Virus record (IMG/VR): IMGVR_UViG_3300046791_000298
Location: 12,830-76,829 of that record
Source: a virus
Length of the DNA: 64,000 nucleotides
Reading direction: 5' to 3' (one strand)
Positions 1 to 64,000 of this stretch are shown one piece after another. The position numbers were made by a program, and so were the translations under genes. The notes under the pieces were generated by a model. That model did not search any database. It was not told the origin of the DNA and was given only the letters and a program-made list of their open reading frames with translations. Every line of letters begins with the position of its first letter. Within the stretch, counting starts at the first letter, position 1.

Positions 1-1
1 A

Positions 2-301
2 CTCGACAGAGAAGACTTCCCTGGCATCACGGACATTCGTAAAATCAATATCGATATCTTCGTTGCCACCATCAGTAATTGGGGTATTCAATTCTTAACC
101 AGAACCGGTGATAGTGATTTCTCCCGGTTATTCTTAGGGACAATTTTACCCAAGCACGGATATAAGGCTCATGACGGGTACGTGTGGCTTGGTAATGATG
201 TCATTAATCTTCCCGAAGAGCGTGATGCTTTTGCGCTCGTGAAAATTCCATTCATTGAGCCACAATTCAGAAATGCTACTGCACTAAATCAATATTTATG
301 A
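2..301 (+). CDS. hypothetical protein, 5'-truncated by window edge
   Basis: Frame 2 is open from base 2 to TGA at 299-301, which overlaps the next ATG (ATGA). Confidence 0.7.
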   Translation, partial: LDREDFPGITDIRKINIDIFVATISNWGIQFLTRTGDSDFSRLFLGTILPKHGYKAHDGYVWLGNDVINLPEERDAFALVKIPFIEPQFRNATALNQYL

Positions 302-564
302 AAAGAGAAAATTTAGAACTTGCTCAAAAAATTATTAAGGAGATTGAGCAATACGAACGAATTGCGCATAAGATTAAAGACCTCGTTGCCTCTCCGGGTA
401 TTATGGAGATTACTATCAGTAAATATATTGAGAATACATGCTCAAGTAGAGTAGAATTACCTGGACAATTTTGGAAAGACGATATCCTAAAATTTTTAGA
501 GGGGGCTAAAATAAAAGCTGATGCCATGGTCGCCTCTTTAGAGAAAAAACTCGATGAACTATGA
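298..564 (+). CDS. hypothetical protein
   Basis: 88 aa ORF in an ATGA-coupled operon. Confidence 0.7.
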   Translation: MKRENLELAQKIIKEIEQYERIAHKIKDLVASPGIMEITISKYIENTCSSRVELPGQFWKDDILKFLEGAKIKADAMVASLEKKLDEL

Positions 565-734
565 ACATGCGCATCAATGGCATCAAGGCCACCAACATCA
601 AAACAAAAGTGCGTGAGTTCGTAGCCCGTAACCTGACACTCAGCGAGGCAGAGACATGGCTGGTGATGAATAAATCATCATTCGTTAAAACACATAACAA
701 ATTTCGTATCGCTACCACTCATGCCAATGACTGA
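561..734 (+). CDS. hypothetical protein (57 aa, not in ORF track)
   Basis: MNMRINGIKATNIKT...THAND*; ATGA overlap with upstream stop; fills the operon gap. Confidence 0.6.
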   Translation: MNMRINGIKATNIKTKVREFVARNLTLSEAETWLVMNKSSFVKTHNKFRIATTHAND

Positions 735-927
735 CACTGAACTTATAAGATATCTGAATGATCGTAAAAAAACGTTGGATGGGTTTATCGAGCAGCACCG
801 AAAACGAATATCAAATTGCGCGCCTGACGATTCAGAAACTATGCGTATTGAAATGGAATCAATCGGGAAACTCCAGGCCAGAAAACAAGAATGCCAGGTA
901 TTACTTGATGTTATTAAATATGGATGA
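721..927 (+). CDS. hypothetical coiled-coil protein
   Basis: 68 aa ORF within the operon. Confidence 0.6.
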   Translation: MPMTDTELIRYLNDRKKTLDGFIEQHRKRISNCAPDDSETMRIEMESIGKLQARKQECQVLLDVIKYG

Positions 928-1024
928 TATCATACCAACAGTCCTTGGTATCATCGCTGGCGCTGCCGCTGGGCTTTCTCTCATTGCGCTTATTTTGAGA
1001 CTCGGAAAATATTTTAAAAAATGA
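920..1024 (+). CDS. small single-TM membrane peptide (34 aa)
   Basis: MDDIIPTVLGIIAGAAAGLSLIALILRLGKYFKK; stop overlaps the MTase ATG. Confidence 0.55.
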   Translation: MDDIIPTVLGIIAGAAAGLSLIALILRLGKYFKK

Positions 1025-1755
1025 ATCACGGTTCAATATTTTCCGGAATTGGCGGAGATGATCTTGCCGCGGAGTGGATGGGGTGGAAAAATATTTTTCA
1101 TTGTGAGATAATTGAGAGTAAAAGAAAATGGTTACAAAATCGTTGGCCTAATTCAATAAGTTATGAAGACATCAGAAAGACAGACTTCTTTGTTCACAGG
1201 GGGGGGCTTGACATCCTCACAGGAGGAGACCCGTGTCAGGTTAGTAGTAAAATTGGGAAGAGAGAAGGTAAGAAAGGAGATTTATACTTATGGCCACAGT
1301 TTTTCAGGATCGTTGGCGAAGCTCAACCCATTTGGGTGGTTAATGAAAATGTGGACGGAACAATTTCTAATGGAATTCTCGACCAAAAGATTAATGACTT
1401 GGAAAGTATCGGCTACACCTGCTGGCCGCCCCTTGTTGTCCCTGCAAGTTTTGTTGGCGCCTCACACAGAAGAGATAGAGTTTGGCTGGTTGCCTACTCC
1501 GCTGAAAGACGACTGGAAAGGGGGAAGTGCATCTCCGAGGAAAGACAACGGGAAATTAAGATTAGACCAATTACGGCATTGGTGGAAAATAAAAACGGGA
1601 CGATCATGCCCAAACCCGAGTTTCTACAGAATAATGATGGGCTATCCGACTGGGTGGATGAGATTAAGGGATACGGAAATGCAATAGTTCCACAGGTTGC
1701 TTTAAAAATTTACCAAGCAATTGAAGTATTTGATAAAGTCAATATTGCATGCTAA
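1021..1755 (+). CDS. DNA (cytosine-5)-methyltransferase, large (alpha-type) chain
   Basis: Motif I SIFSGIGG, IV GGDPCQ, VI ENV, VIII HRRDRVW, X GYGNAIVP; no clear motif IX in this frame. Confidence 0.92.
   Translation: MNHGSIFSGIGGDDLAAEWMGWKNIFHCEIIESKRKWLQNRWPNSISYEDIRKTDFFVHRGGLDILTGGDPCQVSSKIGKREGKKGDLYLWPQFFRIVGEAQPIWVVNENVDGTISNGILDQKINDLESIGYTCWPPLVVPASFVGASHRRDRVWLVAYSAERRLERGKCISEERQREIKIRPITALVENKNGTIMPKPEFLQNNDGLSDWVDEIKGYGNAIVPQVALKIYQAIEVFDKVNIAC
1163..1687 (+). CDS. nested +1-frame gene, putative beta chain of the C5 methyltransferase (TRD + motif IX)
   Basis: 174 aa overlapping ORF with WLPTP..DWKG and NPSFYRIMMGYPTGW; A-rich start context. Confidence 0.7.
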   Translation: MKTSERQTSLFTGGGLTSSQEETRVRLVVKLGREKVRKEIYTYGHSFSGSLAKLNPFGWLMKMWTEQFLMEFSTKRLMTWKVSATPAGRPLLSLQVLLAPHTEEIEFGWLPTPLKDDWKGGSASPRKDNGKLRLDQLRHWWKIKTGRSCPNPSFYRIMMGYPTGWMRLRDTEMQ

Positions 1756-1775
1756 AATATTTTTTGTTACGTTCG
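1745..1775 (+). promoter_or_regulatory. Bacteroidota-type promoter upstream of primase
   Basis: TTG (1745-47) - 20 nt - TACGTTCG (1768-75), close to TTG-N19-21-TAnnTTTG. Confidence 0.5.
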
Positions 1776-1806
1776 ACTCCCCACTTTATTTTTTTCGCCT
1801 GAAAAT

Positions 1807-3774
1807 ATGGATATCGTCTCAGCCCTCCAGGAACTAGGTATTGATACCAAACAATATGCTTCAGGCACCCACTACGTTCAATGCCCACAAAATGAATGCA
1901 GAGACCGTAAAAAGAAGAATGCTAAGTCCCTTCTGATCCGCCTGGATGACGGCTATTATGAGTGCATGCATTGTCACTGGAAAGGATTTGCGAAAGGTGG
2001 CGGCAATAGTCAGGCACCGCAACGCATAGCCCCTCCGCCAAAGAAAGCACAGAAATTCCTTGATGAACCGGTGTTCAACTGGATATTCCCTGATACCACG
2101 ATCGAGCCTAAGCCAGCGGATCCTACTCGGCTACAAGGAAAGTACACAATCACATTCTATTATCGGAATGCAAAAGGACGGCTCACCTCAGCAAAGCGCA
2201 TGCTTTACAATTTCGAGGGCCGCGAGATGCGAAGGGATAAAGAATTTAATCCCATGTTCACAACGACACGCGATGAAGGATACTATCCGTGTCTTTTTTA
2301 TGAGAAGCATCTAACTGAATTTCCGAATGCCACTGTCGTCCTTGTCGAGTCTGAGAAGACCGCATGCATGCTCACGCATAAATTCAAAAATCATCTCAAT
2401 GAATTTATCTACCTAGCCACCGGTGGGGCTAATGGTCTCAACGATGAGAAGGTTCCGGTTTTAAAGAACCGCGATATCTGGATTGCTTATGATTGCGATA
2501 ATGGAGATGTGCAGCCTGACGGCTCGGTAAAAAATCCTCGCGGCCGGGAAGGAGCTCAAGGGGCACAATCAAAACTTGAGAAGATGTCCAACTCAAGGGT
2601 GATAGATATCGACCCGAGCAAAACAGACGGCACTGATTTAGCCGACATGCTCCGCGAGATCGACATAGAGTTTATCCGTAATCTCCCAGAGCGCGTACCC
2701 CAGGCGGTCCGTGACATGTGGGCTGACGTCATCATGGATACCGAGCCTCCAGCTGAGGTGCCAATTATCCAAAGAGATGGTATCACTTACGCAACACTCG
2801 GTAACAATAGCCTTGTAACTGGTAAAAAGAAATCCAGAAAAACTCTCTTCCTCATCATGATGGTCCAGTGGTTTTTAGAAAATAATTCTGAGAACTCCAT
2901 CCTTCTCTTCGACACTGAGCAGGGGAAATCGCATGTGTGGAAGATCAGAAAAAAAATTCATCAGATTACAGGTAAGTGGGTCCCTGTTTTCTTCCTGCGC
3001 GGTCAGTCATACCAGGAGCGCCAGGCAATCATCCAAAAGACTGTTCAGTACTGGCCCAATAAATTAAAGTGGATAGTGATAGATGGTATCCGTGACTTAC
3101 TCTCCAACATTAATGACCCGGATCAGTGTACTGACCTAGTAACCTGGGTAGAAAAAATAAATGTTCGCTATAACATTCACATCACAAACGTCCTTCACTT
3201 AAATAAAACAGACAACAACGCACGCGGTCATATCGGCACCGAACTCTCTAATAAGGCAGAGATGAATTTTGAACTTGAGAAGGATGAGAAGACAGATGTC
3301 ACAATCGTAAAGTGCGAGAGTTCGCGCGACAAACCCTTCGAGACTTTCGCCTTCACGCACGGCCAAGATGATCTGCCTGAGCTTGTACACGTTCCGATCA
3401 AAGGAGTTGTATTGCCTGACGCTGAACGAAAGAAGCGCCTTAAAGAAATTTTTGAAAATGATATTATCTCATACGGTCAATTCCTAGAAGGGGTCCGCGA
3501 GCAATTCGACTGCGGAGAGAAGAAAGCGAAGTCTCTCATTGCTGAGTTTAAGCGTATCAACTGGGTCATCAAAGGCGGTGGCGATGGTGCAAAAGGAGCG
3601 AACTACAAACTAACGCTCAGTGATAACGGTCATGAACCAAAGGCGGTAATGGAGGTGGTAAAAAAAGAACCTATACAGCCGGACCTGTTCATTGAGTCAA
3701 GAAATAAATTGCATGAGAAAGAAGAGCCCGCTCCACCGCCAGCTCTGGCCGACAATCCTGATCTCCCTTTTTAA
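1807..3774 (+). CDS. primase-helicase (Zn-ribbon + TOPRIM + RecA/AAA_25-like helicase)
   Basis: CPQNEC...CMHC; TOPRIM VLVESEKTA...ATGG...AYDCD; Walker A GKKKSRKT; FDTEQG, IDGIRDL, RGHIG. Confidence 0.85.
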   Translation: MDIVSALQELGIDTKQYASGTHYVQCPQNECRDRKKKNAKSLLIRLDDGYYECMHCHWKGFAKGGGNSQAPQRIAPPPKKAQKFLDEPVFNWIFPDTTIEPKPADPTRLQGKYTITFYYRNAKGRLTSAKRMLYNFEGREMRRDKEFNPMFTTTRDEGYYPCLFYEKHLTEFPNATVVLVESEKTACMLTHKFKNHLNEFIYLATGGANGLNDEKVPVLKNRDIWIAYDCDNGDVQPDGSVKNPRGREGAQGAQSKLEKMSNSRVIDIDPSKTDGTDLADMLREIDIEFIRNLPERVPQAVRDMWADVIMDTEPPAEVPIIQRDGITYATLGNNSLVTGKKKSRKTLFLIMMVQWFLENNSENSILLFDTEQGKSHVWKIRKKIHQITGKWVPVFFLRGQSYQERQAIIQKTVQYWPNKLKWIVIDGIRDLLSNINDPDQCTDLVTWVEKINVRYNIHITNVLHLNKTDNNARGHIGTELSNKAEMNFELEKDEKTDVTIVKCESSRDKPFETFAFTHGQDDLPELVHVPIKGVVLPDAERKKRLKEIFENDIISYGQFLEGVREQFDCGEKKAKSLIAEFKRINWVIKGGGDGAKGANYKLTLSDNGHEPKAVMEVVKKEPIQPDLFIESRNKLHEKEEPAPPPALADNPDLPF

Positions 3775-3778
3775 ATTT

Positions 3779-5068
3779 ATGGCATACAATGTACTTTGTG
3801 GCGATGCGTTCATCAAACTGAAAGAGTTTCAGGACAATTATTTTGATTCGTGTATCCTAGATGGACCTTATGGACTTCGGTTTATGGGAAAAACATGGGA
3901 CACTTTCGATATAAAATCCAAAGGTGAGCAGCGCGATTCTTATGCTGTAGGAGAAAAGAGATTAGCAAAAGGACGAACTACTACTGGGTTTGGTAACTCT
4001 ATTGAGGCTGGTAAGTATGATCAATCAAGAGAAGCTAATTTAAATTTTCAACGGTGGTTTGAGCAACTTGCTCGTGAGATCATCCGAGTACTCAAACCAG
4101 GTGCCTATTTCCTGAGCTTCGGAGGAACTCGTACCTATCATCGGATGATCTGCGGTATCGAGGATGCTGGTTTTGAAATTCGCGACTGCATCATGTGGAC
4201 ATTTGGCTCTGGATTCCCGAAATCTTACAACCTTACTGACGATTTGGGAACAGCGCTTAAGCCAGCATGGGAGCCAATCTGTATGGCGCGTAAGCCGTTG
4301 GATGGAACAATTGAGCAGAACTTCAAAAAATATGGAACAGGAGTTTTAAACATCGGAGCCACTCGTATTCCTGGTGAACCATGGACATTTGGAACACAAA
4401 CTGATATAAAAGGTGGTAATTACGGTACGAACAGACCTTCAAACGGTAATATTTTAGCAAAAAACGTAACAGGAGGAGAGGATGGCCGTTGGCCAGCCAA
4501 CCTTATCCATGACGGATCCGATGAGGTCATACAAGAATTCCCTGATGCGCCTGGGCAGATGGCAGATGTGAGAGGGACTGAGCCCTCAATGGCTAACAGT
4601 GGAACAACTTCAATGGGGAAAATGAATCGTGTTGGTTCACGACCAAAACGTGCTGATTCTAACAAATCAGGAGCCCGATTTTTCTACTGTGCCAAAACTT
4701 CGCATAGTGATCGCAACGAAGGACTAGAGTCCTGGCAAAAGAAGACGCTCAACTGGTCATCTGGCACCCAAAATCCAGGTTCATTTCAATCGCCAAATAC
4801 CGATCGGACACACCAAAACAATCATCCGACCGTAAAGCCAACTAAACTCATGCGATATCTCGCGGTTCTTATAACTCCTCCAGCTGGGAAAATTATTGAT
4901 CCGTGTTGCGGCTCGGGCTCAACCGGAAAAGGAGGAATTATTGAAGGCTTCGATGTAACTTTAATCGATCAAGAACAGCAATGGGTGGATGTTGCGATTG
5001 CTCGGTGTGCACATGCTACAAAAGTTCGTCTCAAACTTGAGAGGACAGGTAAGCAATTGAGTTTATAA
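3779..5068 (+). CDS. N4-C/N6-A DNA methyltransferase, beta class
   Basis: DGPYG (DPPY-like) precedes HPTVKP and DPCCGSGST (motif I); start moved to ATG 3779. Confidence 0.9.
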   Translation: MAYNVLCGDAFIKLKEFQDNYFDSCILDGPYGLRFMGKTWDTFDIKSKGEQRDSYAVGEKRLAKGRTTTGFGNSIEAGKYDQSREANLNFQRWFEQLAREIIRVLKPGAYFLSFGGTRTYHRMICGIEDAGFEIRDCIMWTFGSGFPKSYNLTDDLGTALKPAWEPICMARKPLDGTIEQNFKKYGTGVLNIGATRIPGEPWTFGTQTDIKGGNYGTNRPSNGNILAKNVTGGEDGRWPANLIHDGSDEVIQEFPDAPGQMADVRGTEPSMANSGTTSMGKMNRVGSRPKRADSNKSGARFFYCAKTSHSDRNEGLESWQKKTLNWSSGTQNPGSFQSPNTDRTHQNNHPTVKPTKLMRYLAVLITPPAGKIIDPCCGSGSTGKGGIIEGFDVTLIDQEQQWVDVAIARCAHATKVRLKLERTGKQLSL

Positions 5069-5069
5069 T

Positions 5070-5097
5070 TGTTCCACGTGAAATAAAATGTTCCACG
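5070..5097. promoter_or_regulatory. parS-like site plus adjacent half-site
   Basis: TGTTCCACGTGAAATA (5070-5085) differs at one position from parS consensus TGTTNCACGTGAAACA; TGTTCCACG recurs at 5089-5097. Confidence 0.55.
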
Positions 5098-5099
5098 AA

Positions 5100-5276
5100 T
5101 TAGTTCTTCAAAAATCGTTCTTCTAGTCGCCTTAAATCACCCATTGTTGCTGGTCGCCTATCCATCTCGGCTTGATATTTTTTACGCTGATCTTCATCTT
5201 CAATTTTACGGATAGCTTCCAAAAGTTCCTTCCTAGATACCTTCTTCGGATTTGGATTGATGTAGTCTGGTCTCAT
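5100..5276 (-). CDS. hypothetical protein
   Basis: ORF track; probable start MRPDY at 5276. Confidence 0.5.
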   Translation of the reverse strand: MRPDYINPNPKKVSRKELLEAIRKIEDEDQRKKYQAEMDRRPATMGDLRRLEERFLKN

Positions 5277-5316
5277 ACAAGAGTATGTTACCAACTCGGG
5301 GGAAATCGCGGGTAGA

Positions 5317-5475
5317 TCACTTCTTTTTTTTCTTCCGAATTGGAATCTTTCTCACGTTCTTCTCTGGAATTTTTATGAGTGGTGTTTTAAACATCCGGCT
5401 TAAACCACATGTGCATGCTTCATCTCCGCAGTAAATAAGGCACATTTTCCCGGGTTCATACAATTCGATTACCAT
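5317..5475 (-). CDS. small Cys-rich basic protein (52 aa, not in track)
   Basis: MVIELYEPGKMCLIYCGDEACTCG...IRKKKKK*. Confidence 0.5.
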   Translation of the reverse strand: MVIELYEPGKMCLIYCGDEACTCGLSRMFKTPLIKIPEKNVRKIPIRKKKKK

Positions 5476-5519
5476 AGGCTTTTACTACCTATACCAAGAA
5501 GTGTGACAAAAATCAGTTT

Positions 5520-5858
5520 CTATGCCTCAGCGCCAGGAATACCAGAAGGAGCATCTCGAATTTCTTCGTCTCGATTTTCGGCTTCTCCTTGGTCTTCATG
5601 AGGGAAATTACTCGCAATTAACCGGCTAACCAAACTCCCCTGACACTGATGCATGTGGATGGCCCGCTCGATGATCGGAGGTATTCGCACGTTCCACATT
5701 CTCTCACCCTCACTCACATCAAAGGGGAATTTCACTAATTTTTTCTTGCATCTCGCGCACGAGAGCGTGCACTTCTCCCATTCCTCACCCGGATAATCAA
5801 ACGGGCTTTTCGGTTGGATCCTACTACTCTCCGACTCCTGGACCGTCCTGTTGCGCAC
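5520..5858 (-). CDS. hypothetical Zn-binding protein
   Basis: CARC and HQC motifs; abuts upstream gene. Confidence 0.55.
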   Translation of the reverse strand: MRNRTVQESESSRIQPKSPFDYPGEEWEKCTLSCARCKKKLVKFPFDVSEGERMWNVRIPPIIERAIHMHQCQGSLVSRLIASNFPHEDQGEAENRDEEIRDAPSGIPGAEA

Positions 5859-5859
5859 C

Positions 5860-6333
5860 TTACATAATATAAAACTTCACCGGATCATGCACGGAAAAGT
5901 ACTCCCGTTCGTCAACTCCGCCCCGTCCTGGGTTCACCCGAAACAGCTCATTCTTCTCATTTCTCCAATAGAACATCAGCCAGGGAGATGGTCCTCCACC
6001 GATATCCCAGCCGCATTTCGAGTTATGACAGTGATAAATCCGAGGGGTTATAATCAGCCCACTGTGATGCGGCCGCGCGAAATTCAGCGTCCCGCACCCG
6101 TCACAGATCCACTTTAGATTCTCGATCGGCTGTTGTTTATTGAATTCCCGATACTCGTTCCGCTCCTCGATCTGCTCCCTGGAATAGTTATCAGCTACTC
6201 TTATTGGTGGATTTGATTGTATTGCTGCCATCATAAGTGCCTGTTGTATTGTAAAATTCCCATGATTATCAGGGTTATGCTTTCCAATCTGCCGCTTCTG
6301 CGGGTCAGACAGCCAGGGGTTCGCCTCAGCCAT
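5860..6333 (-). CDS. hypothetical Zn-ribbon protein
   Basis: CDGC...CHNSKC; probable start MAEANP at 6333. Confidence 0.6.
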   Translation of the reverse strand: MAEANPWLSDPQKRQIGKHNPDNHGNFTIQQALMMAAIQSNPPIRVADNYSREQIEERNEYREFNKQQPIENLKWICDGCGTLNFARPHHSGLIITPRIYHCHNSKCGWDIGGGPSPWLMFYWRNEKNELFRVNPGRGGVDEREYFSVHDPVKFYIM

Positions 6334-6658
6334 TTTGCTCAAATAGTTTCTCCCATGTTGCCAAGAACACATCAATCTCCTTTTGCCTGGCGATCGTGTT
6401 ATTCCGTATCGCCCGCAAAAACTTCACTGCCTTCCCATAAGACACCGTGATCTCGAATGCCTCCCCGCGCTTAATCACAGAACCTCCCCACTTCTTTCTT
6501 ATCACCTCAAGCGCATACTCATGTCCTCTCCTGATCCGCACTATCGGGACCTCCTTCTTATTCTTCCCCACAAGGATCACTCCTATCGTCCCCCCAGAGT
6601 CGAGCATCCCCCCGAAATACGATAGCGCAACCTTCTCTTTTATCTCCTCGTCTGTCAT
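6326..6658 (-). CDS. single-motif LAGLIDADG homing endonuclease-like protein
   Basis: LSYFGGMLDSGGTIG motif, later WGGSV; 110 aa. Confidence 0.75.
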   Translation of the reverse strand: MTDEEIKEKVALSYFGGMLDSGGTIGVILVGKNKKEVPIVRIRRGHEYALEVIRKKWGGSVIKRGEAFEITVSYGKAVKFLRAIRNNTIARQKEIDVFLATWEKLFEQNG

Positions 6659-6660
6659 CT

Positions 6661-6882
6661 TTTAGTACTGTTCCAACATGTGACAAAGGTGCATTTCTTC
6701 CCTGTACCACACAAGCAAAATATTACTTATTTAGTACTGGTGCAAAGTGGCTCTGGTATCCGGTGCAGTGGGGTGTATACACACCCCCCCACTGCCCCAG
6801 TTACCGGTATAAACCAGCGTTTGGGGTAACACCACTGGAACCCGTCACTGCACCACTGCACCACTCATGTTCTACACCAGTA
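6661..6882. repeat. repeat/hairpin cluster, putative origin or packaging region
   Basis: GCAGTGGGG (6765-73)/CCCCACTGC (6787-95) hairpin around TGTATACA; tandem CACTGCAC x2 at 6846-6861; TTTAGTACTG at 6661 and 6730; TACTGGTG/CACCAGTA outer inverted pair. Confidence 0.6.
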
Positions 6883-6929
6883 TGTATTTACAGTTGACTT
6901 TCTCCTCTCTTTTCCCTTCCTTCGTCCCC

Positions 6930-7097
6930 ATGTCGCACCTGGACAAACTCATCAAAAGAAACCCCGCTGTACTCGATCTCGTCCGTCGATTCGACCTGGG
7001 TGAATTCAAAACTACTCCCCTCAATCTCTCAATCTCAGAACAAGTATCCCAACGCGTCCGGAAGCTCATCCTTAAACTCCAGACCCCTCAAGCATGA
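6930..7097 (+). CDS. hypothetical small protein
   Basis: MSHLDKLIKRNP...; lies in a compositionally skewed region and may be spurious. Confidence 0.35.
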   Translation: MSHLDKLIKRNPAVLDLVRRFDLGEFKTTPLNLSISEQVSQRVRKLILKLQTPQA

Positions 7098-7441
7098 CAC
7101 CCCTCACACACGCCACTGCGCCAACCGGTATAAAGCCCCCCGTCACCGGCTCAACTGGGAAATCAAAATCCCGCGACCGAGGGGGTCTGGTTTTGACTTT
7201 TCAGTTTTCAAAGCATATAAAGGCCGTTTCCAAGCCAAATTCGCACAAACTATTGTTTAATAATTTGTATTATGTTAAGTAGAACACAGATAGACACAAG
7301 CTGTCACCCGTCAGGGGCTGAATGCGACAATCATTGTATCAACACGCGTGCGGATAAACCAAGTTGGCACGTGGGTGAGGTGCGAGGGTTCAATAACCAA
7401 ATCGAAGTTCGGTGAATGGGATAAACATATTTACGTTTTCT

Positions 7442-7930
7442 ATGTTTGAAAGGCGTTCGGCTAAGGTCGTGACGTATCAGTATAGGATAAATCGCTTTGA
7501 GTTGTGGATGCTCATGGGGCTTGTTGCGGTGTTGGCATTACAGGGTAGGAAGGCGATAAGTCGGGATGAATGTTTTAATCTCATTACGGCTAATTTGCGG
7601 GCACGTATAAAGATGCGAACGTATTGGTATGGGTTGCAGGTCAAAGGTTGTTTGGTAGAGTTTAAAAGGCCACAATACCCGAATGCATCGAGTTGGGGTA
7701 TTACTCCACTAGGCTGGCAGGTGTGCCAGGTGTTCGAGAAAGAGATGCAAAGGTTAGAATTGGCATATCCAAAGCGAAAGAGAGTTGAACCAATTGAGGT
7801 CGTGATAAAGGACGGTGACGCGGCACCCAAGGGTTACAGTTACGCGAAGGAACCAATACAAAGGCGCAAGGAATACATTGAGCACATTGATTTGGAGGAT
7901 AAGGCGAAGCGTCACCGGTCGAACAACTAA
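7442..7930 (+). CDS. putative winged-helix DNA-binding protein
   Basis: LQVKGCLVEF...WGITPLGWQV resembles a MarR-like wing; probable ATG at 7442. Confidence 0.5.
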   Translation: MFERRSAKVVTYQYRINRFELWMLMGLVAVLALQGRKAISRDECFNLITANLRARIKMRTYWYGLQVKGCLVEFKRPQYPNASSWGITPLGWQVCQVFEKEMQRLELAYPKRKRVEPIEVVIKDGDAAPKGYSYAKEPIQRRKEYIEHIDLEDKAKRHRSNN

Positions 7931-8058
7931 AATATATTAGGTTTATTGTAACCCTGATTAGGTGTGCACGTATAAAGAAGTGTAGGGCATTTAAAAGCCT
8001 TTTTTATTTGGCTTGTTCCCTAAATTAAATTAGTATTGTATAACAAAAACCGATAATT

Positions 8059-8178
8059 ATGAAGACCGAAACGATTAACAATGAGATTTTTATTAAGGTG
8101 ATAGTTGCGTGCGTGGTTGGATTTGTGACCATGTTCGCGCTGTTCGTAGTGTTTGTACATGGAGGCAACATAAACTAA
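8059..8178 (+). CDS. small single-TM early protein (39 aa, not in track)
   Basis: MKTETINNEIFIKVIVACVVGFVTMFALFVVFVHGGNIN*; follows AAAAACCGA motif. Confidence 0.6.
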   Translation: MKTETINNEIFIKVIVACVVGFVTMFALFVVFVHGGNIN

Positions 8179-8184
8179 AAAGCC

Positions 8185-8547
8185 ATGCTGAGAATTAACT
8201 ACACGATAACGAAAACTGACAAGCCGATGGTTCGGGCTTATTGGAAGAGAGAGAACACGGTTAACGAGGACACGCAAACAGTAAAGGCGTTCGAGGGCAC
8301 GCGTGACTTTGAGAGTGACAAGGACGCAAACAAGTTTTTGGAACGCCTTGCCATGTTCAAAATGAAATTAGCCTTTAGGGGCGCGCACGAAAACTTTACC
8401 AAGATGAGTGACGGGTTTAAAAGAAAGACGTTTGCAAGTGGTATTACCTTCGGGAGTTACGATTACAAAAAGCCCGCGGTCAAAGCGATTGAGGCGAACA
8501 CGTACAAGATGAGTGTAAGTATTGAACATTTAAAACAAGCGGCATGA
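8185..8547 (+). CDS. hypothetical early protein
   Basis: 120 aa ORF, ATGA-coupled to next gene. Confidence 0.7.
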   Translation: MLRINYTITKTDKPMVRAYWKRENTVNEDTQTVKAFEGTRDFESDKDANKFLERLAMFKMKLAFRGAHENFTKMSDGFKRKTFASGITFGSYDYKKPAVKAIEANTYKMSVSIEHLKQAA

Positions 8548-8909
8548 AAGCATTAGTATTGACAGGCGGACAAATGACAAACGCACACCAAAGGGTTGAA
8601 GCGTTTTTGAGTGGACCTATCAGGGCCATCTACATTGACAATTGCAGTCACGGATATTTAGCCGTGAGCATGGCGGATTTTTTGAGAGTAATGACACCCG
8701 AAACAGCGAAACAAATCACGGGTTACTCAGGGATGAACAGCGCACGCGTTTACTTGGAGGAAGATTGTGACGCGGGTACATTCATGAATGAAGCAAAGGC
8801 GAAAGGTTACGAGATTGAGGTAACCAATGAGTACAATGAGAGGTTTGTGTGTGCAAAGAATTACAGTGCGCGCAAACTGAAATTTCAGGCTGAATTTATA
8901 GCAAACTGA
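8544..8909 (+). CDS. conserved phage early protein (HGYL...YLEEDCDA motif family)
   Basis: D..SHGYLAV and VYLEEDCDAGTF motifs, recalled from early phage/mobile-element proteins. Confidence 0.65.
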   Translation: MKALVLTGGQMTNAHQRVEAFLSGPIRAIYIDNCSHGYLAVSMADFLRVMTPETAKQITGYSGMNSARVYLEEDCDAGTFMNEAKAKGYEIEVTNEYNERFVCAKNYSARKLKFQAEFIAN

Positions 8910-8911
8910 TT

Positions 8912-9112
8912 ATGAGAAAACCGAAAATTACATCGACACAATACCTCTTTGAGGTATACGGACTTGAACCGAGTGACTTGGATTTGCAGGACGGGACCTT
9001 TGACATTGCAGAGGTTGAACGATTGGCAGAGAAATATAATCTGACAAAGCGCGAAAACATGACGCTTGAAAAGGCCAAGTCTCTTAACATTTACCAAGTA
9101 ACATACCATTAA
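8912..9112 (+). CDS. hypothetical early protein
   Basis: 66 aa ORF. Confidence 0.6.
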   Translation: MRKPKITSTQYLFEVYGLEPSDLDLQDGTFDIAEVERLAEKYNLTKRENMTLEKAKSLNIYQVTYH

Positions 9113-9113
9113 C

Positions 9114-9358
9114 AGCAAACTAAAAACCGATTGATATGAGTAATGTAGCAAGACCAGAGCATGCACGGCAAATCTTGGACGATCTTTATGCTGATGTAGA
9201 GCGATTAACAAAAGTAAACGCTGAATTATTAGAGGCTTTGAAGAAAATTAAAAAATTAGCCGACTATGAAAACAAAAAAACTGAATGCCTTTTGTATTCA
9301 AGATTTTCACAATGGGCAACTCAAGCCATAGTTAAAGCAGAAGCAAACTAAAAACCGA
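9114..9358 (+). repeat. 17-bp direct repeat AGCAAACTAAAAACCGA flanking ORF 9136-9351
   Basis: Exact copies at 9114-9130 and 9342-9358. Confidence 0.85.
9136..9351 (+). CDS. hypothetical protein (ELLEALK motif)
   Basis: 71 aa ORF. Confidence 0.65.
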   Translation: MSNVARPEHARQILDDLYADVERLTKVNAELLEALKKIKKLADYENKKTECLLYSRFSQWATQAIVKAEAN

Positions 9359-9364
9359 ACTAAA

Positions 9365-9991
9365 ATGAAAAACAAGACAAAAGAATTAACAATTGAAGAG
9401 GTAATCCGCGCTGGCAATGATGGCAAAAATCAAGACATCAAAGGCCAATTTGTAGGTAAGCATGTTTATTGCAATGTTAATAGCATGGCTGAATACATTA
9501 TCAGTAAAGGATTTGAGGACAGAGAAGCACCCTTCACGCTTGATGATGTAGAAAATTATTATTCATACCCTGAGTGGTCCAAAACTGTATTGGGTGAAAG
9601 CCTTTATTTTGGTGGTGGCTCTCAGGATAATAAAGATGAATTTTTAGAAGAGTTTGATAGGCTCGAAGAAGAGAGTCAGGAACTTTTTGACGCTGGCGAT
9701 ATTAGCGCGGCCACGCACGAAGCAAACATTGACCAAGTATCAAAAGCTAAGGAGGAATTTGAAGAGGCAACAGAAGACACCGAGCCCGCGGAAATTTTTG
9801 AATGGTGGGCAGTCTCTTCTTTCCTCTTCGAGAAACTTCAGGAGAAGGGGTTTTGCGTTGTTGATGCAGGATCCTGCTACGTATGGGGAAGAACGACCAC
9901 AGGGCAGGCTATTCTTTTAGATGGGGTTATCACACACATCTGCGCTGAACTGGAAATCTTGGAAGGGCAAACTAATTCTTGGGCGCGATGA
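9365..9991 (+). CDS. acidic conserved phage early protein
   Basis: EIFEWWAV...VWGRTTTGQAI motifs; strongly acidic centre. Confidence 0.7.
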   Translation: MKNKTKELTIEEVIRAGNDGKNQDIKGQFVGKHVYCNVNSMAEYIISKGFEDREAPFTLDDVENYYSYPEWSKTVLGESLYFGGGSQDNKDEFLEEFDRLEEESQELFDAGDISAATHEANIDQVSKAKEEFEEATEDTEPAEIFEWWAVSSFLFEKLQEKGFCVVDAGSCYVWGRTTTGQAILLDGVITHICAELEILEGQTNSWAR

Positions 9992-10173
9992 CAAGTCCTG
10001 AGTATTATACCTATGAACTTAACAAGGTTAAGGTAGGGCTAACGGAATACGCACCGACTATCAAAGTCTTTGCGAACGGGAACGGTGACAACACAAAGAA
10101 TTTGAGTTTGAACAAAGAGAGTGCCGCGGTTTTAATTAAATGGCTGACGGATAATTTCCTAGGCGCAAGCTAA
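9988..10173 (+). CDS. hypothetical protein
   Basis: ATGA-coupled start MTSPEYY. Confidence 0.6.
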   Translation: MTSPEYYTYELNKVKVGLTEYAPTIKVFANGNGDNTKNLSLNKESAAVLIKWLTDNFLGAS

Positions 10174-10178
10174 ATTTT

Positions 10179-10376
10179 ATGAAGCACTATGAACTTGGCG
10201 AAGTTAAGATCATTGAGTATGGGCGTGGCCTTGCCGTCATTGGTGAAACGAAGCCCCTCCGCGAGAAATTAAAATTAATAGGTGGGCGGTTTAACCCAAA
10301 ATTATCGTGCGGTATGGGATGGATTTTCAGAAAATCAAAACTTGAATTGATAATTAAAACAATTTATGAACTTTAA
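10179..10376 (+). CDS. small conserved phage domain (GETK..LK.IGGRFN..L..G.GWIF)
   Basis: Motif pattern recalled from phage proteins; function unknown. Confidence 0.6.
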   Translation: MKHYELGEVKIIEYGRGLAVIGETKPLREKLKLIGGRFNPKLSCGMGWIFRKSKLELIIKTIYEL

Positions 10377-10656
10377 CCCTACAACTATAGAAGACATGGA
10401 AAAATCAGACTTTGAAGTAATGAGTGAGATGTCAGAAAAGAATTTAGACATCGCATGTGCCCTCGATATAACAAACTATCAGCGGCAAGAAAAAAAGGGA
10501 GGAGGATTAGTAACAGTGGGCGTAGCCTCTCCTCAATTTGATTACCTGATTAATCAGGCGGCAAGCGGGAAGACTACACACTATGCGATTTTATACATAG
10601 TGAACAAAGAACAGTTCGATAAGATTAAGAAGGCACCAAAAACATTGGCGGTTTAA
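10366..10656 (+). CDS. hypothetical protein
   Basis: 96 aa ORF. Confidence 0.65.
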   Translation: MNFNPTTIEDMEKSDFEVMSEMSEKNLDIACALDITNYQRQEKKGGGLVTVGVASPQFDYLINQAASGKTTHYAILYIVNKEQFDKIKKAPKTLAV

Positions 10657-10717
10657 TCGGTTTAAGTCCGCCACAAGAGTCCGGAGGGTTATATTCGGTT
10701 TCCTTCCGGCTCTTTTT
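10646..10717 (+). terminator. twin hairpins ending in an intrinsic terminator (possible regulatory RNA)
   Basis: TGGCGG/CCGCCA stem (10646-10673), then AAGAG.CCGGAGG/CCTTCCGGCTCTT stem followed by a T tract. Confidence 0.7.
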
Positions 10718-10741
10718 AAAGAAATTAATTGCAAACTAAAT

Positions 10742-11074
10742 ATGATTACTCAAGAACTTAAAGAACATTTGGAAGCAGAAGGCTACAGCGAACTAAGAGA
10801 AATTGAAGGGCGTGGAGTGTGTGGAGTTTTTCGGTTTCTGTTTACGGTGGGTATAGTACTCGGCATTGACAGCACTGGATACAAAGGACGATATTGCTAT
10901 GGCTCCCATATCGAGGCGTCATTTGCAATCAATTTATGGGACGGACAGAGTGATCCCCCTGGCGATTGGATAAAATACAAAGGGGAAGGAGGAGAACGTA
11001 CTAATGATCAAAAGGAATGTTATGCATGTAAACACGGTGGAAGGGCTATGCATACATGTATGAAATATCGATAA
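10742..11074 (+). CDS. conserved phage hypothetical protein
   Basis: GRYCY...WDG..DPPGDWIK motif. Confidence 0.7.
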   Translation: MITQELKEHLEAEGYSELREIEGRGVCGVFRFLFTVGIVLGIDSTGYKGRYCYGSHIEASFAINLWDGQSDPPGDWIKYKGEGGERTNDQKECYACKHGGRAMHTCMKYR

Positions 11075-11086
11075 CGCAAACTAATT

Positions 11087-11323
11087 ATGAGAAAGCAACG
11101 GTACAAGCTCAGCATCTACAACGGGAGAGTAAAGATTTACATCGATGGCCTTGTGTTTCTCTCCTTCAATCAGATCGACTTTAAAGGCTATTACGCTTTT
11201 AAGGATGATAGCAAATTGTATGGCATTGACTTCTACTTGGCCAATGGCGTGACCATTGAGACATCGTATAAGACGAAGGAAGTATGGATTGATATATTGA
11301 AACTACTTGACAAAGAATTATGA
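11087..11323 (+). CDS. hypothetical protein
   Basis: 78 aa ORF. Confidence 0.65.
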   Translation: MRKQRYKLSIYNGRVKIYIDGLVFLSFNQIDFKGYYAFKDDSKLYGIDFYLANGVTIETSYKTKEVWIDILKLLDKEL

Positions 11324-11544
11324 CCAAGCGCAACAGATGGCTAAAAAAGAAGGCGCGTAAAAATCGTTACATCGATAAAAAGACACGTGCAGAGATTCGT
11401 GCTTGGAGTTTACAATGTGCTAAAGCAATCTTTGAAGAGAGCAGAGTTAAGTTTCCTGATTTGGTTGAGCAAGCGGTGGCTTATGCGTTAGGAACGCAGG
11501 ATAACTATGAAGAGTACAAAAGACTTTTAACACCAAAATTATGA
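11320..11544 (+). CDS. hypothetical basic protein
   Basis: ATGA-coupled. Confidence 0.6.
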   Translation: MTKRNRWLKKKARKNRYIDKKTRAEIRAWSLQCAKAIFEESRVKFPDLVEQAVAYALGTQDNYEEYKRLLTPKL

Positions 11545-11738
11545 GACCACGCCCACTATACGTAATCAAGTACTACCAGGACCAAGGGAAGTTTTTGATT
11601 GAGACCATTGGTAAGGATTTACCAATGAGCAGGCTTAAAGCACGAAACACGCTGGCCCAGCTCAGGAGAACTACACATAAGACCGGTGTCTTGATCATCG
11701 AGCGCGCAAACAAATTTCTAAACCATCAGAAGCAATGA
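11541..11738 (+). CDS. hypothetical protein
   Basis: ATGA-coupled. Confidence 0.6.
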   Translation: MRPRPLYVIKYYQDQGKFLIETIGKDLPMSRLKARNTLAQLRRTTHKTGVLIIERANKFLNHQKQ

Positions 11739-12253
11739 AGACAGAGAATCCTAAAATCTACGTCAACGATGGCACGAACAAAGACCATGCGGTAGGCACA
11801 CTCTTGTATATTCAAGATTGCCCGATTGAGCCAGATGTGAAAGACTTTCCTTTCTCAATTACTCGTTTGGGTTTTGTTGATCGGCCAGCTTACGACTCAG
11901 CAAAAGAAGCCTACCAATCATCCTTAGAGCTTGCTATTAAAGGAGGGGTGGAGTTTAAGGATCAGGAAGAAATTAGAAAATTAGTTTTGATCGAGAATAA
12001 ATCAACTCCACAACTAAATTCTTTTTTATCCATCCCATCTGGCTATAGTGTTGAGGTGGAGCCATTATGTTTGTGTGGTCAGGATTCGTGCGAAAACTCA
12101 CATAAGAAAGTAGCAATTCTAAAGCCCTCAGATAACAGCGCACACAGTAAGGAAGAGGTAAACGAAGCTATTAAATTTGCAACATGGTATTCAGGAATGG
12201 AGCAATCAAAAGTTAAAAAGGCTTACGAACGATTTAAAAGAGAGAACCTATAA
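11735..12253 (+). CDS. hypothetical protein
   Basis: 172 aa, ATGA-coupled. Confidence 0.65.
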   Translation: MKTENPKIYVNDGTNKDHAVGTLLYIQDCPIEPDVKDFPFSITRLGFVDRPAYDSAKEAYQSSLELAIKGGVEFKDQEEIRKLVLIENKSTPQLNSFLSIPSGYSVEVEPLCLCGQDSCENSHKKVAILKPSDNSAHSKEEVNEAIKFATWYSGMEQSKVKKAYERFKRENL

Positions 12254-12264
12254 ATAAAGAAGAT

Positions 12265-12858
12265 ATGGAAAGGAAACCCGAACTAAAATCTGTTATTGAA
12301 GAAAGAATTTTGAACGCAGTACATAAATCATTACAGTGGGATAGTGGTGAAATTACAGGTATTAATATGCATGAGCTTGAACAAAAAGTTAAAGGAATAT
12401 TACAGTTGTTCAAATTCTCAGAACCCTCCCTCCCCACAGAACCGAAGCAAGAGGATGGTAACTTTAAAAAATTCTCTTTACTGAAAGAAACGCCAACGGT
12501 AGCATCGGCAAATACTTCTTATCCTGTTAATCTTTCAGGTGAGCAACAAACAGCAGAGATCGAAAAAATAATAGTTGATTGGCTAAAGAGTGAGAATGAA
12601 AATGCTACTTATTGCGCACACCTTATTTCAGAACACATTAAACTCAAATCATCTCAAGCCAGAAGAGAAATTTTAAATACTCTTCCAACAAGGAAAGCGC
12701 AAATAATCGCTGAGGTTTTAGATTTGAGGGAACAAGTTAAGGTTGCCAGAAGAGAAGTTATTCAGGAGGCGATAGATAAGTTCAATTCTTTATTCGAAGA
12801 AGGACATAGGGATTTACAAACATTTAAAGAAGAGCTTGAGAAACTAAAGCAGAAGTAA
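12265..12858 (+). CDS. hypothetical protein
   Basis: 197 aa ORF. Confidence 0.65.
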   Translation: MERKPELKSVIEERILNAVHKSLQWDSGEITGINMHELEQKVKGILQLFKFSEPSLPTEPKQEDGNFKKFSLLKETPTVASANTSYPVNLSGEQQTAEIEKIIVDWLKSENENATYCAHLISEHIKLKSSQARREILNTLPTRKAQIIAEVLDLREQVKVARREVIQEAIDKFNSLFEEGHRDLQTFKEELEKLKQK

Positions 12859-12860
12859 AA

Positions 12861-13184
12861 ATGACAGAGTTTAATGCACTGACTATTAAAATTGCTGAGA
12901 AGATAGCGGAGTATCTGGCTTTACTCACGCAACTTGATGTCAAGTCACCTCCGGAATTTTTCAGACGAGCAAACCAGCTGTCGTGGGAACTAGCAATGAT
13001 ATTACCGGAGGAGATTTATCTTGAGATTGCGATTGCTGCAACAAACAGTGGGACAGAGCACAATCACTGCACAGCAATAATTTTAGCACGTAAAGCAATG
13101 CTTGGTGTTGTGGCTGGGAAATTATCTCCAGATCATATTGTAGGACATTCACCGAAAGCAGGGAATAAAACATCGGATAACTAA
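12861..13184 (+). CDS. hypothetical protein
   Basis: 107 aa ORF. Confidence 0.6.
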   Translation: MTEFNALTIKIAEKIAEYLALLTQLDVKSPPEFFRRANQLSWELAMILPEEIYLEIAIAATNSGTEHNHCTAIILARKAMLGVVAGKLSPDHIVGHSPKAGNKTSDN

Positions 13185-13378
13185 TGAAGCAGATCATCGC
13201 CAGCCTTTTGTTTATGTATTGCCTGAGCCAGGAAGAGCAGCCTCCGCCTCGGGTCCAGTGTCACGGCTATCAGAAAATAGCGTATGGGGTGGGAATAAAT
13301 TGTAAGGGCGACACGATCAAGATTGAAGAGGCGGCTGAGTTTAATAGGAAGTATTACAAAAAAACCAAAATAAAATGA
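13184..13378 (+). CDS. hypothetical protein, possible signal peptide
   Basis: Hydrophobic N-terminus, three Cys. Confidence 0.5.
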   Translation: MKQIIASLLFMYCLSQEEQPPPRVQCHGYQKIAYGVGINCKGDTIKIEEAAEFNRKYYKKTKIK

Positions 13379-14106
13379 CACAACAAGATAGGCTACACCT
13401 TAAATGGATTTACGATCGTCTTTTGTACATGCATAATGAGAATCCGCGCGTTGATTATATGCAAAAGTTTCGCAGTATTCTCGATGACCTTATTCGAGCA
13501 GAAATTGAAGAAGAGGAATTCAACCGGAAGGCTGATGAGGCCATCAAAGATACTGAGCACGCTAGGGAATATCTGATCAAGGAAGGATTCGACCCTGATG
13601 AGATTGGCAAGCAAGGCGCTACATTTGTTAAGTTACTTATGCGCAAGACGGTCCTGGAGAAGGAGGATAAGGAAATCAGGGAGATTATCGGAGCCGATGA
13701 GAACGAAGCAACCACCGATGAAGTCAGGAGCCTAATGTTGAATTATAAGCGCGCGAAAGAGCAGATGGCTAAAGTCAAGGAATTGATCGATGGCGTTGCT
13801 GATGAATTTACTGCGTTAGTTAATATCGTTATACCTGAAGAGAGCGGAGTAAGTCCAGTGGAGGTACGTTTTGATTACAACGAGAGCAATGCCGCGAAGG
13901 ATGAAGAAGCTAATTTGATTGCTGGTCTCATTAAAAAACTCCCGAAGGATGGGATTAAGATTATTGTCGTTGGTGATGATAAGACCGCTCAAGTCCATAG
14001 TAATATTCACGGCAAATATTTTGATGTATCGGTGGATATTAACCCGAATGTTTCCATTGAGAATAGAACGGTTCGACATGATGAAGAATTTTACAGAATC
14101 GACTAA
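13375..14106 (+). CDS. hypothetical protein
   Basis: 243 aa ORF, ATGA-coupled. Confidence 0.7.
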   Translation: MTQQDRLHLKWIYDRLLYMHNENPRVDYMQKFRSILDDLIRAEIEEEEFNRKADEAIKDTEHAREYLIKEGFDPDEIGKQGATFVKLLMRKTVLEKEDKEIREIIGADENEATTDEVRSLMLNYKRAKEQMAKVKELIDGVADEFTALVNIVIPEESGVSPVEVRFDYNESNAAKDEEANLIAGLIKKLPKDGIKIIVVGDDKTAQVHSNIHGKYFDVSVDINPNVSIENRTVRHDEEFYRID

Positions 14107-14109
14107 GCC

Positions 14110-14187
14110 ATGACAATCCCATACAAATTCAAGAAGATCAAGCGCGGCACGAACATGACACCGAAAAAGAAAAAACGTAAGAAATGA
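14110..14187 (+). CDS. basic micropeptide (25 aa, not in track)
   Basis: MTIPYKFKKIKRGTNMTPKKKKRKK*; fills the gap exactly and overlaps the next ATG. Confidence 0.5.
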   Translation: MTIPYKFKKIKRGTNMTPKKKKRKK

Positions 14188-14756
14188 TACTAGGATTCAA
14201 AGAATTTTTTAACGCGAAGAAAACGCAACCGACTTATTTTCGGGAGAAGATATTAGCTGGTGTTCACCCAAATCTTGCCGCGGTCGGCTCGGAGAAGTAC
14301 CCAATTACATACCCGAGAACAATTTTATTATTACCTGAACCCAAACTACACACTTTTCGCGAGGATAAGTACGATCGATGGAGGGCAGGCATGAGTATTC
14401 AAATGGTTTATCGCGGGCCAAAGTACAGCATCAAAGATCACTTCAATATGGGCGATGATCTGGCTGGGTTACAGAAGTGTAAATCTATTCAGAAAGTAGA
14501 GATTAAGTGGCGCCACGAAAAAGCACTGTGTACTCGGATGACAGATAAATCAATTTTCATTATGAAAATTGATGGTAAGGATTTTTTTGAAACGACCATC
14601 CATAAAGGAGTTCAGTTCTTGAGATTTGGACCAAAGGGTCAATTGATGGCACAGTTAATTTCTAATGATGGATTCAGTAACATCAATTGGTTCTTCAGAT
14701 ACTTTAAAAAAGACTTCACTGGTAAAATTATTCATTGGACAGATTTAAGATATTGA
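14184..14756 (+). CDS. ASCH/PUA-like domain protein
   Basis: KLHTFR...RWRAG...DGF....FF.YF pattern. Confidence 0.5.
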   Translation: MILGFKEFFNAKKTQPTYFREKILAGVHPNLAAVGSEKYPITYPRTILLLPEPKLHTFREDKYDRWRAGMSIQMVYRGPKYSIKDHFNMGDDLAGLQKCKSIQKVEIKWRHEKALCTRMTDKSIFIMKIDGKDFFETTIHKGVQFLRFGPKGQLMAQLISNDGFSNINWFFRYFKKDFTGKIIHWTDLRY

Positions 14757-14786
14757 AATGACAATCGAAAAATAAAAAATAAACCC

Positions 14787-15518
14787 ATGAAAATACATTT
14801 AACCTACATCCTGCTACTGCTGGCGCTTGTCGTCGCCCTGCTATACTTCTACGATCAGAACCGGAAGCACATGGCCGAGAGTAGCCGTAAAGACTCTGTT
14901 ATCGCTGAGAAAGAAGCCGAAATCAAGTACCATGTGTCTGTAACCGGCAGGATGACCTCAGAGAAACGAGCGGCAGAGGCCACCACCAAGGAAGCCATGG
15001 CGGCTTACAATGAGGTCATTGAGGAGATCAAACGAGAGTTTGATGTAAAGGCCAAGGACATTAAGGCATTCGTCAGCGCGTCCTTCCGGGCGCAAGGGAG
15101 CGGCACAGGGACCACTATTATCCATAACCACTATGATTCTGCGTCCAGGCTGACAATCATTGACAGCGCGGCCTTTAACACGGATCAGGATAAGTTTTTA
15201 AAGTTCAACGTCACCTACTATCCTGGCAAGGCTAAATTCTCACCTTATCATTATACCTATTCGGATGAAATTCTGATGGCCTTCCATGCAAAAAAGAGAT
15301 GGAAGCCATTTGGGAAGGAAGAGATATTTGCTTCCGCCAGCTTCGGTAATCCCAATTCAATGGTGACAAACCAAACAAGTGTGCTGATCAAAGAAGCGCG
15401 GGATAAACGGTGGAGTTTAGGGATGAGTGCAGGCTGGGGATTACTTAAAGTGGGGGATGAGGTCCATACTGGGTTTTTCCTGGGCCCGTCAGTACATTAT
15501 GCATTGTTTAAATTTTAG
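14787..15518 (+). CDS. N-terminally anchored membrane protein, possibly spanin-like
   Basis: N-terminal TM, coiled coil, C-terminal amphipathic beta-hairpin ending in Phe. Confidence 0.5.
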   Translation: MKIHLTYILLLLALVVALLYFYDQNRKHMAESSRKDSVIAEKEAEIKYHVSVTGRMTSEKRAAEATTKEAMAAYNEVIEEIKREFDVKAKDIKAFVSASFRAQGSGTGTTIIHNHYDSASRLTIIDSAAFNTDQDKFLKFNVTYYPGKAKFSPYHYTYSDEILMAFHAKKRWKPFGKEEIFASASFGNPNSMVTNQTSVLIKEARDKRWSLGMSAGWGLLKVGDEVHTGFFLGPSVHYALFKF

Positions 15519-15521
15519 GAT

Positions 15522-15749
15522 ATGAAAAGATTCATCATTATTCCACTTCTCCTGATTACAGTTTCAGGATTTTCGCAATCTTTCTTCCACAAAAGAATGA
15601 AGAAAGTAAACAAGAGTGAGTCTGAATACAGGTGCGAGGCTGTTCAGATTAAGAAGACATTCGCACACAGTTTGACACAGAGGCTCTCCTACCAACAAAA
15701 ACGCGCAGAATACAGGCGTAAGCCGAAGAACAAAAAGCCTGTTACCTGA
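15522..15749 (+). CDS. small secreted basic protein
   Basis: Signal peptide MKRFIIIPLLLITVSGFS. Confidence 0.55.
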   Translation: MKRFIIIPLLLITVSGFSQSFFHKRMKKVNKSESEYRCEAVQIKKTFAHSLTQRLSYQQKRAEYRRKPKNKKPVT

Positions 15750-15788
15750 TTGCAAAAAGTGTAAATTTAAAAATCTTAAATTGCTGAC

Positions 15789-16175
15789 ATGGAGAATCTA
15801 ACAAAAGAGAATTTCTTTAATGAAATGAAAGAGAAGTACCCAAAGGCTATGGAGCACTTCTGCGCCTGGATTGATCAGTATAAAATTCAGGTAAAATGGG
15901 ATGAACTCTTCTCGTGCCATCCATGGAGTTTAATCCACAATCGGGTCGCTACGGAAGCGGATTACGACACCCACCAAAGAGGCCAGATTGCACCGCATCG
16001 ATATAAATATCATGATCTTCCGATTGGGATGCAGGTCGGTATATTTCTTGAATACCTGTTTAAGGAGCATCAATTACCAGATGAACCAGAAAAGGATTTA
16101 CACAAATTTGCCTCTGAAGAGTTCACCACACAATTCAAACGCATCGAAGAAAAATTGACAAACCCTAAATTGTAA
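15789..16175 (+). CDS. hypothetical protein
   Basis: 128 aa ORF immediately upstream of groEL. Confidence 0.65.
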   Translation: MENLTKENFFNEMKEKYPKAMEHFCAWIDQYKIQVKWDELFSCHPWSLIHNRVATEADYDTHQRGQIAPHRYKYHDLPIGMQVGIFLEYLFKEHQLPDEPEKDLHKFASEEFTTQFKRIEEKLTNPKL

Positions 16176-16177
16176 AT

Positions 16178-17830
16178 ATGAACAAACTCATAATTCCTAA
16201 GCACGAGTATTTTAAAAAACTGCAAATTGGTCTGAATAAAATTGCAGATGCCGTCAAATCAACTCTCGGCCCCCAAGGACAGAATGTAATGATCCAGCAC
16301 GCTGACGATAGCGTCACAGTCACAAAAGACGGTGTTACAGTCGCAAGCATTGTAAATTTTAAAGATCGCCTGGAAAATATTGGTGCTAGGCTGATCAAAG
16401 ATGTGGCACAAAAAACCGTTGACTCTTCAGGGGATGGGACAACAACAGCAACCGTCCTAGCCCAGGCAATCATCAATGAAGGATTTAAAAACATTGCTGC
16501 AGGCGCAAACCCGATGGAGTTGAAGAAAGGTATTGATCTGGCCGTAGGTCACGTAGTTCGCTGGTTAAAAGCAGAAAGCCAGCCTATTAAAACAAATGAT
16601 CAACTCAAAAGCATTGCTACGATTGCAGCTAACAACAATGAAGAGATTGGAAAATTGATAGCTCAGGCATTCGAGAAAGTTGGTAGTGATGGTATTGTGA
16701 CGATTGAAGACGGCAAGACCGCAGACACCGAGGTTAGATTTCTGGAGGGCATGCAGTTTGAACGCGGATGGCAAACGCCACATTTTGTGACTGATAATGG
16801 TAAAATGGAAGCGGTTTTGGAGAATCCATTTATTCTGATCCACGACAAGAAAATTACAAACATCAAAGAACTCATGCCTGTGATGGAGGCTGTACATGCG
16901 GCCAAAGGTTCTATTTTATTAATCTCTGATGATCTTGAGGGGGAGGCGTTCGCTACGATGGTGATGAATAAATTACAACACGGACTTAAAATATGTCCAG
17001 TCCGTGCTCCGCTGTTCGGAGAATGGAGAAATGCCATTCTGGAGGATTTAGCCATTGTCACAGGAGGCACCGTGGTAAGCGAGATTTTAGGCATGCGGCT
17101 CGATACAATTGATGAGAAAGTGCTTGGGAGGGCTGAAAAGGTAGTTATTAGCCGTGAGAAGACCGTAATCTTCAAAGGAGCAGGCAAAGAGGAGGCTGTC
17201 CAGGCGCGAATAGAGGCGATAAGAGCCCAGATTCCTCAAGCAGTCTCGGAGGTTCAAAAGAACCAGCTGCGTGCAAGGCTGGCCAAGCTAACTGGGGGCA
17301 TTGCCATAATTTCAGTTGGAGCCGCGACTGAGATGGAGATGGGCGAAAAGAAGGATCGAATTGATGATGCTCTGCAGGCCACACGGGCGGCTAAGGAAGA
17401 AGGTATCCTGCCAGGCGGAGGTGTCTCGTATTTGAGAGCTAGTGAAGAACTAAATGATGGTTGGGAGAAATTGAGCAGAGATGAAAAGACTGGAATAGAA
17501 ATTGTAAAAAAGGCTTTACGTACCCCCATTGAAACTATACTTGAGAATGCTGGAGAATCAAAGGATGTAATAATTAATCAGATTAGAACACGCGATGCTC
17601 ACGGACCTGAATTGGATTACGGCTACAACGCTAAAACCAGACAGTTCGAGCACTTTATGGAAACTGGCATTATTGACCCGACTAAAGTTGCTCGGCTATG
17701 CTTGGAGAACGCAGCCAGTGTTGCAGGGATGCTATTGACATCAAGGACCATTATTTACAACGATATCATGCAAGCACCCCAGGAGCAAATTCGGCCGGAT
17801 GGTCGTAGCTTTGAGGAACTAGCCAATTAA
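16178..17830 (+). CDS. groEL: phage-encoded chaperonin GroEL
   Basis: STLGPQG, TKDGVTVA, GDGTTTATVLA, GMQFERG, EEGILPGGG, GIIDPTKV; lacks the C-terminal GGM tail. Confidence 0.97.
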   Translation: MNKLIIPKHEYFKKLQIGLNKIADAVKSTLGPQGQNVMIQHADDSVTVTKDGVTVASIVNFKDRLENIGARLIKDVAQKTVDSSGDGTTTATVLAQAIINEGFKNIAAGANPMELKKGIDLAVGHVVRWLKAESQPIKTNDQLKSIATIAANNNEEIGKLIAQAFEKVGSDGIVTIEDGKTADTEVRFLEGMQFERGWQTPHFVTDNGKMEAVLENPFILIHDKKITNIKELMPVMEAVHAAKGSILLISDDLEGEAFATMVMNKLQHGLKICPVRAPLFGEWRNAILEDLAIVTGGTVVSEILGMRLDTIDEKVLGRAEKVVISREKTVIFKGAGKEEAVQARIEAIRAQIPQAVSEVQKNQLRARLAKLTGGIAIISVGAATEMEMGEKKDRIDDALQATRAAKEEGILPGGGVSYLRASEELNDGWEKLSRDEKTGIEIVKKALRTPIETILENAGESKDVIINQIRTRDAHGPELDYGYNAKTRQFEHFMETGIIDPTKVARLCLENAASVAGMLLTSRTIIYNDIMQAPQEQIRPDGRSFEELAN

Positions 17831-17836
17831 AACTTT

Positions 17837-18019
17837 ATGGGAGAATTATTGAAGTATATCAAGAATAATCCAGCATACGCAGTCGTGATGGTTGGATTGA
17901 TCGTATTATTCCTGTACGTCTTATACGAAGAGGTTCAACCTCTGATTTATCTATTAGGCGCAACCATTCTTGTTGGTATCTGCTTTACAATTTTAAACAT
18001 CAAAGGGAAATGGCACTGA
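17837..18019 (+). CDS. small 2-TM membrane protein
   Basis: Two hydrophobic segments. Confidence 0.6.
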   Translation: MGELLKYIKNNPAYAVVMVGLIVLFLYVLYEEVQPLIYLLGATILVGICFTILNIKGKWH

Positions 18020-18417
18020 AATTAATTTTTGTCATTCTTGCGGCCGCTTGCTGGGGAGTGATGTCGAAATATTTATTCCACGGAATTGCTGTACGTCCAT
18101 ATAGTTTTTGGGGCAAAGAGTCCTGGAGGAGAAAATATAAAAGATACATCAATGTGGAACACATGAAAACGTATACATTGATTAATGCTCCAGATACTCC
18201 ATATTATCGATTTTTCAAACTCAAATATAAGGAAGCATTTCCGTGGAGTGCAACGTTACTAGTATTTGTAACTGATGGATTCCATCTTACTCAATGGTTC
18301 ATGATCAAATTCGTGATAGCGGCAATCACGCTCGATTGGAGATGGTATTTAGTTTACTGGATTACCTGGACTGTAGGATTTACAATCACTTATACATGGC
18401 TGAAATGGAGAGAATAA
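18010..18417 (+). CDS. membrane protein
   Basis: SWRRKYK...VFVTDGFHL; several hydrophobic segments. Confidence 0.65.
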   Translation: MALKLIFVILAAACWGVMSKYLFHGIAVRPYSFWGKESWRRKYKRYINVEHMKTYTLINAPDTPYYRFFKLKYKEAFPWSATLLVFVTDGFHLTQWFMIKFVIAAITLDWRWYLVYWITWTVGFTITYTWLKWRE

Positions 18418-18418
18418 A

Positions 18419-18805
18419 TTAGCCAGCTGGTGGGTTTTCTTTCTTATCTTCTTCCGAGTCAGTTCCTTTTTTCCAATGCTTAACACCATCGATGGCTCCT
18501 CTAATTCCGAGTGCAGCAAGCAGAATGGTATCGATAATGAACATCACTTTCTCATCTATTTGCCACTTTAGAAAAAATGCGCTGATAAGTACTCCAGGAA
18601 GAAGATACAGAAAAGCATAACCTATGGCCTCCGGCAGTTCCCAATTTTCATTATCACCCTTAAAGCCTCGCCTTATTTCTTTGTCTTCACGAAAGAGAAT
18701 GAAATAAATCAACAACATCATAATCAACCACGCAAGGAACCGTTCCCACGATTCGTTATCGTGAGACGTCAGAAAATCCATAATGCTATCGATTAATTTT
18801 TTCAT
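18419..18805 (-). CDS. putative holin
   Basis: Three TM segments, charged C-terminus, directly downstream of endolysin. Confidence 0.55.
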   Translation of the reverse strand: MKKLIDSIMDFLTSHDNESWERFLAWLIMMLLIYFILFREDKEIRRGFKGDNENWELPEAIGYAFLYLLPGVLISAFFLKWQIDEKVMFIIDTILLAALGIRGAIDGVKHWKKGTDSEEDKKENPPAG

Positions 18806-19470
18806 GCATTCAAGACGCTGAACATCTTATTTTTAGTAGCACGATCGTAAATGCCGGTTTGTGGTATTCCTTGATTACGTTGGAATTCAACAAGAGCCGC
18901 CCGGGTCTTCTCACCAAAGATTCCATCCGCATTTCCAATATCAAAATTCAACTCCTTCAAAATAAATTGGAGTTTCTTTACATTCTCTCCTTTGGATCCT
19001 ACGCGTAATTCCATCTCAGGGAGCTCAGTTGTTTCTACCGCAACGCTGGCTCTACGGAAGGAAGTAATTTTATCGACACCATATTTTGCAATACTCACAG
19101 CATTACCCTGGTTGCCTCCAATACAGAATACGTGCGTTTTGGTGTGATTGTATCCAATAAAAAATGATACGTGTCCTTTCCCACTTTCAAGCCCATCACG
19201 CTGAAAGACTACGATATCTCCAGGTTCAGGATCATCGGTAGCCATTCCATACAATTCGAAATCTCTGGCTCTGGCACTACTTGAGAATCCATATTTTGCT
19301 TCACGCAATACCCAGTTTGCGAATATCCCGCACCATGGAGTCTCATCATCATTAATCCAATTCGCTCCAATGTCGTGAGCATACTGTACGATTGCCTTAT
19401 TATTCTCATCACCAGCAATTTCTTTTATACCGAGTTGACTTGCTGCAATTTTTACGATTGTTGAATTCAT
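18802..19470 (-). CDS. endolysin: TIGR02594/NlpC-P60-like peptidase + peptidoglycan-binding domain
   Basis: DDETPWC, GHVSF, GGNQ; C-terminal LRVGSKGENVKKLQ...DGIFG.KT...FQ. Confidence 0.9.
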   Translation of the reverse strand: MNSTIVKIAASQLGIKEIAGDENNKAIVQYAHDIGANWINDDETPWCGIFANWVLREAKYGFSSSARARDFELYGMATDDPEPGDIVVFQRDGLESGKGHVSFFIGYNHTKTHVFCIGGNQGNAVSIAKYGVDKITSFRRASVAVETTELPEMELRVGSKGENVKKLQFILKELNFDIGNADGIFGEKTRAALVEFQRNQGIPQTGIYDRATKNKMFSVLNA

Positions 19471-19474
19471 GATT

Positions 19475-19717
19475 TTAGTGGTTCAGTGCTTGGATAAGTA
19501 AGACTATACCTTCAAGGGTAACTAATCCTCCTAATCCGTAAATGATTTTTTCTAAACGATCAACCTTGGTATCCATGACGGCTATTCTGTTGGAGGTGTG
19601 CTGGGCATGATCTGTTCTCATTTCATCGAGTTTTATATCCATACCGTCCACCTTCGAAGTTAGGGCTTTCAAAGATGTAGTAAGCTCTACTAACTTCTCA
19701 ATTGTGACCCGATCCAT
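19475..19717 (-). CDS. coiled-coil + C-terminal TM protein (XhlA/holin-like)
   Basis: Architecture and position upstream of endolysin. Confidence 0.5.
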   Translation of the reverse strand: MDRVTIEKLVELTTSLKALTSKVDGMDIKLDEMRTDHAQHTSNRIAVMDTKVDRLEKIIYGLGGLVTLEGIVLLIQALNH

Positions 19718-20262
19718 TACTTATGAACTGTGAATTCAAGTGTCCCTCCTCCAGCCTGATTGTAGGTAACAGGCGCTCCTCCGTTAACAAATCTTTTCCC
19801 TGGGCCAAGAGTGGCCTCCTGAACAAGAGCGGATGTGGTAGCGTGGACATTCTCAATAACAATTTTCTTTAAATCCTGGCGAGCGCAAACAAGAACAATT
19901 GAGGCATTGATATCCACAGAAAACGCTTGCTTTAATTTGATCAGGGTTCCTTCAATTGATTCAATCTCCCGGACCTCATGGCTTCCGCCTGCACCGCCAT
20001 TGTACAGCCAATCACTTACTTTTATGGTTGTTGGGAAATCTGCACTTCCGCGAACGTCAACTCCATGTGTGGATAAAGTTAACCCCTCGACTTCTCTAGC
20101 GAAAGGAATTGTACCTGCGGCAGGGAAGGTCTGGCCAGAGCCTCCACTCCCGTCACCTTTCCGTATCGATCCGTCACCCATCGGGAAATTGTAAGCGCCA
20201 CCCGCTTTCGCCCTGTAGGTTCCCCGTTCATCATGAAAAATCGTTTCGTTGAGCAATGTCAT
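19717..20262 (-). CDS. putative virion protein
   Basis: Gly-rich beta protein in the late module. Confidence 0.5.
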   Translation of the reverse strand: MTLLNETIFHDERGTYRAKAGGAYNFPMGDGSIRKGDGSGGSGQTFPAAGTIPFAREVEGLTLSTHGVDVRGSADFPTTIKVSDWLYNGGAGGSHEVREIESIEGTLIKLKQAFSVDINASIVLVCARQDLKKIVIENVHATTSALVQEATLGPGKRFVNGGAPVTYNQAGGGTLEFTVHK

Positions 20263-20292
20263 GGCTGTAGTATTTTAGGCTTAAATTTATAC

Positions 20293-23200
20293 TCAAAATA
20301 ATTCGTAGCCAAACAGGGTATCACGAGCCTCTTTCCTGGCATCGCCTTTAATTCTCCTGATCTCATCCCTAACTTCTTCCTTATCCTTTATCTGGCTCAG
20401 ATTGTAATATTCCAGAAGTAATTTCTGCTTAGTCAGTTTACCCGCGAGTAAAGAGAATTCATCGTACTCCTCGTCAGTTAATCCTTTCCCATTCGGCTTT
20501 AATGTCCCGCGGCCAGGTCTTCCTATCCATGCTCCATTATCAGCTATAAGAGTCCAAAGATTATCCTTTTGCTCGTTGGCTTTGCTCGGCTTTAATGGAA
20601 TGAATCGTTCTATTTGATTAGGTACAACTGGGTCGCCAAGCGCATCATAAATATTACCGAGACGGTCACGTAAAATCGGCAAATCGCGTATGATCTGATC
20701 TCCAAACTCATTAGCCCTTTTAACCGGCAAATCCATTACTTCTTGAACAGACCTACTAACCTGGGTGAAGGCGTTAGGCACCACAAATGATTTTACGGTT
20801 GATTCGGTGCGCTTGGTTGCCTTCTTAAAAAAACTGTCAGCGGATGAAGCAGTGTCTTTGCTGAACGTGTCGAAAAAAGCACTTAGCGATTGTAGAAAGC
20901 TCAGGTCCATAATATACTTCATGGTACCGAACATGACTATACTCACTTTCGCCTCGATATCCTTCTGTCCTCTGTACTTCCCTAGATCACGCAAATACCC
21001 TAGAGTGGCCATGGGAATAGCTATAGGGGTATTTTTGTACTCATACCATGTCCCATTAATTTTAATGCTATATGGTCGCCATCCAGTTTCCTGGAGTTCA
21101 TAATTTTTAAATATGTCTCCGGTCCCGTCAGCTGTAATTTCAAATGGACCATCATCATCATCCGATAATGCATACAAGGCAGTGAACCCGATGATTCCAG
21201 TCATCGCCCTGGTTAATACTTTTTGCCGTTCTTCCGGGGTATATTCACGGTGAAGATTTTCTCCAAGAGTTTCAAATCCTATTCCCCCCTTAGCGGCCCG
21301 GAGTAATCCAACAGGAGTCCAGTCCAGATACCGGTTAGCTACGTTTGAAATAATCCTAGTGAATGGAATTATAAATTTGATAGGCTTTAATCCTCCGATG
21401 TTCACTTTCTCAGAGGCTAGATTTACAAGCGATGTTAACGCGCCAAGCGTTCCTTCCGGATCATAGTTGAATGTACCACGAGCCGCGGCATCATTGCTGT
21501 CTCTGATCAAAAACTCAGGACGTTGCTGTTCAAGTATCTCGTAAGCCCTCCGCTTCAAATCCCTGCCGGTCCAGCCCTCCATTTTAGCATCTTCCAGCGC
21601 ATCTACCCATGGCTTTTCGCCTTTGTAGATCATCTGCTTTGCCGTCTTAATTGCGGACTGACCAGCCTTATATTGACCGTCTTTCTTCGCGGTCTTTACA
21701 GCAAGTTCACGAGAACGCATTTCATTAAGGCCCTGGTAAAAGAAGATATCGGCCGCATTCATCAAACGCGATACGTGCTTGAGATAATTATACGGATTCC
21801 ATGGTCCACCTTTAAAAGTTACACGCTCAAGTATGGGACTTGAGGAAATTTTCTGCTCAAATTTTGTGGGTTGATGGCCATGCTGCATTGTATCCATTGC
21901 CTCCAGGAACCCCCGGCCCCAACCACTGAAAAGTCCTTTGAATATCCAGCCGAACTCTTTGGGGCTTGTTACTGCAGTTAGATATGCTTCTCCCATTGTT
22001 TCAGTAAAGTTGGCACTGATGTTTAGAACCTGGGTGCTGATCCCTGACAGGATGTTTGCATACCAGATAGCCATTCCAACATCAAGAGGGCTATACCCGT
22101 CAATCTTTGAAACATAATTTAACAGATTCTCTGTTGCTCTACCTTTCGCAAATCCCTCTTGGGCTTTCTGGACCCGAGAAGCCAGTTCAGTTATTTTTTT
22201 TGCCTCCTCAGCACTCATTGACTTAACTCCTATCTTTTCACTGATAGCATCGCGATACTGCTCATCGGAGAGAGCCCCAACATTAGAAGCATCCGTGATT
22301 GTTTTGATCAGATCATTCTTTGCGCCTCTCTCGGCTGATTTCTTCTCACGTGGTAAATATTTTCTTAGTGCTTTTTCTTTAGCCGCACTAGTAAGTCGAT
22401 CGAATTCTTTTTCCAAATCTTTTGCCACAACCTCAGCCTGAGCAGGATCCAAATTGGCGTCCTTAACTAACTTATCAACTAGTGTGCGTTTCTTTTCATC
22501 AACAACAGTGTAATGCTCACGGATGATATTATCAATTTTATCATTCTGAGAACGTAACTCTTCTTTGATAGCAAGTTCAGGATCGAGAGATACTCGGTAA
22601 TCTTTTAGTTTGTCAGATAAGAAAGTCTTTGCGCCAGATTCATCAAATTCTTTTGTTTTGACTTTCGCCACTCCTTTATTGATTGCCTGGCTGATTGTGA
22701 GACCGGCCTCTAACCCTTTTTGAACAACAGTAATCAGCGTGTTCCAGGCTTCTGCGGTAATCCCGTATGTTACATCCAGGACCTTGCCCTTTGTATCAAT
22801 CTTTAAAGTTTCAAGGAAATCAATGGCTTGTTTAACACGACCCTTTTTAACCTCAGATGAAATACGACTTCTTACTTTTGGATCATTAAGGACTTTATCA
22901 AGCGCAGATTTATTGATTGAATCAATTGCATCCCTCGATTGCTTTCGTTTACCCGCTGTCTTCCGGCTATAATCTGCTTTGGCCTTTGTAATCTCCTTGC
23001 TGACATAACGAAGCGTCCCCTCTGGAGTAAGCAATTCAAATACTTTTCCAGCGTTCACAGCCCGGCCAAGATCAGTAAACCATTTAGAAAGATTGTCCGC
23101 AACCTTAACAGCATTATCGAAATCCTGGGTTTGGTTGAAATGGCGGATAAGATTCTGACCAAGTACAGCACGCGTGTCTTCCGGGATTTCATTGGAACGA

Positions 23201-23607
23201 TCAAGGAAGTCAGCCATTGCCTGTTCGGGCCCTTTTGTTTCAATGATTGCTTTTGCCTCTTCGTCCGTTATCCTGATTCCTTTTGGGATATATGATTTTG
23301 CGTCCTCAGATAATCCTGAACGAACCTCCTTAGACAGTTCTCTGTCTTTTAGTATCTGTTGGGTAAATTTTCTTTTCTTTTTGGATGGCTCCGTAGTTTT
23401 ATTTAGGGGTGCCCCAGCGGTCTTATAAATTTCATTTAATGCATTGTCAACTTCTGAGAGGGCACCATTAGCGGCATCGAGTAAGGCCGTTTTTTGTTCC
23501 GGTGTTAAATCATCAGCGGTTGCCACCGACTCATCAAGCCCAGCCTTTTTAGCAAGAGTAACTCTATCGTCATGCCTTAATCCTGATGATCTTAAACAAT
23601 TCCGCAT
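20293..23607 (-). CDS. large internal virion/ejection (polyvalent-type) protein
   Basis: 1104 aa, helical, with IIPF.R...N and hydrophobic C-terminal half typical of phage ejection proteins. Confidence 0.6.
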   Translation of the reverse strand: MRNCLRSSGLRHDDRVTLAKKAGLDESVATADDLTPEQKTALLDAANGALSEVDNALNEIYKTAGAPLNKTTEPSKKKRKFTQQILKDRELSKEVRSGLSEDAKSYIPKGIRITDEEAKAIIETKGPEQAMADFLDRSNEIPEDTRAVLGQNLIRHFNQTQDFDNAVKVADNLSKWFTDLGRAVNAGKVFELLTPEGTLRYVSKEITKAKADYSRKTAGKRKQSRDAIDSINKSALDKVLNDPKVRSRISSEVKKGRVKQAIDFLETLKIDTKGKVLDVTYGITAEAWNTLITVVQKGLEAGLTISQAINKGVAKVKTKEFDESGAKTFLSDKLKDYRVSLDPELAIKEELRSQNDKIDNIIREHYTVVDEKKRTLVDKLVKDANLDPAQAEVVAKDLEKEFDRLTSAAKEKALRKYLPREKKSAERGAKNDLIKTITDASNVGALSDEQYRDAISEKIGVKSMSAEEAKKITELASRVQKAQEGFAKGRATENLLNYVSKIDGYSPLDVGMAIWYANILSGISTQVLNISANFTETMGEAYLTAVTSPKEFGWIFKGLFSGWGRGFLEAMDTMQHGHQPTKFEQKISSSPILERVTFKGGPWNPYNYLKHVSRLMNAADIFFYQGLNEMRSRELAVKTAKKDGQYKAGQSAIKTAKQMIYKGEKPWVDALEDAKMEGWTGRDLKRRAYEILEQQRPEFLIRDSNDAAARGTFNYDPEGTLGALTSLVNLASEKVNIGGLKPIKFIIPFTRIISNVANRYLDWTPVGLLRAAKGGIGFETLGENLHREYTPEERQKVLTRAMTGIIGFTALYALSDDDDGPFEITADGTGDIFKNYELQETGWRPYSIKINGTWYEYKNTPIAIPMATLGYLRDLGKYRGQKDIEAKVSIVMFGTMKYIMDLSFLQSLSAFFDTFSKDTASSADSFFKKATKRTESTVKSFVVPNAFTQVSRSVQEVMDLPVKRANEFGDQIIRDLPILRDRLGNIYDALGDPVVPNQIERFIPLKPSKANEQKDNLWTLIADNGAWIGRPGRGTLKPNGKGLTDEEYDEFSLLAGKLTKQKLLLEYYNLSQIKDKEEVRDEIRRIKGDARKEARDTLFGYELF

Positions 23608-23825
23608 ATAAAGGCTTTAATGGCCACTAAGATACTTTCTTCATCCTCCTCTTCAAAGTCTGCATGCTCGATCTTCTTACCGCCACCGGTTTTAAAGAAG
23701 GTAGAGCGTTGTGGTAATCCTCCGTCATCGTCCGGTACCGATGAGAATAAGTACCCGTCTAAAACAAATAATAGTGGTGATGAGTGATTAGAGAAATACC
23801 CATCGAAGATAAAGGTTAGTTCCAC
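23592..23825 (-). CDS. hypothetical protein
   Basis: GGG...EEEDEESILVAI C-terminus. Confidence 0.55.
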   Translation of the reverse strand: MELTFIFDGYFSNHSSPLLFVLDGYLFSSVPDDDGGLPQRSTFFKTGGGKKIEHADFEEEDEESILVAIKAFICGIV

Positions 23826-23828
23826 ATC

Positions 23829-24227
23829 TTATACTCTTTGAACAGTTGTTGCTGGGCCGCCATAGCCAGAAATATCGAGTTCAATATCCCCAGCTTCTCT
23901 AGTAGTTGATGTTGCGCTCATAGGAGCATCCGCATTAAGGCCAGCAATTTTATGGAGTTCATCGAGTTTGGTGAGATTACCGGTTTGTAATATATTATCT
24001 ATGAATTGCACTTCACTGGACCCCTTGATCGTTGCAGTATTAGTCTCAATTATTAAAACGTAAATGCCATCTGCGATAGAAACAGGGGCATCTCCGTAGT
24101 AGTGACCAGTTCGGTTTGAATTCTCCGTCATGGTTATATTGGAGCCTATTTGTGTATTCCCCTGCCAAAGTTTTGCCACAAGGGTTAGCCCTGTTTCAGC
24201 AATGACAATATTGATTTCATTGGCCAT
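23829..24227 (-). CDS. putative virion protein
   Basis: Start MANEIN at 24227, preceded by TATTTTTG -7 box (24234-41, minus strand). Confidence 0.6.
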   Translation of the reverse strand: MANEINIVIAETGLTLVAKLWQGNTQIGSNITMTENSNRTGHYYGDAPVSIADGIYVLIIETNTATIKGSSEVQFIDNILQTGNLTKLDELHKIAGLNADAPMSATSTTREAGDIELDISGYGGPATTVQRV

Positions 24228-24293
24228 TGAGAACAAAAATAGTATAATTTATTCATGTTTGCTCGATACGTATGGAATCCATATATTTATCGC

Positions 24294-24437
24294 ATGAATG
24301 AGACTGTCAGAAAGGAAATACGCCTCCCGATCAAGACCGTTCAGGATCTTGAAAAATTAGCAGCCATCGACCAAAGGAAACTGAAACCATACATGGAGAA
24401 GGTATTGAGAGACCACGCTGAAAAACCAAAAAAGTAA
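24294..24437 (+). CDS. ribbon-helix-helix regulator
   Basis: VRKEIRLP...LEKLAAIDQRKLKPYMEKVL; first gene of the divergent glycosylation operon. Confidence 0.7.
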   Translation: MNETVRKEIRLPIKTVQDLEKLAAIDQRKLKPYMEKVLRDHAEKPKK

Positions 24438-24440
24438 TTT

Positions 24441-25880
24441 ATGAAGAGAATGTCGTTAGGCGTTTGCGTCATCGCAAAAAATGAGGAAATTCTTATCGCT
24501 AGAATGTTAGAGTCATGCAAATGGGCAGATCAAATCGTGGTATGTGATACTGGGAGTATTGATCGGACAGTTGAAATATTAAATGGATATCCTAACGTAG
24601 AATGTCACAAAGATTACATCTGGGACGATGATTTCGCATCGTGTCAGAACCATGCTAAGGCCAAAATGAAAACTGATTGGATCCTAAGTCTGGATTGTGA
24701 CGAAGTTTTGCTTTCATCTGAAGAAGAAGTTCGTAGTGCAATTGAACTTGGAGAAAAATACATCAGATGCTTCATGATTGCGGAGGGCAGCAGCCGTCTT
24801 GAATTTAATTTCTCCAGGTTATTCCGTAATACTCCAGACATCTATTGGTGCCAACCGATACATAAACATTTGAATTTACCTGGCGAAGGTGAAGCAATTG
24901 GTAACGTTCGTATTATGTTTGGTTATAGCCCAGCACATGCGCTCGATCCTGACAGGGCCTTAAGAATTCTTGAAAGAGTTGTTGCCCAGGAAGGAGATGC
25001 GGCTGGGAGAAATCTATATTACCTCGGTAGAGAGTATTGGTACAAGCAAAGATACAAGGAGTGCACAAAAACATTGGGTTGGTATGTTCAGATTGCTAAT
25101 TGGCCAGCGGAAAAAGCAGAAGCGTTTTTAATAATGGCTCAATGCTACTCAGCACAAGGACTCGATGAGGATGCTCGTGATGCATGCCTGCAGGCGATAA
25201 AAATTAATTCAAATTTCAAAGAAGCTATTGAATGGATGGCGGGGATATCTACACCTGCCAATGCAGCGCAGTGGACTCGCATGTCGCGTACAGCAAATAA
25301 TCAGGATGTGCTGTGGGATAGATCACCAGCCAAGCCGGTTCATGACATTATCTTTTTATCTCCTCATAACGATGATGAAACTCTGTATTGCTCGTATACG
25401 CTTATGCGTTATCATCCCCTAGTGATTGTGATCACAGATTCACACATCCAACCAGAAAGGGGAGACTTAGGATGCACAGCAGAGATCAGAAGAAACGAAA
25501 CAATAAAAGCAATGAACTTACTCGGGTGCCCAGTGTTGTTTATCGGCATTAAAGATACTGAACTTACTGAAGAGAATTTACGAGAACGTTTGAAGTTGTT
25601 AAATCCCGAAATAATTTATGTGCCAGCCATCCAAGGGGGTAATGCACAACATGATCTTGTTGGGAAGGTTGGGCTTGAATTATTTGGCAAGAAGTGTGAG
25701 AGGTACACGACTTACACTAAAACGGATTTATACACTACAAGCAATTGGGAGGTAAAGCCAACACAGACCGAAATGGAATTAAAAAATAAAGCGCTTGATT
25801 GTTACGAATCTCAATTGAATTTAAGATCAACTGCTCCACACTTTCAAGCGGTAAGAAACCGATCAGAATGGCTAGTTTAA
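24441..25880 (+). CDS. GT2 glycosyltransferase - TPR - PIG-L/LmbE deacetylase fusion
   Basis: IAKNEE, DTGSIDRT, LDCDE; TPR YYLGREY; SPHNDDE...IRRNE...AQHD. Confidence 0.88.
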   Translation: MKRMSLGVCVIAKNEEILIARMLESCKWADQIVVCDTGSIDRTVEILNGYPNVECHKDYIWDDDFASCQNHAKAKMKTDWILSLDCDEVLLSSEEEVRSAIELGEKYIRCFMIAEGSSRLEFNFSRLFRNTPDIYWCQPIHKHLNLPGEGEAIGNVRIMFGYSPAHALDPDRALRILERVVAQEGDAAGRNLYYLGREYWYKQRYKECTKTLGWYVQIANWPAEKAEAFLIMAQCYSAQGLDEDARDACLQAIKINSNFKEAIEWMAGISTPANAAQWTRMSRTANNQDVLWDRSPAKPVHDIIFLSPHNDDETLYCSYTLMRYHPLVIVITDSHIQPERGDLGCTAEIRRNETIKAMNLLGCPVLFIGIKDTELTEENLRERLKLLNPEIIYVPAIQGGNAQHDLVGKVGLELFGKKCERYTTYTKTDLYTTSNWEVKPTQTEMELKNKALDCYESQLNLRSTAPHFQAVRNRSEWLV

Positions 25881-26503
25881 CTAAGATAATGATCTGCCCA
25901 TATTTCGGGACTATGCCAGAGTGGATTGAGAAGTTTAAACTCCCAAAAGGGTATGATATTATTTTAGACCTCGACATTGAGGGCTTCAAAAAAAGGGTGA
26001 AGGATAAACTTGGCATTGATTATCCTGGCGTTATTGGATCAGGAAAAGTTTGGGATTATCGCTGTGCACTAGGGTTACTTTATGAAGACGAGATCAAGGA
26101 TTATGACTTCTGGGGCCATGTGGATTTTGATTGCGTTTTTGGAGATGTCGATAAATGGGTGACTGATGAATTTTTGTCAGGGTTGGATGTACATAGTAAT
26201 CATCACAGTTATGTAAATGGGTGTTGGAGTTTATATCGGAATACCCAACAAGTTAATACCCTGTTCCAGCAATATCCGGACTGGAAAGAAAAAATGATTC
26301 ACCCTGAACCTAATGCGTGGGTCGAGAAAGAATTCTCCAGAACATTAGAGAATTCAGGATTACGGTATAAGTATACATTTTGGCAGGGATGGCCGTATAC
26401 ATTAACTCCAAATTTATATAAAGATGCAGAAGGAAGACTATACCAAGATGGAGAAGAAGTGATGATGTATCATTTTAAACGCAGCAAACGCTGGCCATTA
26501 TGA
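25868..26503 (+). CDS. putative glycosyltransferase (DUF6625-like)
   Basis: ICPYFG..P.W, DYR.A.G, YDFWGHVDFDCVFGD. Confidence 0.65.
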   Translation: MASLTKIMICPYFGTMPEWIEKFKLPKGYDIILDLDIEGFKKRVKDKLGIDYPGVIGSGKVWDYRCALGLLYEDEIKDYDFWGHVDFDCVFGDVDKWVTDEFLSGLDVHSNHHSYVNGCWSLYRNTQQVNTLFQQYPDWKEKMIHPEPNAWVEKEFSRTLENSGLRYKYTFWQGWPYTLTPNLYKDAEGRLYQDGEEVMMYHFKRSKRWPL

Positions 26504-26928
26504 ACTTAAGACCAATGACAATGGATGATGCCGACTTTATGTTGGAATTGAAGAACGATAATGTAACAAGGAATTTTGCGCTTCTCACTTCGGAAGAAAT
26601 AAAAAAAGAAGACCATTATAAATTTCTTGAAAATAACATCCAATATTTTCAAGTCATTGAAGATGGGGGTTATAACATGATAAGAGTTGGTGCTTTTCGT
26701 ATTCAGGATAATGAAATAAGCATTTGGATAGCGCCTAAATTTCGTAATTGTGGATACGCAACATCAACTTTAAACAAAGTTAAAAAAGATGGTATGACGG
26801 CTAAAATTATGGTAGGGAATATCCCATCAATTAATGCTTTTATTAATGCTGGGTTCAGGCCGCATGATTTAATACAAGTACCCCTAACGCATTACATTCT
26901 CACTTACACGGCAGAGCGATGGGGATGA
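26500..26928 (+). CDS. GNAT N-acetyltransferase (PseH-like)
   Basis: LRPMT..D, ISIWIAPKFRNCGYA, NIPSINAF.NAGF. Confidence 0.8.
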   Translation: MNLRPMTMDDADFMLELKNDNVTRNFALLTSEEIKKEDHYKFLENNIQYFQVIEDGGYNMIRVGAFRIQDNEISIWIAPKFRNCGYATSTLNKVKKDGMTAKIMVGNIPSINAFINAGFRPHDLIQVPLTHYILTYTAERWG

Positions 26929-27488
26929 AAATAATTCTAATTGGATATCCAGGCTCTCAGAAGATAGTGCCAGCCAGTAAATACCTGACATCGAAGTACC
27001 TGCCAGGGTTTGATATTACGTATCTTAATTACAAAGGGGATATTAATGGGTGGGCACAGTATGTTGCAGATTTTTTGGAGTACTTGACTGACGGCAAAAT
27101 TATTTTTGCATTAGATGATTATTTAGTGTGTGGACCCCTTGATGAGAAAATTTACAAAGAGGCTAATAGTGCTGTCGGCACTATCGATGGGAGGCTAGTG
27201 TGTGTTAAGTTATGTGAATGCTCAGAACAGGAGCACGAAGAATATCCATCGACAACACAATATACAATTTGGGATCGTCTGTTTTTAATTAAACTACTTA
27301 GGCAAGTCTCTACACCATGGCAATTCGAGATTGAAGGAAGTAAAATTATGAAGCAAATTGGTGTACATACTATTGTAAAATCATGTATCCCATATTTTAC
27401 TAACTCATCACTTTCAAATCGATGGAGTGGAATAAGATGGGATGGTTTAAAAGAAGATGATATTAGAGAGATAAACCAATCTTTATGA
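26919..27488 (+). CDS. putative glycosyltransferase (GT-A-like)
   Basis: IIFALDDY, TIWDR, TPWQFEIEG. Confidence 0.55.
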   Translation: MGMKIILIGYPGSQKIVPASKYLTSKYLPGFDITYLNYKGDINGWAQYVADFLEYLTDGKIIFALDDYLVCGPLDEKIYKEANSAVGTIDGRLVCVKLCECSEQEHEEYPSTTQYTIWDRLFLIKLLRQVSTPWQFEIEGSKIMKQIGVHTIVKSCIPYFTNSSLSNRWSGIRWDGLKEDDIREINQSL

Positions 27489-27907
27489 AGGAGATAGCAT
27501 TTAGCGGAAAAATTGGTGCTGGATTAAAATTCAAAGTAAGTGATAAATCATTCAAAAAAGTATCGAAACGGACTCTTATTACTCTTCAAAGATATCTAAA
27601 GAATTTTCCAAAGGGAGTTGAAACCGACCATCGTGACGGAGATAAATTAAATTACCAATTAGCTAATCTTCGGCCAGCTACTCATCAACAAAATGCGATG
27701 AATAGAGGTAGACAAAAAAATAATTATTCATCAAAATATAAAGGTGTATGCTGGCACGATCAGCGCCAAAAATGGTATGCACGAATACATATATCAGGGA
27801 AACAAATTAGTTGCGGACTTCATTCTTCTCAGAAAAAAGCGGCAATTGCTTACGATAAAAAAGCAAAAAAATTGTTTGGTAACTTCGCAAAACTTAATTT
27901 CCAATAA
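27485..27907 (+). mobile_element. HNH-AP2 homing endonuclease
   Basis: DHRDGDKLN..LANLR.AT..QN; AP2 domain SKYKGV.W...KWYARI...AAIAYD. Confidence 0.88.
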
Positions 27908-27908
27908 T

Positions 27909-28781
27909 ATGAAGCGCATTTGCATCTTTGGCGGATCCGGATTCCTTGGCACCGCACTAATTGAGAAATTGATCTCAATGGGAGAATTAGATATTGTAAC
28001 CGTGGCTAGGAATGAAGGAGGGCTCGTAAAATTGAAAGAGAGGTTCCCAACCGTTGAAATAATAGTTGGGGATATCGCTGATCGATGGGTTGTACAAAAA
28101 GCCATGAGTTGCGCTAATGATGTCTATTTACTGAGTGCTATGAAGCATGTTGGTCTTGCTGAGACTGATGTAAATACATGTGCCAAAACAAATATTATCG
28201 GCACAATGAATGTAATAGAAGAATCGATCATCACAGTGCCAGATATTTTAATGTTTATTAGTTCCGATAAAGCCGCCCAGTCAACAGGTGTGTATGGATG
28301 CACAAAAAAGATTGGAGAGAAATTAATGAAGGAAGCTGAGGGGATAAATCGTTACACGAAGTATAGAGTTATCAGATATGGCAATGTGTGGGGGAGTACA
28401 GGAAGTATCAGCACAAAATGGAAGCCTAAAATGTTGGCTGGAGAAGAGGTGATAATAACGGATCCGGAAGCCTCAAGATTCTTCTGGGAAGTTGGCGATG
28501 CTGTTGATGTAATTTTTAAATGTATTGATGTGGCCATTAATGCAACTCCATCAATACCAATTATGAAGGCAGTAAAAATGGGTGTTGTTTTAAATGCATG
28601 CATGGAAGTTTGGGGTCAGTCACCCGTAAAAATCATCGGCCTTCAACCAGGAGAGAATAAAGTTGAGACCACTGATGGCATCACATTCAGTGATAGTGTA
28701 GAACAGTTTACCCGTTCTGAATTCATTGATAAGTTTCTGAAAAAGAGAGCAAATGAAAGTAAGCGCAGTACTGATCACTAA
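27909..28781 (+). CDS. UDP-GlcNAc 4,6-dehydratase (PseB/CapD-like SDR)
   Basis: GGSGFLG, AMKHV, TNIIGT, ISSDKA, YGCTK, RYGNV.GS.GS, GLQPGE; start at ATG 27909. Confidence 0.88.
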   Translation: MKRICIFGGSGFLGTALIEKLISMGELDIVTVARNEGGLVKLKERFPTVEIIVGDIADRWVVQKAMSCANDVYLLSAMKHVGLAETDVNTCAKTNIIGTMNVIEESIITVPDILMFISSDKAAQSTGVYGCTKKIGEKLMKEAEGINRYTKYRVIRYGNVWGSTGSISTKWKPKMLAGEEVIITDPEASRFFWEVGDAVDVIFKCIDVAINATPSIPIMKAVKMGVVLNACMEVWGQSPVKIIGLQPGENKVETTDGITFSDSVEQFTRSEFIDKFLKKRANESKRSTDH

Positions 28782-29289
28782 AGAACCTGAATATCCTAAA
28801 CTGGTATTGGAGAGAATTCAGACAGGCTTCTTTGATGAGGTTCTTATTGGAACAAAAAGTCCATCAGTTTATAGGCGGTACCAAATCGCTGGACAAGCAA
28901 AAAATGACATCATTTATTTCCAGGATGACGATTGCTTTACAAATTATCAAATGCTCTTCAAGCAATACAATGGCCAAATTACAAACTCGATGACCAAATC
29001 ATTTCAGGATTTTTATGAACCGCTAGGGTGTACGCTTATGGGTTGGGGCTCCTTCTTTCCAAAAGAAATGCTGAGGGTATTTGATCGCTACATTCAAGTA
29101 CATGATGACGATGAGCATCTGCTCCGTGAGGCCGATAGAATCTTCACTTATCTTAATAAACCATTCAACACTGTGATCATGCCTCACCAAGATTTACCAC
29201 AAACATCAGATAGGATGTCTTCTCCAAAAAATGTGGACTTTCATTTTAAATCAATGCATGAAGCATTAAGAAAGTGTAGTTTACTTTAA
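28753..29289 (+). CDS. putative GT-A glycosyltransferase
   Basis: AKNDIIYFQDDD (DxD-type motif). Confidence 0.7.
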   Translation: MKVSAVLITKEPEYPKLVLERIQTGFFDEVLIGTKSPSVYRRYQIAGQAKNDIIYFQDDDCFTNYQMLFKQYNGQITNSMTKSFQDFYEPLGCTLMGWGSFFPKEMLRVFDRYIQVHDDDEHLLREADRIFTYLNKPFNTVIMPHQDLPQTSDRMSSPKNVDFHFKSMHEALRKCSLL

Positions 29290-29291
29290 GA

Positions 29292-29735
29292 TCACAAATC
29301 AAACCTAAATGGCGGAGTAAATCCTGCTCGAAAATCTGGGCCTAATGCCTCTTCTAGAGTTATGACTTGAAGATTGAATGGTTCTGGGTCATCTGTTAAA
29401 CTAGTACAGACTTCTGATGTAGATATACTTAATACATTAATTATTTGCGGTGTAACTCCATCTGGATGTCTATTTATCCACCCGAAGGCAGATAAATTGT
29501 AATATGGGAGTACTAATCCAGCATCGGGATTATATGCGACATACGCTTGTCCGGAACAGTTTGGTTCATCATAATAAAGTTCTAAATTTTCTTCTTCCCC
29601 TATTTTATCTCCAAAAACAGGCATGATATAATTCTTACCGCTTACTTTGAAATTAACAAAGGCGGTATCGTTGCCAAAGAATGAAATAAATGTCCCAACT
29701 GTTTTCCCTGTTGAGTCGATAATTTTTGATGCCAT
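29292..29735 (-). CDS. hypothetical protein, possible fibre-tip/decoration
   Basis: 147 aa directly downstream of the collagen gene. Confidence 0.55.
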   Translation of the reverse strand: MASKIIDSTGKTVGTFISFFGNDTAFVNFKVSGKNYIMPVFGDKIGEEENLELYYDEPNCSGQAYVAYNPDAGLVLPYYNLSAFGWINRHPDGVTPQIINVLSISTSEVCTSLTDDPEPFNLQVITLEEALGPDFRAGFTPPFRFDL

Positions 29736-29752
29736 GATTTTTTATTTTTATT

Positions 29753-30832
29753 TTAACCTATTAGTCTATTAAGTAGTACCCATCTATTAAGATTATTTGC
29801 TGTATCATATTGGAATTGCATTACCATTCTTTGACCTTTCTTAATTTGCATGGGCAGCATAATAGGCAATAACCCTGCACTACCACCCTGCGTTCCCCCT
29901 GTAGCGGCTGCTAGATAAAATGCAGTGTACCCGAATGTCGCATCCACCCACGTTATATTTTGTGTTGCAGCAGTAGCAACTATACATATATCCAAATACT
30001 GTCCATCATTAGCCGTACCGGATGTTATCTTAAAATTGGCAGCCGTTGCCTGAGCTGTTAGTTTATATATATTATCTGTAAGCGCATTCGGTTGCGGGGT
30101 ATTTGTACTCCCAGTTGCCGCAACAACTGGACTTATAAGATTATTAGTTCCGACTGAACCTTGTGACCCCTGTGATCCAAGAGTCCCCATAGTTCCTTGT
30201 GTCCCCTGTGCGCCTGTAGGACCTGTAGGACCAGGCACCGTTGAAGCAGAACCAATACTTCCTTGCGTGCCTTGTGTTCCCTGCGGACCAGTAGGGCCAC
30301 TCACTGTTGATGCTGAGCCAATACTACCCTGAGTCCCTTGAGCACCTTGAGCACCCGTAGCACCAGTTGGGCCTAAACTTCCTTGCGTACCCTGAGTACC
30401 TTGCACCCCCTGGATTCCAATTGATCCCTGCGTTCCTTGTGGACCAGTAGGACCCGTAGGACCTGTAACAGTTGACGCTGACCCCTGGCTGCCCTGCGTA
30501 CCCTGAGCACCAGTGGCGCCTGTAGGACCAAGACTACCCTGTGTCCCCTGTGTGCCTTGTGGCCCGGTTGGCCCACTTACAGTAGACGCAGAACCCTGAC
30601 TTCCTTGAGACCCCCTAGTGCCCTGTATCCCCTGTGATCCAGTCGCTCCAGTTGGACCTAGTGGTCCTTGTATTCCAATTGAACCTTGAGTCCCCTGTGG
30701 TCCTGTAGGACCCGATACTGTCGAGGCCGATCCTTGACTGCCCTGGGTTCCGTGTGTCCCTTGAGGGCCAGTAGGACCAGTATGTCCGGTTCCTCCGGTT
30801 GGGCCAAGTACTATGATGGGAGTAGCAATCAT
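29753..30832 (-). CDS. collagen-like (Gly-X-Y) fibre protein, Thr/Ser/Gln-rich
   Basis: About 220 aa of GPT/GPQ/GTQ/GSQ triplets with recurring GSASTV interruptions; C-terminal globular domain. Confidence 0.9.
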   Translation of the reverse strand: MIATPIIVLGPTGGTGHTGPTGPQGTHGTQGSQGSASTVSGPTGPQGTQGSIGIQGPLGPTGATGSQGIQGTRGSQGSQGSASTVSGPTGPQGTQGTQGSLGPTGATGAQGTQGSQGSASTVTGPTGPTGPQGTQGSIGIQGVQGTQGTQGSLGPTGATGAQGAQGTQGSIGSASTVSGPTGPQGTQGTQGSIGSASTVPGPTGPTGAQGTQGTMGTLGSQGSQGSVGTNNLISPVVAATGSTNTPQPNALTDNIYKLTAQATAANFKITSGTANDGQYLDICIVATAATQNITWVDATFGYTAFYLAAATGGTQGGSAGLLPIMLPMQIKKGQRMVMQFQYDTANNLNRWVLLNRLIG

Positions 30833-31441
30833 TTAGACGGCTTTCGCTTTAATTTTATTAATCCTATTATATTCTCTCTCAACTGTAAACTCCCATTCTC
30901 TAGGGCGTTCTGCAATTGCAACAGCGATTGCCTTAAATTGTTCGGTGTTGTCTATTGATTTAATGCTCCGATCAACAATAGAAGAATTATTTGCGATCAA
31001 TTTAGGTAATTGTTTGATCAGTTCTTCAACCGCACTATTATCAGGAGCCTGGGGAGTTGCAACTTTAGTGAGAAGATCGATAATCTGTAGATTTTGTTTA
31101 TTGACAGAGTCAACGATTTCAGAAATATTATCATTGCTCTCTGTGATTGCCCTGCTTAAAACAGTAAAATCAATTTTTTGGGGCTGTTGAGATTTAATCA
31201 ATTGAATTAACGACTCAGACATTTTTGTAAGTGCGTCCCCAATAGTTTCACCTAAAGACCCATCAAAATATTCCTTATCGTCTTCGTGCTTAATTAACTC
31301 CTGCCGGGTATCGATCAACTCGTCTACCAATTTAGCAAGAATGCCAATAGAGACGTTATGCCTTGTTTTGCTTAACTCTTTTCGAGCAGAGATCAGTTCT
31401 AAAATCTCTTTGGAATATAGATTTTCTTTTTCTTCTGCCAT
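30833..31441 (-). CDS. coiled-coil hypothetical protein
   Basis: 202 aa ORF abutting the collagen gene. Confidence 0.6.
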   Translation of the reverse strand: MAEEKENLYSKEILELISARKELSKTRHNVSIGILAKLVDELIDTRQELIKHEDDKEYFDGSLGETIGDALTKMSESLIQLIKSQQPQKIDFTVLSRAITESNDNISEIVDSVNKQNLQIIDLLTKVATPQAPDNSAVEELIKQLPKLIANNSSIVDRSIKSIDNTEQFKAIAVAIAERPREWEFTVEREYNRINKIKAKAV

Positions 31442-31445
31442 GGCA

Positions 31446-34400
31446 TTAAGTTTTTAAGCACGCCACCAATTTACTTATTTTTTTGCGCACACCCATGAGG
31501 GTATCGTGGGCACTCCCAGCATTGATTTCCTCATGGATATATTTTAAAGAAGGGACCGATACAGATACAGTGGTTTCCCTAGCTTCTGGGGATAGAATTT
31601 GATTCTCTGAAATTTCTTGAGTTAGTCCCTCAGAGCCGCCTTGTTGAGGCTTTCCAGCATTCGTTTGCTGCGTGCTCTCATTGACTGCCTGGTTGGAGAC
31701 GTTGGACGTTGATACAGTTTTTGTTTCTCCAGTGGAAGCTGGTCGTACTCCTTCTGCGTAATCGCGTCTTTTGATGGTGAGTCCTTCGTACTGAGATTTT
31801 GTGATTTTTCCTTCATTATATAGCTTTTCTGTGATTCCTGTGAGCTTTTTCTCCAGTTCTTTAGCAGTATAAGGAATTTCAGGGATTTTAGCAATTCTTA
31901 CCTCCTTTGCATTCCCAGCCCCCCTGCTATTATCAATAACGGTAAAATGGACTTTACTGTTACCTTTATATTGCCTCATTAACTGATCAATATTTACCCG
32001 GGAACCGATATGAGTTTGGGCATGTATAAAAATAGGAACCGTCCGCCCGAAACCGTCAGATTTTTTATCCAACATTCTTTTGATAACACCGTTTTCAAAG
32101 GCTTCAACTGGATCACGATATGTGTATCGGATATCGATATCTTTAACTCCAGCATTAAGAGCTTTATCAATTTTCTCTTTAGCGGTTTCAAAATGATCAA
32201 GATTGCCGTCATAAATAAAACGAACACTGTTTGGATCCTCACCCTCTAAGGAAACAGTCTTACCTGAACCAGTTCCTCCACTTGTAAATATTCCAGTATT
32301 CTCTTCGCCCTTTAAGAACCACTCAGCATCAAGTTTCTCCTGGTATAATTTTCTTATAAAGGCCGCGGCAGGTTCGTGTACTGCGGATGATAACGCGCGA
32401 TTATCCTCATAATCCTTTGAAAGTTCGCGTGCATTATCGGCATTCAGGACATTGCCAAATTTCTCTTTATAGGTCTTCTTGGCCTCCCCAAAATTCTCAT
32501 TCAAGTACTTACCGAACTTAGTTTCAACTGCTTTTTGCTCTGGAGAAAGTGATGGTTCTGGAGTATATGGGACAGGTTGCTTTTCTTTCAGCTTGTAAGC
32601 AAATGCCTTTTCTCCGTTGGCCAGAGTGATTTCCTCGCGTTGATATTTATTTTCATATTTATCTAGCTTCTCTAATTGCTGAGGGCTCAATTCCATAACC
32701 TGGCCAGGGACCTTATCTTCTCCTGATTCAAGTGTGGTATAACCATCTCCAACATCCTTCACCTTGCCGGTTGTTTCCGCGGATGTAGTTGTCACATCTT
32801 CTCCTAATGCTTGTTTCCTTGTCTCCGCATCTTTTAGTGTTCCATAAACGAATACCTTTTTTACTCCTTCTTTGACCACCGGCTCTTTGGCCGTTTCTTT
32901 TTCTCCTTCGAGATTCGCTTGGGCAGTTTCTTTCCCTTCGACGCCTGGTTCCACTCGTCCACGTTTACTCCCTGGGACTCCAGCTTCTCCCTGTTCGCGT
33001 TGAAGTAACCCCTCTGTGCTTGGCTTTTGTAAGGCATTTTGTATCCCCTCCTCGGATTTTATTTGTTCAGAGTTATCTACACTTTGTTGAATAGCCTCGG
33101 CTGATTTATCAAGAGCATTGATATCGTTCGGATCAACATTTTTTTGTTCTTCTTTAATAACAGTAGTTGCATTCTTTCCAAGGTCCCCAGCTGGAACCGA
33201 TAAATTATTTTCATTGAATTCAGAAATAGCTGTAACTGATCCGAAGACTGCTCCAGGAGCGAACCCCTGCATCCCTGCATTGAATGCACGCTGATGATTA
33301 ACATTAGCCATTGCCTCTGTAAGAGTCATGCCATTTGCTAGTAATGCTCCAACCTGTTGATCAACGTCCTGTAAATATTCAGTTGCAAATTCTCCACCTC
33401 CGGCTATTCCGATATCTTTCAGCGCTCCTTTAACACCAAATTTTACAACCTGTTCAAGTACTTGTTTTTTTGCTGATTTTAGAAAGACTTGTTTTATGGC
33501 TTTCCCTGCTCCTGCTAAAAAACCAAGACCCTCAAGCCCCATACTGATTAGACCGACAGTGTTGGCGATATTTTCATCCGATTGATTCTCTTCTTTCGTC
33601 TGAATCTTTTCAAGACTTATCGGTGTGATCTCTGTTCCAAATTTTTCGCTTAAGTTTTGCGCCTTCTTTGCTCGAATTTCATCAAGAGCATCGTAACGCT
33701 CCATCTTAAATAGAATAACTGGAGATGTGGCAAACCCAATTGAACTAGCAACTCCTTGCCCAACACTTCCTTCTAACCATTTCTCGAAATCTTTAGCCGA
33801 TTTGATCGAAGTAAAATCTTGAGGTATGCCTTTTAAGTTTTCTTGTCCTTGTGTCTGATTGGCAACAATTTTTTCTTTCTCAAAGGTATCTCTGGTCTTT
33901 TGGATCAATCGGTTTACTTCGTCTTTGTAAAATCCCATCACTCTTTCAGGAGAGGTATTTGATGATTTCGAGGCGCGAAGTAAAATATTGTATGTATCCT
34001 TTGCTGCTCTATTTTGATTAGGATGAAGTTGCGTACCGGGTTCTTGTGCGGCTCTTTCTTTGTATTCAGCCAATAGGTCTTTTAATGGAGTTGACTTAAT
34101 CTTCTCCATTGTCAGAATCCCTGTCTCTTCAGCATCGGTTGGTCCCTGGTCCGCCTTCTTCAATAACTCCTCATAATTTGTAGGCATACTTTTTAAAGCC
34201 TCACGATGGATAACTAGGGGAGTCGCAGTTGTAAAAAAATTAACAAATGATCTTACTAGAGCATCTCCAATCCCTGTTGGGTTTAATGGATTATAGCCTG
34301 TATGGAGTTCCCCTCCCGTATTCTTTTCGGAAGGCTTTGGCGAAGGCTCTTGAACCACTGATGATACCCCTGTAGAAACGACCGGCTTTTGTGCGGTGAA

Positions 34401-34568
34401 ACCATCTGAGGATTTTTGGTCTTCTGTAGTAGGCTCTTTTTTTTTTACTTGGTTGAGTTGCCGAAGGATTGGATCCTCTTCCTCGGACGTAGTCTGTTCC
34501 TCAACCTTTTTTTTTGGCTTCGATCCGTTTAATTTCTTGAGAATGGGGTCATCTATCTCTTCTGCCAT
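31446..34568 (-). CDS. polyvalent internal virion protein with GGCT and zeta-toxin-like kinase domains
   Basis: VFVYGTL...LDKYE (GGCT/AIG2-like, ~32590-32860); FTSGGTGSGKT...IYDGN...GRTVP (zeta-like, ~31900-32300). Confidence 0.75.
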   Translation of the reverse strand: MAEEIDDPILKKLNGSKPKKKVEEQTTSEEEDPILRQLNQVKKKEPTTEDQKSSDGFTAQKPVVSTGVSSVVQEPSPKPSEKNTGGELHTGYNPLNPTGIGDALVRSFVNFFTTATPLVIHREALKSMPTNYEELLKKADQGPTDAEETGILTMEKIKSTPLKDLLAEYKERAAQEPGTQLHPNQNRAAKDTYNILLRASKSSNTSPERVMGFYKDEVNRLIQKTRDTFEKEKIVANQTQGQENLKGIPQDFTSIKSAKDFEKWLEGSVGQGVASSIGFATSPVILFKMERYDALDEIRAKKAQNLSEKFGTEITPISLEKIQTKEENQSDENIANTVGLISMGLEGLGFLAGAGKAIKQVFLKSAKKQVLEQVVKFGVKGALKDIGIAGGGEFATEYLQDVDQQVGALLANGMTLTEAMANVNHQRAFNAGMQGFAPGAVFGSVTAISEFNENNLSVPAGDLGKNATTVIKEEQKNVDPNDINALDKSAEAIQQSVDNSEQIKSEEGIQNALQKPSTEGLLQREQGEAGVPGSKRGRVEPGVEGKETAQANLEGEKETAKEPVVKEGVKKVFVYGTLKDAETRKQALGEDVTTTSAETTGKVKDVGDGYTTLESGEDKVPGQVMELSPQQLEKLDKYENKYQREEITLANGEKAFAYKLKEKQPVPYTPEPSLSPEQKAVETKFGKYLNENFGEAKKTYKEKFGNVLNADNARELSKDYEDNRALSSAVHEPAAAFIRKLYQEKLDAEWFLKGEENTGIFTSGGTGSGKTVSLEGEDPNSVRFIYDGNLDHFETAKEKIDKALNAGVKDIDIRYTYRDPVEAFENGVIKRMLDKKSDGFGRTVPIFIHAQTHIGSRVNIDQLMRQYKGNSKVHFTVIDNSRGAGNAKEVRIAKIPEIPYTAKELEKKLTGITEKLYNEGKITKSQYEGLTIKRRDYAEGVRPASTGETKTVSTSNVSNQAVNESTQQTNAGKPQQGGSEGLTQEISENQILSPEARETTVSVSVPSLKYIHEEINAGSAHDTLMGVRKKISKLVACLKT

Positions 34569-36376
34569 TTGCCACTTGTGCTATCGTAAAAATAAATATT
34601 ATTACCAACTTTGTATTGATTATCAGTAGTCCACTGGTCTATATCTGCACCAGTGCTTTTAATCGATACGCCACGCTCTTCAACAGGTAATCTTTTAGCA
34701 ATATTTTTAGTTGATTGAGTAACTCTATCCTGGTATTTCTTCTCAAACTCAAGCATCTCAGGACTCCAATTCTTTTTATTCCTTAAGTCTAATCCCCCGG
34801 AGCCATCGCCTGCTTTTGTGGCACCCTTCAACCTTCCGTAGTCGGCTTCACTCGGTTCTAATAATTCATCGTACCGAATTCCGGAAGTTTTAATATTACT
34901 ATTTCTGACAGAACTCATAATTTCTTCATCCGATGAATCATCATTAGAAACAGCCTGTTGTGCGTTCTGAACTAATGCTAATTGACGTTGTATTTTATTG
35001 ATAGTTTCCTGGTCTCCACTTTCAACGGCCTCTCCTAACTGAGTCTCAAGAGAACCCTTTTTCCGATTAATATCACCCATAACAGTATTCTTATCAATGG
35101 AATGACCACGGAAAACTACTTGAAGATCAGGATTCATTCCAGCCACATCCTCATCCGATAAATTATCAATATTAAAAACAGGTGTTCCGTTTTGCCTTTT
35201 TGCCATCAATTGATAGCCAGTCACATTAAAAGGTGCCTCTCCTGCTCGTCTGCTCTTTTGTCCTGAACGTAAATCATAACTGACCTTACCATCAACCTCA
35301 AATGATAATGGCTTACCATTTTTTTGCATCAATGTTCCTCCTGGACTTACAAATTTTTGATCACCAACATCATTATCGAAAGTTGTAAATTCGTGACGCT
35401 GATCAGTGTTTACATTATTGACCGATTTAGGCTCTTTGTAATTGACATCAGTCTTAAGGGTGATCTTAGCCGCTTCCTCTAATTCTTTTTTGGCTTTCTC
35501 CCGAATACGCTCGTTGTAAGGCTTATTGTTGATGACATTGTCCTTTTCATTTGAAATTAAATGTAACATCAGTTGGCCATCATTCAATCCCTTCAATTTT
35601 TGGACTCTCTCATCTCCTTGGGCAATTAATTTTTTGACTTGGTCAGCCTCATCAGATATCTCATTCTTTACATCAAATGCTATAGAATTTTGAACATCAT
35701 CCCGGCTATTTAAATAGTCTTTAACGTGTGTGTCTGTTACGCCAGGTGCTCCAGTCTTTTCATCCCAGAAGGGAGAACTCCCGTATTTTGTTGAGTCAAC
35801 ATTGGTATTCCCATATTTTCTTTCCGCCTCCTTATCTCCGTAAAGTTTGACCCAATCCGAAACATAATTTTTTCGTTTAAAAGCTAGAGGGTTATCTCCA
35901 ATGGTATTGGCCACATCTAATAGTCGGCCTCCTCGGGTCCTAAAATCGATATCCCCATCGTCTCCAAAAGCCGCAGTCTGGAGTGTCTTTTTATCTACCT
36001 CCGGATCGTAGTACTTGTCGTCAGTTGCCTTTTTATCAATTCTGGTATTTAGATTAGTAAAAAGTTCATGCTGAGCTTTTTGATCTGCCGCGTATCTTTT
36101 ACCCTGTTCTTCCATCTCAACAAGTTGCTGTGAAGGAGAACTGGATTTTCTGAAATTTTCTCTGGCTAGTTTTGTTACACTCTTTACATAAGCCTCGTTG
36201 AACTTATTATCATTCTCAAACTTGCTGTAATCGAGGGCGTATTTGTATTGATCAGCAGTAGCTCTTCTTTTATTATAATCGGAAGCAACTCCTCTAAAGA
36301 AATTAGATAACCCTTGAGCGACAGGGGAAAAGTCCGTTTGGATTATTTCTTCAGGTTTGTAAAATTCTCTGTACAT
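34553..36376 (-). CDS. putative internal virion/ejection protein
   Basis: 607 aa helical protein between muzzle and polyvalent genes. Confidence 0.55.
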   Translation of the reverse strand: MYREFYKPEEIIQTDFSPVAQGLSNFFRGVASDYNKRRATADQYKYALDYSKFENDNKFNEAYVKSVTKLARENFRKSSSPSQQLVEMEEQGKRYAADQKAQHELFTNLNTRIDKKATDDKYYDPEVDKKTLQTAAFGDDGDIDFRTRGGRLLDVANTIGDNPLAFKRKNYVSDWVKLYGDKEAERKYGNTNVDSTKYGSSPFWDEKTGAPGVTDTHVKDYLNSRDDVQNSIAFDVKNEISDEADQVKKLIAQGDERVQKLKGLNDGQLMLHLISNEKDNVINNKPYNERIREKAKKELEEAAKITLKTDVNYKEPKSVNNVNTDQRHEFTTFDNDVGDQKFVSPGGTLMQKNGKPLSFEVDGKVSYDLRSGQKSRRAGEAPFNVTGYQLMAKRQNGTPVFNIDNLSDEDVAGMNPDLQVVFRGHSIDKNTVMGDINRKKGSLETQLGEAVESGDQETINKIQRQLALVQNAQQAVSNDDSSDEEIMSSVRNSNIKTSGIRYDELLEPSEADYGRLKGATKAGDGSGGLDLRNKKNWSPEMLEFEKKYQDRVTQSTKNIAKRLPVEERGVSIKSTGADIDQWTTDNQYKVGNNIYFYDSTSGKWQKR

Positions 36377-36380
36377 GGGT

Positions 36381-36962
36381 TTAAGCTACTGTTCCTGGTA
36401 AAGTATTAGTAGCATCGATATTTGTGAATCCGCTTCCAGCCGCGCCTCCACTTATTCCTCCACCACCACCAAGAAGACCACCAGAGAGTAACGAACCAGC
36501 ACCAGATAAAAGTCCTCCAGCTATGTTACTCCACAATGCATTACGATTGGCTTTTTGTTCTTTAAGGGCCCTGAGTTTTGCTTCCCATGGCGCATAAATA
36601 TTTTGGTACCAAGCCTTATCCTTTTCTTCCGCCAGAGCAGTTTTTGCTCCGTATAAATCTTGCGTGTTTTGTCGTCTTATTGCAGATTCGTCCTGGGCCA
36701 GATTTCTAACTGCCGTCTGTTTGTTCCCTTCGATAGCCGCCAATGTTGAAAGTAACGCAGATGTACTTGATGAATAATCCTTAGCCTGGCCAAGAGCATC
36801 AGCCTCTCCCTGATTTAAATTTTCTTCTGCTATCTGAATTTCCTGTGGTCTTCCAAATGCCTTAGCAGTCGCCAGCGCCACATTTTCGTACGCTTCCGGC
36901 TGGACTGCATACTTAGGCATGGTCGTCAGTTGCTTATTTATTTGCTTCTTCAGGTTTGCCAT
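36381..36962 (-). CDS. putative small ejection protein
   Basis: Ala/Gln-rich with Gly-rich C-terminus, typical of podovirus pilot proteins. Confidence 0.55.
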   Translation of the reverse strand: MANLKKQINKQLTTMPKYAVQPEAYENVALATAKAFGRPQEIQIAEENLNQGEADALGQAKDYSSSTSALLSTLAAIEGNKQTAVRNLAQDESAIRRQNTQDLYGAKTALAEEKDKAWYQNIYAPWEAKLRALKEQKANRNALWSNIAGGLLSGAGSLLSGGLLGGGGGISGGAAGSGFTNIDATNTLPGTVA

Positions 36963-36979
36963 AATCTCACTGTTTTAGC

Positions 36980-36987
36980 CAAAGTTA
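36980..36987 (-). promoter_or_regulatory. Bacteroidota -7 promoter box for ejection-protein genes
   Basis: TAACTTTG on the minus strand, 17 nt upstream of ATG 36962. Confidence 0.5.
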
Positions 36988-39900
36988 TTAAGTTTTAACC
37001 GTTTTCTCACTTAGGGTATAATATAGCGCTAGCCAATTGAAAACAGATAAATAAGTCACTGCTGGATTAAGTTTTAACCGAACTAGTAATGCTTTACTTC
37101 GCATAACATCACCATTAATTTTCGCATCGTCTCCCGTTTTATTAGCAGTATTTACATCTCGCATGATATCAGCCCAAAACATATCTTCCTTGTCAGTCAG
37201 ATCATCTAGATTGATGTATGTTCCCTGGATAGTTGCTCCATTACTTTTCCAATCTCCTTTAATTGAGGGCAAAGACCATTTATCGGAAGCAATATGCCCT
37301 TGTGCCTGCCATACTTTCTTTTTTCTGAAACTAGGATTTGCAATCAATTCAATTTCACAATCTTTTTTCACTCCATAGAAAGTGCTGAAATTATCCTCAT
37401 CGGCTTCATGAATATGAATTTTACCTGTTGTCATTGAATAAACCTCATTATCAAGCGATTCGAATCCTTCTGCCGCAAAATCAAAAAATTCCTTCCAACG
37501 TGGTCCCGTCGGAGTTTCTTCATGGAATGATATGCATTTATAAACAGAATACCCTTTAAAGGTTCCAGGTAAATCAACATGATCCAGGTACATTAACCAT
37601 CTATCGTGATAATTATCCCAAGTTGAAATAATTTTAACTGGAGTATCGGATGCTGCATTGATGCCCGCAATTATTATCGATAAATCCTTGAACCAGTTTT
37701 TCATTTTATATTTACTGCTGATCTCAGTCAATCCGTCCTGGGCATAACGAATCCATGAGCCTGCTTTTTGATCCCAATAAATCAATCGACCTCTTTCTAA
37801 GCTAATACTCTCCGGGTTTAATGTCCCATGACTCCCTAAAAGTGTATTGAATGAACCTAGAACACGATCGCTCAGTGCGATTTGTTGCCTTCCGGATAAG
37901 TCTTCAAGGACAGTCCTGTTAACATAAATACTCCAGGTTTCAGATTCACCAATAGCAAGCAGGATGTTACCAACCGATTCAACTTGCGCATGGGATATAT
38001 TTACAAGGGCTCGTATTCTACCGTATTCAGCAGGGTATATAAATTGATCTCTATCATTAAATCTATTAATTTGATTAACGAAAGAGTCTTGAACCAATTT
38101 CCCCCCAAACCTAGCCTGTGTTTGTATAAATGTCGCTTCTGGCAGATCAAGATATGCGATTGAAGGTCGTCCGTTATTCTTTTCCCAGAACTCGTATGTC
38201 TTTTCAACATCAGGATTCATTGAAGTAGCAACCCCCGTGCTGATAATTGATAAATCCCGAAAAATTATTTTTTGGATAGAAAAACAATCCCCATAAAACA
38301 ATGGCATTTTATTGAAGATATCAAATGGACCCTGTTGTGATAATTCAACGGAGGTATTATCGATATAAACCCAATCTCTTTTACTGAAATCACGACTTGC
38401 TGTGCCGGGGAATAAAATAGGGTACCATTCTCCGCATTCGTGAAATATAAAATTATTATCATCCGGGATTTCATTCGGAGTATATACCTCCATGTCATAT
38501 TTTGAACCCCATACAGCACCGTCACCAGTAGGGAGACTTAATAGGGTGCTTGGTTTTTCTACGATAATGCCAGCCCCAGTGAATTCTAATATTTCAAGAT
38601 CATATATTCTAAGGTCAGCCGAGGATGCCGGGGAAGCTAACTCACTACCCCAAAACCTTACTCGATCTCCTTCACGAAAATTATAAAATAGTTTAGCGAG
38701 CGGCTTATTTTTAGTGGATGATTGCCTGGCCGCATTGTACCAGTTATTGATATCAATGTATATTCTGCTTGCATTAGTTACAGCGATTGAAGTAGATGTG
38801 CTAACACGGATTTCTGGCCCAATCTTAAATCTCATTTTATTGAAATCCAGATAACCAGCTTTCGATTTATCTCTGAATAAATTAATACTGATTTGATCTG
38901 TCTTGCTAAGGATTTCACTTGTGCCAAGTTTTGCTTTCTCAATCTCCTGAGCTACTTGATAGCCATCAACGATATTTGAATTCTCAAAATGTTGAGCAAG
39001 TTTGTCTTTTATAGCCTGTGGCAAAGAAGTTGCCCCAATTAAAGTAGATGCCGAATCGAGTAAGGGCACAAATTTATTAGCAATCCCCCTCATGAAGGAG
39101 TTGATATTAATAACATTGCTTCTCACTATCTGAAAGCAGGTTGCCCACTCTGGGGGTACTACTGAATCTGGTATTTTAAAAGTGAGAGCATGTAAACGAA
39201 ACTGACTTGTCACCGGCAATTCGTAAATCCAATTATCAGTAGTATAGGTTAGGCTTCTCCATCCAGTATGATCACCATAAATGATACCACCTTTGTAAAG
39301 CCCTCTATCCTTAAAATTAAATTGGCTAAGCGCATTTAACTTCAATAATTTTTCTCTTGGTGTAGGATCAAATTGAGGGAAAGAACTACTCGGATCAGCA
39401 TCATTCCAGTCTGCGCCTGGATCAATTACACTTCCAACATCTTCAACAGCGAAATCAGTAACAGGCTCATGTTCATTTAAACAATCACCAAAAACAAATC
39501 TGTTATCAATTGCCTCAACAGTGCCAGCTAAAAAGGGGACGCTATCGAACTGCTCATTAAATTCAGCACTAGGGATAATCCTACCGTCAACTGATCCATC
39601 AAAATAATGGTATGGCTCGAATACTCCACCGCTTTCGTAAATACGTTTCCATAGTCTCCATGGACTTCTTTCTCCTTCACGATAAGCTAGTTCAATATAC
39701 TCTACAGCTTCAGTGAATTTTATACTATCATGACCAAAATAATTGTATTCCGCCAGCGTGCCAGGAACATCTAAGATGCTTCCACGGACCTCAACTTCAA
39801 TTGCAGTTATAACTTTGTTAGCATAATAATTTGTGAATACACTATTCACATCTTCAACGTATGCAGCCTTACTCACTGGCCCCCATCTTGATTTCAGTTT

Positions 39901-40563
39901 GCCTTTATAAACATATTTGTGGGTAAACTGAAAGACCTTATTCGAGAGCTTCTCCCAATTATTAATCGATCCGTCATAATAAATTCTTGGTATCGAAGGA
40001 GCAGTTGGAGCCCATTTAACGAAAGAGATATGAAATTCTCTAAGATTACTACCTAATGTAAATGCGGTTTGGTAAATAGTATTGACGTCAACCAGTCTGG
40101 GAGCATTTATACGATCAGTAAAAGCCAGCCAGTTGTTGATTAGGGCGGCCTTTATAAAAGTGCCGAAGTTAAGTATACTATTTTCAACTAAAAGATAGGT
40201 TGTACGTTCTGCTTTAACATACATCTCAATGCGATCGGTGGTGTCTTCCCAGAAGATAAATACTCGCCCATTAGCAACATCTTTAAGTTTCCCCCTCTCA
40301 ATACCAGAGGATGGATATGTTGCGCTAACCCAGGCGGATCCGTTCCAAGATTTATAGAGAGTAACTTGAGTAGTCCCCGCAACAGTCTCACTCCCTCCTG
40401 TATTGTTTTCAATACTGGAGCCATTATTCATGTTGCGCATATATGTGTAATCACCTAACTCAAAAAGGCTACGTCCTTCAGCCCCGAGCGGGGGTGAAAG
40501 AGGGCTGTCATCATGGTTCAGCCCGCCACGAGGCGATAGTAAGACTTCTGTTAATTCTGGCAT
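36988..40563 (-). CDS. tail nozzle/muzzle (stabilisation) protein
   Basis: 1191 aa, N-terminal GGLNHDD, HG.LNPES beta-propeller-like C-terminal part; follows ring proteins. Confidence 0.65.
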   Translation of the reverse strand: MPELTEVLLSPRGGLNHDDSPLSPPLGAEGRSLFELGDYTYMRNMNNGSSIENNTGGSETVAGTTQVTLYKSWNGSAWVSATYPSSGIERGKLKDVANGRVFIFWEDTTDRIEMYVKAERTTYLLVENSILNFGTFIKAALINNWLAFTDRINAPRLVDVNTIYQTAFTLGSNLREFHISFVKWAPTAPSIPRIYYDGSINNWEKLSNKVFQFTHKYVYKGKLKSRWGPVSKAAYVEDVNSVFTNYYANKVITAIEVEVRGSILDVPGTLAEYNYFGHDSIKFTEAVEYIELAYREGERSPWRLWKRIYESGGVFEPYHYFDGSVDGRIIPSAEFNEQFDSVPFLAGTVEAIDNRFVFGDCLNEHEPVTDFAVEDVGSVIDPGADWNDADPSSSFPQFDPTPREKLLKLNALSQFNFKDRGLYKGGIIYGDHTGWRSLTYTTDNWIYELPVTSQFRLHALTFKIPDSVVPPEWATCFQIVRSNVININSFMRGIANKFVPLLDSASTLIGATSLPQAIKDKLAQHFENSNIVDGYQVAQEIEKAKLGTSEILSKTDQISINLFRDKSKAGYLDFNKMRFKIGPEIRVSTSTSIAVTNASRIYIDINNWYNAARQSSTKNKPLAKLFYNFREGDRVRFWGSELASPASSADLRIYDLEILEFTGAGIIVEKPSTLLSLPTGDGAVWGSKYDMEVYTPNEIPDDNNFIFHECGEWYPILFPGTASRDFSKRDWVYIDNTSVELSQQGPFDIFNKMPLFYGDCFSIQKIIFRDLSIISTGVATSMNPDVEKTYEFWEKNNGRPSIAYLDLPEATFIQTQARFGGKLVQDSFVNQINRFNDRDQFIYPAEYGRIRALVNISHAQVESVGNILLAIGESETWSIYVNRTVLEDLSGRQQIALSDRVLGSFNTLLGSHGTLNPESISLERGRLIYWDQKAGSWIRYAQDGLTEISSKYKMKNWFKDLSIIIAGINAASDTPVKIISTWDNYHDRWLMYLDHVDLPGTFKGYSVYKCISFHEETPTGPRWKEFFDFAAEGFESLDNEVYSMTTGKIHIHEADEDNFSTFYGVKKDCEIELIANPSFRKKKVWQAQGHIASDKWSLPSIKGDWKSNGATIQGTYINLDDLTDKEDMFWADIMRDVNTANKTGDDAKINGDVMRSKALLVRLKLNPAVTYLSVFNWLALYYTLSEKTVKT

Positions 40564-40781
40564 TATACTTTAGCAAGCGGATTTTTCTCACTGAAATATT
40601 TTTTTGATTCCCATCCTTCTTTTCCTTCACCAGATTTAGTTACAAGAAATCCATTTTCAATTTTCTCAACCGAAACACTCATGTTTTCAGATGGTGTTGG
40701 AAGAGTAATTTCTTCTGCCTTGTCTTCTTTTTCCTCAGATTTGGATTCTTTTTTCTTAGATGTTCCTGATCTTACTTTCAT
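40563..40781 (-). CDS. small charged protein
   Basis: SVEKIENGFLV motif. Confidence 0.55.
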   Translation of the reverse strand: MKVRSGTSKKKESKSEEKEDKAEEITLPTPSENMSVSVEKIENGFLVTKSGEGKEGWESKKYFSEKNPLAKV

Positions 40782-40792
40782 ATTGGTATGGG

Positions 40793-41584
40793 TTAAACCT
40801 TCGATCTCAGAGCGTAATATTTTCTTGAAATATGGACCATATCCTTCGGACGTAAATTCGATGTACGACCTCTTACTAAAGTCATTGCATCAGCGACTTC
40901 TCTGCCAGTTCTGATAATTGACGATTCACTCCGTTCACGAACTGGACGAGTGCGTTCAATTTCATGCTCAATATATTTTTTCACATAATCGGCTAAATAT
41001 GCATGTACAATCGTTTCACCGCATACATTTATTCCATCAGAAATTGTTTCAATCACTAATTCAGTTGCGTTCAGTGGAGCATCTAAAAGTATTTCCTTAC
41101 AGCCGCCACCACGATCAACGAATTGGAATAATCCTTGAGAGGGGATGCCACCACCAACACTGAATAAACTATTGCCATTATAGTTAGCAAAAAAGTAACC
41201 TCCGTATGATCCGAAGTCGAGGCCATTTGGGAGAGAATCGGGTGGCCAGTGTTCTGTAAATTGAGGATTACCAAGCGTGCGCTCTTCTTTACTGAGGTCG
41301 GCATTAACTGAGAGTGTTCTAAGGTATTGACCACATGGAACCGCAACTTTAATCCAATCCACACAGCCCGTATCCAATGTAACTGTTTTTACATCAGATA
41401 TCGTTTTACGGACAGTCTTTACTTCCTGGGCTTGATCGAGTTTTAATTCTCTGAATCCCCATTTCGCCATCCCGAGAAATTTGGCAAAGTACGCCTGAGT
41501 CAAACCGTGGTTCTCGATAACCTGATCCACGATGGACGAAATCTTATTGTATTGGTCCGTGGTATTTATTAAATCCTCAGCCAT
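40793..41584 (-). CDS. tail ring/adaptor protein
   Basis: Size, position and ~GFREL..D pattern resemble crAss-like ring proteins. Confidence 0.55.
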   Translation of the reverse strand: MAEDLINTTDQYNKISSIVDQVIENHGLTQAYFAKFLGMAKWGFRELKLDQAQEVKTVRKTISDVKTVTLDTGCVDWIKVAVPCGQYLRTLSVNADLSKEERTLGNPQFTEHWPPDSLPNGLDFGSYGGYFFANYNGNSLFSVGGGIPSQGLFQFVDRGGGCKEILLDAPLNATELVIETISDGINVCGETIVHAYLADYVKKYIEHEIERTRPVRERSESSIIRTGREVADAMTLVRGRTSNLRPKDMVHISRKYYALRSKV

Positions 41585-42254
41585 CTTTTCTTAGGTTAGC
41601 AGTATCAATACTTTCTCTTACTGTATCGGCTCCTTGATTTTTGCGTTCTCTAAACCATTTAACTGTCTCCCTGATAACATAATCCTCCATACCTGCGTCA
41701 ATTGGGTAAGGAGCATCGTCATTAATAGCGGAGGCGTCTCTTATCACTAATTGTAATCCAGCGCCACCAAACTTAGACGAGATATCCTGGCGACCCTTAA
41801 AATAAAATCTGCTGCCCTGTAGATAAACCCCCAGCCTTCCCTCAAGATTACCGGCCAGTGTATTTCTAATAGTAACAGCCTCTGATGGTGTTAATATTGC
41901 TATTGGATCGAAATAATTCTTCTCCAGGTAAACTCGCACAATACCTCCATTTCTTGGAAGGACTACATAATTCGATGGAAGCGCAAAATAACTCTCACCA
42001 TTATCGGTTACATCAGTAATCGGTAGCCATGAATTAAGTCGTCCGTCCCACGTGGTTATATATTGATCATCAATAGACTTTTCGCCCAGATTCCAGCTCT
42101 CAAAAATCCCCATCTTGGCACCATAATTTACGATCTGATCCATGCGAAGTATCACTTCACGTTGATCAATTTTTTCATCGCGATTACGGAACTGGCTATT
42201 GAGTTCAAGTAAAACTTGTTCTGAAAAATATAATTTTGTTTTAACTGTTGCCAT
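41577..42254 (-). CDS. tail ring/adaptor protein
   Basis: YFALP...; DDAPYPID C-terminal motif. Confidence 0.55.
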   Translation of the reverse strand: MATVKTKLYFSEQVLLELNSQFRNRDEKIDQREVILRMDQIVNYGAKMGIFESWNLGEKSIDDQYITTWDGRLNSWLPITDVTDNGESYFALPSNYVVLPRNGGIVRVYLEKNYFDPIAILTPSEAVTIRNTLAGNLEGRLGVYLQGSRFYFKGRQDISSKFGGAGLQLVIRDASAINDDAPYPIDAGMEDYVIRETVKWFRERKNQGADTVRESIDTANLRKDG

Positions 42255-42255
42255 A

Positions 42256-42930
42256 TTACACGCCCTCCTTTTCTTTAATCATCGCATACTGTGTCAATTC
42301 AGCAAGACTTAAGTTCACGCCAAAGAATTGAAGAATGATCATAATTATTTCGAGATGCGTGATATCCGCCAATTCAAAATCTACGCTATTCCCGGCTCCT
42401 ACTACTCCTCCAGTAGCGGCATAGATTGGCTTACCGCTGACCATAGTATAATTCCAGATGGGTGTCTCGGGCTGACGTAGATAATTTAATTTTATCGGTG
42501 TAAGCGAAGTTGGATAGATATGAAAGCCCGCCTCAGATACAACGAACTTAGGGAATGTCGCTGTCGGTGGAGCAATCACACTTCTATTCATGATGGCAAT
42601 CTCATCAGGAGTAGCCTCTTGGATTAAAATACCACCGTTTGTAGTAAGTGAATCCCAGTCGATGTACTCTCCTGGCGGTACCGCTATCCCTCCAGAGACA
42701 GTGATTGACTCATTGAGTTTAAGGATATTACTCAATTCTCTACGAATTGTCTGATCAGATTGCCAGCCAGTTTTTATTCCTTTCGCATCATACTTAGGGG
42801 TGATACGTCCGTTGATAAAAGAAATCTGAGCCCGTGGAGCAACAAGGTTGAATTGCTCAGGGGCAATATTCCCATTCTGCTCTTTATTGTAAAAGAATTG
42901 AGTAATTCGATATATTTCGTCAATAGTCAT
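42256..42930 (-). CDS. tail ring/head-tail adaptor protein
   Basis: NKEQNGNIAPEQFNL..AQ; YLRQP..P.W.Y; DFEL. Confidence 0.6.
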   Translation of the reverse strand: MTIDEIYRITQFFYNKEQNGNIAPEQFNLVAPRAQISFINGRITPKYDAKGIKTGWQSDQTIRRELSNILKLNESITVSGGIAVPPGEYIDWDSLTTNGGILIQEATPDEIAIMNRSVIAPPTATFPKFVVSEAGFHIYPTSLTPIKLNYLRQPETPIWNYTMVSGKPIYAATGGVVGAGNSVDFELADITHLEIIMIILQFFGVNLSLAELTQYAMIKEKEGV

Positions 42931-42938
42931 TAGTCATT

Positions 42939-43382
42939 TTAATCGTTTTGTTCTTCTTCCTCCTCCTCTTCTTCCTGTTCAATTTCAACCACAGGCATTG
43001 CAGGAATAACAACCGACTGAAATGCTCGCTTCATATCGAAAGTAATGCCATCGGTAGGATATTTTTCGATTACATGACATGATATCATCACCTCTTCCTT
43101 ATCAATTTCATCCATTTTTGCCCAAATTTTCTTGGTGTCCTCCTCAGTATGCTGATACCGGCCATTCTTATCGAGATCAATGTGTTTTGAGTTTGTTTTC
43201 TTAGCCAGGCTTATCTTAAACAAATCTCTCTTACGATCTACTTTCTTCAATTTTTCAATAGCTGATGGCAAAATTGCTTCAATTGCTTTTGACAGGTCTG
43301 ATTCCTCTGTATTGCTCAGATATTGCTTGCTGGCAAATACGAATAGATTCAATTGCTCTTTAGTGATTGTCGTTTTGTCCAT
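42939..43382 (-). CDS. hypothetical protein, possible fibre chaperone
   Basis: 147 aa with acidic tail, directly downstream of fibre genes. Confidence 0.5.
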   Translation of the reverse strand: MDKTTITKEQLNLFVFASKQYLSNTEESDLSKAIEAILPSAIEKLKKVDRKRDLFKISLAKKTNSKHIDLDKNGRYQHTEEDTKKIWAKMDEIDKEEVMISCHVIEKYPTDGITFDMKRAFQSVVIPAMPVVEIEQEEEEEEEEQND

Positions 43383-43418
43383 AACACATTTTTTTATTAT
43401 AAAGTTAGGGATTAGATT

Positions 43419-44969
43419 CTAAACTCCTACAGGCTTTCTGTCTGTATAACTCTGAATATTTGTACAATCAGTAATTGTTCCATTGAATGTATTTATTGTT
43501 CTCCCTCCACTAGCATCTATTCTTGTAAAAGAAGCTAATAAGTTACAATTATTATTGCCATTATTTGGCATTAAAATGTTGGCTTTCGTGCTTGCATGAG
43601 AGGAGGTGAAAAGCACTATTGATCCTGTCCTTGATTTAAAGCAACTGAAAGATGCCGTAATTGTGTAGGTAACAGATTCTTTAAAATTCACAGTTATTGC
43701 CGTTGTTACTACACAAGTAACAGTTGCGGCTGTGAACCCAGATGAACCAGCAAAAGTCGTTGTTGCTCCATTACCAATAGTTAAAGTAGCCGAAATAGAT
43801 AACAATGAATTAATTGTATATGTTTTCCCTGTCGTATTTGTCAATGTTACATTGTTCCAAGTTATACCATTGGTATTCAGAGTGCAGGTTCCTAAAAGTG
43901 AAAGTGTTGAAGATGTGGTCGTAATCGTTCCGCTGGTGTAAGTCAGTGTGCCGGTATTGTACAGAACAGTACCGCTAATTGTAATAGCCCCCCCAACTAA
44001 AGTTAGGTTATTTGAAACGCCACCTCCTCCCCCAGTATCAGACCATGTTCCTGAATCCAGTTCAATATCCGCAGTCCCAGTCATATTGACACCACAGGTA
44101 ATCCCATTGCAAAATACTTTTTCACTTGCTGTTTTGTTAATAACAAGACCAGTAGTACCAACAACGAAAGATGACAATGTTGCACCAACATGCAAATCTT
44201 CTGTTAATGTAATGGATGCAGATAAATTTTGACCACCTTCAATATTATTAAAGGTGACAGCATTTGCTTTGATTGTAACCGAACCATTAATTGTCATTTT
44301 TCCAGTAACCGTAACCGTCCCTGAAACGTACTCCATCAAGGCTCCTCCATACACCGTATCCCCGATAGAACTATTACCATCAAGATATAATGTCGTAGTT
44401 AAACTTCCTGTCCATGTTCCACCCTTTAAATACACTAAAGCAGAGCCACTCAAACCTTCAATTAACGGCAATCCACTTACATTTAATTTCTCTGCCGTTG
44501 TTTTATTTACCGCATTCGTACCCGTTCCTGCTGATGTAGAGAATGTCCCGCTAACGGTAAAATCACCGACAAGCGTAATTGTTTTATTAACATTGCCGAG
44601 TAGGTTTATATTATTCGGCCATGTTTTACCACCACTTGTAACCGTACCTGTTGCTGTAAGAACTATCCTTGAGCTTCCCGCAATAGTAAACCCAGTGTGC
44701 ATCGTCCAATTACCGCCTATCCGGAGTTCAGCATTATGAGTTATGGTTTGCGTGTACCCTGCCGTAATGTTCAAAGAGAGTACATCAGATATTGCATTGA
44801 CGGTAGCATTAGAATTTCCCAATACGCCACCACCATCAAATGTAACATCATCCGTAGAAACTGGTACAGAGGCATTGCCTACACCACCGGAAGTTGCAGA
44901 CCAATTAGTTGGCACTGTTGCATTCCAGTTTGCTGATGACCCGCCTCCAACCCAAAATCTAGCTGCCAT
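43419..44969 (-). CDS. Thr/Gly-rich beta-helical fibre/spike protein (paralogue B)
   Basis: Starts MAARFWVGGG; internal repeats (NKTTAE, GGTWTG); C-terminal FTRIDASGGR. Confidence 0.75.
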   Translation of the reverse strand: MAARFWVGGGSSANWNATVPTNWSATSGGVGNASVPVSTDDVTFDGGGVLGNSNATVNAISDVLSLNITAGYTQTITHNAELRIGGNWTMHTGFTIAGSSRIVLTATGTVTSGGKTWPNNINLLGNVNKTITLVGDFTVSGTFSTSAGTGTNAVNKTTAEKLNVSGLPLIEGLSGSALVYLKGGTWTGSLTTTLYLDGNSSIGDTVYGGALMEYVSGTVTVTGKMTINGSVTIKANAVTFNNIEGGQNLSASITLTEDLHVGATLSSFVVGTTGLVINKTASEKVFCNGITCGVNMTGTADIELDSGTWSDTGGGGGVSNNLTLVGGAITISGTVLYNTGTLTYTSGTITTTSSTLSLLGTCTLNTNGITWNNVTLTNTTGKTYTINSLLSISATLTIGNGATTTFAGSSGFTAATVTCVVTTAITVNFKESVTYTITASFSCFKSRTGSIVLFTSSHASTKANILMPNNGNNNCNLLASFTRIDASGGRTINTFNGTITDCTNIQSYTDRKPVGV

Positions 44970-45147
44970 TTACTTCTTCAGTTTTAATTTCTTCCTTTTT
45001 CACTTCAGGTTTAAATCTGACTTTACCTTTACATCCACGCACTCCACAATTTATTATAATCCCTTTTTCGGTTTTGATATTCGCTTTGAATAAAAACTTT
45101 GGTGGTATAATTCTATGATGTGCCGTATCGCAAAATAAATGTTTCAT
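44959..45147 (-). CDS. small Cys-containing protein
   Basis: FCDTAHH...NCGVRGC; lies between the two fibre paralogues. Confidence 0.55.
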   Translation of the reverse strand: MKHLFCDTAHHRIIPPKFLFKANIKTEKGIIINCGVRGCKGKVRFKPEVKKEEIKTEEVNGS

Positions 45148-45150
45148 AGT

Positions 45151-47100
45151 TTAATTCGCTACTGTTAATAAATCATGGAATTCTTGAATATTAATACAAT
45201 CCGTTATAGTTCCATTAAAAGTTCTGATAGGTCTTCCTCCACTCGCATCGATACGAGTAAAATTTGCAAGTACATTGCACGCTGCTCCATTTTGTAAAGT
45301 TAAAATTGTTTTTGTTGTGGCATGTGCTGAAATAAAAGTTAATGAAGCCCCATTACTGGAAGTGCTGCAATTAAAATAAGATGTTACAGTATATGTTATA
45401 GATTCTTTCAGAGTAACTGCGGCCGTAGTAACATGACTCGATACTAATGTCCCAACCGTCCAACCCGCACTTCCTGTAAAGGTTGTTGGATTTATTTGCA
45501 AATTTAAAGTTGTAGAACTCAATAAAGAATTAATAGTTATCGTTAAGACAGAAGATGAATTAGCCATGTTCACAGTCTCCCAACTCATCCCATTTGTACT
45601 AAGTGTACAATCGGATGTTAATAATAAAATTGATGAGGTAACTGTGATGGTGCCTGAATTATAAGTAAGCGTACCAGTTTTATATTGAACAGTCCCACTT
45701 ATGGTTACATTGCCTTGTAGAAATGTATTATTACTTAACCCAGTAACACTCCCACCTGTCCATGTTCCACCAGTTAAATAAAAATCAGCAGTTCCTTGGG
45801 TTGCTGATGTCACGGTGATCCCTCCACTTATTGTAACAGTTTCGGCTGTTGTCTTATTAATAGTAACACCAGCTCCAGCATTTAATAATAATAATCCAGA
45901 AATTGTCAAATTAGATGTTAAGGTCATATTAACCTGTCCACCAGAAGTCGAACAACTAAAATTGTTCCAGGTTATTCCATTAGTATTAAATACTGTTGAT
46001 GCGGCAGAAATGACCCTTATAGTTGAGCCAGTTGTAGTGATTGTGCCACTAATATATGTTATGGTTTTTTCTCCAAAATTTACTGTTCCCGAAATAGTAA
46101 CGTTTCCCTGTAAATCTAAATCGGTTTGAATTTGACTTGGAGAACCTCCAGACCATGTTCCACCAGTTAAAATTATCTTAACTGTGCCTGATATATTAGC
46201 ACTTACAGTAATCCCGCCAGATAAAGTTAATGTCTCTGCTGCAGTAGGGGTTAAGGTTGTTGTAGAGGAAATGGTAAGAAGACCGGAAATCGTAAAATTA
46301 CCACTTAGCGTCTTGGTGCTGGATAGCGACCAAGTCATTGCATTAGGCCAAGTCTTCCCTCCACTCGTTATCGTTGAAGTAGCATTAATAGTAATAGAAC
46401 TCGATCCTGCTATTGTATAAGAGGTATTTAAAGTAAGATTACCAGAAATAGTAAGCGCCGCATTGTGAGTCATAGTCTGTGTATATCCGGACGTAATGGT
46501 TAAGGAAAGTACATTAATGGTAGCTGATATTGTGCTATTACTATTTCCACTAGCACCTGCACCATCGAATGTTACATCATCAGTTGAAGTTGGTACAGAG
46601 GCATTGCCAGCCCCTCCAGAAGTACCAGACCAATTAGTATTTGATGTTGCATTCCAGTTAGCATTACTTCCACCACCTACCCAAAATCTCGAAGCATTAT
46701 GAACAATTAATCCATCAGCAATGTAAACATGATCACCATCAACCCTTATCAACCACCAAGTTTCATCAGGTGAAGTTTCTTCTATAGAAGTTATAACTAC
46801 TTCCTGCCTATCTTCATCATAGATAATATCTCCAATCTGTAATAATTTGGCATGAGTAATCCCACTTTGCTTGGTAGGTATTGATTGGTTTTTAAATAAT
46901 TTGTATGTACCGTTAATTAAATAAAAAATGAACTCACCATGATGCTCCTTAAAATCGGGATCTGTTTTGGGTGAGAGTCTCTCCTTACTGATTAAAAAGT
47001 TTGAAATAGTAATCCCTGTATCTTCATCGTAGGCAAGAAGTTCATCACCAACAAAGATATCTTCAATATTTTTATAGCCGTAAGGAGTACGTAGACGCAT
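45151..47100 (-). CDS. fibre/spike protein (paralogue A) with N-terminal Hint domain
   Basis: aa 1-135 Hint-like (TPYGYKNIEDIFVGD...HVYIADGLIVHN), then ASRFWVGGG fibre domain. Confidence 0.85.
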   Translation of the reverse strand: MRLRTPYGYKNIEDIFVGDELLAYDEDTGITISNFLISKERLSPKTDPDFKEHHGEFIFYLINGTYKLFKNQSIPTKQSGITHAKLLQIGDIIYDEDRQEVVITSIEETSPDETWWLIRVDGDHVYIADGLIVHNASRFWVGGGSNANWNATSNTNWSGTSGGAGNASVPTSTDDVTFDGAGASGNSNSTISATINVLSLTITSGYTQTMTHNAALTISGNLTLNTSYTIAGSSSITINATSTITSGGKTWPNAMTWSLSSTKTLSGNFTISGLLTISSTTTLTPTAAETLTLSGGITVSANISGTVKIILTGGTWSGGSPSQIQTDLDLQGNVTISGTVNFGEKTITYISGTITTTGSTIRVISAASTVFNTNGITWNNFSCSTSGGQVNMTLTSNLTISGLLLLNAGAGVTINKTTAETVTISGGITVTSATQGTADFYLTGGTWTGGSVTGLSNNTFLQGNVTISGTVQYKTGTLTYNSGTITVTSSILLLTSDCTLSTNGMSWETVNMANSSSVLTITINSLLSSTTLNLQINPTTFTGSAGWTVGTLVSSHVTTAAVTLKESITYTVTSYFNCSTSSNGASLTFISAHATTKTILTLQNGAACNVLANFTRIDASGGRPIRTFNGTITDCINIQEFHDLLTVAN

Positions 47101-47101
47101 T

Positions 47102-47479
47102 TTACCACTCTATCGCTTTTGTATCATCCCCTGGCAAAACACCAGCAAAATTATCAAAAGTAATTCCTGACGTTGGTCCCGATGTTCCCAATTCACTATC
47201 AGCTAGTTCATTATTCACATCAAGAACAGGAGTTGCGGTAGTATATTCATTCAACAGAAATTCACAAATAGCTTTCTGTGAACCAAAATTACTACCCTGG
47301 GAAAGTATCTGCTTCGCATAACGCTTTCTCTTTTGAAGTCTGGCGTTATAATCTACTAGTGCCGCTGGGGTAGTATTAGTATGGTATGTTGCAAGAGATT
47401 TAAAACCCATCCACACTCTTTGTTGGAAGGTTTCCTTTGCGGCCATGACCGCTTTTTCAGAATATGTTAGTGCTGCCAT
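47102..47479 (-). CDS. putative virion protein
   Basis: 125 aa in the fibre cluster. Confidence 0.55.
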   Translation of the reverse strand: MAALTYSEKAVMAAKETFQQRVWMGFKSLATYHTNTTPAALVDYNARLQKRKRYAKQILSQGSNFGSQKAICEFLLNEYTTATPVLDVNNELADSELGTSGPTSGITFDNFAGVLPGDDTKAIEW

Positions 47480-47499
47480 TGTATTTTTATTTTAAGGTT

Positions 47500-49989
47500 T
47501 TATGAGTACAAGTCAAATGTTATGTAGGTAGCTCCAGTATTAGTCAAAACGCTGATCTCAAAAATATCATCAGCAGCAAATGAAGTTGTCCAGCCTGACA
47601 ATGAAGTAGACTTCACCGCATTACCAGTTGTTAAATCTGGAGGATCGGATGCTACTATCGATGAAGAAGGGAGGGCTGTACCTGTGGCAATTTTTTTAAT
47701 TTCCAATGTCAGATTAGGGCTTGTTCCTGCCGCAATAATCGACCATGCTGATATTGTTCCTCCTGATTTGGCACGTATATATGTTTTAGTGCCTACTAAT
47801 ACAATTCCGCCCTGACCATCAAATTTTGCTGGGCCCGTTCCAACAGAACTAATTACACTCTCAATTTTATCGTATACTGCATTCTTTGAAGGTGCAATTG
47901 TTGTGACTCCATCCCATGATGAACCATAAGCTGTATTGTCTGCTGATTCAACAATCTTCCATGTGCCATCTCCGCACCAAAATGTCGTTGCTGATGCTAA
48001 CGTACCGGAATTTAAATGTGAGACATCAAGGTTACCGGTAACCCCATTACTTAAATCAACTTGTGACCATTCTGGATTATTAGAAGATCCACTATTGCTT
48101 AAATATCGCGTAGCACTTGTATTTTTAGGAAGTGCCACAATATTATCTGTAGCATCTGAATATAAAATATCTCCCTGGGTTACGGTCGATAACCCTATTC
48201 CTCCTCTAACAACTGATAATGTTCCACTCCATCCAACCGCAATTGAGGCGGCAGTTAATAAAGCTGTAGTGGGGCCTCCTCCTAAAGTGAGGGTTACATT
48301 CGTATCATCAGATTTAGTGAGTGCAGCACCATTCCCAGATCCTCCCAACAATGCAATTGTTCCTGATACATCTGGGGCTGTTAATGTGCGGGTAGTGCCT
48401 CCAGCTATTGCAGATGCCTGGAATTTTAAAATTTTTGTAGGGTCAACATTATCAAGAATAGAAAGATTATTATCTAAGAATGAATGTGTCCCTGTCCATG
48501 CTTTATTAAGAGATGCACTGACTGTAAAGACGGTGCCTGTTCCAGAGACAACAATGTCTCCATAGTTACCATCCGAAACACCTGCCGAAGAGACTGCCCA
48601 TGTAGGAACACCGGCGGCAAGAGTTAGTACATATCCATTAGTTGTCGCAACTAATTTTGTTAATGTTGTAGTTGTATTGGCATACAACATATCTCCAACG
48701 GAAAATACACTGAACCCAGTTCCTCCATTATCAGCATCCAAAGTACCGGCCATGGTAATGGTACCGGTTGTTGTAATTGGCCCTCCTGAAAAAGTTAATC
48801 CGGTGGATCCTCCAGCAACTTGAACTGATGTAACTGTTCCTCCACTGCCTGGTGTTTGCCATAATGGAAATCCTCCTATCATTGTAAGGACCTGTCCAGG
48901 TGTACCCGCACTTAAAGAAATTGCTGTTCCGGAACCATTCCCATAAATAAGAGAGCCAGCACCAATAGCGGTCGATATTTTATTATTAAGTTGAGTCTGC
49001 GCATTAGACAAAAGTCCGATTGTATATTCAAGATGAGTGGTTGTTAAACCCAACCCATTTGTTCCTAGTAAAACATTTATATCGGCAGCGCTGGGAGTAA
49101 TATCCGAGACATCAGCGATAGTTAAAGTTTTCCAATCTGAATCGTATGGCGACCCAGATACTTTATATAAGAATTGATTCGTCGTACCTCCAGCGGGTAG
49201 ACCGGTTATAATCGGATCAGTTAAATTCCATTCTCCATTAGCAAAATCCCATGTTAAAGCGAATCCATCTTCTGTTATAGTTGGATTTTTTGCTAGTGCA
49301 CTTGCTGGGATGCCAAGGATATTATTATTCAATTGTGATTGAACGTTGCTTGTTAAGGTTGATAAGAAATTTCCTTGAGTCATGGTGGTGGTGAGCGAAA
49401 CTAACTGCCCATTACCATCTGATCCAATTAATCTTGAGGCCGTCAACCCTGCGTTCTCTCCCATAACGCCTAATGAATTATTTGCTAAAATTCGGTAAGC
49501 TGTACCGCTTGCAAGTTTTGATCTTGCTATTGCGGCATTGCTCAGGATATGAGTATTAGAAATTACAGAACTCTTAATAGCAAGTCCTCCGCCAACGGTT
49601 CCAGCTATATCTCCAAGCGTAGAGGTATTAACTGCCTGTGCGGTACCATTTCCAATGAATATAAACCCAGCAGCAAGAGAACTTGAGAGTTTATTATTGA
49701 ATGTATTCCAATCCGTTGAACTTAAATATCCAGATTGAGATGTGGTTGCTTGTTTAACCTGGATGGAGGCATTACTTAATAATGATGCTGATCCTCCTGT
49801 AATTGTAAGGACTGAGGATGTCGCCTCGGTAAGATTACCTCCAGCGGAAACGCGGCTTGCTGGCACAGACGAAGTTTGAGTAACAAGTCCTGTTGTCGAA
49901 TTACGCATCAGGAATGCGTCAGTACCTCCTCCGGTTGCCGGGAGAAAATCAAGCGCTAATCCATTTACTACTCTAAATTCGTTTGCCAT
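47500..49989 (-). CDS. tail fibre protein
   Basis: T/S/G-rich; GYLSSTDWNTFNNK, GTVTSV and GDMLYA fibre motifs. Confidence 0.8.
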   Translation of the reverse strand: MANEFRVVNGLALDFLPATGGGTDAFLMRNSTTGLVTQTSSVPASRVSAGGNLTEATSSVLTITGGSASLLSNASIQVKQATTSQSGYLSSTDWNTFNNKLSSSLAAGFIFIGNGTAQAVNTSTLGDIAGTVGGGLAIKSSVISNTHILSNAAIARSKLASGTAYRILANNSLGVMGENAGLTASRLIGSDGNGQLVSLTTTMTQGNFLSTLTSNVQSQLNNNILGIPASALAKNPTITEDGFALTWDFANGEWNLTDPIITGLPAGGTTNQFLYKVSGSPYDSDWKTLTIADVSDITPSAADINVLLGTNGLGLTTTHLEYTIGLLSNAQTQLNNKISTAIGAGSLIYGNGSGTAISLSAGTPGQVLTMIGGFPLWQTPGSGGTVTSVQVAGGSTGLTFSGGPITTTGTITMAGTLDADNGGTGFSVFSVGDMLYANTTTTLTKLVATTNGYVLTLAAGVPTWAVSSAGVSDGNYGDIVVSGTGTVFTVSASLNKAWTGTHSFLDNNLSILDNVDPTKILKFQASAIAGGTTRTLTAPDVSGTIALLGGSGNGAALTKSDDTNVTLTLGGGPTTALLTAASIAVGWSGTLSVVRGGIGLSTVTQGDILYSDATDNIVALPKNTSATRYLSNSGSSNNPEWSQVDLSNGVTGNLDVSHLNSGTLASATTFWCGDGTWKIVESADNTAYGSSWDGVTTIAPSKNAVYDKIESVISSVGTGPAKFDGQGGIVLVGTKTYIRAKSGGTISAWSIIAAGTSPNLTLEIKKIATGTALPSSSIVASDPPDLTTGNAVKSTSLSGWTTSFAADDIFEISVLTNTGATYITFDLYS

Positions 49990-49990
49990 A

Positions 49991-51406
49991 TTAATGAGTC
50001 CAGAATTCTACATCACTTATAACATACGTTGCTGCAGTAAACCCAAACAATTTTATATCTCCATTTGTTTCAGCAAAGAAAGCAATAGAGGCATCAACTA
50101 CATTAGATTGAGTTTGTTGTGTTGGTCTATAACCAGCAGGCAAATTAGCGAAGATAGCGTTAGTAGCATCGGTGCCATCAACATCCCCACGGAAATGAAC
50201 CGCTCCCAATGAATCTTTAAAGTATTGAGGTGTTACCGACCCAGAAACCCACCCATTGATTAATGTAATATCTATCCATGCTTCTTGTGGAATTGCTATT
50301 AATTGTTCGTATCTCACAGCATCCCCGTTATTGGTTGCAGCGGCAAGACCCGTAACTTTATTTCCCCCCATGGCGATACTACCGGACATTGTCCCGCCAA
50401 TGAGTTGGAGGAAAACACCAATGACTTGTTCATAACGAAGCGAATCTCCGTTGCCAGTGCCCACTCCTAATCCTGTTATTTTATTCCCACCAGCTGGAAG
50501 ATTACCATTCATAGGGATTGACCCATCACGAGAAAGTTTTTCACCAAGTGCGGCAACCAGACCAATTACTTCTGCCATAAGAACATCAGCAAATTGGGCA
50601 TCGAAATCATTAGACGATGATTTCCTTAAATATTGCCCTACAGTCCCGCCTGCTGGAAGAGGTCCCTGTGCATTCTGAAAAGATACATTCTCAAATGAAA
50701 TCCTCGATCCCCTTACTACCCATCCATTTGTGGGTACGTTACAGGTTAATTCTAAATTTCCACCAACGATTGCGGCAGAAAAATTAACTGCATCACCAAC
50801 GGTTCCTCCAACATCATTCCCTCTATAGTTTGTTATCACTGGGTCTGACGAGCCCCTCCAGTTTATCCCAAGGATATCCAGGCGTGAACCTTCACCAGTA
50901 CCAGTACCTCGAATATTGATTATGTAAAAAGCGTATTCGCTTGATGAGGCATCGAGTGAATCAACAACCTCTCCTGGAGACTGTACATTTATATTTTGAA
51001 ATGTTACTCCGCCAGGGACCGCAGGACCACCAGTTACAGGGGCTCCAGTACTGCCAGCTGTCGAAGGGAAGAATGCTAATGGTATCCGCTTACCGGTGAG
51101 TAAAGGGATTGCGGCTCCTCCGTAGAATTGACTGAGCCGAGCAATAGCATCGAGTAATTTATTAAACTTCTGCTCATTAGCTGGATCCTCATAGTAAGCA
51201 ATAACCTCACCGTCATCATCAAGAATATTTTGCAGATAAATCCGTAACAGTATCAGCCGATACATATCATCCCGATAGGCTGTGTCCCCCTGATCTTGTC
51301 CGCGCTTACTACGCCTGACTAATGAGAGACCTATATCGGCAATTGCATGCTGACCACGGTTAATGATCAATGAAATTTCTTCTGCGCTTTTTATTGGAGC
51401 ACTCAT
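49991..51406 (-). CDS. tail fibre/baseplate-proximal protein
   Basis: MGGNKVTGLAA and LPAGYRP fibre motifs. Confidence 0.7.
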   Translation of the reverse strand: MSAPIKSAEEISLIINRGQHAIADIGLSLVRRSKRGQDQGDTAYRDDMYRLILLRIYLQNILDDDGEVIAYYEDPANEQKFNKLLDAIARLSQFYGGAAIPLLTGKRIPLAFFPSTAGSTGAPVTGGPAVPGGVTFQNINVQSPGEVVDSLDASSSEYAFYIINIRGTGTGEGSRLDILGINWRGSSDPVITNYRGNDVGGTVGDAVNFSAAIVGGNLELTCNVPTNGWVVRGSRISFENVSFQNAQGPLPAGGTVGQYLRKSSSNDFDAQFADVLMAEVIGLVAALGEKLSRDGSIPMNGNLPAGGNKITGLGVGTGNGDSLRYEQVIGVFLQLIGGTMSGSIAMGGNKVTGLAAATNNGDAVRYEQLIAIPQEAWIDITLINGWVSGSVTPQYFKDSLGAVHFRGDVDGTDATNAIFANLPAGYRPTQQTQSNVVDASIAFFAETNGDIKLFGFTAATYVISDVEFWTH

Positions 51407-52059
51407 GCAGCGAATCGTTCTTGAACGTAATCAATAATTTCTTGAGCATTCACATTATCTCCTCTTCGGAAGTTAACCCATGCACTTTCTACAAGCCCCG
51501 CTGGGAATAGTACACTCGCGGCATCTTCCCAATTTTTACATTTTCCATTTATGATTTTTTGACCTAAAGCCGCAAGATCATCTCCGAGTTTCCCGGCTTC
51601 GCTACGAGCTGATGAGAAATTGTTTGTCTGAGTGATGTATACTCCAGTATCAGCAAGATTTAAAACCTCAGATAGGATATCAGTGATAACATCCCATTGG
51701 CTTCCTGTGCCTGGCTCTTCAATTGTTGATTGATTTGCTCTGTAATATACTCCATCATTATATACGCATTTATTCAGCGCATACGTTCCGGCTTGCCAGA
51801 TAGGGAATCCAAAAACAATTGCCACATACCAACCATCACTTGCCGCTAAATCAAACTCCCAATACGTTACCGCGGTCGGATTTGCGTTCGATATTGTAAT
51901 CGGTGTGTCAACCGATGCAACATCTCGTTTGGAGAGATATGCATATAAAGCCAAAGTATCTCTGGCTGGCGATGTGTATGTTGTGAGGTCAACCAATCTG
52001 CCGGTGACCAGATCAGAGGAAATCCCCTCTATCGCTGTTACAAATGGTATGCTTGGCAT
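51403..52059 (-). CDS. putative virion structural protein
   Basis: WQAGTY...YNDGVYYRA resembles a small carbohydrate-binding module. Confidence 0.55.
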   Translation of the reverse strand: MPSIPFVTAIEGISSDLVTGRLVDLTTYTSPARDTLALYAYLSKRDVASVDTPITISNANPTAVTYWEFDLAASDGWYVAIVFGFPIWQAGTYALNKCVYNDGVYYRANQSTIEEPGTGSQWDVITDILSEVLNLADTGVYITQTNNFSSARSEAGKLGDDLAALGQKIINGKCKNWEDAASVLFPAGLVESAWVNFRRGDNVNAQEIIDYVQERFAA

Positions 52060-52086
52060 AAAAAAGTCCCGATTTGATTCGGGACT
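52060..52086 (-). terminator. intrinsic terminator
   Basis: AGTCCCGA/TCGGGACT stem, then a T-run abutting the next ATG. Confidence 0.65.
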
Positions 52087-52129
52087 AAAATTGAGGAAAA
52101 ATTTGGCTACGTCAAATCAGGGTTTTACC

Positions 52130-53257
52130 CTATTCCCAGTAGTTCAGGAGTTCAGTAATATAATTGTAAATCTCCCTGTTCTCCTCTTTTACCATAGCAC
52201 TCACAAAATCTTCCATTGGGTCTTTCCCAATCGTATTGACAAAAATTACTTTGTCGGACTCTGGATCGATAAACCTTCTTTTATCCTGTTGGTATTCAAT
52301 TAACCCTAACCCAACAGCATCGATCAGATTCAGGCGAACCGGCACTTCTACATTATTATTCATCACAAAAAATTTGCGAGGATTATTACGTGCCCATAAT
52401 CTAAGATCAGTTTTGATGGTCCCAGTAAGGATACCCGCAGTTTTAATTTCTCCAGTGCTTACCGCAAATCCGATGATTAAATCACGGTCCTTAATATTAA
52501 CAACAGCACTTTCGGCTTCGAATGCCAACTGAGATTCAGCTGCCCTGTAGGCATCATTCTTATTGCCTTTAATATCGGTCCGTTCAAAAAGTGATGGTTC
52601 ATCCTTCCTTCGGAATGGATTTGATGCATTTAATGGATGCAATTCCATAAACACATATTTCCTGAAATTCTGCTCAGGGACAACGCGACAAATCCCTGCT
52701 GTAAATTCAATTGGCTCGATAGTATCATCAATTTTCTCAAGTCCCTCTCTATCTCTGCCAATTTGAGGGCGTCCAAGGTTTCGCTGTAATTTGCTCTTAC
52801 GGATTGGGTCCGGCTCGAATTTATCATAAAACATGTACGTTCCTGGCAACCATGGGTCTTTTGGTTCCGGCTTCTCTCCTGTGAGCGGATCAATACCTCT
52901 TCTCTCAATCCATGAATAGATGGCCGTGCGGCCCCTGGTAAGTGGAGGCAATACCCGTTCGCTCAATTTCAAATCAACAGCACGTTTTTTTCTGCTAGTG
53001 TACCCTTCGTAATCAATCACCTTAGCCTGTGGACGACCTTCATCATCCTTTTGCCGTCTCAACGATTTAGTATTCGCCAGGCCTTTTGGAACTTCCGGCT
53101 TAGGTTTCTTAAGAGGTTGTTCTTCTTCCTCTTCTTCCTCTTCCTCCTCCTGTTCAGGTCCTGGAATAGGAGATGGAATTTCTTTCAGGGGTGGAGGAGT
53201 TTCTTCATCCAGAAATGATCCTGGTGGTTTTTCTTCAATCTTCTCTTTTTTTGCCAT
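52130..53257 (-). CDS. conserved protein downstream of major capsid gene
   Basis: 375 aa, acidic/Pro N-terminus, LHPLN motif. Confidence 0.6.
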   Translation of the reverse strand: MAKKEKIEEKPPGSFLDEETPPPLKEIPSPIPGPEQEEEEEEEEEEQPLKKPKPEVPKGLANTKSLRRQKDDEGRPQAKVIDYEGYTSRKKRAVDLKLSERVLPPLTRGRTAIYSWIERRGIDPLTGEKPEPKDPWLPGTYMFYDKFEPDPIRKSKLQRNLGRPQIGRDREGLEKIDDTIEPIEFTAGICRVVPEQNFRKYVFMELHPLNASNPFRRKDEPSLFERTDIKGNKNDAYRAAESQLAFEAESAVVNIKDRDLIIGFAVSTGEIKTAGILTGTIKTDLRLWARNNPRKFFVMNNNVEVPVRLNLIDAVGLGLIEYQQDKRRFIDPESDKVIFVNTIGKDPMEDFVSAMVKEENREIYNYITELLNYWE

Positions 53258-53310
53258 AAAATATTTTATTAAAAGTTTACTACACTAATTTATTTTCACA
53301 TCAAGAGCAC

Positions 53311-53333
53311 AAAAAAGATGGACGAATCCATCT
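53311..53333 (-). terminator. intrinsic terminator after capsid gene
   Basis: AGATGGA-TTCG-TCCATCT-TTTTT on the minus strand. Confidence 0.8.
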
Positions 53334-53348
53334 CTTCTGTAAAAATGA

Positions 53349-54809
53349 TTAACTCAACGTAACCGGCTTTCCAAGGATGTGCTTGGAACCACCTACTGTT
53401 TGAGTTCCCATACGGCAGTACAGGTGAATAACTCTGTTTGCACGAGCGTTTGTTGCGCGCTCTGCGAAAGCACCAGTCATCCAAATTTTATAGTGCCCAC
53501 GAGTTCCTTCACCTTCTGGCATCTTGTACAGAACGTTGAAAGGATCGAGCATATTTCCATTCTTCGAATCCTTCTCTTTCAACATCGGTGCGATGATGAA
53601 GTAGAAAGGAAACTTAAATCCAGGAGCGCCACCGAATTTAGGGTGGTTCATAATGTCAAGGTCTTTCACATTATAAACAGCGCCACCTTTTTTGATCTGC
53701 TGGATATTCAGATCAACAGCCTGGCGATCGTAAACAATACCCCCGTTGATACCAAGGGTTGTTACGATACCTTCGGTTGCTGTACGATATTCGTAACCAA
53801 CCCACTTCATACAGTTTTTACCCTGTAAAAGTTTTCTACGCAAACGACCAATTTGATCGTACAGCGCCATGGTAGGAGTTGTATCGTATAACAATGGATT
53901 GGCATTCAATTCCAGATTCTGGATGTAACCCTGAGTGGTTGTCACAGCCTCGTCTTCTCCGGTCTCAGGATCCAAAGCGGTCAAGGTTCCTTCGTCCTTG
54001 TTGGCAAGGAACAATCCGTTATCAATCATTGCTCCCCAACGAATCTCAGTATCATTGATACCCTTGTGGTAGGTAAATTCAATTGTCTGACCGTTCCACT
54101 TAAGCGGATACGTTTCGTTTTGCATTTCCCAGTCGGTCACCTTATAGAAATCGCTGAAGGTTTGCAGATAGCTAGTGAAGGTTTTAGAAGTTGGAACCAT
54201 ACCCTCAGTCTGACCGAGTGTTTGTTCTCCGTGTGAGGTCGTGAATACGATGAATGAATTTCCACCATAAACTCCACCTGCCAGGGTAATTGTAGAGGCA
54301 AGAGAAGCCATTGCAGCCTGTACTTTCTGTAAATACAAGCGGTGCGCACCTGCGATAGTAGTACGTTTTCCTCTGATTCTCCACTCTGCACCATTCGCGA
54401 ACATGATATGCTGTCCTACACGAGGATAGCTTTTCGTGTACTGAGTAGTACCAGCGCCAGATGGGCTATGGCTTTCAAGGGCCAACTGGATATAATCCAA
54501 AGAATCAAAATCAGCTGGGTCACCGTTACCCGTAGAGGCAGTTCCATAAACGGATGCCTGGGTAGCAGAACTGTTCACTTTAGGAACATCAAACCGGCTT
54601 CTGGCTTCATGGTGGATGATTTCTTCGCCTTTTACGCGCTTCATCAAACCCATCTTCATGAATTCACCAGTGTCAGTTTCCAAGGGATTTACATCCCACA
54701 ACGTTTCGCCAATCTGGGGTTTATGCCAGTGGCTGAAATTCGAGATCAGCGGGAACTCATCAGTTGCCGCTACCGAGTAATCATTATAGGTATTCGATTC
54801 TGTAGCCAT
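53349..54809 (-). CDS. major capsid protein
   Basis: 486 aa after portal and scaffold; TTQGYI..L; followed by a strong terminator. Confidence 0.75.
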   Translation of the reverse strand: MATESNTYNDYSVAATDEFPLISNFSHWHKPQIGETLWDVNPLETDTGEFMKMGLMKRVKGEEIIHHEARSRFDVPKVNSSATQASVYGTASTGNGDPADFDSLDYIQLALESHSPSGAGTTQYTKSYPRVGQHIMFANGAEWRIRGKRTTIAGAHRLYLQKVQAAMASLASTITLAGGVYGGNSFIVFTTSHGEQTLGQTEGMVPTSKTFTSYLQTFSDFYKVTDWEMQNETYPLKWNGQTIEFTYHKGINDTEIRWGAMIDNGLFLANKDEGTLTALDPETGEDEAVTTTQGYIQNLELNANPLLYDTTPTMALYDQIGRLRRKLLQGKNCMKWVGYEYRTATEGIVTTLGINGGIVYDRQAVDLNIQQIKKGGAVYNVKDLDIMNHPKFGGAPGFKFPFYFIIAPMLKEKDSKNGNMLDPFNVLYKMPEGEGTRGHYKIWMTGAFAERATNARANRVIHLYCRMGTQTVGGSKHILGKPVTLS

Positions 54810-54867
54810 TTGTTAAGTGTTTAGAAAAATTTAATTTCCGCACTTAACCATCCAGTACTTTAAGACA

Positions 54868-56211
54868 CTAAGCCATTACTGACTTTTTTTTACCCTTCTT
54901 CTTTTCTAACAAAATCTCAATCTGCTTCTCTTCAGACAAATCGATGTCGGCTGCCGCGCCTCCCTTAGGCTTACGGTCTGGCTTTTTATCGCCAATATCC
55001 TCGATCCTCTTAACTGCTGTGACAGTTTGGGCATGCTCATAGAGTTTGTCCCTGATGTCGTCCCCGTATAGGAAGTCAGCTACTCGCTTGACTACATCTT
55101 CTACACCGGAACCTAGTCCAGCCAATAATTTACCTTTTTTGTCATAAGAGCCAGGATTTTTAAGAATGCTTTCGGCTACTGCTCGTATACCTTTTAGCTG
55201 ATCTTCCTTAAACTGGTAAGGAAAATCGTCATCCTCGTCCTCTGTAGGCGAAAAGATAAGTTGATCGTTCTCTTTGAGGTGTTTATCCAGGTCAGAATTG
55301 CTCTGCTCGATGCCCTTCTGGATTACCGGATCAACCTCTGGAGCCTTTTTCTCATCTTTCTTATCGTCTTTGCTCGGTTGAGCTTTGAATTCTTCTTGTG
55401 CTTTTTTCAAACCCTTAACAGCCTTCGCTACTGCTGTTTTCTGCTCAATTCTTAAATCCTCCTCCGCCTCTTTCAAATCGTCATCCTTCTCAAAATCGTC
55501 CTTATTGAGCGTATATTTTTTAGCATAGGTTTTCTCGAATTTACGCCTGGCTTCATCCCGGGTAAGTTCTGGATGATCCAAAATATATTCAGATTCAAGT
55601 ACCAGTTTAGGGCTCAGGTTCTTATCCTCTAAATCCATGGCCATCAACTGGGCATAGGACATTAATCCTTCTGGAAATTTATCGGGGTCATACCCTGTTT
55701 TTTCAAGGAATTGAGCCACTCTCTTCTGATTTTCCGATTTATATGCCGGTTCTTTTTTCTCAGCGGCTTCAAGTTTTGCTTTAAGATCATCCCGCTCCTC
55801 AATAACCTTCACGGCTGTTTCCATGAATTCAGAGAGGTCTTTCATGCTCTTAATCTCGTAGTTTTTGCCAAATTCCTCCTCGATAAATTTATCGGGAGAC
55901 ATGGATTCTGTATCAGATTCCTTGTTGTCTTCTAGGAATTTTTTGTCCTCATCGGTCAAGTCCTTCTCATCTTTGTCCTCAAGTTCTTTGACTTTTGCGG
56001 TGATTTCTTTCTCGGTGAGTTCAGGTTTTTTACCCTCGGGCTTCTGCTCCGGCTTTTTGTCTTCCGGTTTGTCTTCCGGCTTTTTATCCTCAACTGGTGC
56101 GGCTTTCTTTTCTATTGATTCTCCTGGAGTTTTAGACGCCTTAGCTTTTACCAGTGCTGCAATCTGTTCTTCTTCAGATTGGTCGATAATTTGTTTTACT
56201 TCTTCTGCCAT
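54868..56211 (-). CDS. putative capsid scaffolding protein
   Basis: Highly charged (D/E/K) helical protein between portal and capsid. Confidence 0.65.
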   Translation of the reverse strand: MAEEVKQIIDQSEEEQIAALVKAKASKTPGESIEKKAAPVEDKKPEDKPEDKKPEQKPEGKKPELTEKEITAKVKELEDKDEKDLTDEDKKFLEDNKESDTESMSPDKFIEEEFGKNYEIKSMKDLSEFMETAVKVIEERDDLKAKLEAAEKKEPAYKSENQKRVAQFLEKTGYDPDKFPEGLMSYAQLMAMDLEDKNLSPKLVLESEYILDHPELTRDEARRKFEKTYAKKYTLNKDDFEKDDDLKEAEEDLRIEQKTAVAKAVKGLKKAQEEFKAQPSKDDKKDEKKAPEVDPVIQKGIEQSNSDLDKHLKENDQLIFSPTEDEDDDFPYQFKEDQLKGIRAVAESILKNPGSYDKKGKLLAGLGSGVEDVVKRVADFLYGDDIRDKLYEHAQTVTAVKRIEDIGDKKPDRKPKGGAAADIDLSEEKQIEILLEKKKGKKKSVMA

Positions 56212-56259
56212 AATAGGACGAAGTAAAATAATTTATTATTGAAAAACAAAGTGGGTTTA

Positions 56260-56293
56260 AAAACAAAAACCCCATCGGGGTATTCCGATGGGG
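56260..56293 (-). terminator. intrinsic terminator
   Basis: CCCCATCGG/CCGATGGGG stem followed by TTTTTGTTTT on the minus strand. Confidence 0.75.
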
Positions 56294-56375
56294 GTGTCGC
56301 GAAGCTATCGTGTATATGGAAATTTATCGATGGAAATTCATGAGTCGAAGGTAAAAAATATTATTGAAAATACAA

Positions 56376-56395
56376 GAAGGGGCTTTCGCCCCCTC
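56376..56395 (-). terminator. hairpin terminator after ORF 56402-56662
   Basis: GAGGGGGC-GAAA-GCCCCTTC stem-loop. Confidence 0.6.
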
Positions 56396-56401
56396 GGTTT
56401 T

Positions 56402-56662
56402 TTATACCAGTGTCGTGTATAATTGTTCAATATTACACACCAAATAACCCTGTTTAGGCACACCATCTACTTTCGTACCGTGGCCGTTTGCGGTTATCCT
56501 AACCAGTGACTCGGATCCGAAATTCTGCAATACTAAACCCTTCATGCTGGGCAGTGCATTGTCATACTCTTCTTTTGAATAGTCACTTAATTTTTCGCTG
56601 TAAGCGTCTAACGCCTCAGCTACTTTTTCTGGTTTCCCAGTGAATCCAATGGACCAACTCAT
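56402..56662 (-). CDS. hypothetical protein (moron between portal and scaffold)
   Basis: 86 aa MSWSIGFTG..., with its own terminator. Confidence 0.65.
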   Translation of the reverse strand: MSWSIGFTGKPEKVAEALDAYSEKLSDYSKEEYDNALPSMKGLVLQNFGSESLVRITANGHGTKVDGVPKQGYLVCNIEQLYTTLV

Positions 56663-56726
56663 AATTGTAGTGTTCAGTTTCGCTGTTCCCCTCTTTAGTT
56701 AAACTATAATATGTTAAGCGTGACAT

Positions 56727-59072
56727 TTATTTAGCCTTCGCGGTTGCTGGCTTCTTCTTGGCTGAGATTAGTGCAGCTTCTGATTTCATTTTATCCGGAA
56801 TATTCCTAAGAGCCTGCTTCATGATATCATCCATACCTTTCTGTTTCTGTACAGTCTCCTTCATTTCCTTATCAAGCGACTTTAAAATACCGTCCTGCTC
56901 TGATTTTTCTTTTTGCAAATTAGATTGGATTTGACCCTCCAGTACTGCCAATTCCTTCTTTTTCTGTGATTCAAACTCAATAGCCTGCTGAGCCGCCTGA
57001 GCTGTCTGGGCCGCGGATTGCTGATTGGCCATCATGTTTGCTTGGATATCCATCTGCTTCTCCTTCAGCGCCTCACGTTTGAACGCGGCCTCCCTGGCAA
57101 TCATAACCTGGCGGGCCTGCTTCAGGTTGTCAATTTCTCGCAAGTACATGGAGTCAGAAAGCCCAATTTTACCTGCAATTAAAGCCTCACGAACATCCTG
57201 ATAGAAGTCTGCCCATTCCTGCGGTCCGGGTTGACGGCTCATTGTGAATCCATATTCGGTATAGGCTAGTTCCTTCGGAGCCTCGACTGTTCTTCCGAGT
57301 GCTGGTACAAATCCTCTGATGTTTCCACCTCTTCTTTTTGTCTCCTGGGATAGTAATAATAATTGGTGAGAAGCGCGCTCGTACAGATATTCATGAGCAT
57401 TATACAAGTATTCCATATCCAGGTCGCCAGTTTGCTGGCTGGCCTTCATCACTGATACAGCTAAACGATTTTGAACATCGGCAGATTCTACAAGAGTAGT
57501 GCCGGTCATGGCTTCAAGCATCTGCAGGCTGACCTGAATTGTATTGAAATAATCGGCCATCTCAATTCCTGATTGGTGGAATTTGACAGCGTCACCAATT
57601 TTTTGCTCATATTGATTTACAGCGCCCCTGGAGGCCACAGTTTGGGTCATTTCCATAAATTCAAAAGCCTCTCTTGCACTCCAAACATTACCGCCTTTAC
57701 CAAGTGCTACTTTCTCAAATGCACTGAAATCTATTTCCCTAACACCAGTCCACCCGCGTGCAAGATCCCCCTTTACCTTATTCCACATAGCATTGATCAT
57801 AAACAGAGGTTCCAGCATTTGTGATGCGAAACTCACTGGGCGGCCATTCTTGAAGTTGGTTGCAAAAGTTTTTATCGGTAGGCTATTGTCAACAAGATTT
57901 GTGCGCGGATATGGTTTTCTTCCGAAATTATAAACAACATCACTATCAATAATCCAGGTTCCTCCGTAAACGCTCGTGTAAGAAGGATCAAGTAGTTTCG
58001 AATCTCCTCCTTTGCTGAATCTCTCAAGATTTTCCTGTGGATAATAGTTGTATGGTTTATCGATCAGTATTTTACTTCCAAATTGATTTTTCCTGGTTAC
58101 ATACTTGCGCTGATCTTCTGAGAGGAAGTAATAACGCATTACAGGAATGTAATCCATATTGTCGAAGGCTCCCACTGGATGGCGGAATGAATTAACTGAA
58201 TAGGACCCGTTGCGAATCCGGTAACGTGAAGCAAGTTCCTCCAATTCATTTTGCTTGTAGAACTGACCGGCTTCTTTGATCAGTTGATTTACTGTGATGC
58301 ATTCAATGAATAATGAATACTCCTGATCCTCAAAATCATCGTTATCGACAAAACTACCGCCCCAATATTTCGGGTTAATCCGGTCAATACGTGGTAGCCA
58401 GTTTGCATCGTGGTATGTATGAAGGTGTCCAAATCCAGTTACTACCATATCCCAGTCCACCTGACGCATCTTCTGTTTGAAGCGATTCATCGATTGAACT
58501 AGTCTCAGGGTAAGTTCCCCTTCAATTTCCTTCTGTAGTTTCGGATTGGCGTTTATTTCCTGAATGAGTTCGTCTGGATATTCTGGCAGGCCTGATACAT
58601 CAATTCCTTCAAAAGCAGCCTGCAGAGGAATTCCCATAGTATTAACCCAGTTTTTTAGCCGGTAAACAGCTTGGATAACTCCTTTCCAATCTTCTTTCTC
58701 ATCGATCGAACCAAGGTCAATCGCCTCCAGTGAGATATCATAACCGATGCGTTGCATCTTAGCAACGGCTCTGTTGATGTATTTAGGGGCAAGGTTTAAT
58801 ATTTTTGGATCAATGAAAGCGAGCGACTCGGGTCCGTCTCCACCTCTCCCGCCTTGGCGATGGAAGCCAAATAATTTTCGTAACGGTTCTACAGATTGAT
58901 TCCCCTGGGCGAGTTCAATGAGTGAGTCAAAATAATCGTCTTCGTAAAAGACCTTGGAACCGTAGCGGTTATCAGCGTAATACATCGCTTTTGCCGCTTG
59001 TAATTGATATTCTGCCGTTTCCTTGTCCTTGGGGTTGCAGAACTCCGGAGGGAAATTGTAGCCGTCAGCCAT
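56727..59072 (-). CDS. portal protein
   Basis: 781 aa right after TerL; NLAPKYIN; Q/A-rich coiled-coil C-terminus. Confidence 0.8.
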   Translation of the reverse strand: MADGYNFPPEFCNPKDKETAEYQLQAAKAMYYADNRYGSKVFYEDDYFDSLIELAQGNQSVEPLRKLFGFHRQGGRGGDGPESLAFIDPKILNLAPKYINRAVAKMQRIGYDISLEAIDLGSIDEKEDWKGVIQAVYRLKNWVNTMGIPLQAAFEGIDVSGLPEYPDELIQEINANPKLQKEIEGELTLRLVQSMNRFKQKMRQVDWDMVVTGFGHLHTYHDANWLPRIDRINPKYWGGSFVDNDDFEDQEYSLFIECITVNQLIKEAGQFYKQNELEELASRYRIRNGSYSVNSFRHPVGAFDNMDYIPVMRYYFLSEDQRKYVTRKNQFGSKILIDKPYNYYPQENLERFSKGGDSKLLDPSYTSVYGGTWIIDSDVVYNFGRKPYPRTNLVDNSLPIKTFATNFKNGRPVSFASQMLEPLFMINAMWNKVKGDLARGWTGVREIDFSAFEKVALGKGGNVWSAREAFEFMEMTQTVASRGAVNQYEQKIGDAVKFHQSGIEMADYFNTIQVSLQMLEAMTGTTLVESADVQNRLAVSVMKASQQTGDLDMEYLYNAHEYLYERASHQLLLLSQETKRRGGNIRGFVPALGRTVEAPKELAYTEYGFTMSRQPGPQEWADFYQDVREALIAGKIGLSDSMYLREIDNLKQARQVMIAREAAFKREALKEKQMDIQANMMANQQSAAQTAQAAQQAIEFESQKKKELAVLEGQIQSNLQKEKSEQDGILKSLDKEMKETVQKQKGMDDIMKQALRNIPDKMKSEAALISAKKKPATAKAK

Positions 59073-59077
59073 GTATT

Positions 59078-61297
59078 TTAATTCAGGATATTACCGATTG
59101 CGTCAAATCTCGGTAAAATGTTGTCCAAATTCAAAACGGGTTTGGCCTTCTGTTTCGGAGGTATCTTGATGGCCATCTCCGTATTGTATCCGGCTACAGT
59201 GTAATCGTGCTCAGTTGTCTTCTTTGCATCAAAGACCAATGCATCTTCTAATTGTTCTCTGAATGGAATCATGTGGCCAAAGTATTCTATGTAACTGGCG
59301 TATTCACCAACGGCTTCTTGAATATATCCTGGCGATGCAGATGTACCATCCTCTGCTAACCCCGCTACTTTAGTTGTCGGCTTCTCAAACTCAGGAATAT
59401 ATTTTGATAAAATGAAATCCGAACACTTCATCTTATAAAAGAAGCTCATTAACCCTCCACCAAATTGCTTCTCTACGTTTACCGAACAACCAAATAGCCA
59501 ACATATTAATAAGCATCTTTCGTAAAGAACATTAGGATCACTCGGGCGTTGATGCATCATCCCGATATACCTGTTTGTTTTATACTGGAATTTTTTCCCG
59601 GCCGGATCGAGTACCCATTTATCATCAACCATAAACCCAGGCTGAGCACGCAGTTCTAATTCATCGCGTGTTAAATCTCCATCAATAGATACTTTATATC
59701 TTGATTTTAAAAGTTGTACAGGTCGTGATTCAATACTCGATCCTGATGAGCCGTGTTGAATAGGGTCAATGCCTGATGAGAAGTTTAAGTCATTCTTTGG
59801 AAAATAATGTTTTTCATTACCAACTTCTCTGGACCCCACTAAATTCATTTCTTCTGGCTTTGATGGGAGCCAGGCAGAATCAAACCACCCCCCTGTCGGA
59901 TTCGATCGCCATACGACTTTTGTAAATGGTATATTATTTTCCCATTGTAAATCTACTTGTCTTGTTAAAGAATCACCGGTCCATGTATCCAGTTCCATTA
60001 TCCTATCCTGTAAAACAGTGGCATTGAATTCGCATCTATCCGGGCTCACATAGAAAATCTCCATGATGGAGAGTGGATATTTACGAATCCATCCAGCGAG
60101 TTTGCGAGAATTTTTTTGATATGATTTCCGTGTGCGCATCAAGGCCGCTCTGGCCTCTTCGCGTTTTGGTCTTCCGTAATCGTCCAGATATCCCTTGTAA
60201 GCACAGTCTCCAGGAAGGAAGGCTGAGTATAGGCCCGATATGGTCCTACCATCCTCCTGCTTCTGGTTAATGTCAGAGTCGTAAAATAATTTTTTATATG
60301 CCCTGCCACCCTTGTTGGACACGGACATATTTTCAACAGTTGTTCCAAGGAGCGCCTTCCCAATAATTTTCTCACCATCCAGAAAGCAAGGCTTTGCAAT
60401 GTCCCACGCACCTTCACCCTCGTCATTATACAATGACATTTTCTTCTGCTTGCCAGGTTCTTCAATTAAGAAACTCCCCAGGATATCGCCATCATATTCC
60501 TCTTCATTCGAAGGCCGGTAGTCGATCATTGACTCCAGCACTTGAATTTCTTCCATCTCAACTGACGATCTCAGTTTGTTCCGCTGTGGTGGCAAGTCAA
60601 ATTCAATCGCGTTGGTCTGCTTGGTGTCTTTGTTGTAAGTCGGCTGGAAATAATAAGGCAGTTTGTAAAATGGCTTTAACACCATCTTCTTGTAAAACTT
60701 TTTAATCTTATCGTCTTTCTCGCCCTGCATACCAGCGTTGTGCGAGTAGTTCATCGTGGCTCTGTAGGTAATCCATGCTCCCATGATGGACGACTTTCCG
60801 TAACGTCTGATTGTGTTAAGCGCTCCTCCGAATGAATCTGGATCCTCTTCGAAGTATTGAATCCAATAAAAAATTTCTTTATCAGAATCTCTGAATGATG
60901 GATATCCAAAGTAAGCCTTCCAGCTGGTGAGATACCAATAATGAAATGGCGTAATGTAAACTAACTCAGGTTCTTTCTTCTTATCGTCCCATCCGTTCCA
61001 AAACCAAACACCGGTGCCGCCAGGACGGGCCCTCTCAACTTCCTGATTCTCCCACTCAACAATTTTATCATATTGTGGATGAACATAATCGGGAAAATGT
61101 TCTTGCTGAACGCGCCACTCCTTAACCCATCTCTTTAAATCGTCAGACATTTCCGGTCTAATCCATCGTTTCTCTTTGCTGAATAGAACTTGATTTTTAG
61201 CAGGAGGTTCCGGTAAATAAACCTTCTCGATACCGGTGCTGGTTATACCGGTCTTTAGATATTTGAATACGTACTCGTTTTTGGTAGGCTCAAACAT
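59078..61297 (-). CDS. terL: terminase large subunit
   Basis: Walker A IRRYGKS, Walker B LIEEPGK, coupling motif GTT, nuclease GIDP...HD. Confidence 0.88.
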   Translation of the reverse strand: MFEPTKNEYVFKYLKTGITSTGIEKVYLPEPPAKNQVLFSKEKRWIRPEMSDDLKRWVKEWRVQQEHFPDYVHPQYDKIVEWENQEVERARPGGTGVWFWNGWDDKKKEPELVYITPFHYWYLTSWKAYFGYPSFRDSDKEIFYWIQYFEEDPDSFGGALNTIRRYGKSSIMGAWITYRATMNYSHNAGMQGEKDDKIKKFYKKMVLKPFYKLPYYFQPTYNKDTKQTNAIEFDLPPQRNKLRSSVEMEEIQVLESMIDYRPSNEEEYDGDILGSFLIEEPGKQKKMSLYNDEGEGAWDIAKPCFLDGEKIIGKALLGTTVENMSVSNKGGRAYKKLFYDSDINQKQEDGRTISGLYSAFLPGDCAYKGYLDDYGRPKREEARAALMRTRKSYQKNSRKLAGWIRKYPLSIMEIFYVSPDRCEFNATVLQDRIMELDTWTGDSLTRQVDLQWENNIPFTKVVWRSNPTGGWFDSAWLPSKPEEMNLVGSREVGNEKHYFPKNDLNFSSGIDPIQHGSSGSSIESRPVQLLKSRYKVSIDGDLTRDELELRAQPGFMVDDKWVLDPAGKKFQYKTNRYIGMMHQRPSDPNVLYERCLLICWLFGCSVNVEKQFGGGLMSFFYKMKCSDFILSKYIPEFEKPTTKVAGLAEDGTSASPGYIQEAVGEYASYIEYFGHMIPFREQLEDALVFDAKKTTEHDYTVAGYNTEMAIKIPPKQKAKPVLNLDNILPRFDAIGNILN

Positions 61298-61814
61298 TTT
61301 TCTTCTTCAATCGATCCTCAAGCCGGACAACTCTGACCATCTTCTGAGCTTTCTCCACTAATTCCTTCCCTCCGACTTTCTCATAAAGTTCGGAATAATC
61401 TTTCTTAACTAAATCCCGAATTGTGTCGCTCTCCTTACTTAATTTTATCGATTTATCAATATCGGTGCATGTCATGATCTCGCGCTGGATATTACTGTAG
61501 AGTTGCTGACGGGTGATGAGGGAGTAGTAGGTGTTGTTATTCTGGCAAACCTCGATGTAGTAGAATATTAGCTCCAGGACCTCTTTGTGTTTGATCGCCA
61601 TAATGGCCTTTACGTCCTCATCTTCCGGATTTAATTTGGCCACCTGGCAGGCTTCCAGTTTACGCTCATCCAGGTTATCGATCTGGTTTAATGGGCTTTT
61701 CTCTGAATATAAAGCCTCTATGTAAGAGAAAATTTTTGCCTTATCTTTATGGGCGAAGTTCTTACAGATATCCGATTCACGAAAACTTTTAACCATGGCA
61801 ACGATATTAATCAA
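61290..61814 (-). CDS. putative terminase small subunit
   Basis: 174 aa helical protein overlapping the TerL start; position-based call. Confidence 0.4.
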   Translation of the reverse strand: MINIVAMVKSFRESDICKNFAHKDKAKIFSYIEALYSEKSPLNQIDNLDERKLEACQVAKLNPEDEDVKAIMAIKHKEVLELIFYYIEVCQNNNTYYSLITRQQLYSNIQREIMTCTDIDKSIKLSKESDTIRDLVKKDYSELYEKVGGKELVEKAQKMVRVVRLEDRLKKKNV

Positions 61815-61976
61815 AAGACCTCAGCCCAAAAATACCAAATTAAAGGATAAGCGTCCGACATCTGGCACGGGAGAGGTGAAAAAGTCAGAATCAGTTGGAT
61901 CAGTTCTAAAAAAAGCTATCCCAAATAGTTTGACAAAAATAGCATCAAAGTGGGGTAACTCTAAGAAGGCAGGGTA

Positions 61977-62237
61977 TTAAACTACAGTAATCCCGAACTT
62001 CTTCTTTACCATTTGACGTAGTTGTTTTGGATGTTTTCTTGGCTTGTGTTCAGTGATGTATTTCTGAATTGCAATATCCAATTCAGGAGAAATTTTTACG
62101 TGACGCTCTTCAATTATCCGTAGCCTTTCTTCTTTGGATGCTTTTTTAAGCGTTGGAAATTCTGTTATTGAGAATGTCGCTAACATCGCCTCTTGATGTT
62201 CTTTTGTAAATAGTTTTTCAAAGTTCTCGTTTGTCAT
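61977..62237 (-). CDS. hypothetical protein
   Basis: 86 aa, ATGA-coupled. Confidence 0.6.
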   Translation of the reverse strand: MTNENFEKLFTKEHQEAMLATFSITEFPTLKKASKEERLRIIEERHVKISPELDIAIQKYITEHKPRKHPKQLRQMVKKKFGITVV

Positions 62238-62590
62238 AGTCTAATATTTAATTCAGTACCAGTTAATGCAAAAAATAAATTTTGGAGTTGGTGCACATAC
62301 TTTACCTCTACTAACGAGACCCCAGGGACGCGATAAACAAAACCACCCTCCGGATGGCATACAATGTGATGCCTGTTCTCATGCTTAAAATGATATTCAT
62401 CGTATTTAAATCCACATTTACCAAGCCATTCAGGGATGAGTAATATAGACTCATAATCAACCGCGTGTCCTGTAACGATATCACTGATAACACGTGGCGT
62501 CACAAATAAGTAAGTCCCCGCGCGTTTACGAGTAGCATCTCCTCTTACGTTGATTAGATTACCGAGACGTATTTCTCTCATTTCAATCAT
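62234..62590 (-). CDS. conserved Bacteroidota phage protein
   Basis: EIRLGN...EWL.KCGF...YVHQLQNLFFALTG.EL. Confidence 0.65.
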   Translation of the reverse strand: MIEMREIRLGNLINVRGDATRKRAGTYLFVTPRVISDIVTGHAVDYESILLIPEWLGKCGFKYDEYHFKHENRHHIVCHPEGGFVYRVPGVSLVEVKYVHQLQNLFFALTGTELNIRL

Positions 62591-62829
62591 ATCTTCGTTG
62601 CTTTGTGTTTATCCCTGAGTTCATCGTGAACGAACTTACCAATTGATGGCGCATTCAGAGCAGCATTCCACTTCTCTTCTGGGACCCCTGCGTACTTATA
62701 CATGCTGGTCTTCTTAAAATCAACGTACATCACCTCCTGCTCTTTATCGTAACCAATCTTATTTACGTTGCCACTGGTAGGGGTGTCGCTCCAGGTAATT
62801 TCCCCCTCATTCAAATGCTGTTCTGCCAT
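62587..62829 (-). CDS. KTSC domain protein
   Basis: SGNVNKIGYD....MYVDF....YKYAGVP......NAPSIGKF. Confidence 0.85.
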   Translation of the reverse strand: MAEQHLNEGEITWSDTPTSGNVNKIGYDKEQEVMYVDFKKTSMYKYAGVPEEKWNAALNAPSIGKFVHDELRDKHKATKI

Positions 62830-62845
62830 ATCAATTTTTTTTACT

Positions 62846-62936
62846 TAAATTTGTTACATCACAAAACCTTTCAGGCGAAAGACACGTGATACTTCTTCTT
62901 CTTAGCCCTCGGTTTACCCCCGAGGGCTTTTTTGTT
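62846..62936 (+). ncRNA. candidate small structured RNA antisense to the late operon
   Basis: TAAATTTG -7 box, nested stems, and a plus-oriented terminator AGCCCTCGG/CCGAGGGCT-TTTTT. Confidence 0.4.
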
Positions 62937-62938
62937 TT

Positions 62939-63331
62939 TTACTTCTTCAAATCTCCCATCACTCCACGCGCGATACGATCTTCAACGCGCTCTTTTTGAG
63001 CATCCAAAAACATTTGTAGCCCAAAAAGTGCTTTCGTATTGAAGGACGATGGGAATCTTGCATTCAGTTTCTCCTGACGATCGATAAGGGCCAAAACAAT
63101 CTGTTCTGATTGTAGGCCAGGTATCATTGAACCGTCTTCATTCTTTTGAACGAATTGGATTGTTTGGAAAGTTGGGTTTTTATCATACTGTGTTTTGCCG
63201 TCACTAAATCCGAGGCAATTACGGAATACATACTTGTGTGCGCCACCGTAATCCTGATCGTTGTGAACATAAATTGTCTCCTCTTCTGAGGGGAACACTT
63301 TCGAGTTGAGTTTAATAATGTCTCCTTCCAT
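62939..63331 (-). CDS. tad1: Tad1-like anti-Thoeris signal-sponge protein
   Basis: GGAH.Y...TIQF.K...G...E....LIDR.......PS..N..AL......ERVEDRIARGV.G parallels Tad1 (GGA.HEY...IKFQKG...RDRL...SREN..AL...RRVEDRIER.V.G). Confidence 0.7.
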   Translation of the reverse strand: MEGDIIKLNSKVFPSEEETIYVHNDQDYGGAHKYVFRNCLGFSDGKTQYDKNPTFQTIQFVQKNEDGSMIPGLQSEQIVLALIDRQEKLNARFPSSFNTKALFGLQMFLDAQKERVEDRIARGVMGDLKK

Positions 63332-63332
63332 A

Positions 63333-63539
63333 TTATTTCATTTTAGTTGTTGGTCCTTTTTTATTGATAAAATCTTCCATCATTGCTTTCTCATTCATGC
63401 CCGCATAAATAGAAACATTCACATCGTTGTATTCACATTCTTTCAGGTTAAGGCTTATTACACCACCTTTCATGATTGCCCATATTTCCTCAGCGGTCAA
63501 CCCCAAAATAATATCATCGCCTCGCCTGATCTTTACCAT
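63333..63539 (-). CDS. hypothetical protein
   Basis: 68 aa ORF. Confidence 0.55.
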   Translation of the reverse strand: MVKIRRGDDIILGLTAEEIWAIMKGGVISLNLKECEYNDVNVSIYAGMNEKAMMEDFINKKGPTTKMK

Positions 63540-64000
63540 ACTCGACAGAGAATATCGTCTTCGCGCATGACATAGTATGGAGTCCCTTCCACAAGCACCA
63601 CATAGTCAGCATTTCTAACGTACACTATGTGATCACCGGATTTCAGATCAATCCCTGGCCGAATGTGCCGTACAAATCCGAGCAAGGATTTTGCTTCCGG
63701 CTTTGGCTTCTTCATTAATCCGGACGGAGTTTTAATTTCTTCCCATGTTTCTACATCAGGGGCCACTAATACCCAACCTCCCTGCATGTGGATAATATCC
63801 CGGAATCGATGGTCAACTTTACTACGCTCTCTTCGAATGGAACAATAAATCTGATCCACATTGACTTTATACATTTTGGCGCCATTGTGCATGCCAAGAA
63901 GATTCTCTTTGTCTGATATCTGGTAATCAAAATACACTTTATCTCCGACCTCAACTTTCATTTTGGCTCCAAGGTCCGCCATAGTGATTATCTCAAAGTC
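63533..64000 (-). CDS. GroES-like co-chaperonin with two tandem Cpn10 domains, 5'-truncated
   Basis: VEVGDKVYF...DQIYC, then WVLV.P...KTPSGL...LKSGD.IVY...EG..YYVMREDDIL; frame stays open to the window edge. Confidence 0.75.
   Translation of the reverse strand, partial: DFEIITMADLGAKMKVEVGDKVYFDYQISDKENLLGMHNGAKMYKVNVDQIYCSIRRERSKVDHRFRDIIHMQGGWVLVAPDVETWEEIKTPSGLMKKPKPEAKSLLGFVRHIRPGIDLKSGDHIVYVRNADYVVLVEGTPYYVMREDDILCRVW

Follow-up and report, generated by a model that had tools for sequence, protein, structure and literature searches.

An N-terminal Hint domain without a first strand on a phage beta-helix fibre-like protein: a probable cleavage-only pro-domain

A 649-aa precursor protein (ORF list and translation) carries a Hint domain ahead of a beta-helix body in the analysed DNA, a 64,000-nucleotide stretch of the virus record IMGVR_UViG_3300046791_000298 (the window). 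Residues 1-135 adopt the Hint fold, and this assignment is beyond chance. Judged from their residues, they probably act as a cleavage-only pro-domain that would be removed by Asn cyclisation, and the comparative data strongly favour self-removal at N135/A136. Once the domain has folded, the Asn135 side chain would attack its own peptide carbonyl to give a succinimide, and the N135-A136 bond would break without cofactors. The Hint fragment of ~15 kDa would then be discarded, leaving a ~52-kDa beta-helix fibre with Ala136 as its N-terminus. Neither splicing nor ligation by the pro-domain is possible in this best explanation. The features of the locus are listed in Table 1.

Table 1. Coordinates of the precursor gene, its predicted parts and neighbouring genes in the window
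Feature	Positions	Strand	Basis or remark
Hint-less paralogue, 516 aa, start M-A-A-R-F-W-V-G-G-G	43419..44969	(-)	ORF list, BLASTP
Precursor gene, N-terminal Hint and right-handed beta-helix fibre/tailspike-like body	45151..47100	(-)	ORF list, translation, AF2
Predicted mature fibre, aa 136-649, start A-S-R-F-W-V-G-G-G	45151..46695	(-)	sequence, alignments
Predicted scissile junction His134-Asn135 / Ala136, codons CAT AAT GCT	46693..46701	(-)	sequence
Hint domain, aa 1-135, without intein residues 1-5 (Cys1 included) and without block-B His	46696..47100	(-)	profiles, AF2, Foldseek, VIA-align
Upstream 125-aa gene	47102..47479	(-)	TAA stop, one base, then Hint ATG
829-aa fibre-like virion protein	47500..49989	(-)	C-terminal domain weakly matches phrog_10330 (E 0.00089)

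Fold, active site and gene context of the Hint domain

A 135-aa Hint/BIL-like N-terminus had been proposed for this ORF in a sequence-only reading, together with a profile and Foldseek comparison of residues 1-135 with Hint families. This comparison recovered the Hint fold, with TIGR01443, AF2, Foldseek and VIA-align in agreement. The TIGR01443 model (intein_Cterm) scores above its cut-off (17.8 vs 15.6). Pfam PT-HINT (PF07591) aligns end to end (model positions 3-136 of 137) with scores under the gathering threshold of 27.7 (21.1 bits for the domain alone, 16.8 for the whole protein), and a precomputed PF07591 match is present on several homologues. The best PDB sequence match of the domain is the gp41-1 intein, which also aligns end to end (E 0.035). 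The AF2 model of residues 1-135 has a pLDDT of 94.3. Its top Foldseek matches are all Hint domains, namely BIL 2lwy (E 6e-7, TM 0.75), the gp41-1 intein and BIL2 6y75, and all 38 PDB matches listed at E<=1e-3 are inteins or BILs. In VIA-align, the domain reaches Z scores of 13-16 against about 20 inteins, BILs and Hedgehog 1at0, with the best alignments to the NpuDnaB (4o1r) and gp41-1 inteins (Z 16.3, rmsd 1.8 A, 115-121 residues).

For most of the intein chains that VIA-align lists, the partner of model residue 1 is chain residue 6, and the gp41-1 sequence alignment agrees. The missing part is therefore larger than Cys1 and comprises the whole first strand (intein residues 1-5), so that the earlier claim of an absent Cys1 was right but understated. 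Engineered intein fragments without this strand often show little activity as long as they are not complemented, which counts against cleavage. The block-B Thr and His are both missing as well. The sequence-only reading correctly reported the loss of TxxH but placed the block at F69-K-N-Q72, whereas its equivalent in the gp41-1 alignment is G64-T-Y-K67. The block-F Asp position is occupied by Leu in the window domain and by Arg/Lys across the family. The C-terminal half of the active site is kept, with the penultimate His134, Asn135 and, in most members, His124. The His134-Asn135 codons lie at 46696-46701, and residue 136 is Ala followed by Ser-Arg, as had been read for the terminal His-Asn and the Ala after it.

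Compared with class 1 inteins, the window domain lacks the position-1 Cys/Ser/Thr, TxxH and the +1 Cys/Ser/Thr, and has the terminal His-Asn. Compared with type A BILs, it lacks the N-terminal Cys and has His-Asn without a +1 nucleophile. Splicing, which was not expected from the outset, is excluded, since the protein has neither an N-extein nor Cys1 and lacks both the block-B His and a +1 nucleophile. In type A BILs, which retain His-Asn but have no +1 nucleophile, cleavage is the main reaction, and Asn cyclisation does not depend on such a nucleophile (PMC4031507).

The precursor gene is flanked by fibre-like genes on one side and by the gene of a crAss muzzle-like protein on the other. Four codons 5' of its ATG there is an in-frame TAG, and no start codon intervenes, so that translation of the precursor can begin only at Met1. 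The spacing of one base between the upstream stop and this ATG was described correctly before, and the TAG, together with the alignment of Met1 to intein residue 6, upholds the claim that neither an N-extein nor Cys1 is present. Family searches with the upstream 125-aa protein returned no match. A frameshift or read-through that joins this upstream gene to the Hint was rejected: the in-frame TAG rules against it, the fusion would supply no nucleophile, and the spacing is variable in relatives.

Alternatively, the domain could be a split-intein-like module to which a partner gives the first strand in trans on docking, leading to cleavage or to a BIL-type aminolysis through which fibre and partner become ligated. 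Peptide-triggered C-cleavage is known from inteins engineered with a split just behind a very short N-piece, and what is missing here is precisely intein residues 1-5. Ligation in the absence of a +1 nucleophile is possible for type A BILs (PMC4031507). A phrog_10330-matching virion protein is found upstream in two unrelated loci, with a weak match in the window and a strong one directly upstream of the Hint-fibre in a Bradyrhizobium prophage-like region (L022). However, the residues ahead of the domain in relatives are unconserved, with no Cys, Ser or Thr at a fixed position, the upstream protein ends in K-A-I-E-W without a Cys, and thioester chemistry needs a block-B His and a block-F Asp that the domain no longer has. 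We regard this explanation as extremely improbable. We also hold it highly improbable that the missing first strand is functional, with a Hint that stays latent as long as no partner virion protein has filled the vacant groove with a strand. A candidate partner would be the protein encoded upstream whose C-terminal domain is of the phrog_10330 type, and cleavage, or covalent ligation via the freed Ala amine, would be coupled to docking as an assembly checkpoint.

Conservation and carriers of the Hint family

At 50% identity, 354 clusters match the Hint domain at E<=1e-3 and 148 at E<=1e-10. Family conservation was computed on 192 non-redundant domains. All 192 end in His-Asn, and HN is found at 217 of 218 aligned domain ends. 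G8, N63, H134 and N135 are invariant across the 192 domains, of which 190 share R138. No conservation is seen at the block-B His position (K60/T40/R17/N14). The +1 residue is Ala in 181/192 domains and Pro, Phe or Leu in the remainder, and His124 is swapped for Ser, Arg or Ala in 28. The compact family domain spans 123-140 aa. Longer variants share only one common insert, of 12-77 aa, after residue 49; a homing endonuclease was rejected for these variants, as their inserts are at most 77 aa and precede block B.

The family Hint adjoins the beta-helix start A-S-R-[FY]-W-V-G-G. It begins at Met1 in nearly all members, and otherwise follows a signal peptide or membrane anchor with no Cys before it. 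The N-terminal types counted are Hint at Met (160), signal peptide plus Hint (19) and long N-extension plus Hint (7), besides the Hint-less types with a Met-Ala start (26) or a signal peptide only (12). Relatives with N-terminal extensions, like the others, have no Cys at or ahead of the domain start. In CPR and Negativicutes proteins, for example, a linker joins the Hint domain to a preceding signal or TM anchor, and the residues that precede x-I-L-T-P in these proteins are unconserved and without Cys. The domain represents a distinct and widespread Hint subfamily and is not peculiar to the window phage.

The carriers include crAss-like contigs, sheathed-tail (myovirus-type) contigs, the high-GC L022 region and CPR bacterial envelope proteins. 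A tblastn search of P0001, the Hint alone and the Bradyrhizobium homologue against 50,697 deposited phage genomes gave no match, and viral scans with the signal-peptide forms P0103 and P0063 retrieved no relatives other than Hint-less or partial ones. In the literature searched, a fibre with a Cys-less N-terminal Hint was not described, which proves no absence; a 'Hint' mention for phiCbK refers to a TerL intein. The Hint-on-fibre design, which is carried by hundreds of uncultured phages as well as by some tiny bacteria, appears to be undescribed.

The conservation pattern also bears on whether the Hint might stay uncleaved, as a structural N-terminal adaptor that docks the fibre to the tail or a partner, with the Hint-less paralogue docking elsewhere. 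The N-terminal domains of phage receptor-binding proteins usually anchor these proteins to the virion (for example PMC12692247), and the pTM of 0.87 for the full-length AF2 model is consistent with a fixed arrangement of Hint and helix. A retained adaptor, however, gives no reason for an invariant His-Asn in 192 domains while block B and the block-F Asp vary. The Hint is also found behind the membrane anchors of CPR envelope proteins, where a virion is absent, and Hint-less relatives begin exactly at the junction. We therefore consider an uncleaved adaptor very unlikely.

The fibre body, its paralogue and the junction

The full-length AF2 model is all-beta (pLDDT 94.1). In VIA-align, the only method that places the body, residues 344-644 are similar to beta-helix lyases and phage tailspikes with a middling Z of 10-12; the whole-model Foldseek matches listed at E<=1e-3 are all Hint domains. 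No Pfam, PHROG or NCBIfam match was obtained for the 514-aa beta-helix downstream of the Hint. A PHROGs search of P0001-P0003 returned nothing, and neither P0001 nor P0003 gave a Pfam match to Peptidase S74 at E<=1. The first ~120 aa and last ~50 aa of the predicted mature fibre are conserved, with a variable middle. The beta-helix fold and the virion-module position, the two features available here, suggest that the precursor and its paralogue may be alternative receptor-binding proteins.

The chain following N135 reads ASRFWVGGGSNANWNAT, and the paralogue begins M-AARFWVGGGSSANWNAT. In BLASTP, A136 of the precursor pairs with A2 of the paralogue, and the two proteins are colinear to both C-termini (50% identity, E 1e-119). 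The exact register between the chain after N135 and the Met-less paralogue, which the sequence-only reading had pointed out, is thus borne out. A survey of Hint presence and absence at this junction among homologues had also been suggested, and in it the Hint-less relatives start exactly at the junction. These relatives begin with M-A-x-R-[FY]-W or have a signal peptide that ends right before A-x-R-[FY]-W, and an M-A-x-[RK] start stands in exact register in 23 of 26 Met-type relatives. Hint, Met removal and signal peptide thus meet at one junction, which would give three routes to one mature N-terminus.

The residues after the junction differ with the presence of the Hint. A-S-R is found in 159/190 sequences with Hint vs 3/38 without, and A-A-R in 1/190 vs 21/38. 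The junction with A-S-R looks like a substrate, as far as these residues indicate. A requirement of the Hint for Ser at +2 was considered and set aside: the raw association is strong, but it is not significant on the 5 phylogenetically independent pairs available, of which 4-5 agree (p about 0.125).

The fibre tree requires at least 14 gains or losses of the Hint, and well-supported branches force 6 of these, which indicates that the Hint is dispensable. This also fits a tolerated selfish element. According to this explanation, an intein-derived passenger sits at the 5' ends of fibre genes and removes itself precisely, leaving the fibre unharmed and bringing the phage no benefit; it would persist since clean deletion is rare and spread by recombination of the conserved fibre 5' module. 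The optional Hint, the mature N-terminus shared with Hint-less paralogues and relatives, the presence/absence changes on the fibre tree and the occurrence of the module in unrelated phages (crAss-like, a tail sheath/tube contig and a high-GC prophage-like region) are all in line with it. The invariant His-Asn would be equally expected if cleavage failure crippled the host protein. Inteins usually carry a homing endonuclease between blocks B and F, whereas none was seen here, the sole common insert being too small and not located between these blocks. Moreover, cellular proteins retain the Hint at a site between the helix and a signal peptide or anchor, where signal peptidase alone would yield the N-terminus, and the non-catalytic residues N34, N63, Q72 and H83 are invariant and family-specific. 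A selfish or neutral passenger that persists in this way is unlikely in our view.

The replacement of His124 in 28/192 domains, the PT-HINT score under its cut-off, the dispensable Hint and the non-significant +2 Ser association were among the points counted against the cleavage-only reading.

Comparison with known systems and possible role

The domain resembles type A BILs (Amitai 2003; Dassa 2004; 2lwy) in its Hint fold and terminal His-Asn without a +1 nucleophile. In type A BILs, cleavage outweighs splicing (PMC4031507), and a further likeness is their occurrence in surface or variable proteins. They start with Cys, have an N-extein, form a thioester and sometimes ligate, whereas the present family has no Cys1, first strand or block-B His, and its domain usually stands at residue 1. 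PT-HINT (PF07591; PMC3482391), the closest Pfam model, is proposed to free a downstream module by autoproteolysis. PT-HINT domains start with C-[FL]-x-A-G-T and precede C-terminal toxins, as seen in the distant tandem matches P0222, P0241 and P0242; the window domain has no such Cys, and its downstream module is a beta-helix fibre instead of a toxin. Peptidase S74 chaperones (K1F endosialidase; PMC3357383) are likewise self-cleaving accessory domains absent from the mature fibre or tailspike, but they occupy the opposite protein end, have an unrelated fold and use a Ser-Lys dyad in place of the predicted Asn lyase.

The C-terminal His-Asn chemistry is shared with mini-inteins, such as the cyanophage-like gp41-1 (6qaz/6riz) and NpuDnaB (4o1r). 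Mini-inteins interrupt a host protein, start with Cys/Ser, are followed by Cys/Ser/Thr and have their flanks ligated, and none of this applies here. Among engineered C-terminal-cleaving tags, Cys1Ala mini-inteins serve as self-removing N-terminal purification tags. Like them, the window domain is an N-terminal Hint with a dead N-terminal site and an expected release by Asn cyclisation. These tags are man-made point mutants that keep the first strand, whereas the window domain, which lacks it, would be their natural, evolved counterpart.

If cleavage takes place, we tentatively and weakly prefer for the Hint the role of a transient N-terminal cap, or of a nucleus on which the beta-helix folds. 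A timer or an environmental switch, which the sequence-only reading had named besides a chaperone, are further candidate roles. Such a cap would leave the ribosome or Sec pore first and be shed after helix formation. A chaperone or cap role is not obligatory, because the same phage encodes a Hint-less paralogue and the Hint was gained or lost repeatedly.

If the cleavage holds true, it would represent a new maturation step of receptor-binding proteins and a natural N-terminal asparagine-lyase pro-domain, used by very different phages and, in giant envelope proteins, by CPR bacteria. The family would mark an end-point of Hint evolution, with the C-terminal half-reaction as all that is left, and would define which residues suffice for Asn cyclisation once the first strand, block B and the block-F Asp are lost. 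The domain would also be directly useful as a compact, naturally optimised and cofactor-free self-removing N-terminal tag of 123-140 aa that leaves only Ala-Ser. The N-termini and adaptor domains of metagenomic phage fibres would then need re-annotation.

Genomic setting of the Hint-fibre gene

The virus record behind the window is complete, with a length of 76,829 bp and direct terminal repeats. The 649-aa Hint-fibre gene sits within a minus-strand structural module, and the PF25729 match of the muzzle-like protein places the phage, as judged from this domain, near Crassvirales-type podoviruses.

Coordinates of the Hint-fibre gene and of features around it
Feature	Coordinates	Strand	Details
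Large terminase	59078-61297	minus	structural module
Portal protein	56727-59072	minus	structural module
Fibre-like gene	49991-51406	minus	structural module
Fibre-like gene	47500-49989	minus	structural module; product matches phrog_10330 ('virion structural protein') in its C-terminal domain, weak (E 0.00089)
Hint-fibre gene	45151-47100	minus	649 aa
Small ORF	44959-45147	minus	62 aa; between the two fibre genes, 11-nt overlap with paralogue start
Hint-less paralogue	43419-44969	minus	516 aa
Protein with Crassvirus muzzle protein C-terminal domain	36988-40563	minus	1,191 aa; PF25729, 28.3 vs 27 bits
GGACT/AIG2-like gamma-glutamyl cyclotransferase domain protein	31446-34568	minus	1,040 aa; domain E 3.6e-14; zeta-toxin-like match sub-threshold (21.8 vs 22.3 bits); downstream of muzzle-like gene
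Collagen-like fibre gene	29753-30832	minus	structural module

A 125-aa ORF separates the phrog_10330-matching gene from the Hint-fibre gene and stops with TAA one base ahead of the Hint ATG. The Hint frame itself carries a TAG four codons upstream of the ATG with no start codon in between, and therefore an N-extein is absent. Residues 134-136 of the precursor are His-Asn-Ala, and A136 pairs with A2 of the paralogue in a colinear alignment (50% identity, E 1e-119), and likeness is greatest over ~120 residues at the start and ~50 at the end. The sequence-only reading, which had described the two ORFs, the stop before the ATG, the His-Asn-Ala end and the exact register of the paralogue, was correct in all of these statements. 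The remainder of the precursor forms a right-handed beta-helix, with polysaccharide lyases and phage tailspikes as its structural look-alikes; the Z scores of 10-12 are middling and no more than compatible with a fibre or tailspike.

The small ORF between the fibre genes is Lys-rich and Cys/His-rich (C6, H10-H11, C34, C39), has no PHROG match, and could encode a small zinc-binding protein or be spurious.

Hint fold and residue conservation

From sequence by itself the Hint assignment of residues 1-135 is thin. PF07591 (PT-HINT) matches end to end but under its cut-off (21.1 vs 27.7 bits), TIGR01443 (intein_Cterm) is narrowly above its own (17.8 vs 15.6), and in the PDB the gp41-1 intein is closest by sequence (E 0.035). 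The predicted structure settles the question: in the AF2 model (pLDDT 94.3, built on 42 homologues), every Foldseek match listed against the PDB at E<=1e-3 is a Hint domain, with the C. thermocellum BIL (2lwy, TM 0.75), gp41-1 and Tetrahymena BIL2 at the top, and an independent all-against-representatives structure search retrieved the NpuDnaB and gp41-1 inteins (Z 16.3, rmsd 1.8 A, 115-121 residues). In most intein structural alignments, residue 1 of the model falls opposite residue 6 of the chain, so the whole first strand is missing, beyond Cys1. The absence of the block-B TxxH noted earlier holds, but its counterpart in the gp41-1 alignment is G64-T-Y-K67 and not F69-K-N-Q72 as then proposed.

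The whole protein as query in a word-indexed search yielded 656 matches, and an exhaustive HMMER search with Hint only gave 354 clusters (50% identity) at E<=1e-3 and 148 at E<=1e-10. His-Asn closes 217 of 218 domain ends aligned with an HMM built from the Hint domain. Among 192 non-redundant family Hint domains (window numbering), G8, N63, H134 and N135 are each invariant, followed by N34 (191), G90 and R138 (190 each), T5 (188), H83 (183), Q72 (182), A136 (181) and the block-F H124 (161). The block-B His position (67) is K, T, R or N and is conserved nowhere, and the block-F Asp position (117) is Arg in 141 domains and Lys in 30. By these counts, the half of the active site serving the N-terminal junction has decayed, and the Asn-cyclisation half is the most strictly conserved part of the domain. 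A retained structural adaptor is unlikely, as His-Asn is invariant beside freely varying former catalytic positions and Hint also occurs in a CPR context. Invariant His-Asn would be equally expected of a tolerated, intein-derived passenger, which explains the data almost as well as the cap role proposed below.

An insert of 12-77 aa follows the residue-49 position, in the loop before block B, in 77 of the 192 domains, which then reach up to 210 aa (homologues P0030, P0007, P0133, P0019 and others). Several inserts are acidic D-E-D/E-G-N-type repeats; their size is too small for a homing endonuclease.

N-terminal architectures and distribution of relatives

The 228 classifiable relatives comprise 190 with Hint and 38 without. 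Hint begins right at Met1 (M-x-[ILV]-L-T-P-x-G-Y) in 160, with this same start after a signal peptide in 19 and after a long N-terminal extension in seven; four, probably fragments, have an unassigned start. Hint-less relatives start M-A-x-R-[FY]-W (26) or have a signal peptide ending right before A-x-R-[FY]-W (12; e.g., C-F-G / A-A-R-Y-W). In the extended forms no Cys precedes the Hint domain and the preceding residues are unconserved. More distant matches are tandem BIL/PT-HINT domains of the ordinary kind, with a Cys start (C-[FL]-x-A-G-T), and therefore the Cys-less clade is derived and distinct.

With a strict junction pattern, the module was found in 13 IMG/VR contigs, ranging from AT-rich to clearly GC-rich as judged from ORF patterns; in the 170-kb contig L004, tail sheath and tube genes adjoin it. 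The same pattern gave eight loci in 185,579 prokaryotes (one genome per species). Five are CPR bacteria (Staskawiczbacteria, Saccharibacteria, Paceibacterota); the others are a Negativicutes MAG, a Sterolibacterium MAG contig identical to a viral contig, and L022, a high-GC, prophage-like Bradyrhizobium chromosome region where a virion protein and an endolysin flank the Hint-fibre. The L022:4210-5994 product, upstream of and adjoining the Hint-fibre, matches phrog_10330 strongly in its C-terminal domain (E 1.7e-16), and the two proteins may be a conserved partner pair.

A split-intein-like module completed in trans is attractive: exactly the first strand is absent, and two unrelated loci have a virion protein with a phrog_10330 match upstream, the match in the window being weak. 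Against it, the cis-extensions of those relatives that have them contain neither a conserved strand nor a conserved nucleophile, and the elements for thioester chemistry have been lost.

The CPR Hint proteins are large (up to >1,900 aa), with an N-terminal signal/anchor and linker before Hint. One locus appears to lie among UvrA- and GroEL-like genes, as read from ORF N-terminal sequences only, which suggests a cellular context. On the Staskawiczbacteria contig JAHFKV010000001.1 (661,750 bp), loci L016 and L017 occupy opposite ends; their giant paralogues (1,800 and at least 1,921 aa) combine signal/anchor, Hint and beta-helix, and would be neighbours if this contig represents a circular genome. 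In L019, a Saccharibacteria MAG, the Hint ORF (5821-6441, 206 aa) ends ~20 residues past the junction and is followed by a separate 514-aa ORF (6559-8103), which may represent a frameshifted or split copy.

Deposited phage genomes (50,697 records) gave no match to the precursor, Hint or the Bradyrhizobium homologue, which is probably why no description was found in the literature searched. Uncharacterised phage proteins labelled 'Hint domain containing' are already present in databases, some with FN3/collagen repeats or GpJ-like tail domains, so the occurrence of Hint in a structural protein of a phage is by itself no novelty.

Predicted self-cleavage and role of Hint

All elements for thioester formation and trans-esterification are lost, His-Asn is kept and the +1 residue is non-nucleophilic. 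By its mechanism, Asn cyclisation can be uncoupled from the remaining steps of splicing; it does not depend on a +1 nucleophile and is the predominant reaction of type A BILs (PMC4031507). The Hint fold and the loss of splicing in the cleavage-only reading stand, and self-cleavage at N135-A136 is what we infer. The precursor would fold first, Asn135 would cyclise with the aid of His134 and usually His124, and a ~15-kDa fragment with a succinimide end would depart, leaving Ala136 as the fibre start. Phage forms would react in the cytoplasm, and signal-peptide and CPR forms once exported through Sec; with the same unit serving both settings, the reaction should be cofactor-free.

In our view, the strongest argument for Hint removal at N135-A136 is that three independent routes, Met removal, signal peptidase and the predicted Hint junction, converge on the same Ala-x-Arg-[FY]-Trp N-terminus. 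This register is typical but not absolute, because a few Hint-less relatives (P0042, P0104, P0087) start M-A-R-Y-W or M-D-R-Y-W, being one residue shorter or having a Met that would stay in place. The second argument is that junction residues co-vary with Hint: A-S-R occurs in 159/190 Hint proteins vs 3/38 Hint-less, and A-A-R in 1/190 vs 21/38. In phylogenetically independent pairs the A-S-R association runs in the same direction in 4-5 of 5 (p about 0.125, underpowered).

Hint is dispensable, since the Hint-less paralogue lies 180 bp downstream and the tree of the first 230 residues past the junction has at least 14 presence/absence changes (shuffled mean 35), six of them forced by well-supported branches. 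We tentatively favour the view that Hint caps the N-terminus of the beta-helix transiently or nucleates its folding. Three points speak for this: Hint joins straight onto the first helix rung, would emerge first in synthesis or export, and is kept even where signal peptidase would already make the N-terminus. The asparagine-lyase chemistry would be of the same kind as in BIL-A domains and inteins, whereas the architecture and context are new. Collectively, this Hint subfamily is real, widespread and apparently undescribed, and appears reduced to the C-terminal half-reaction.
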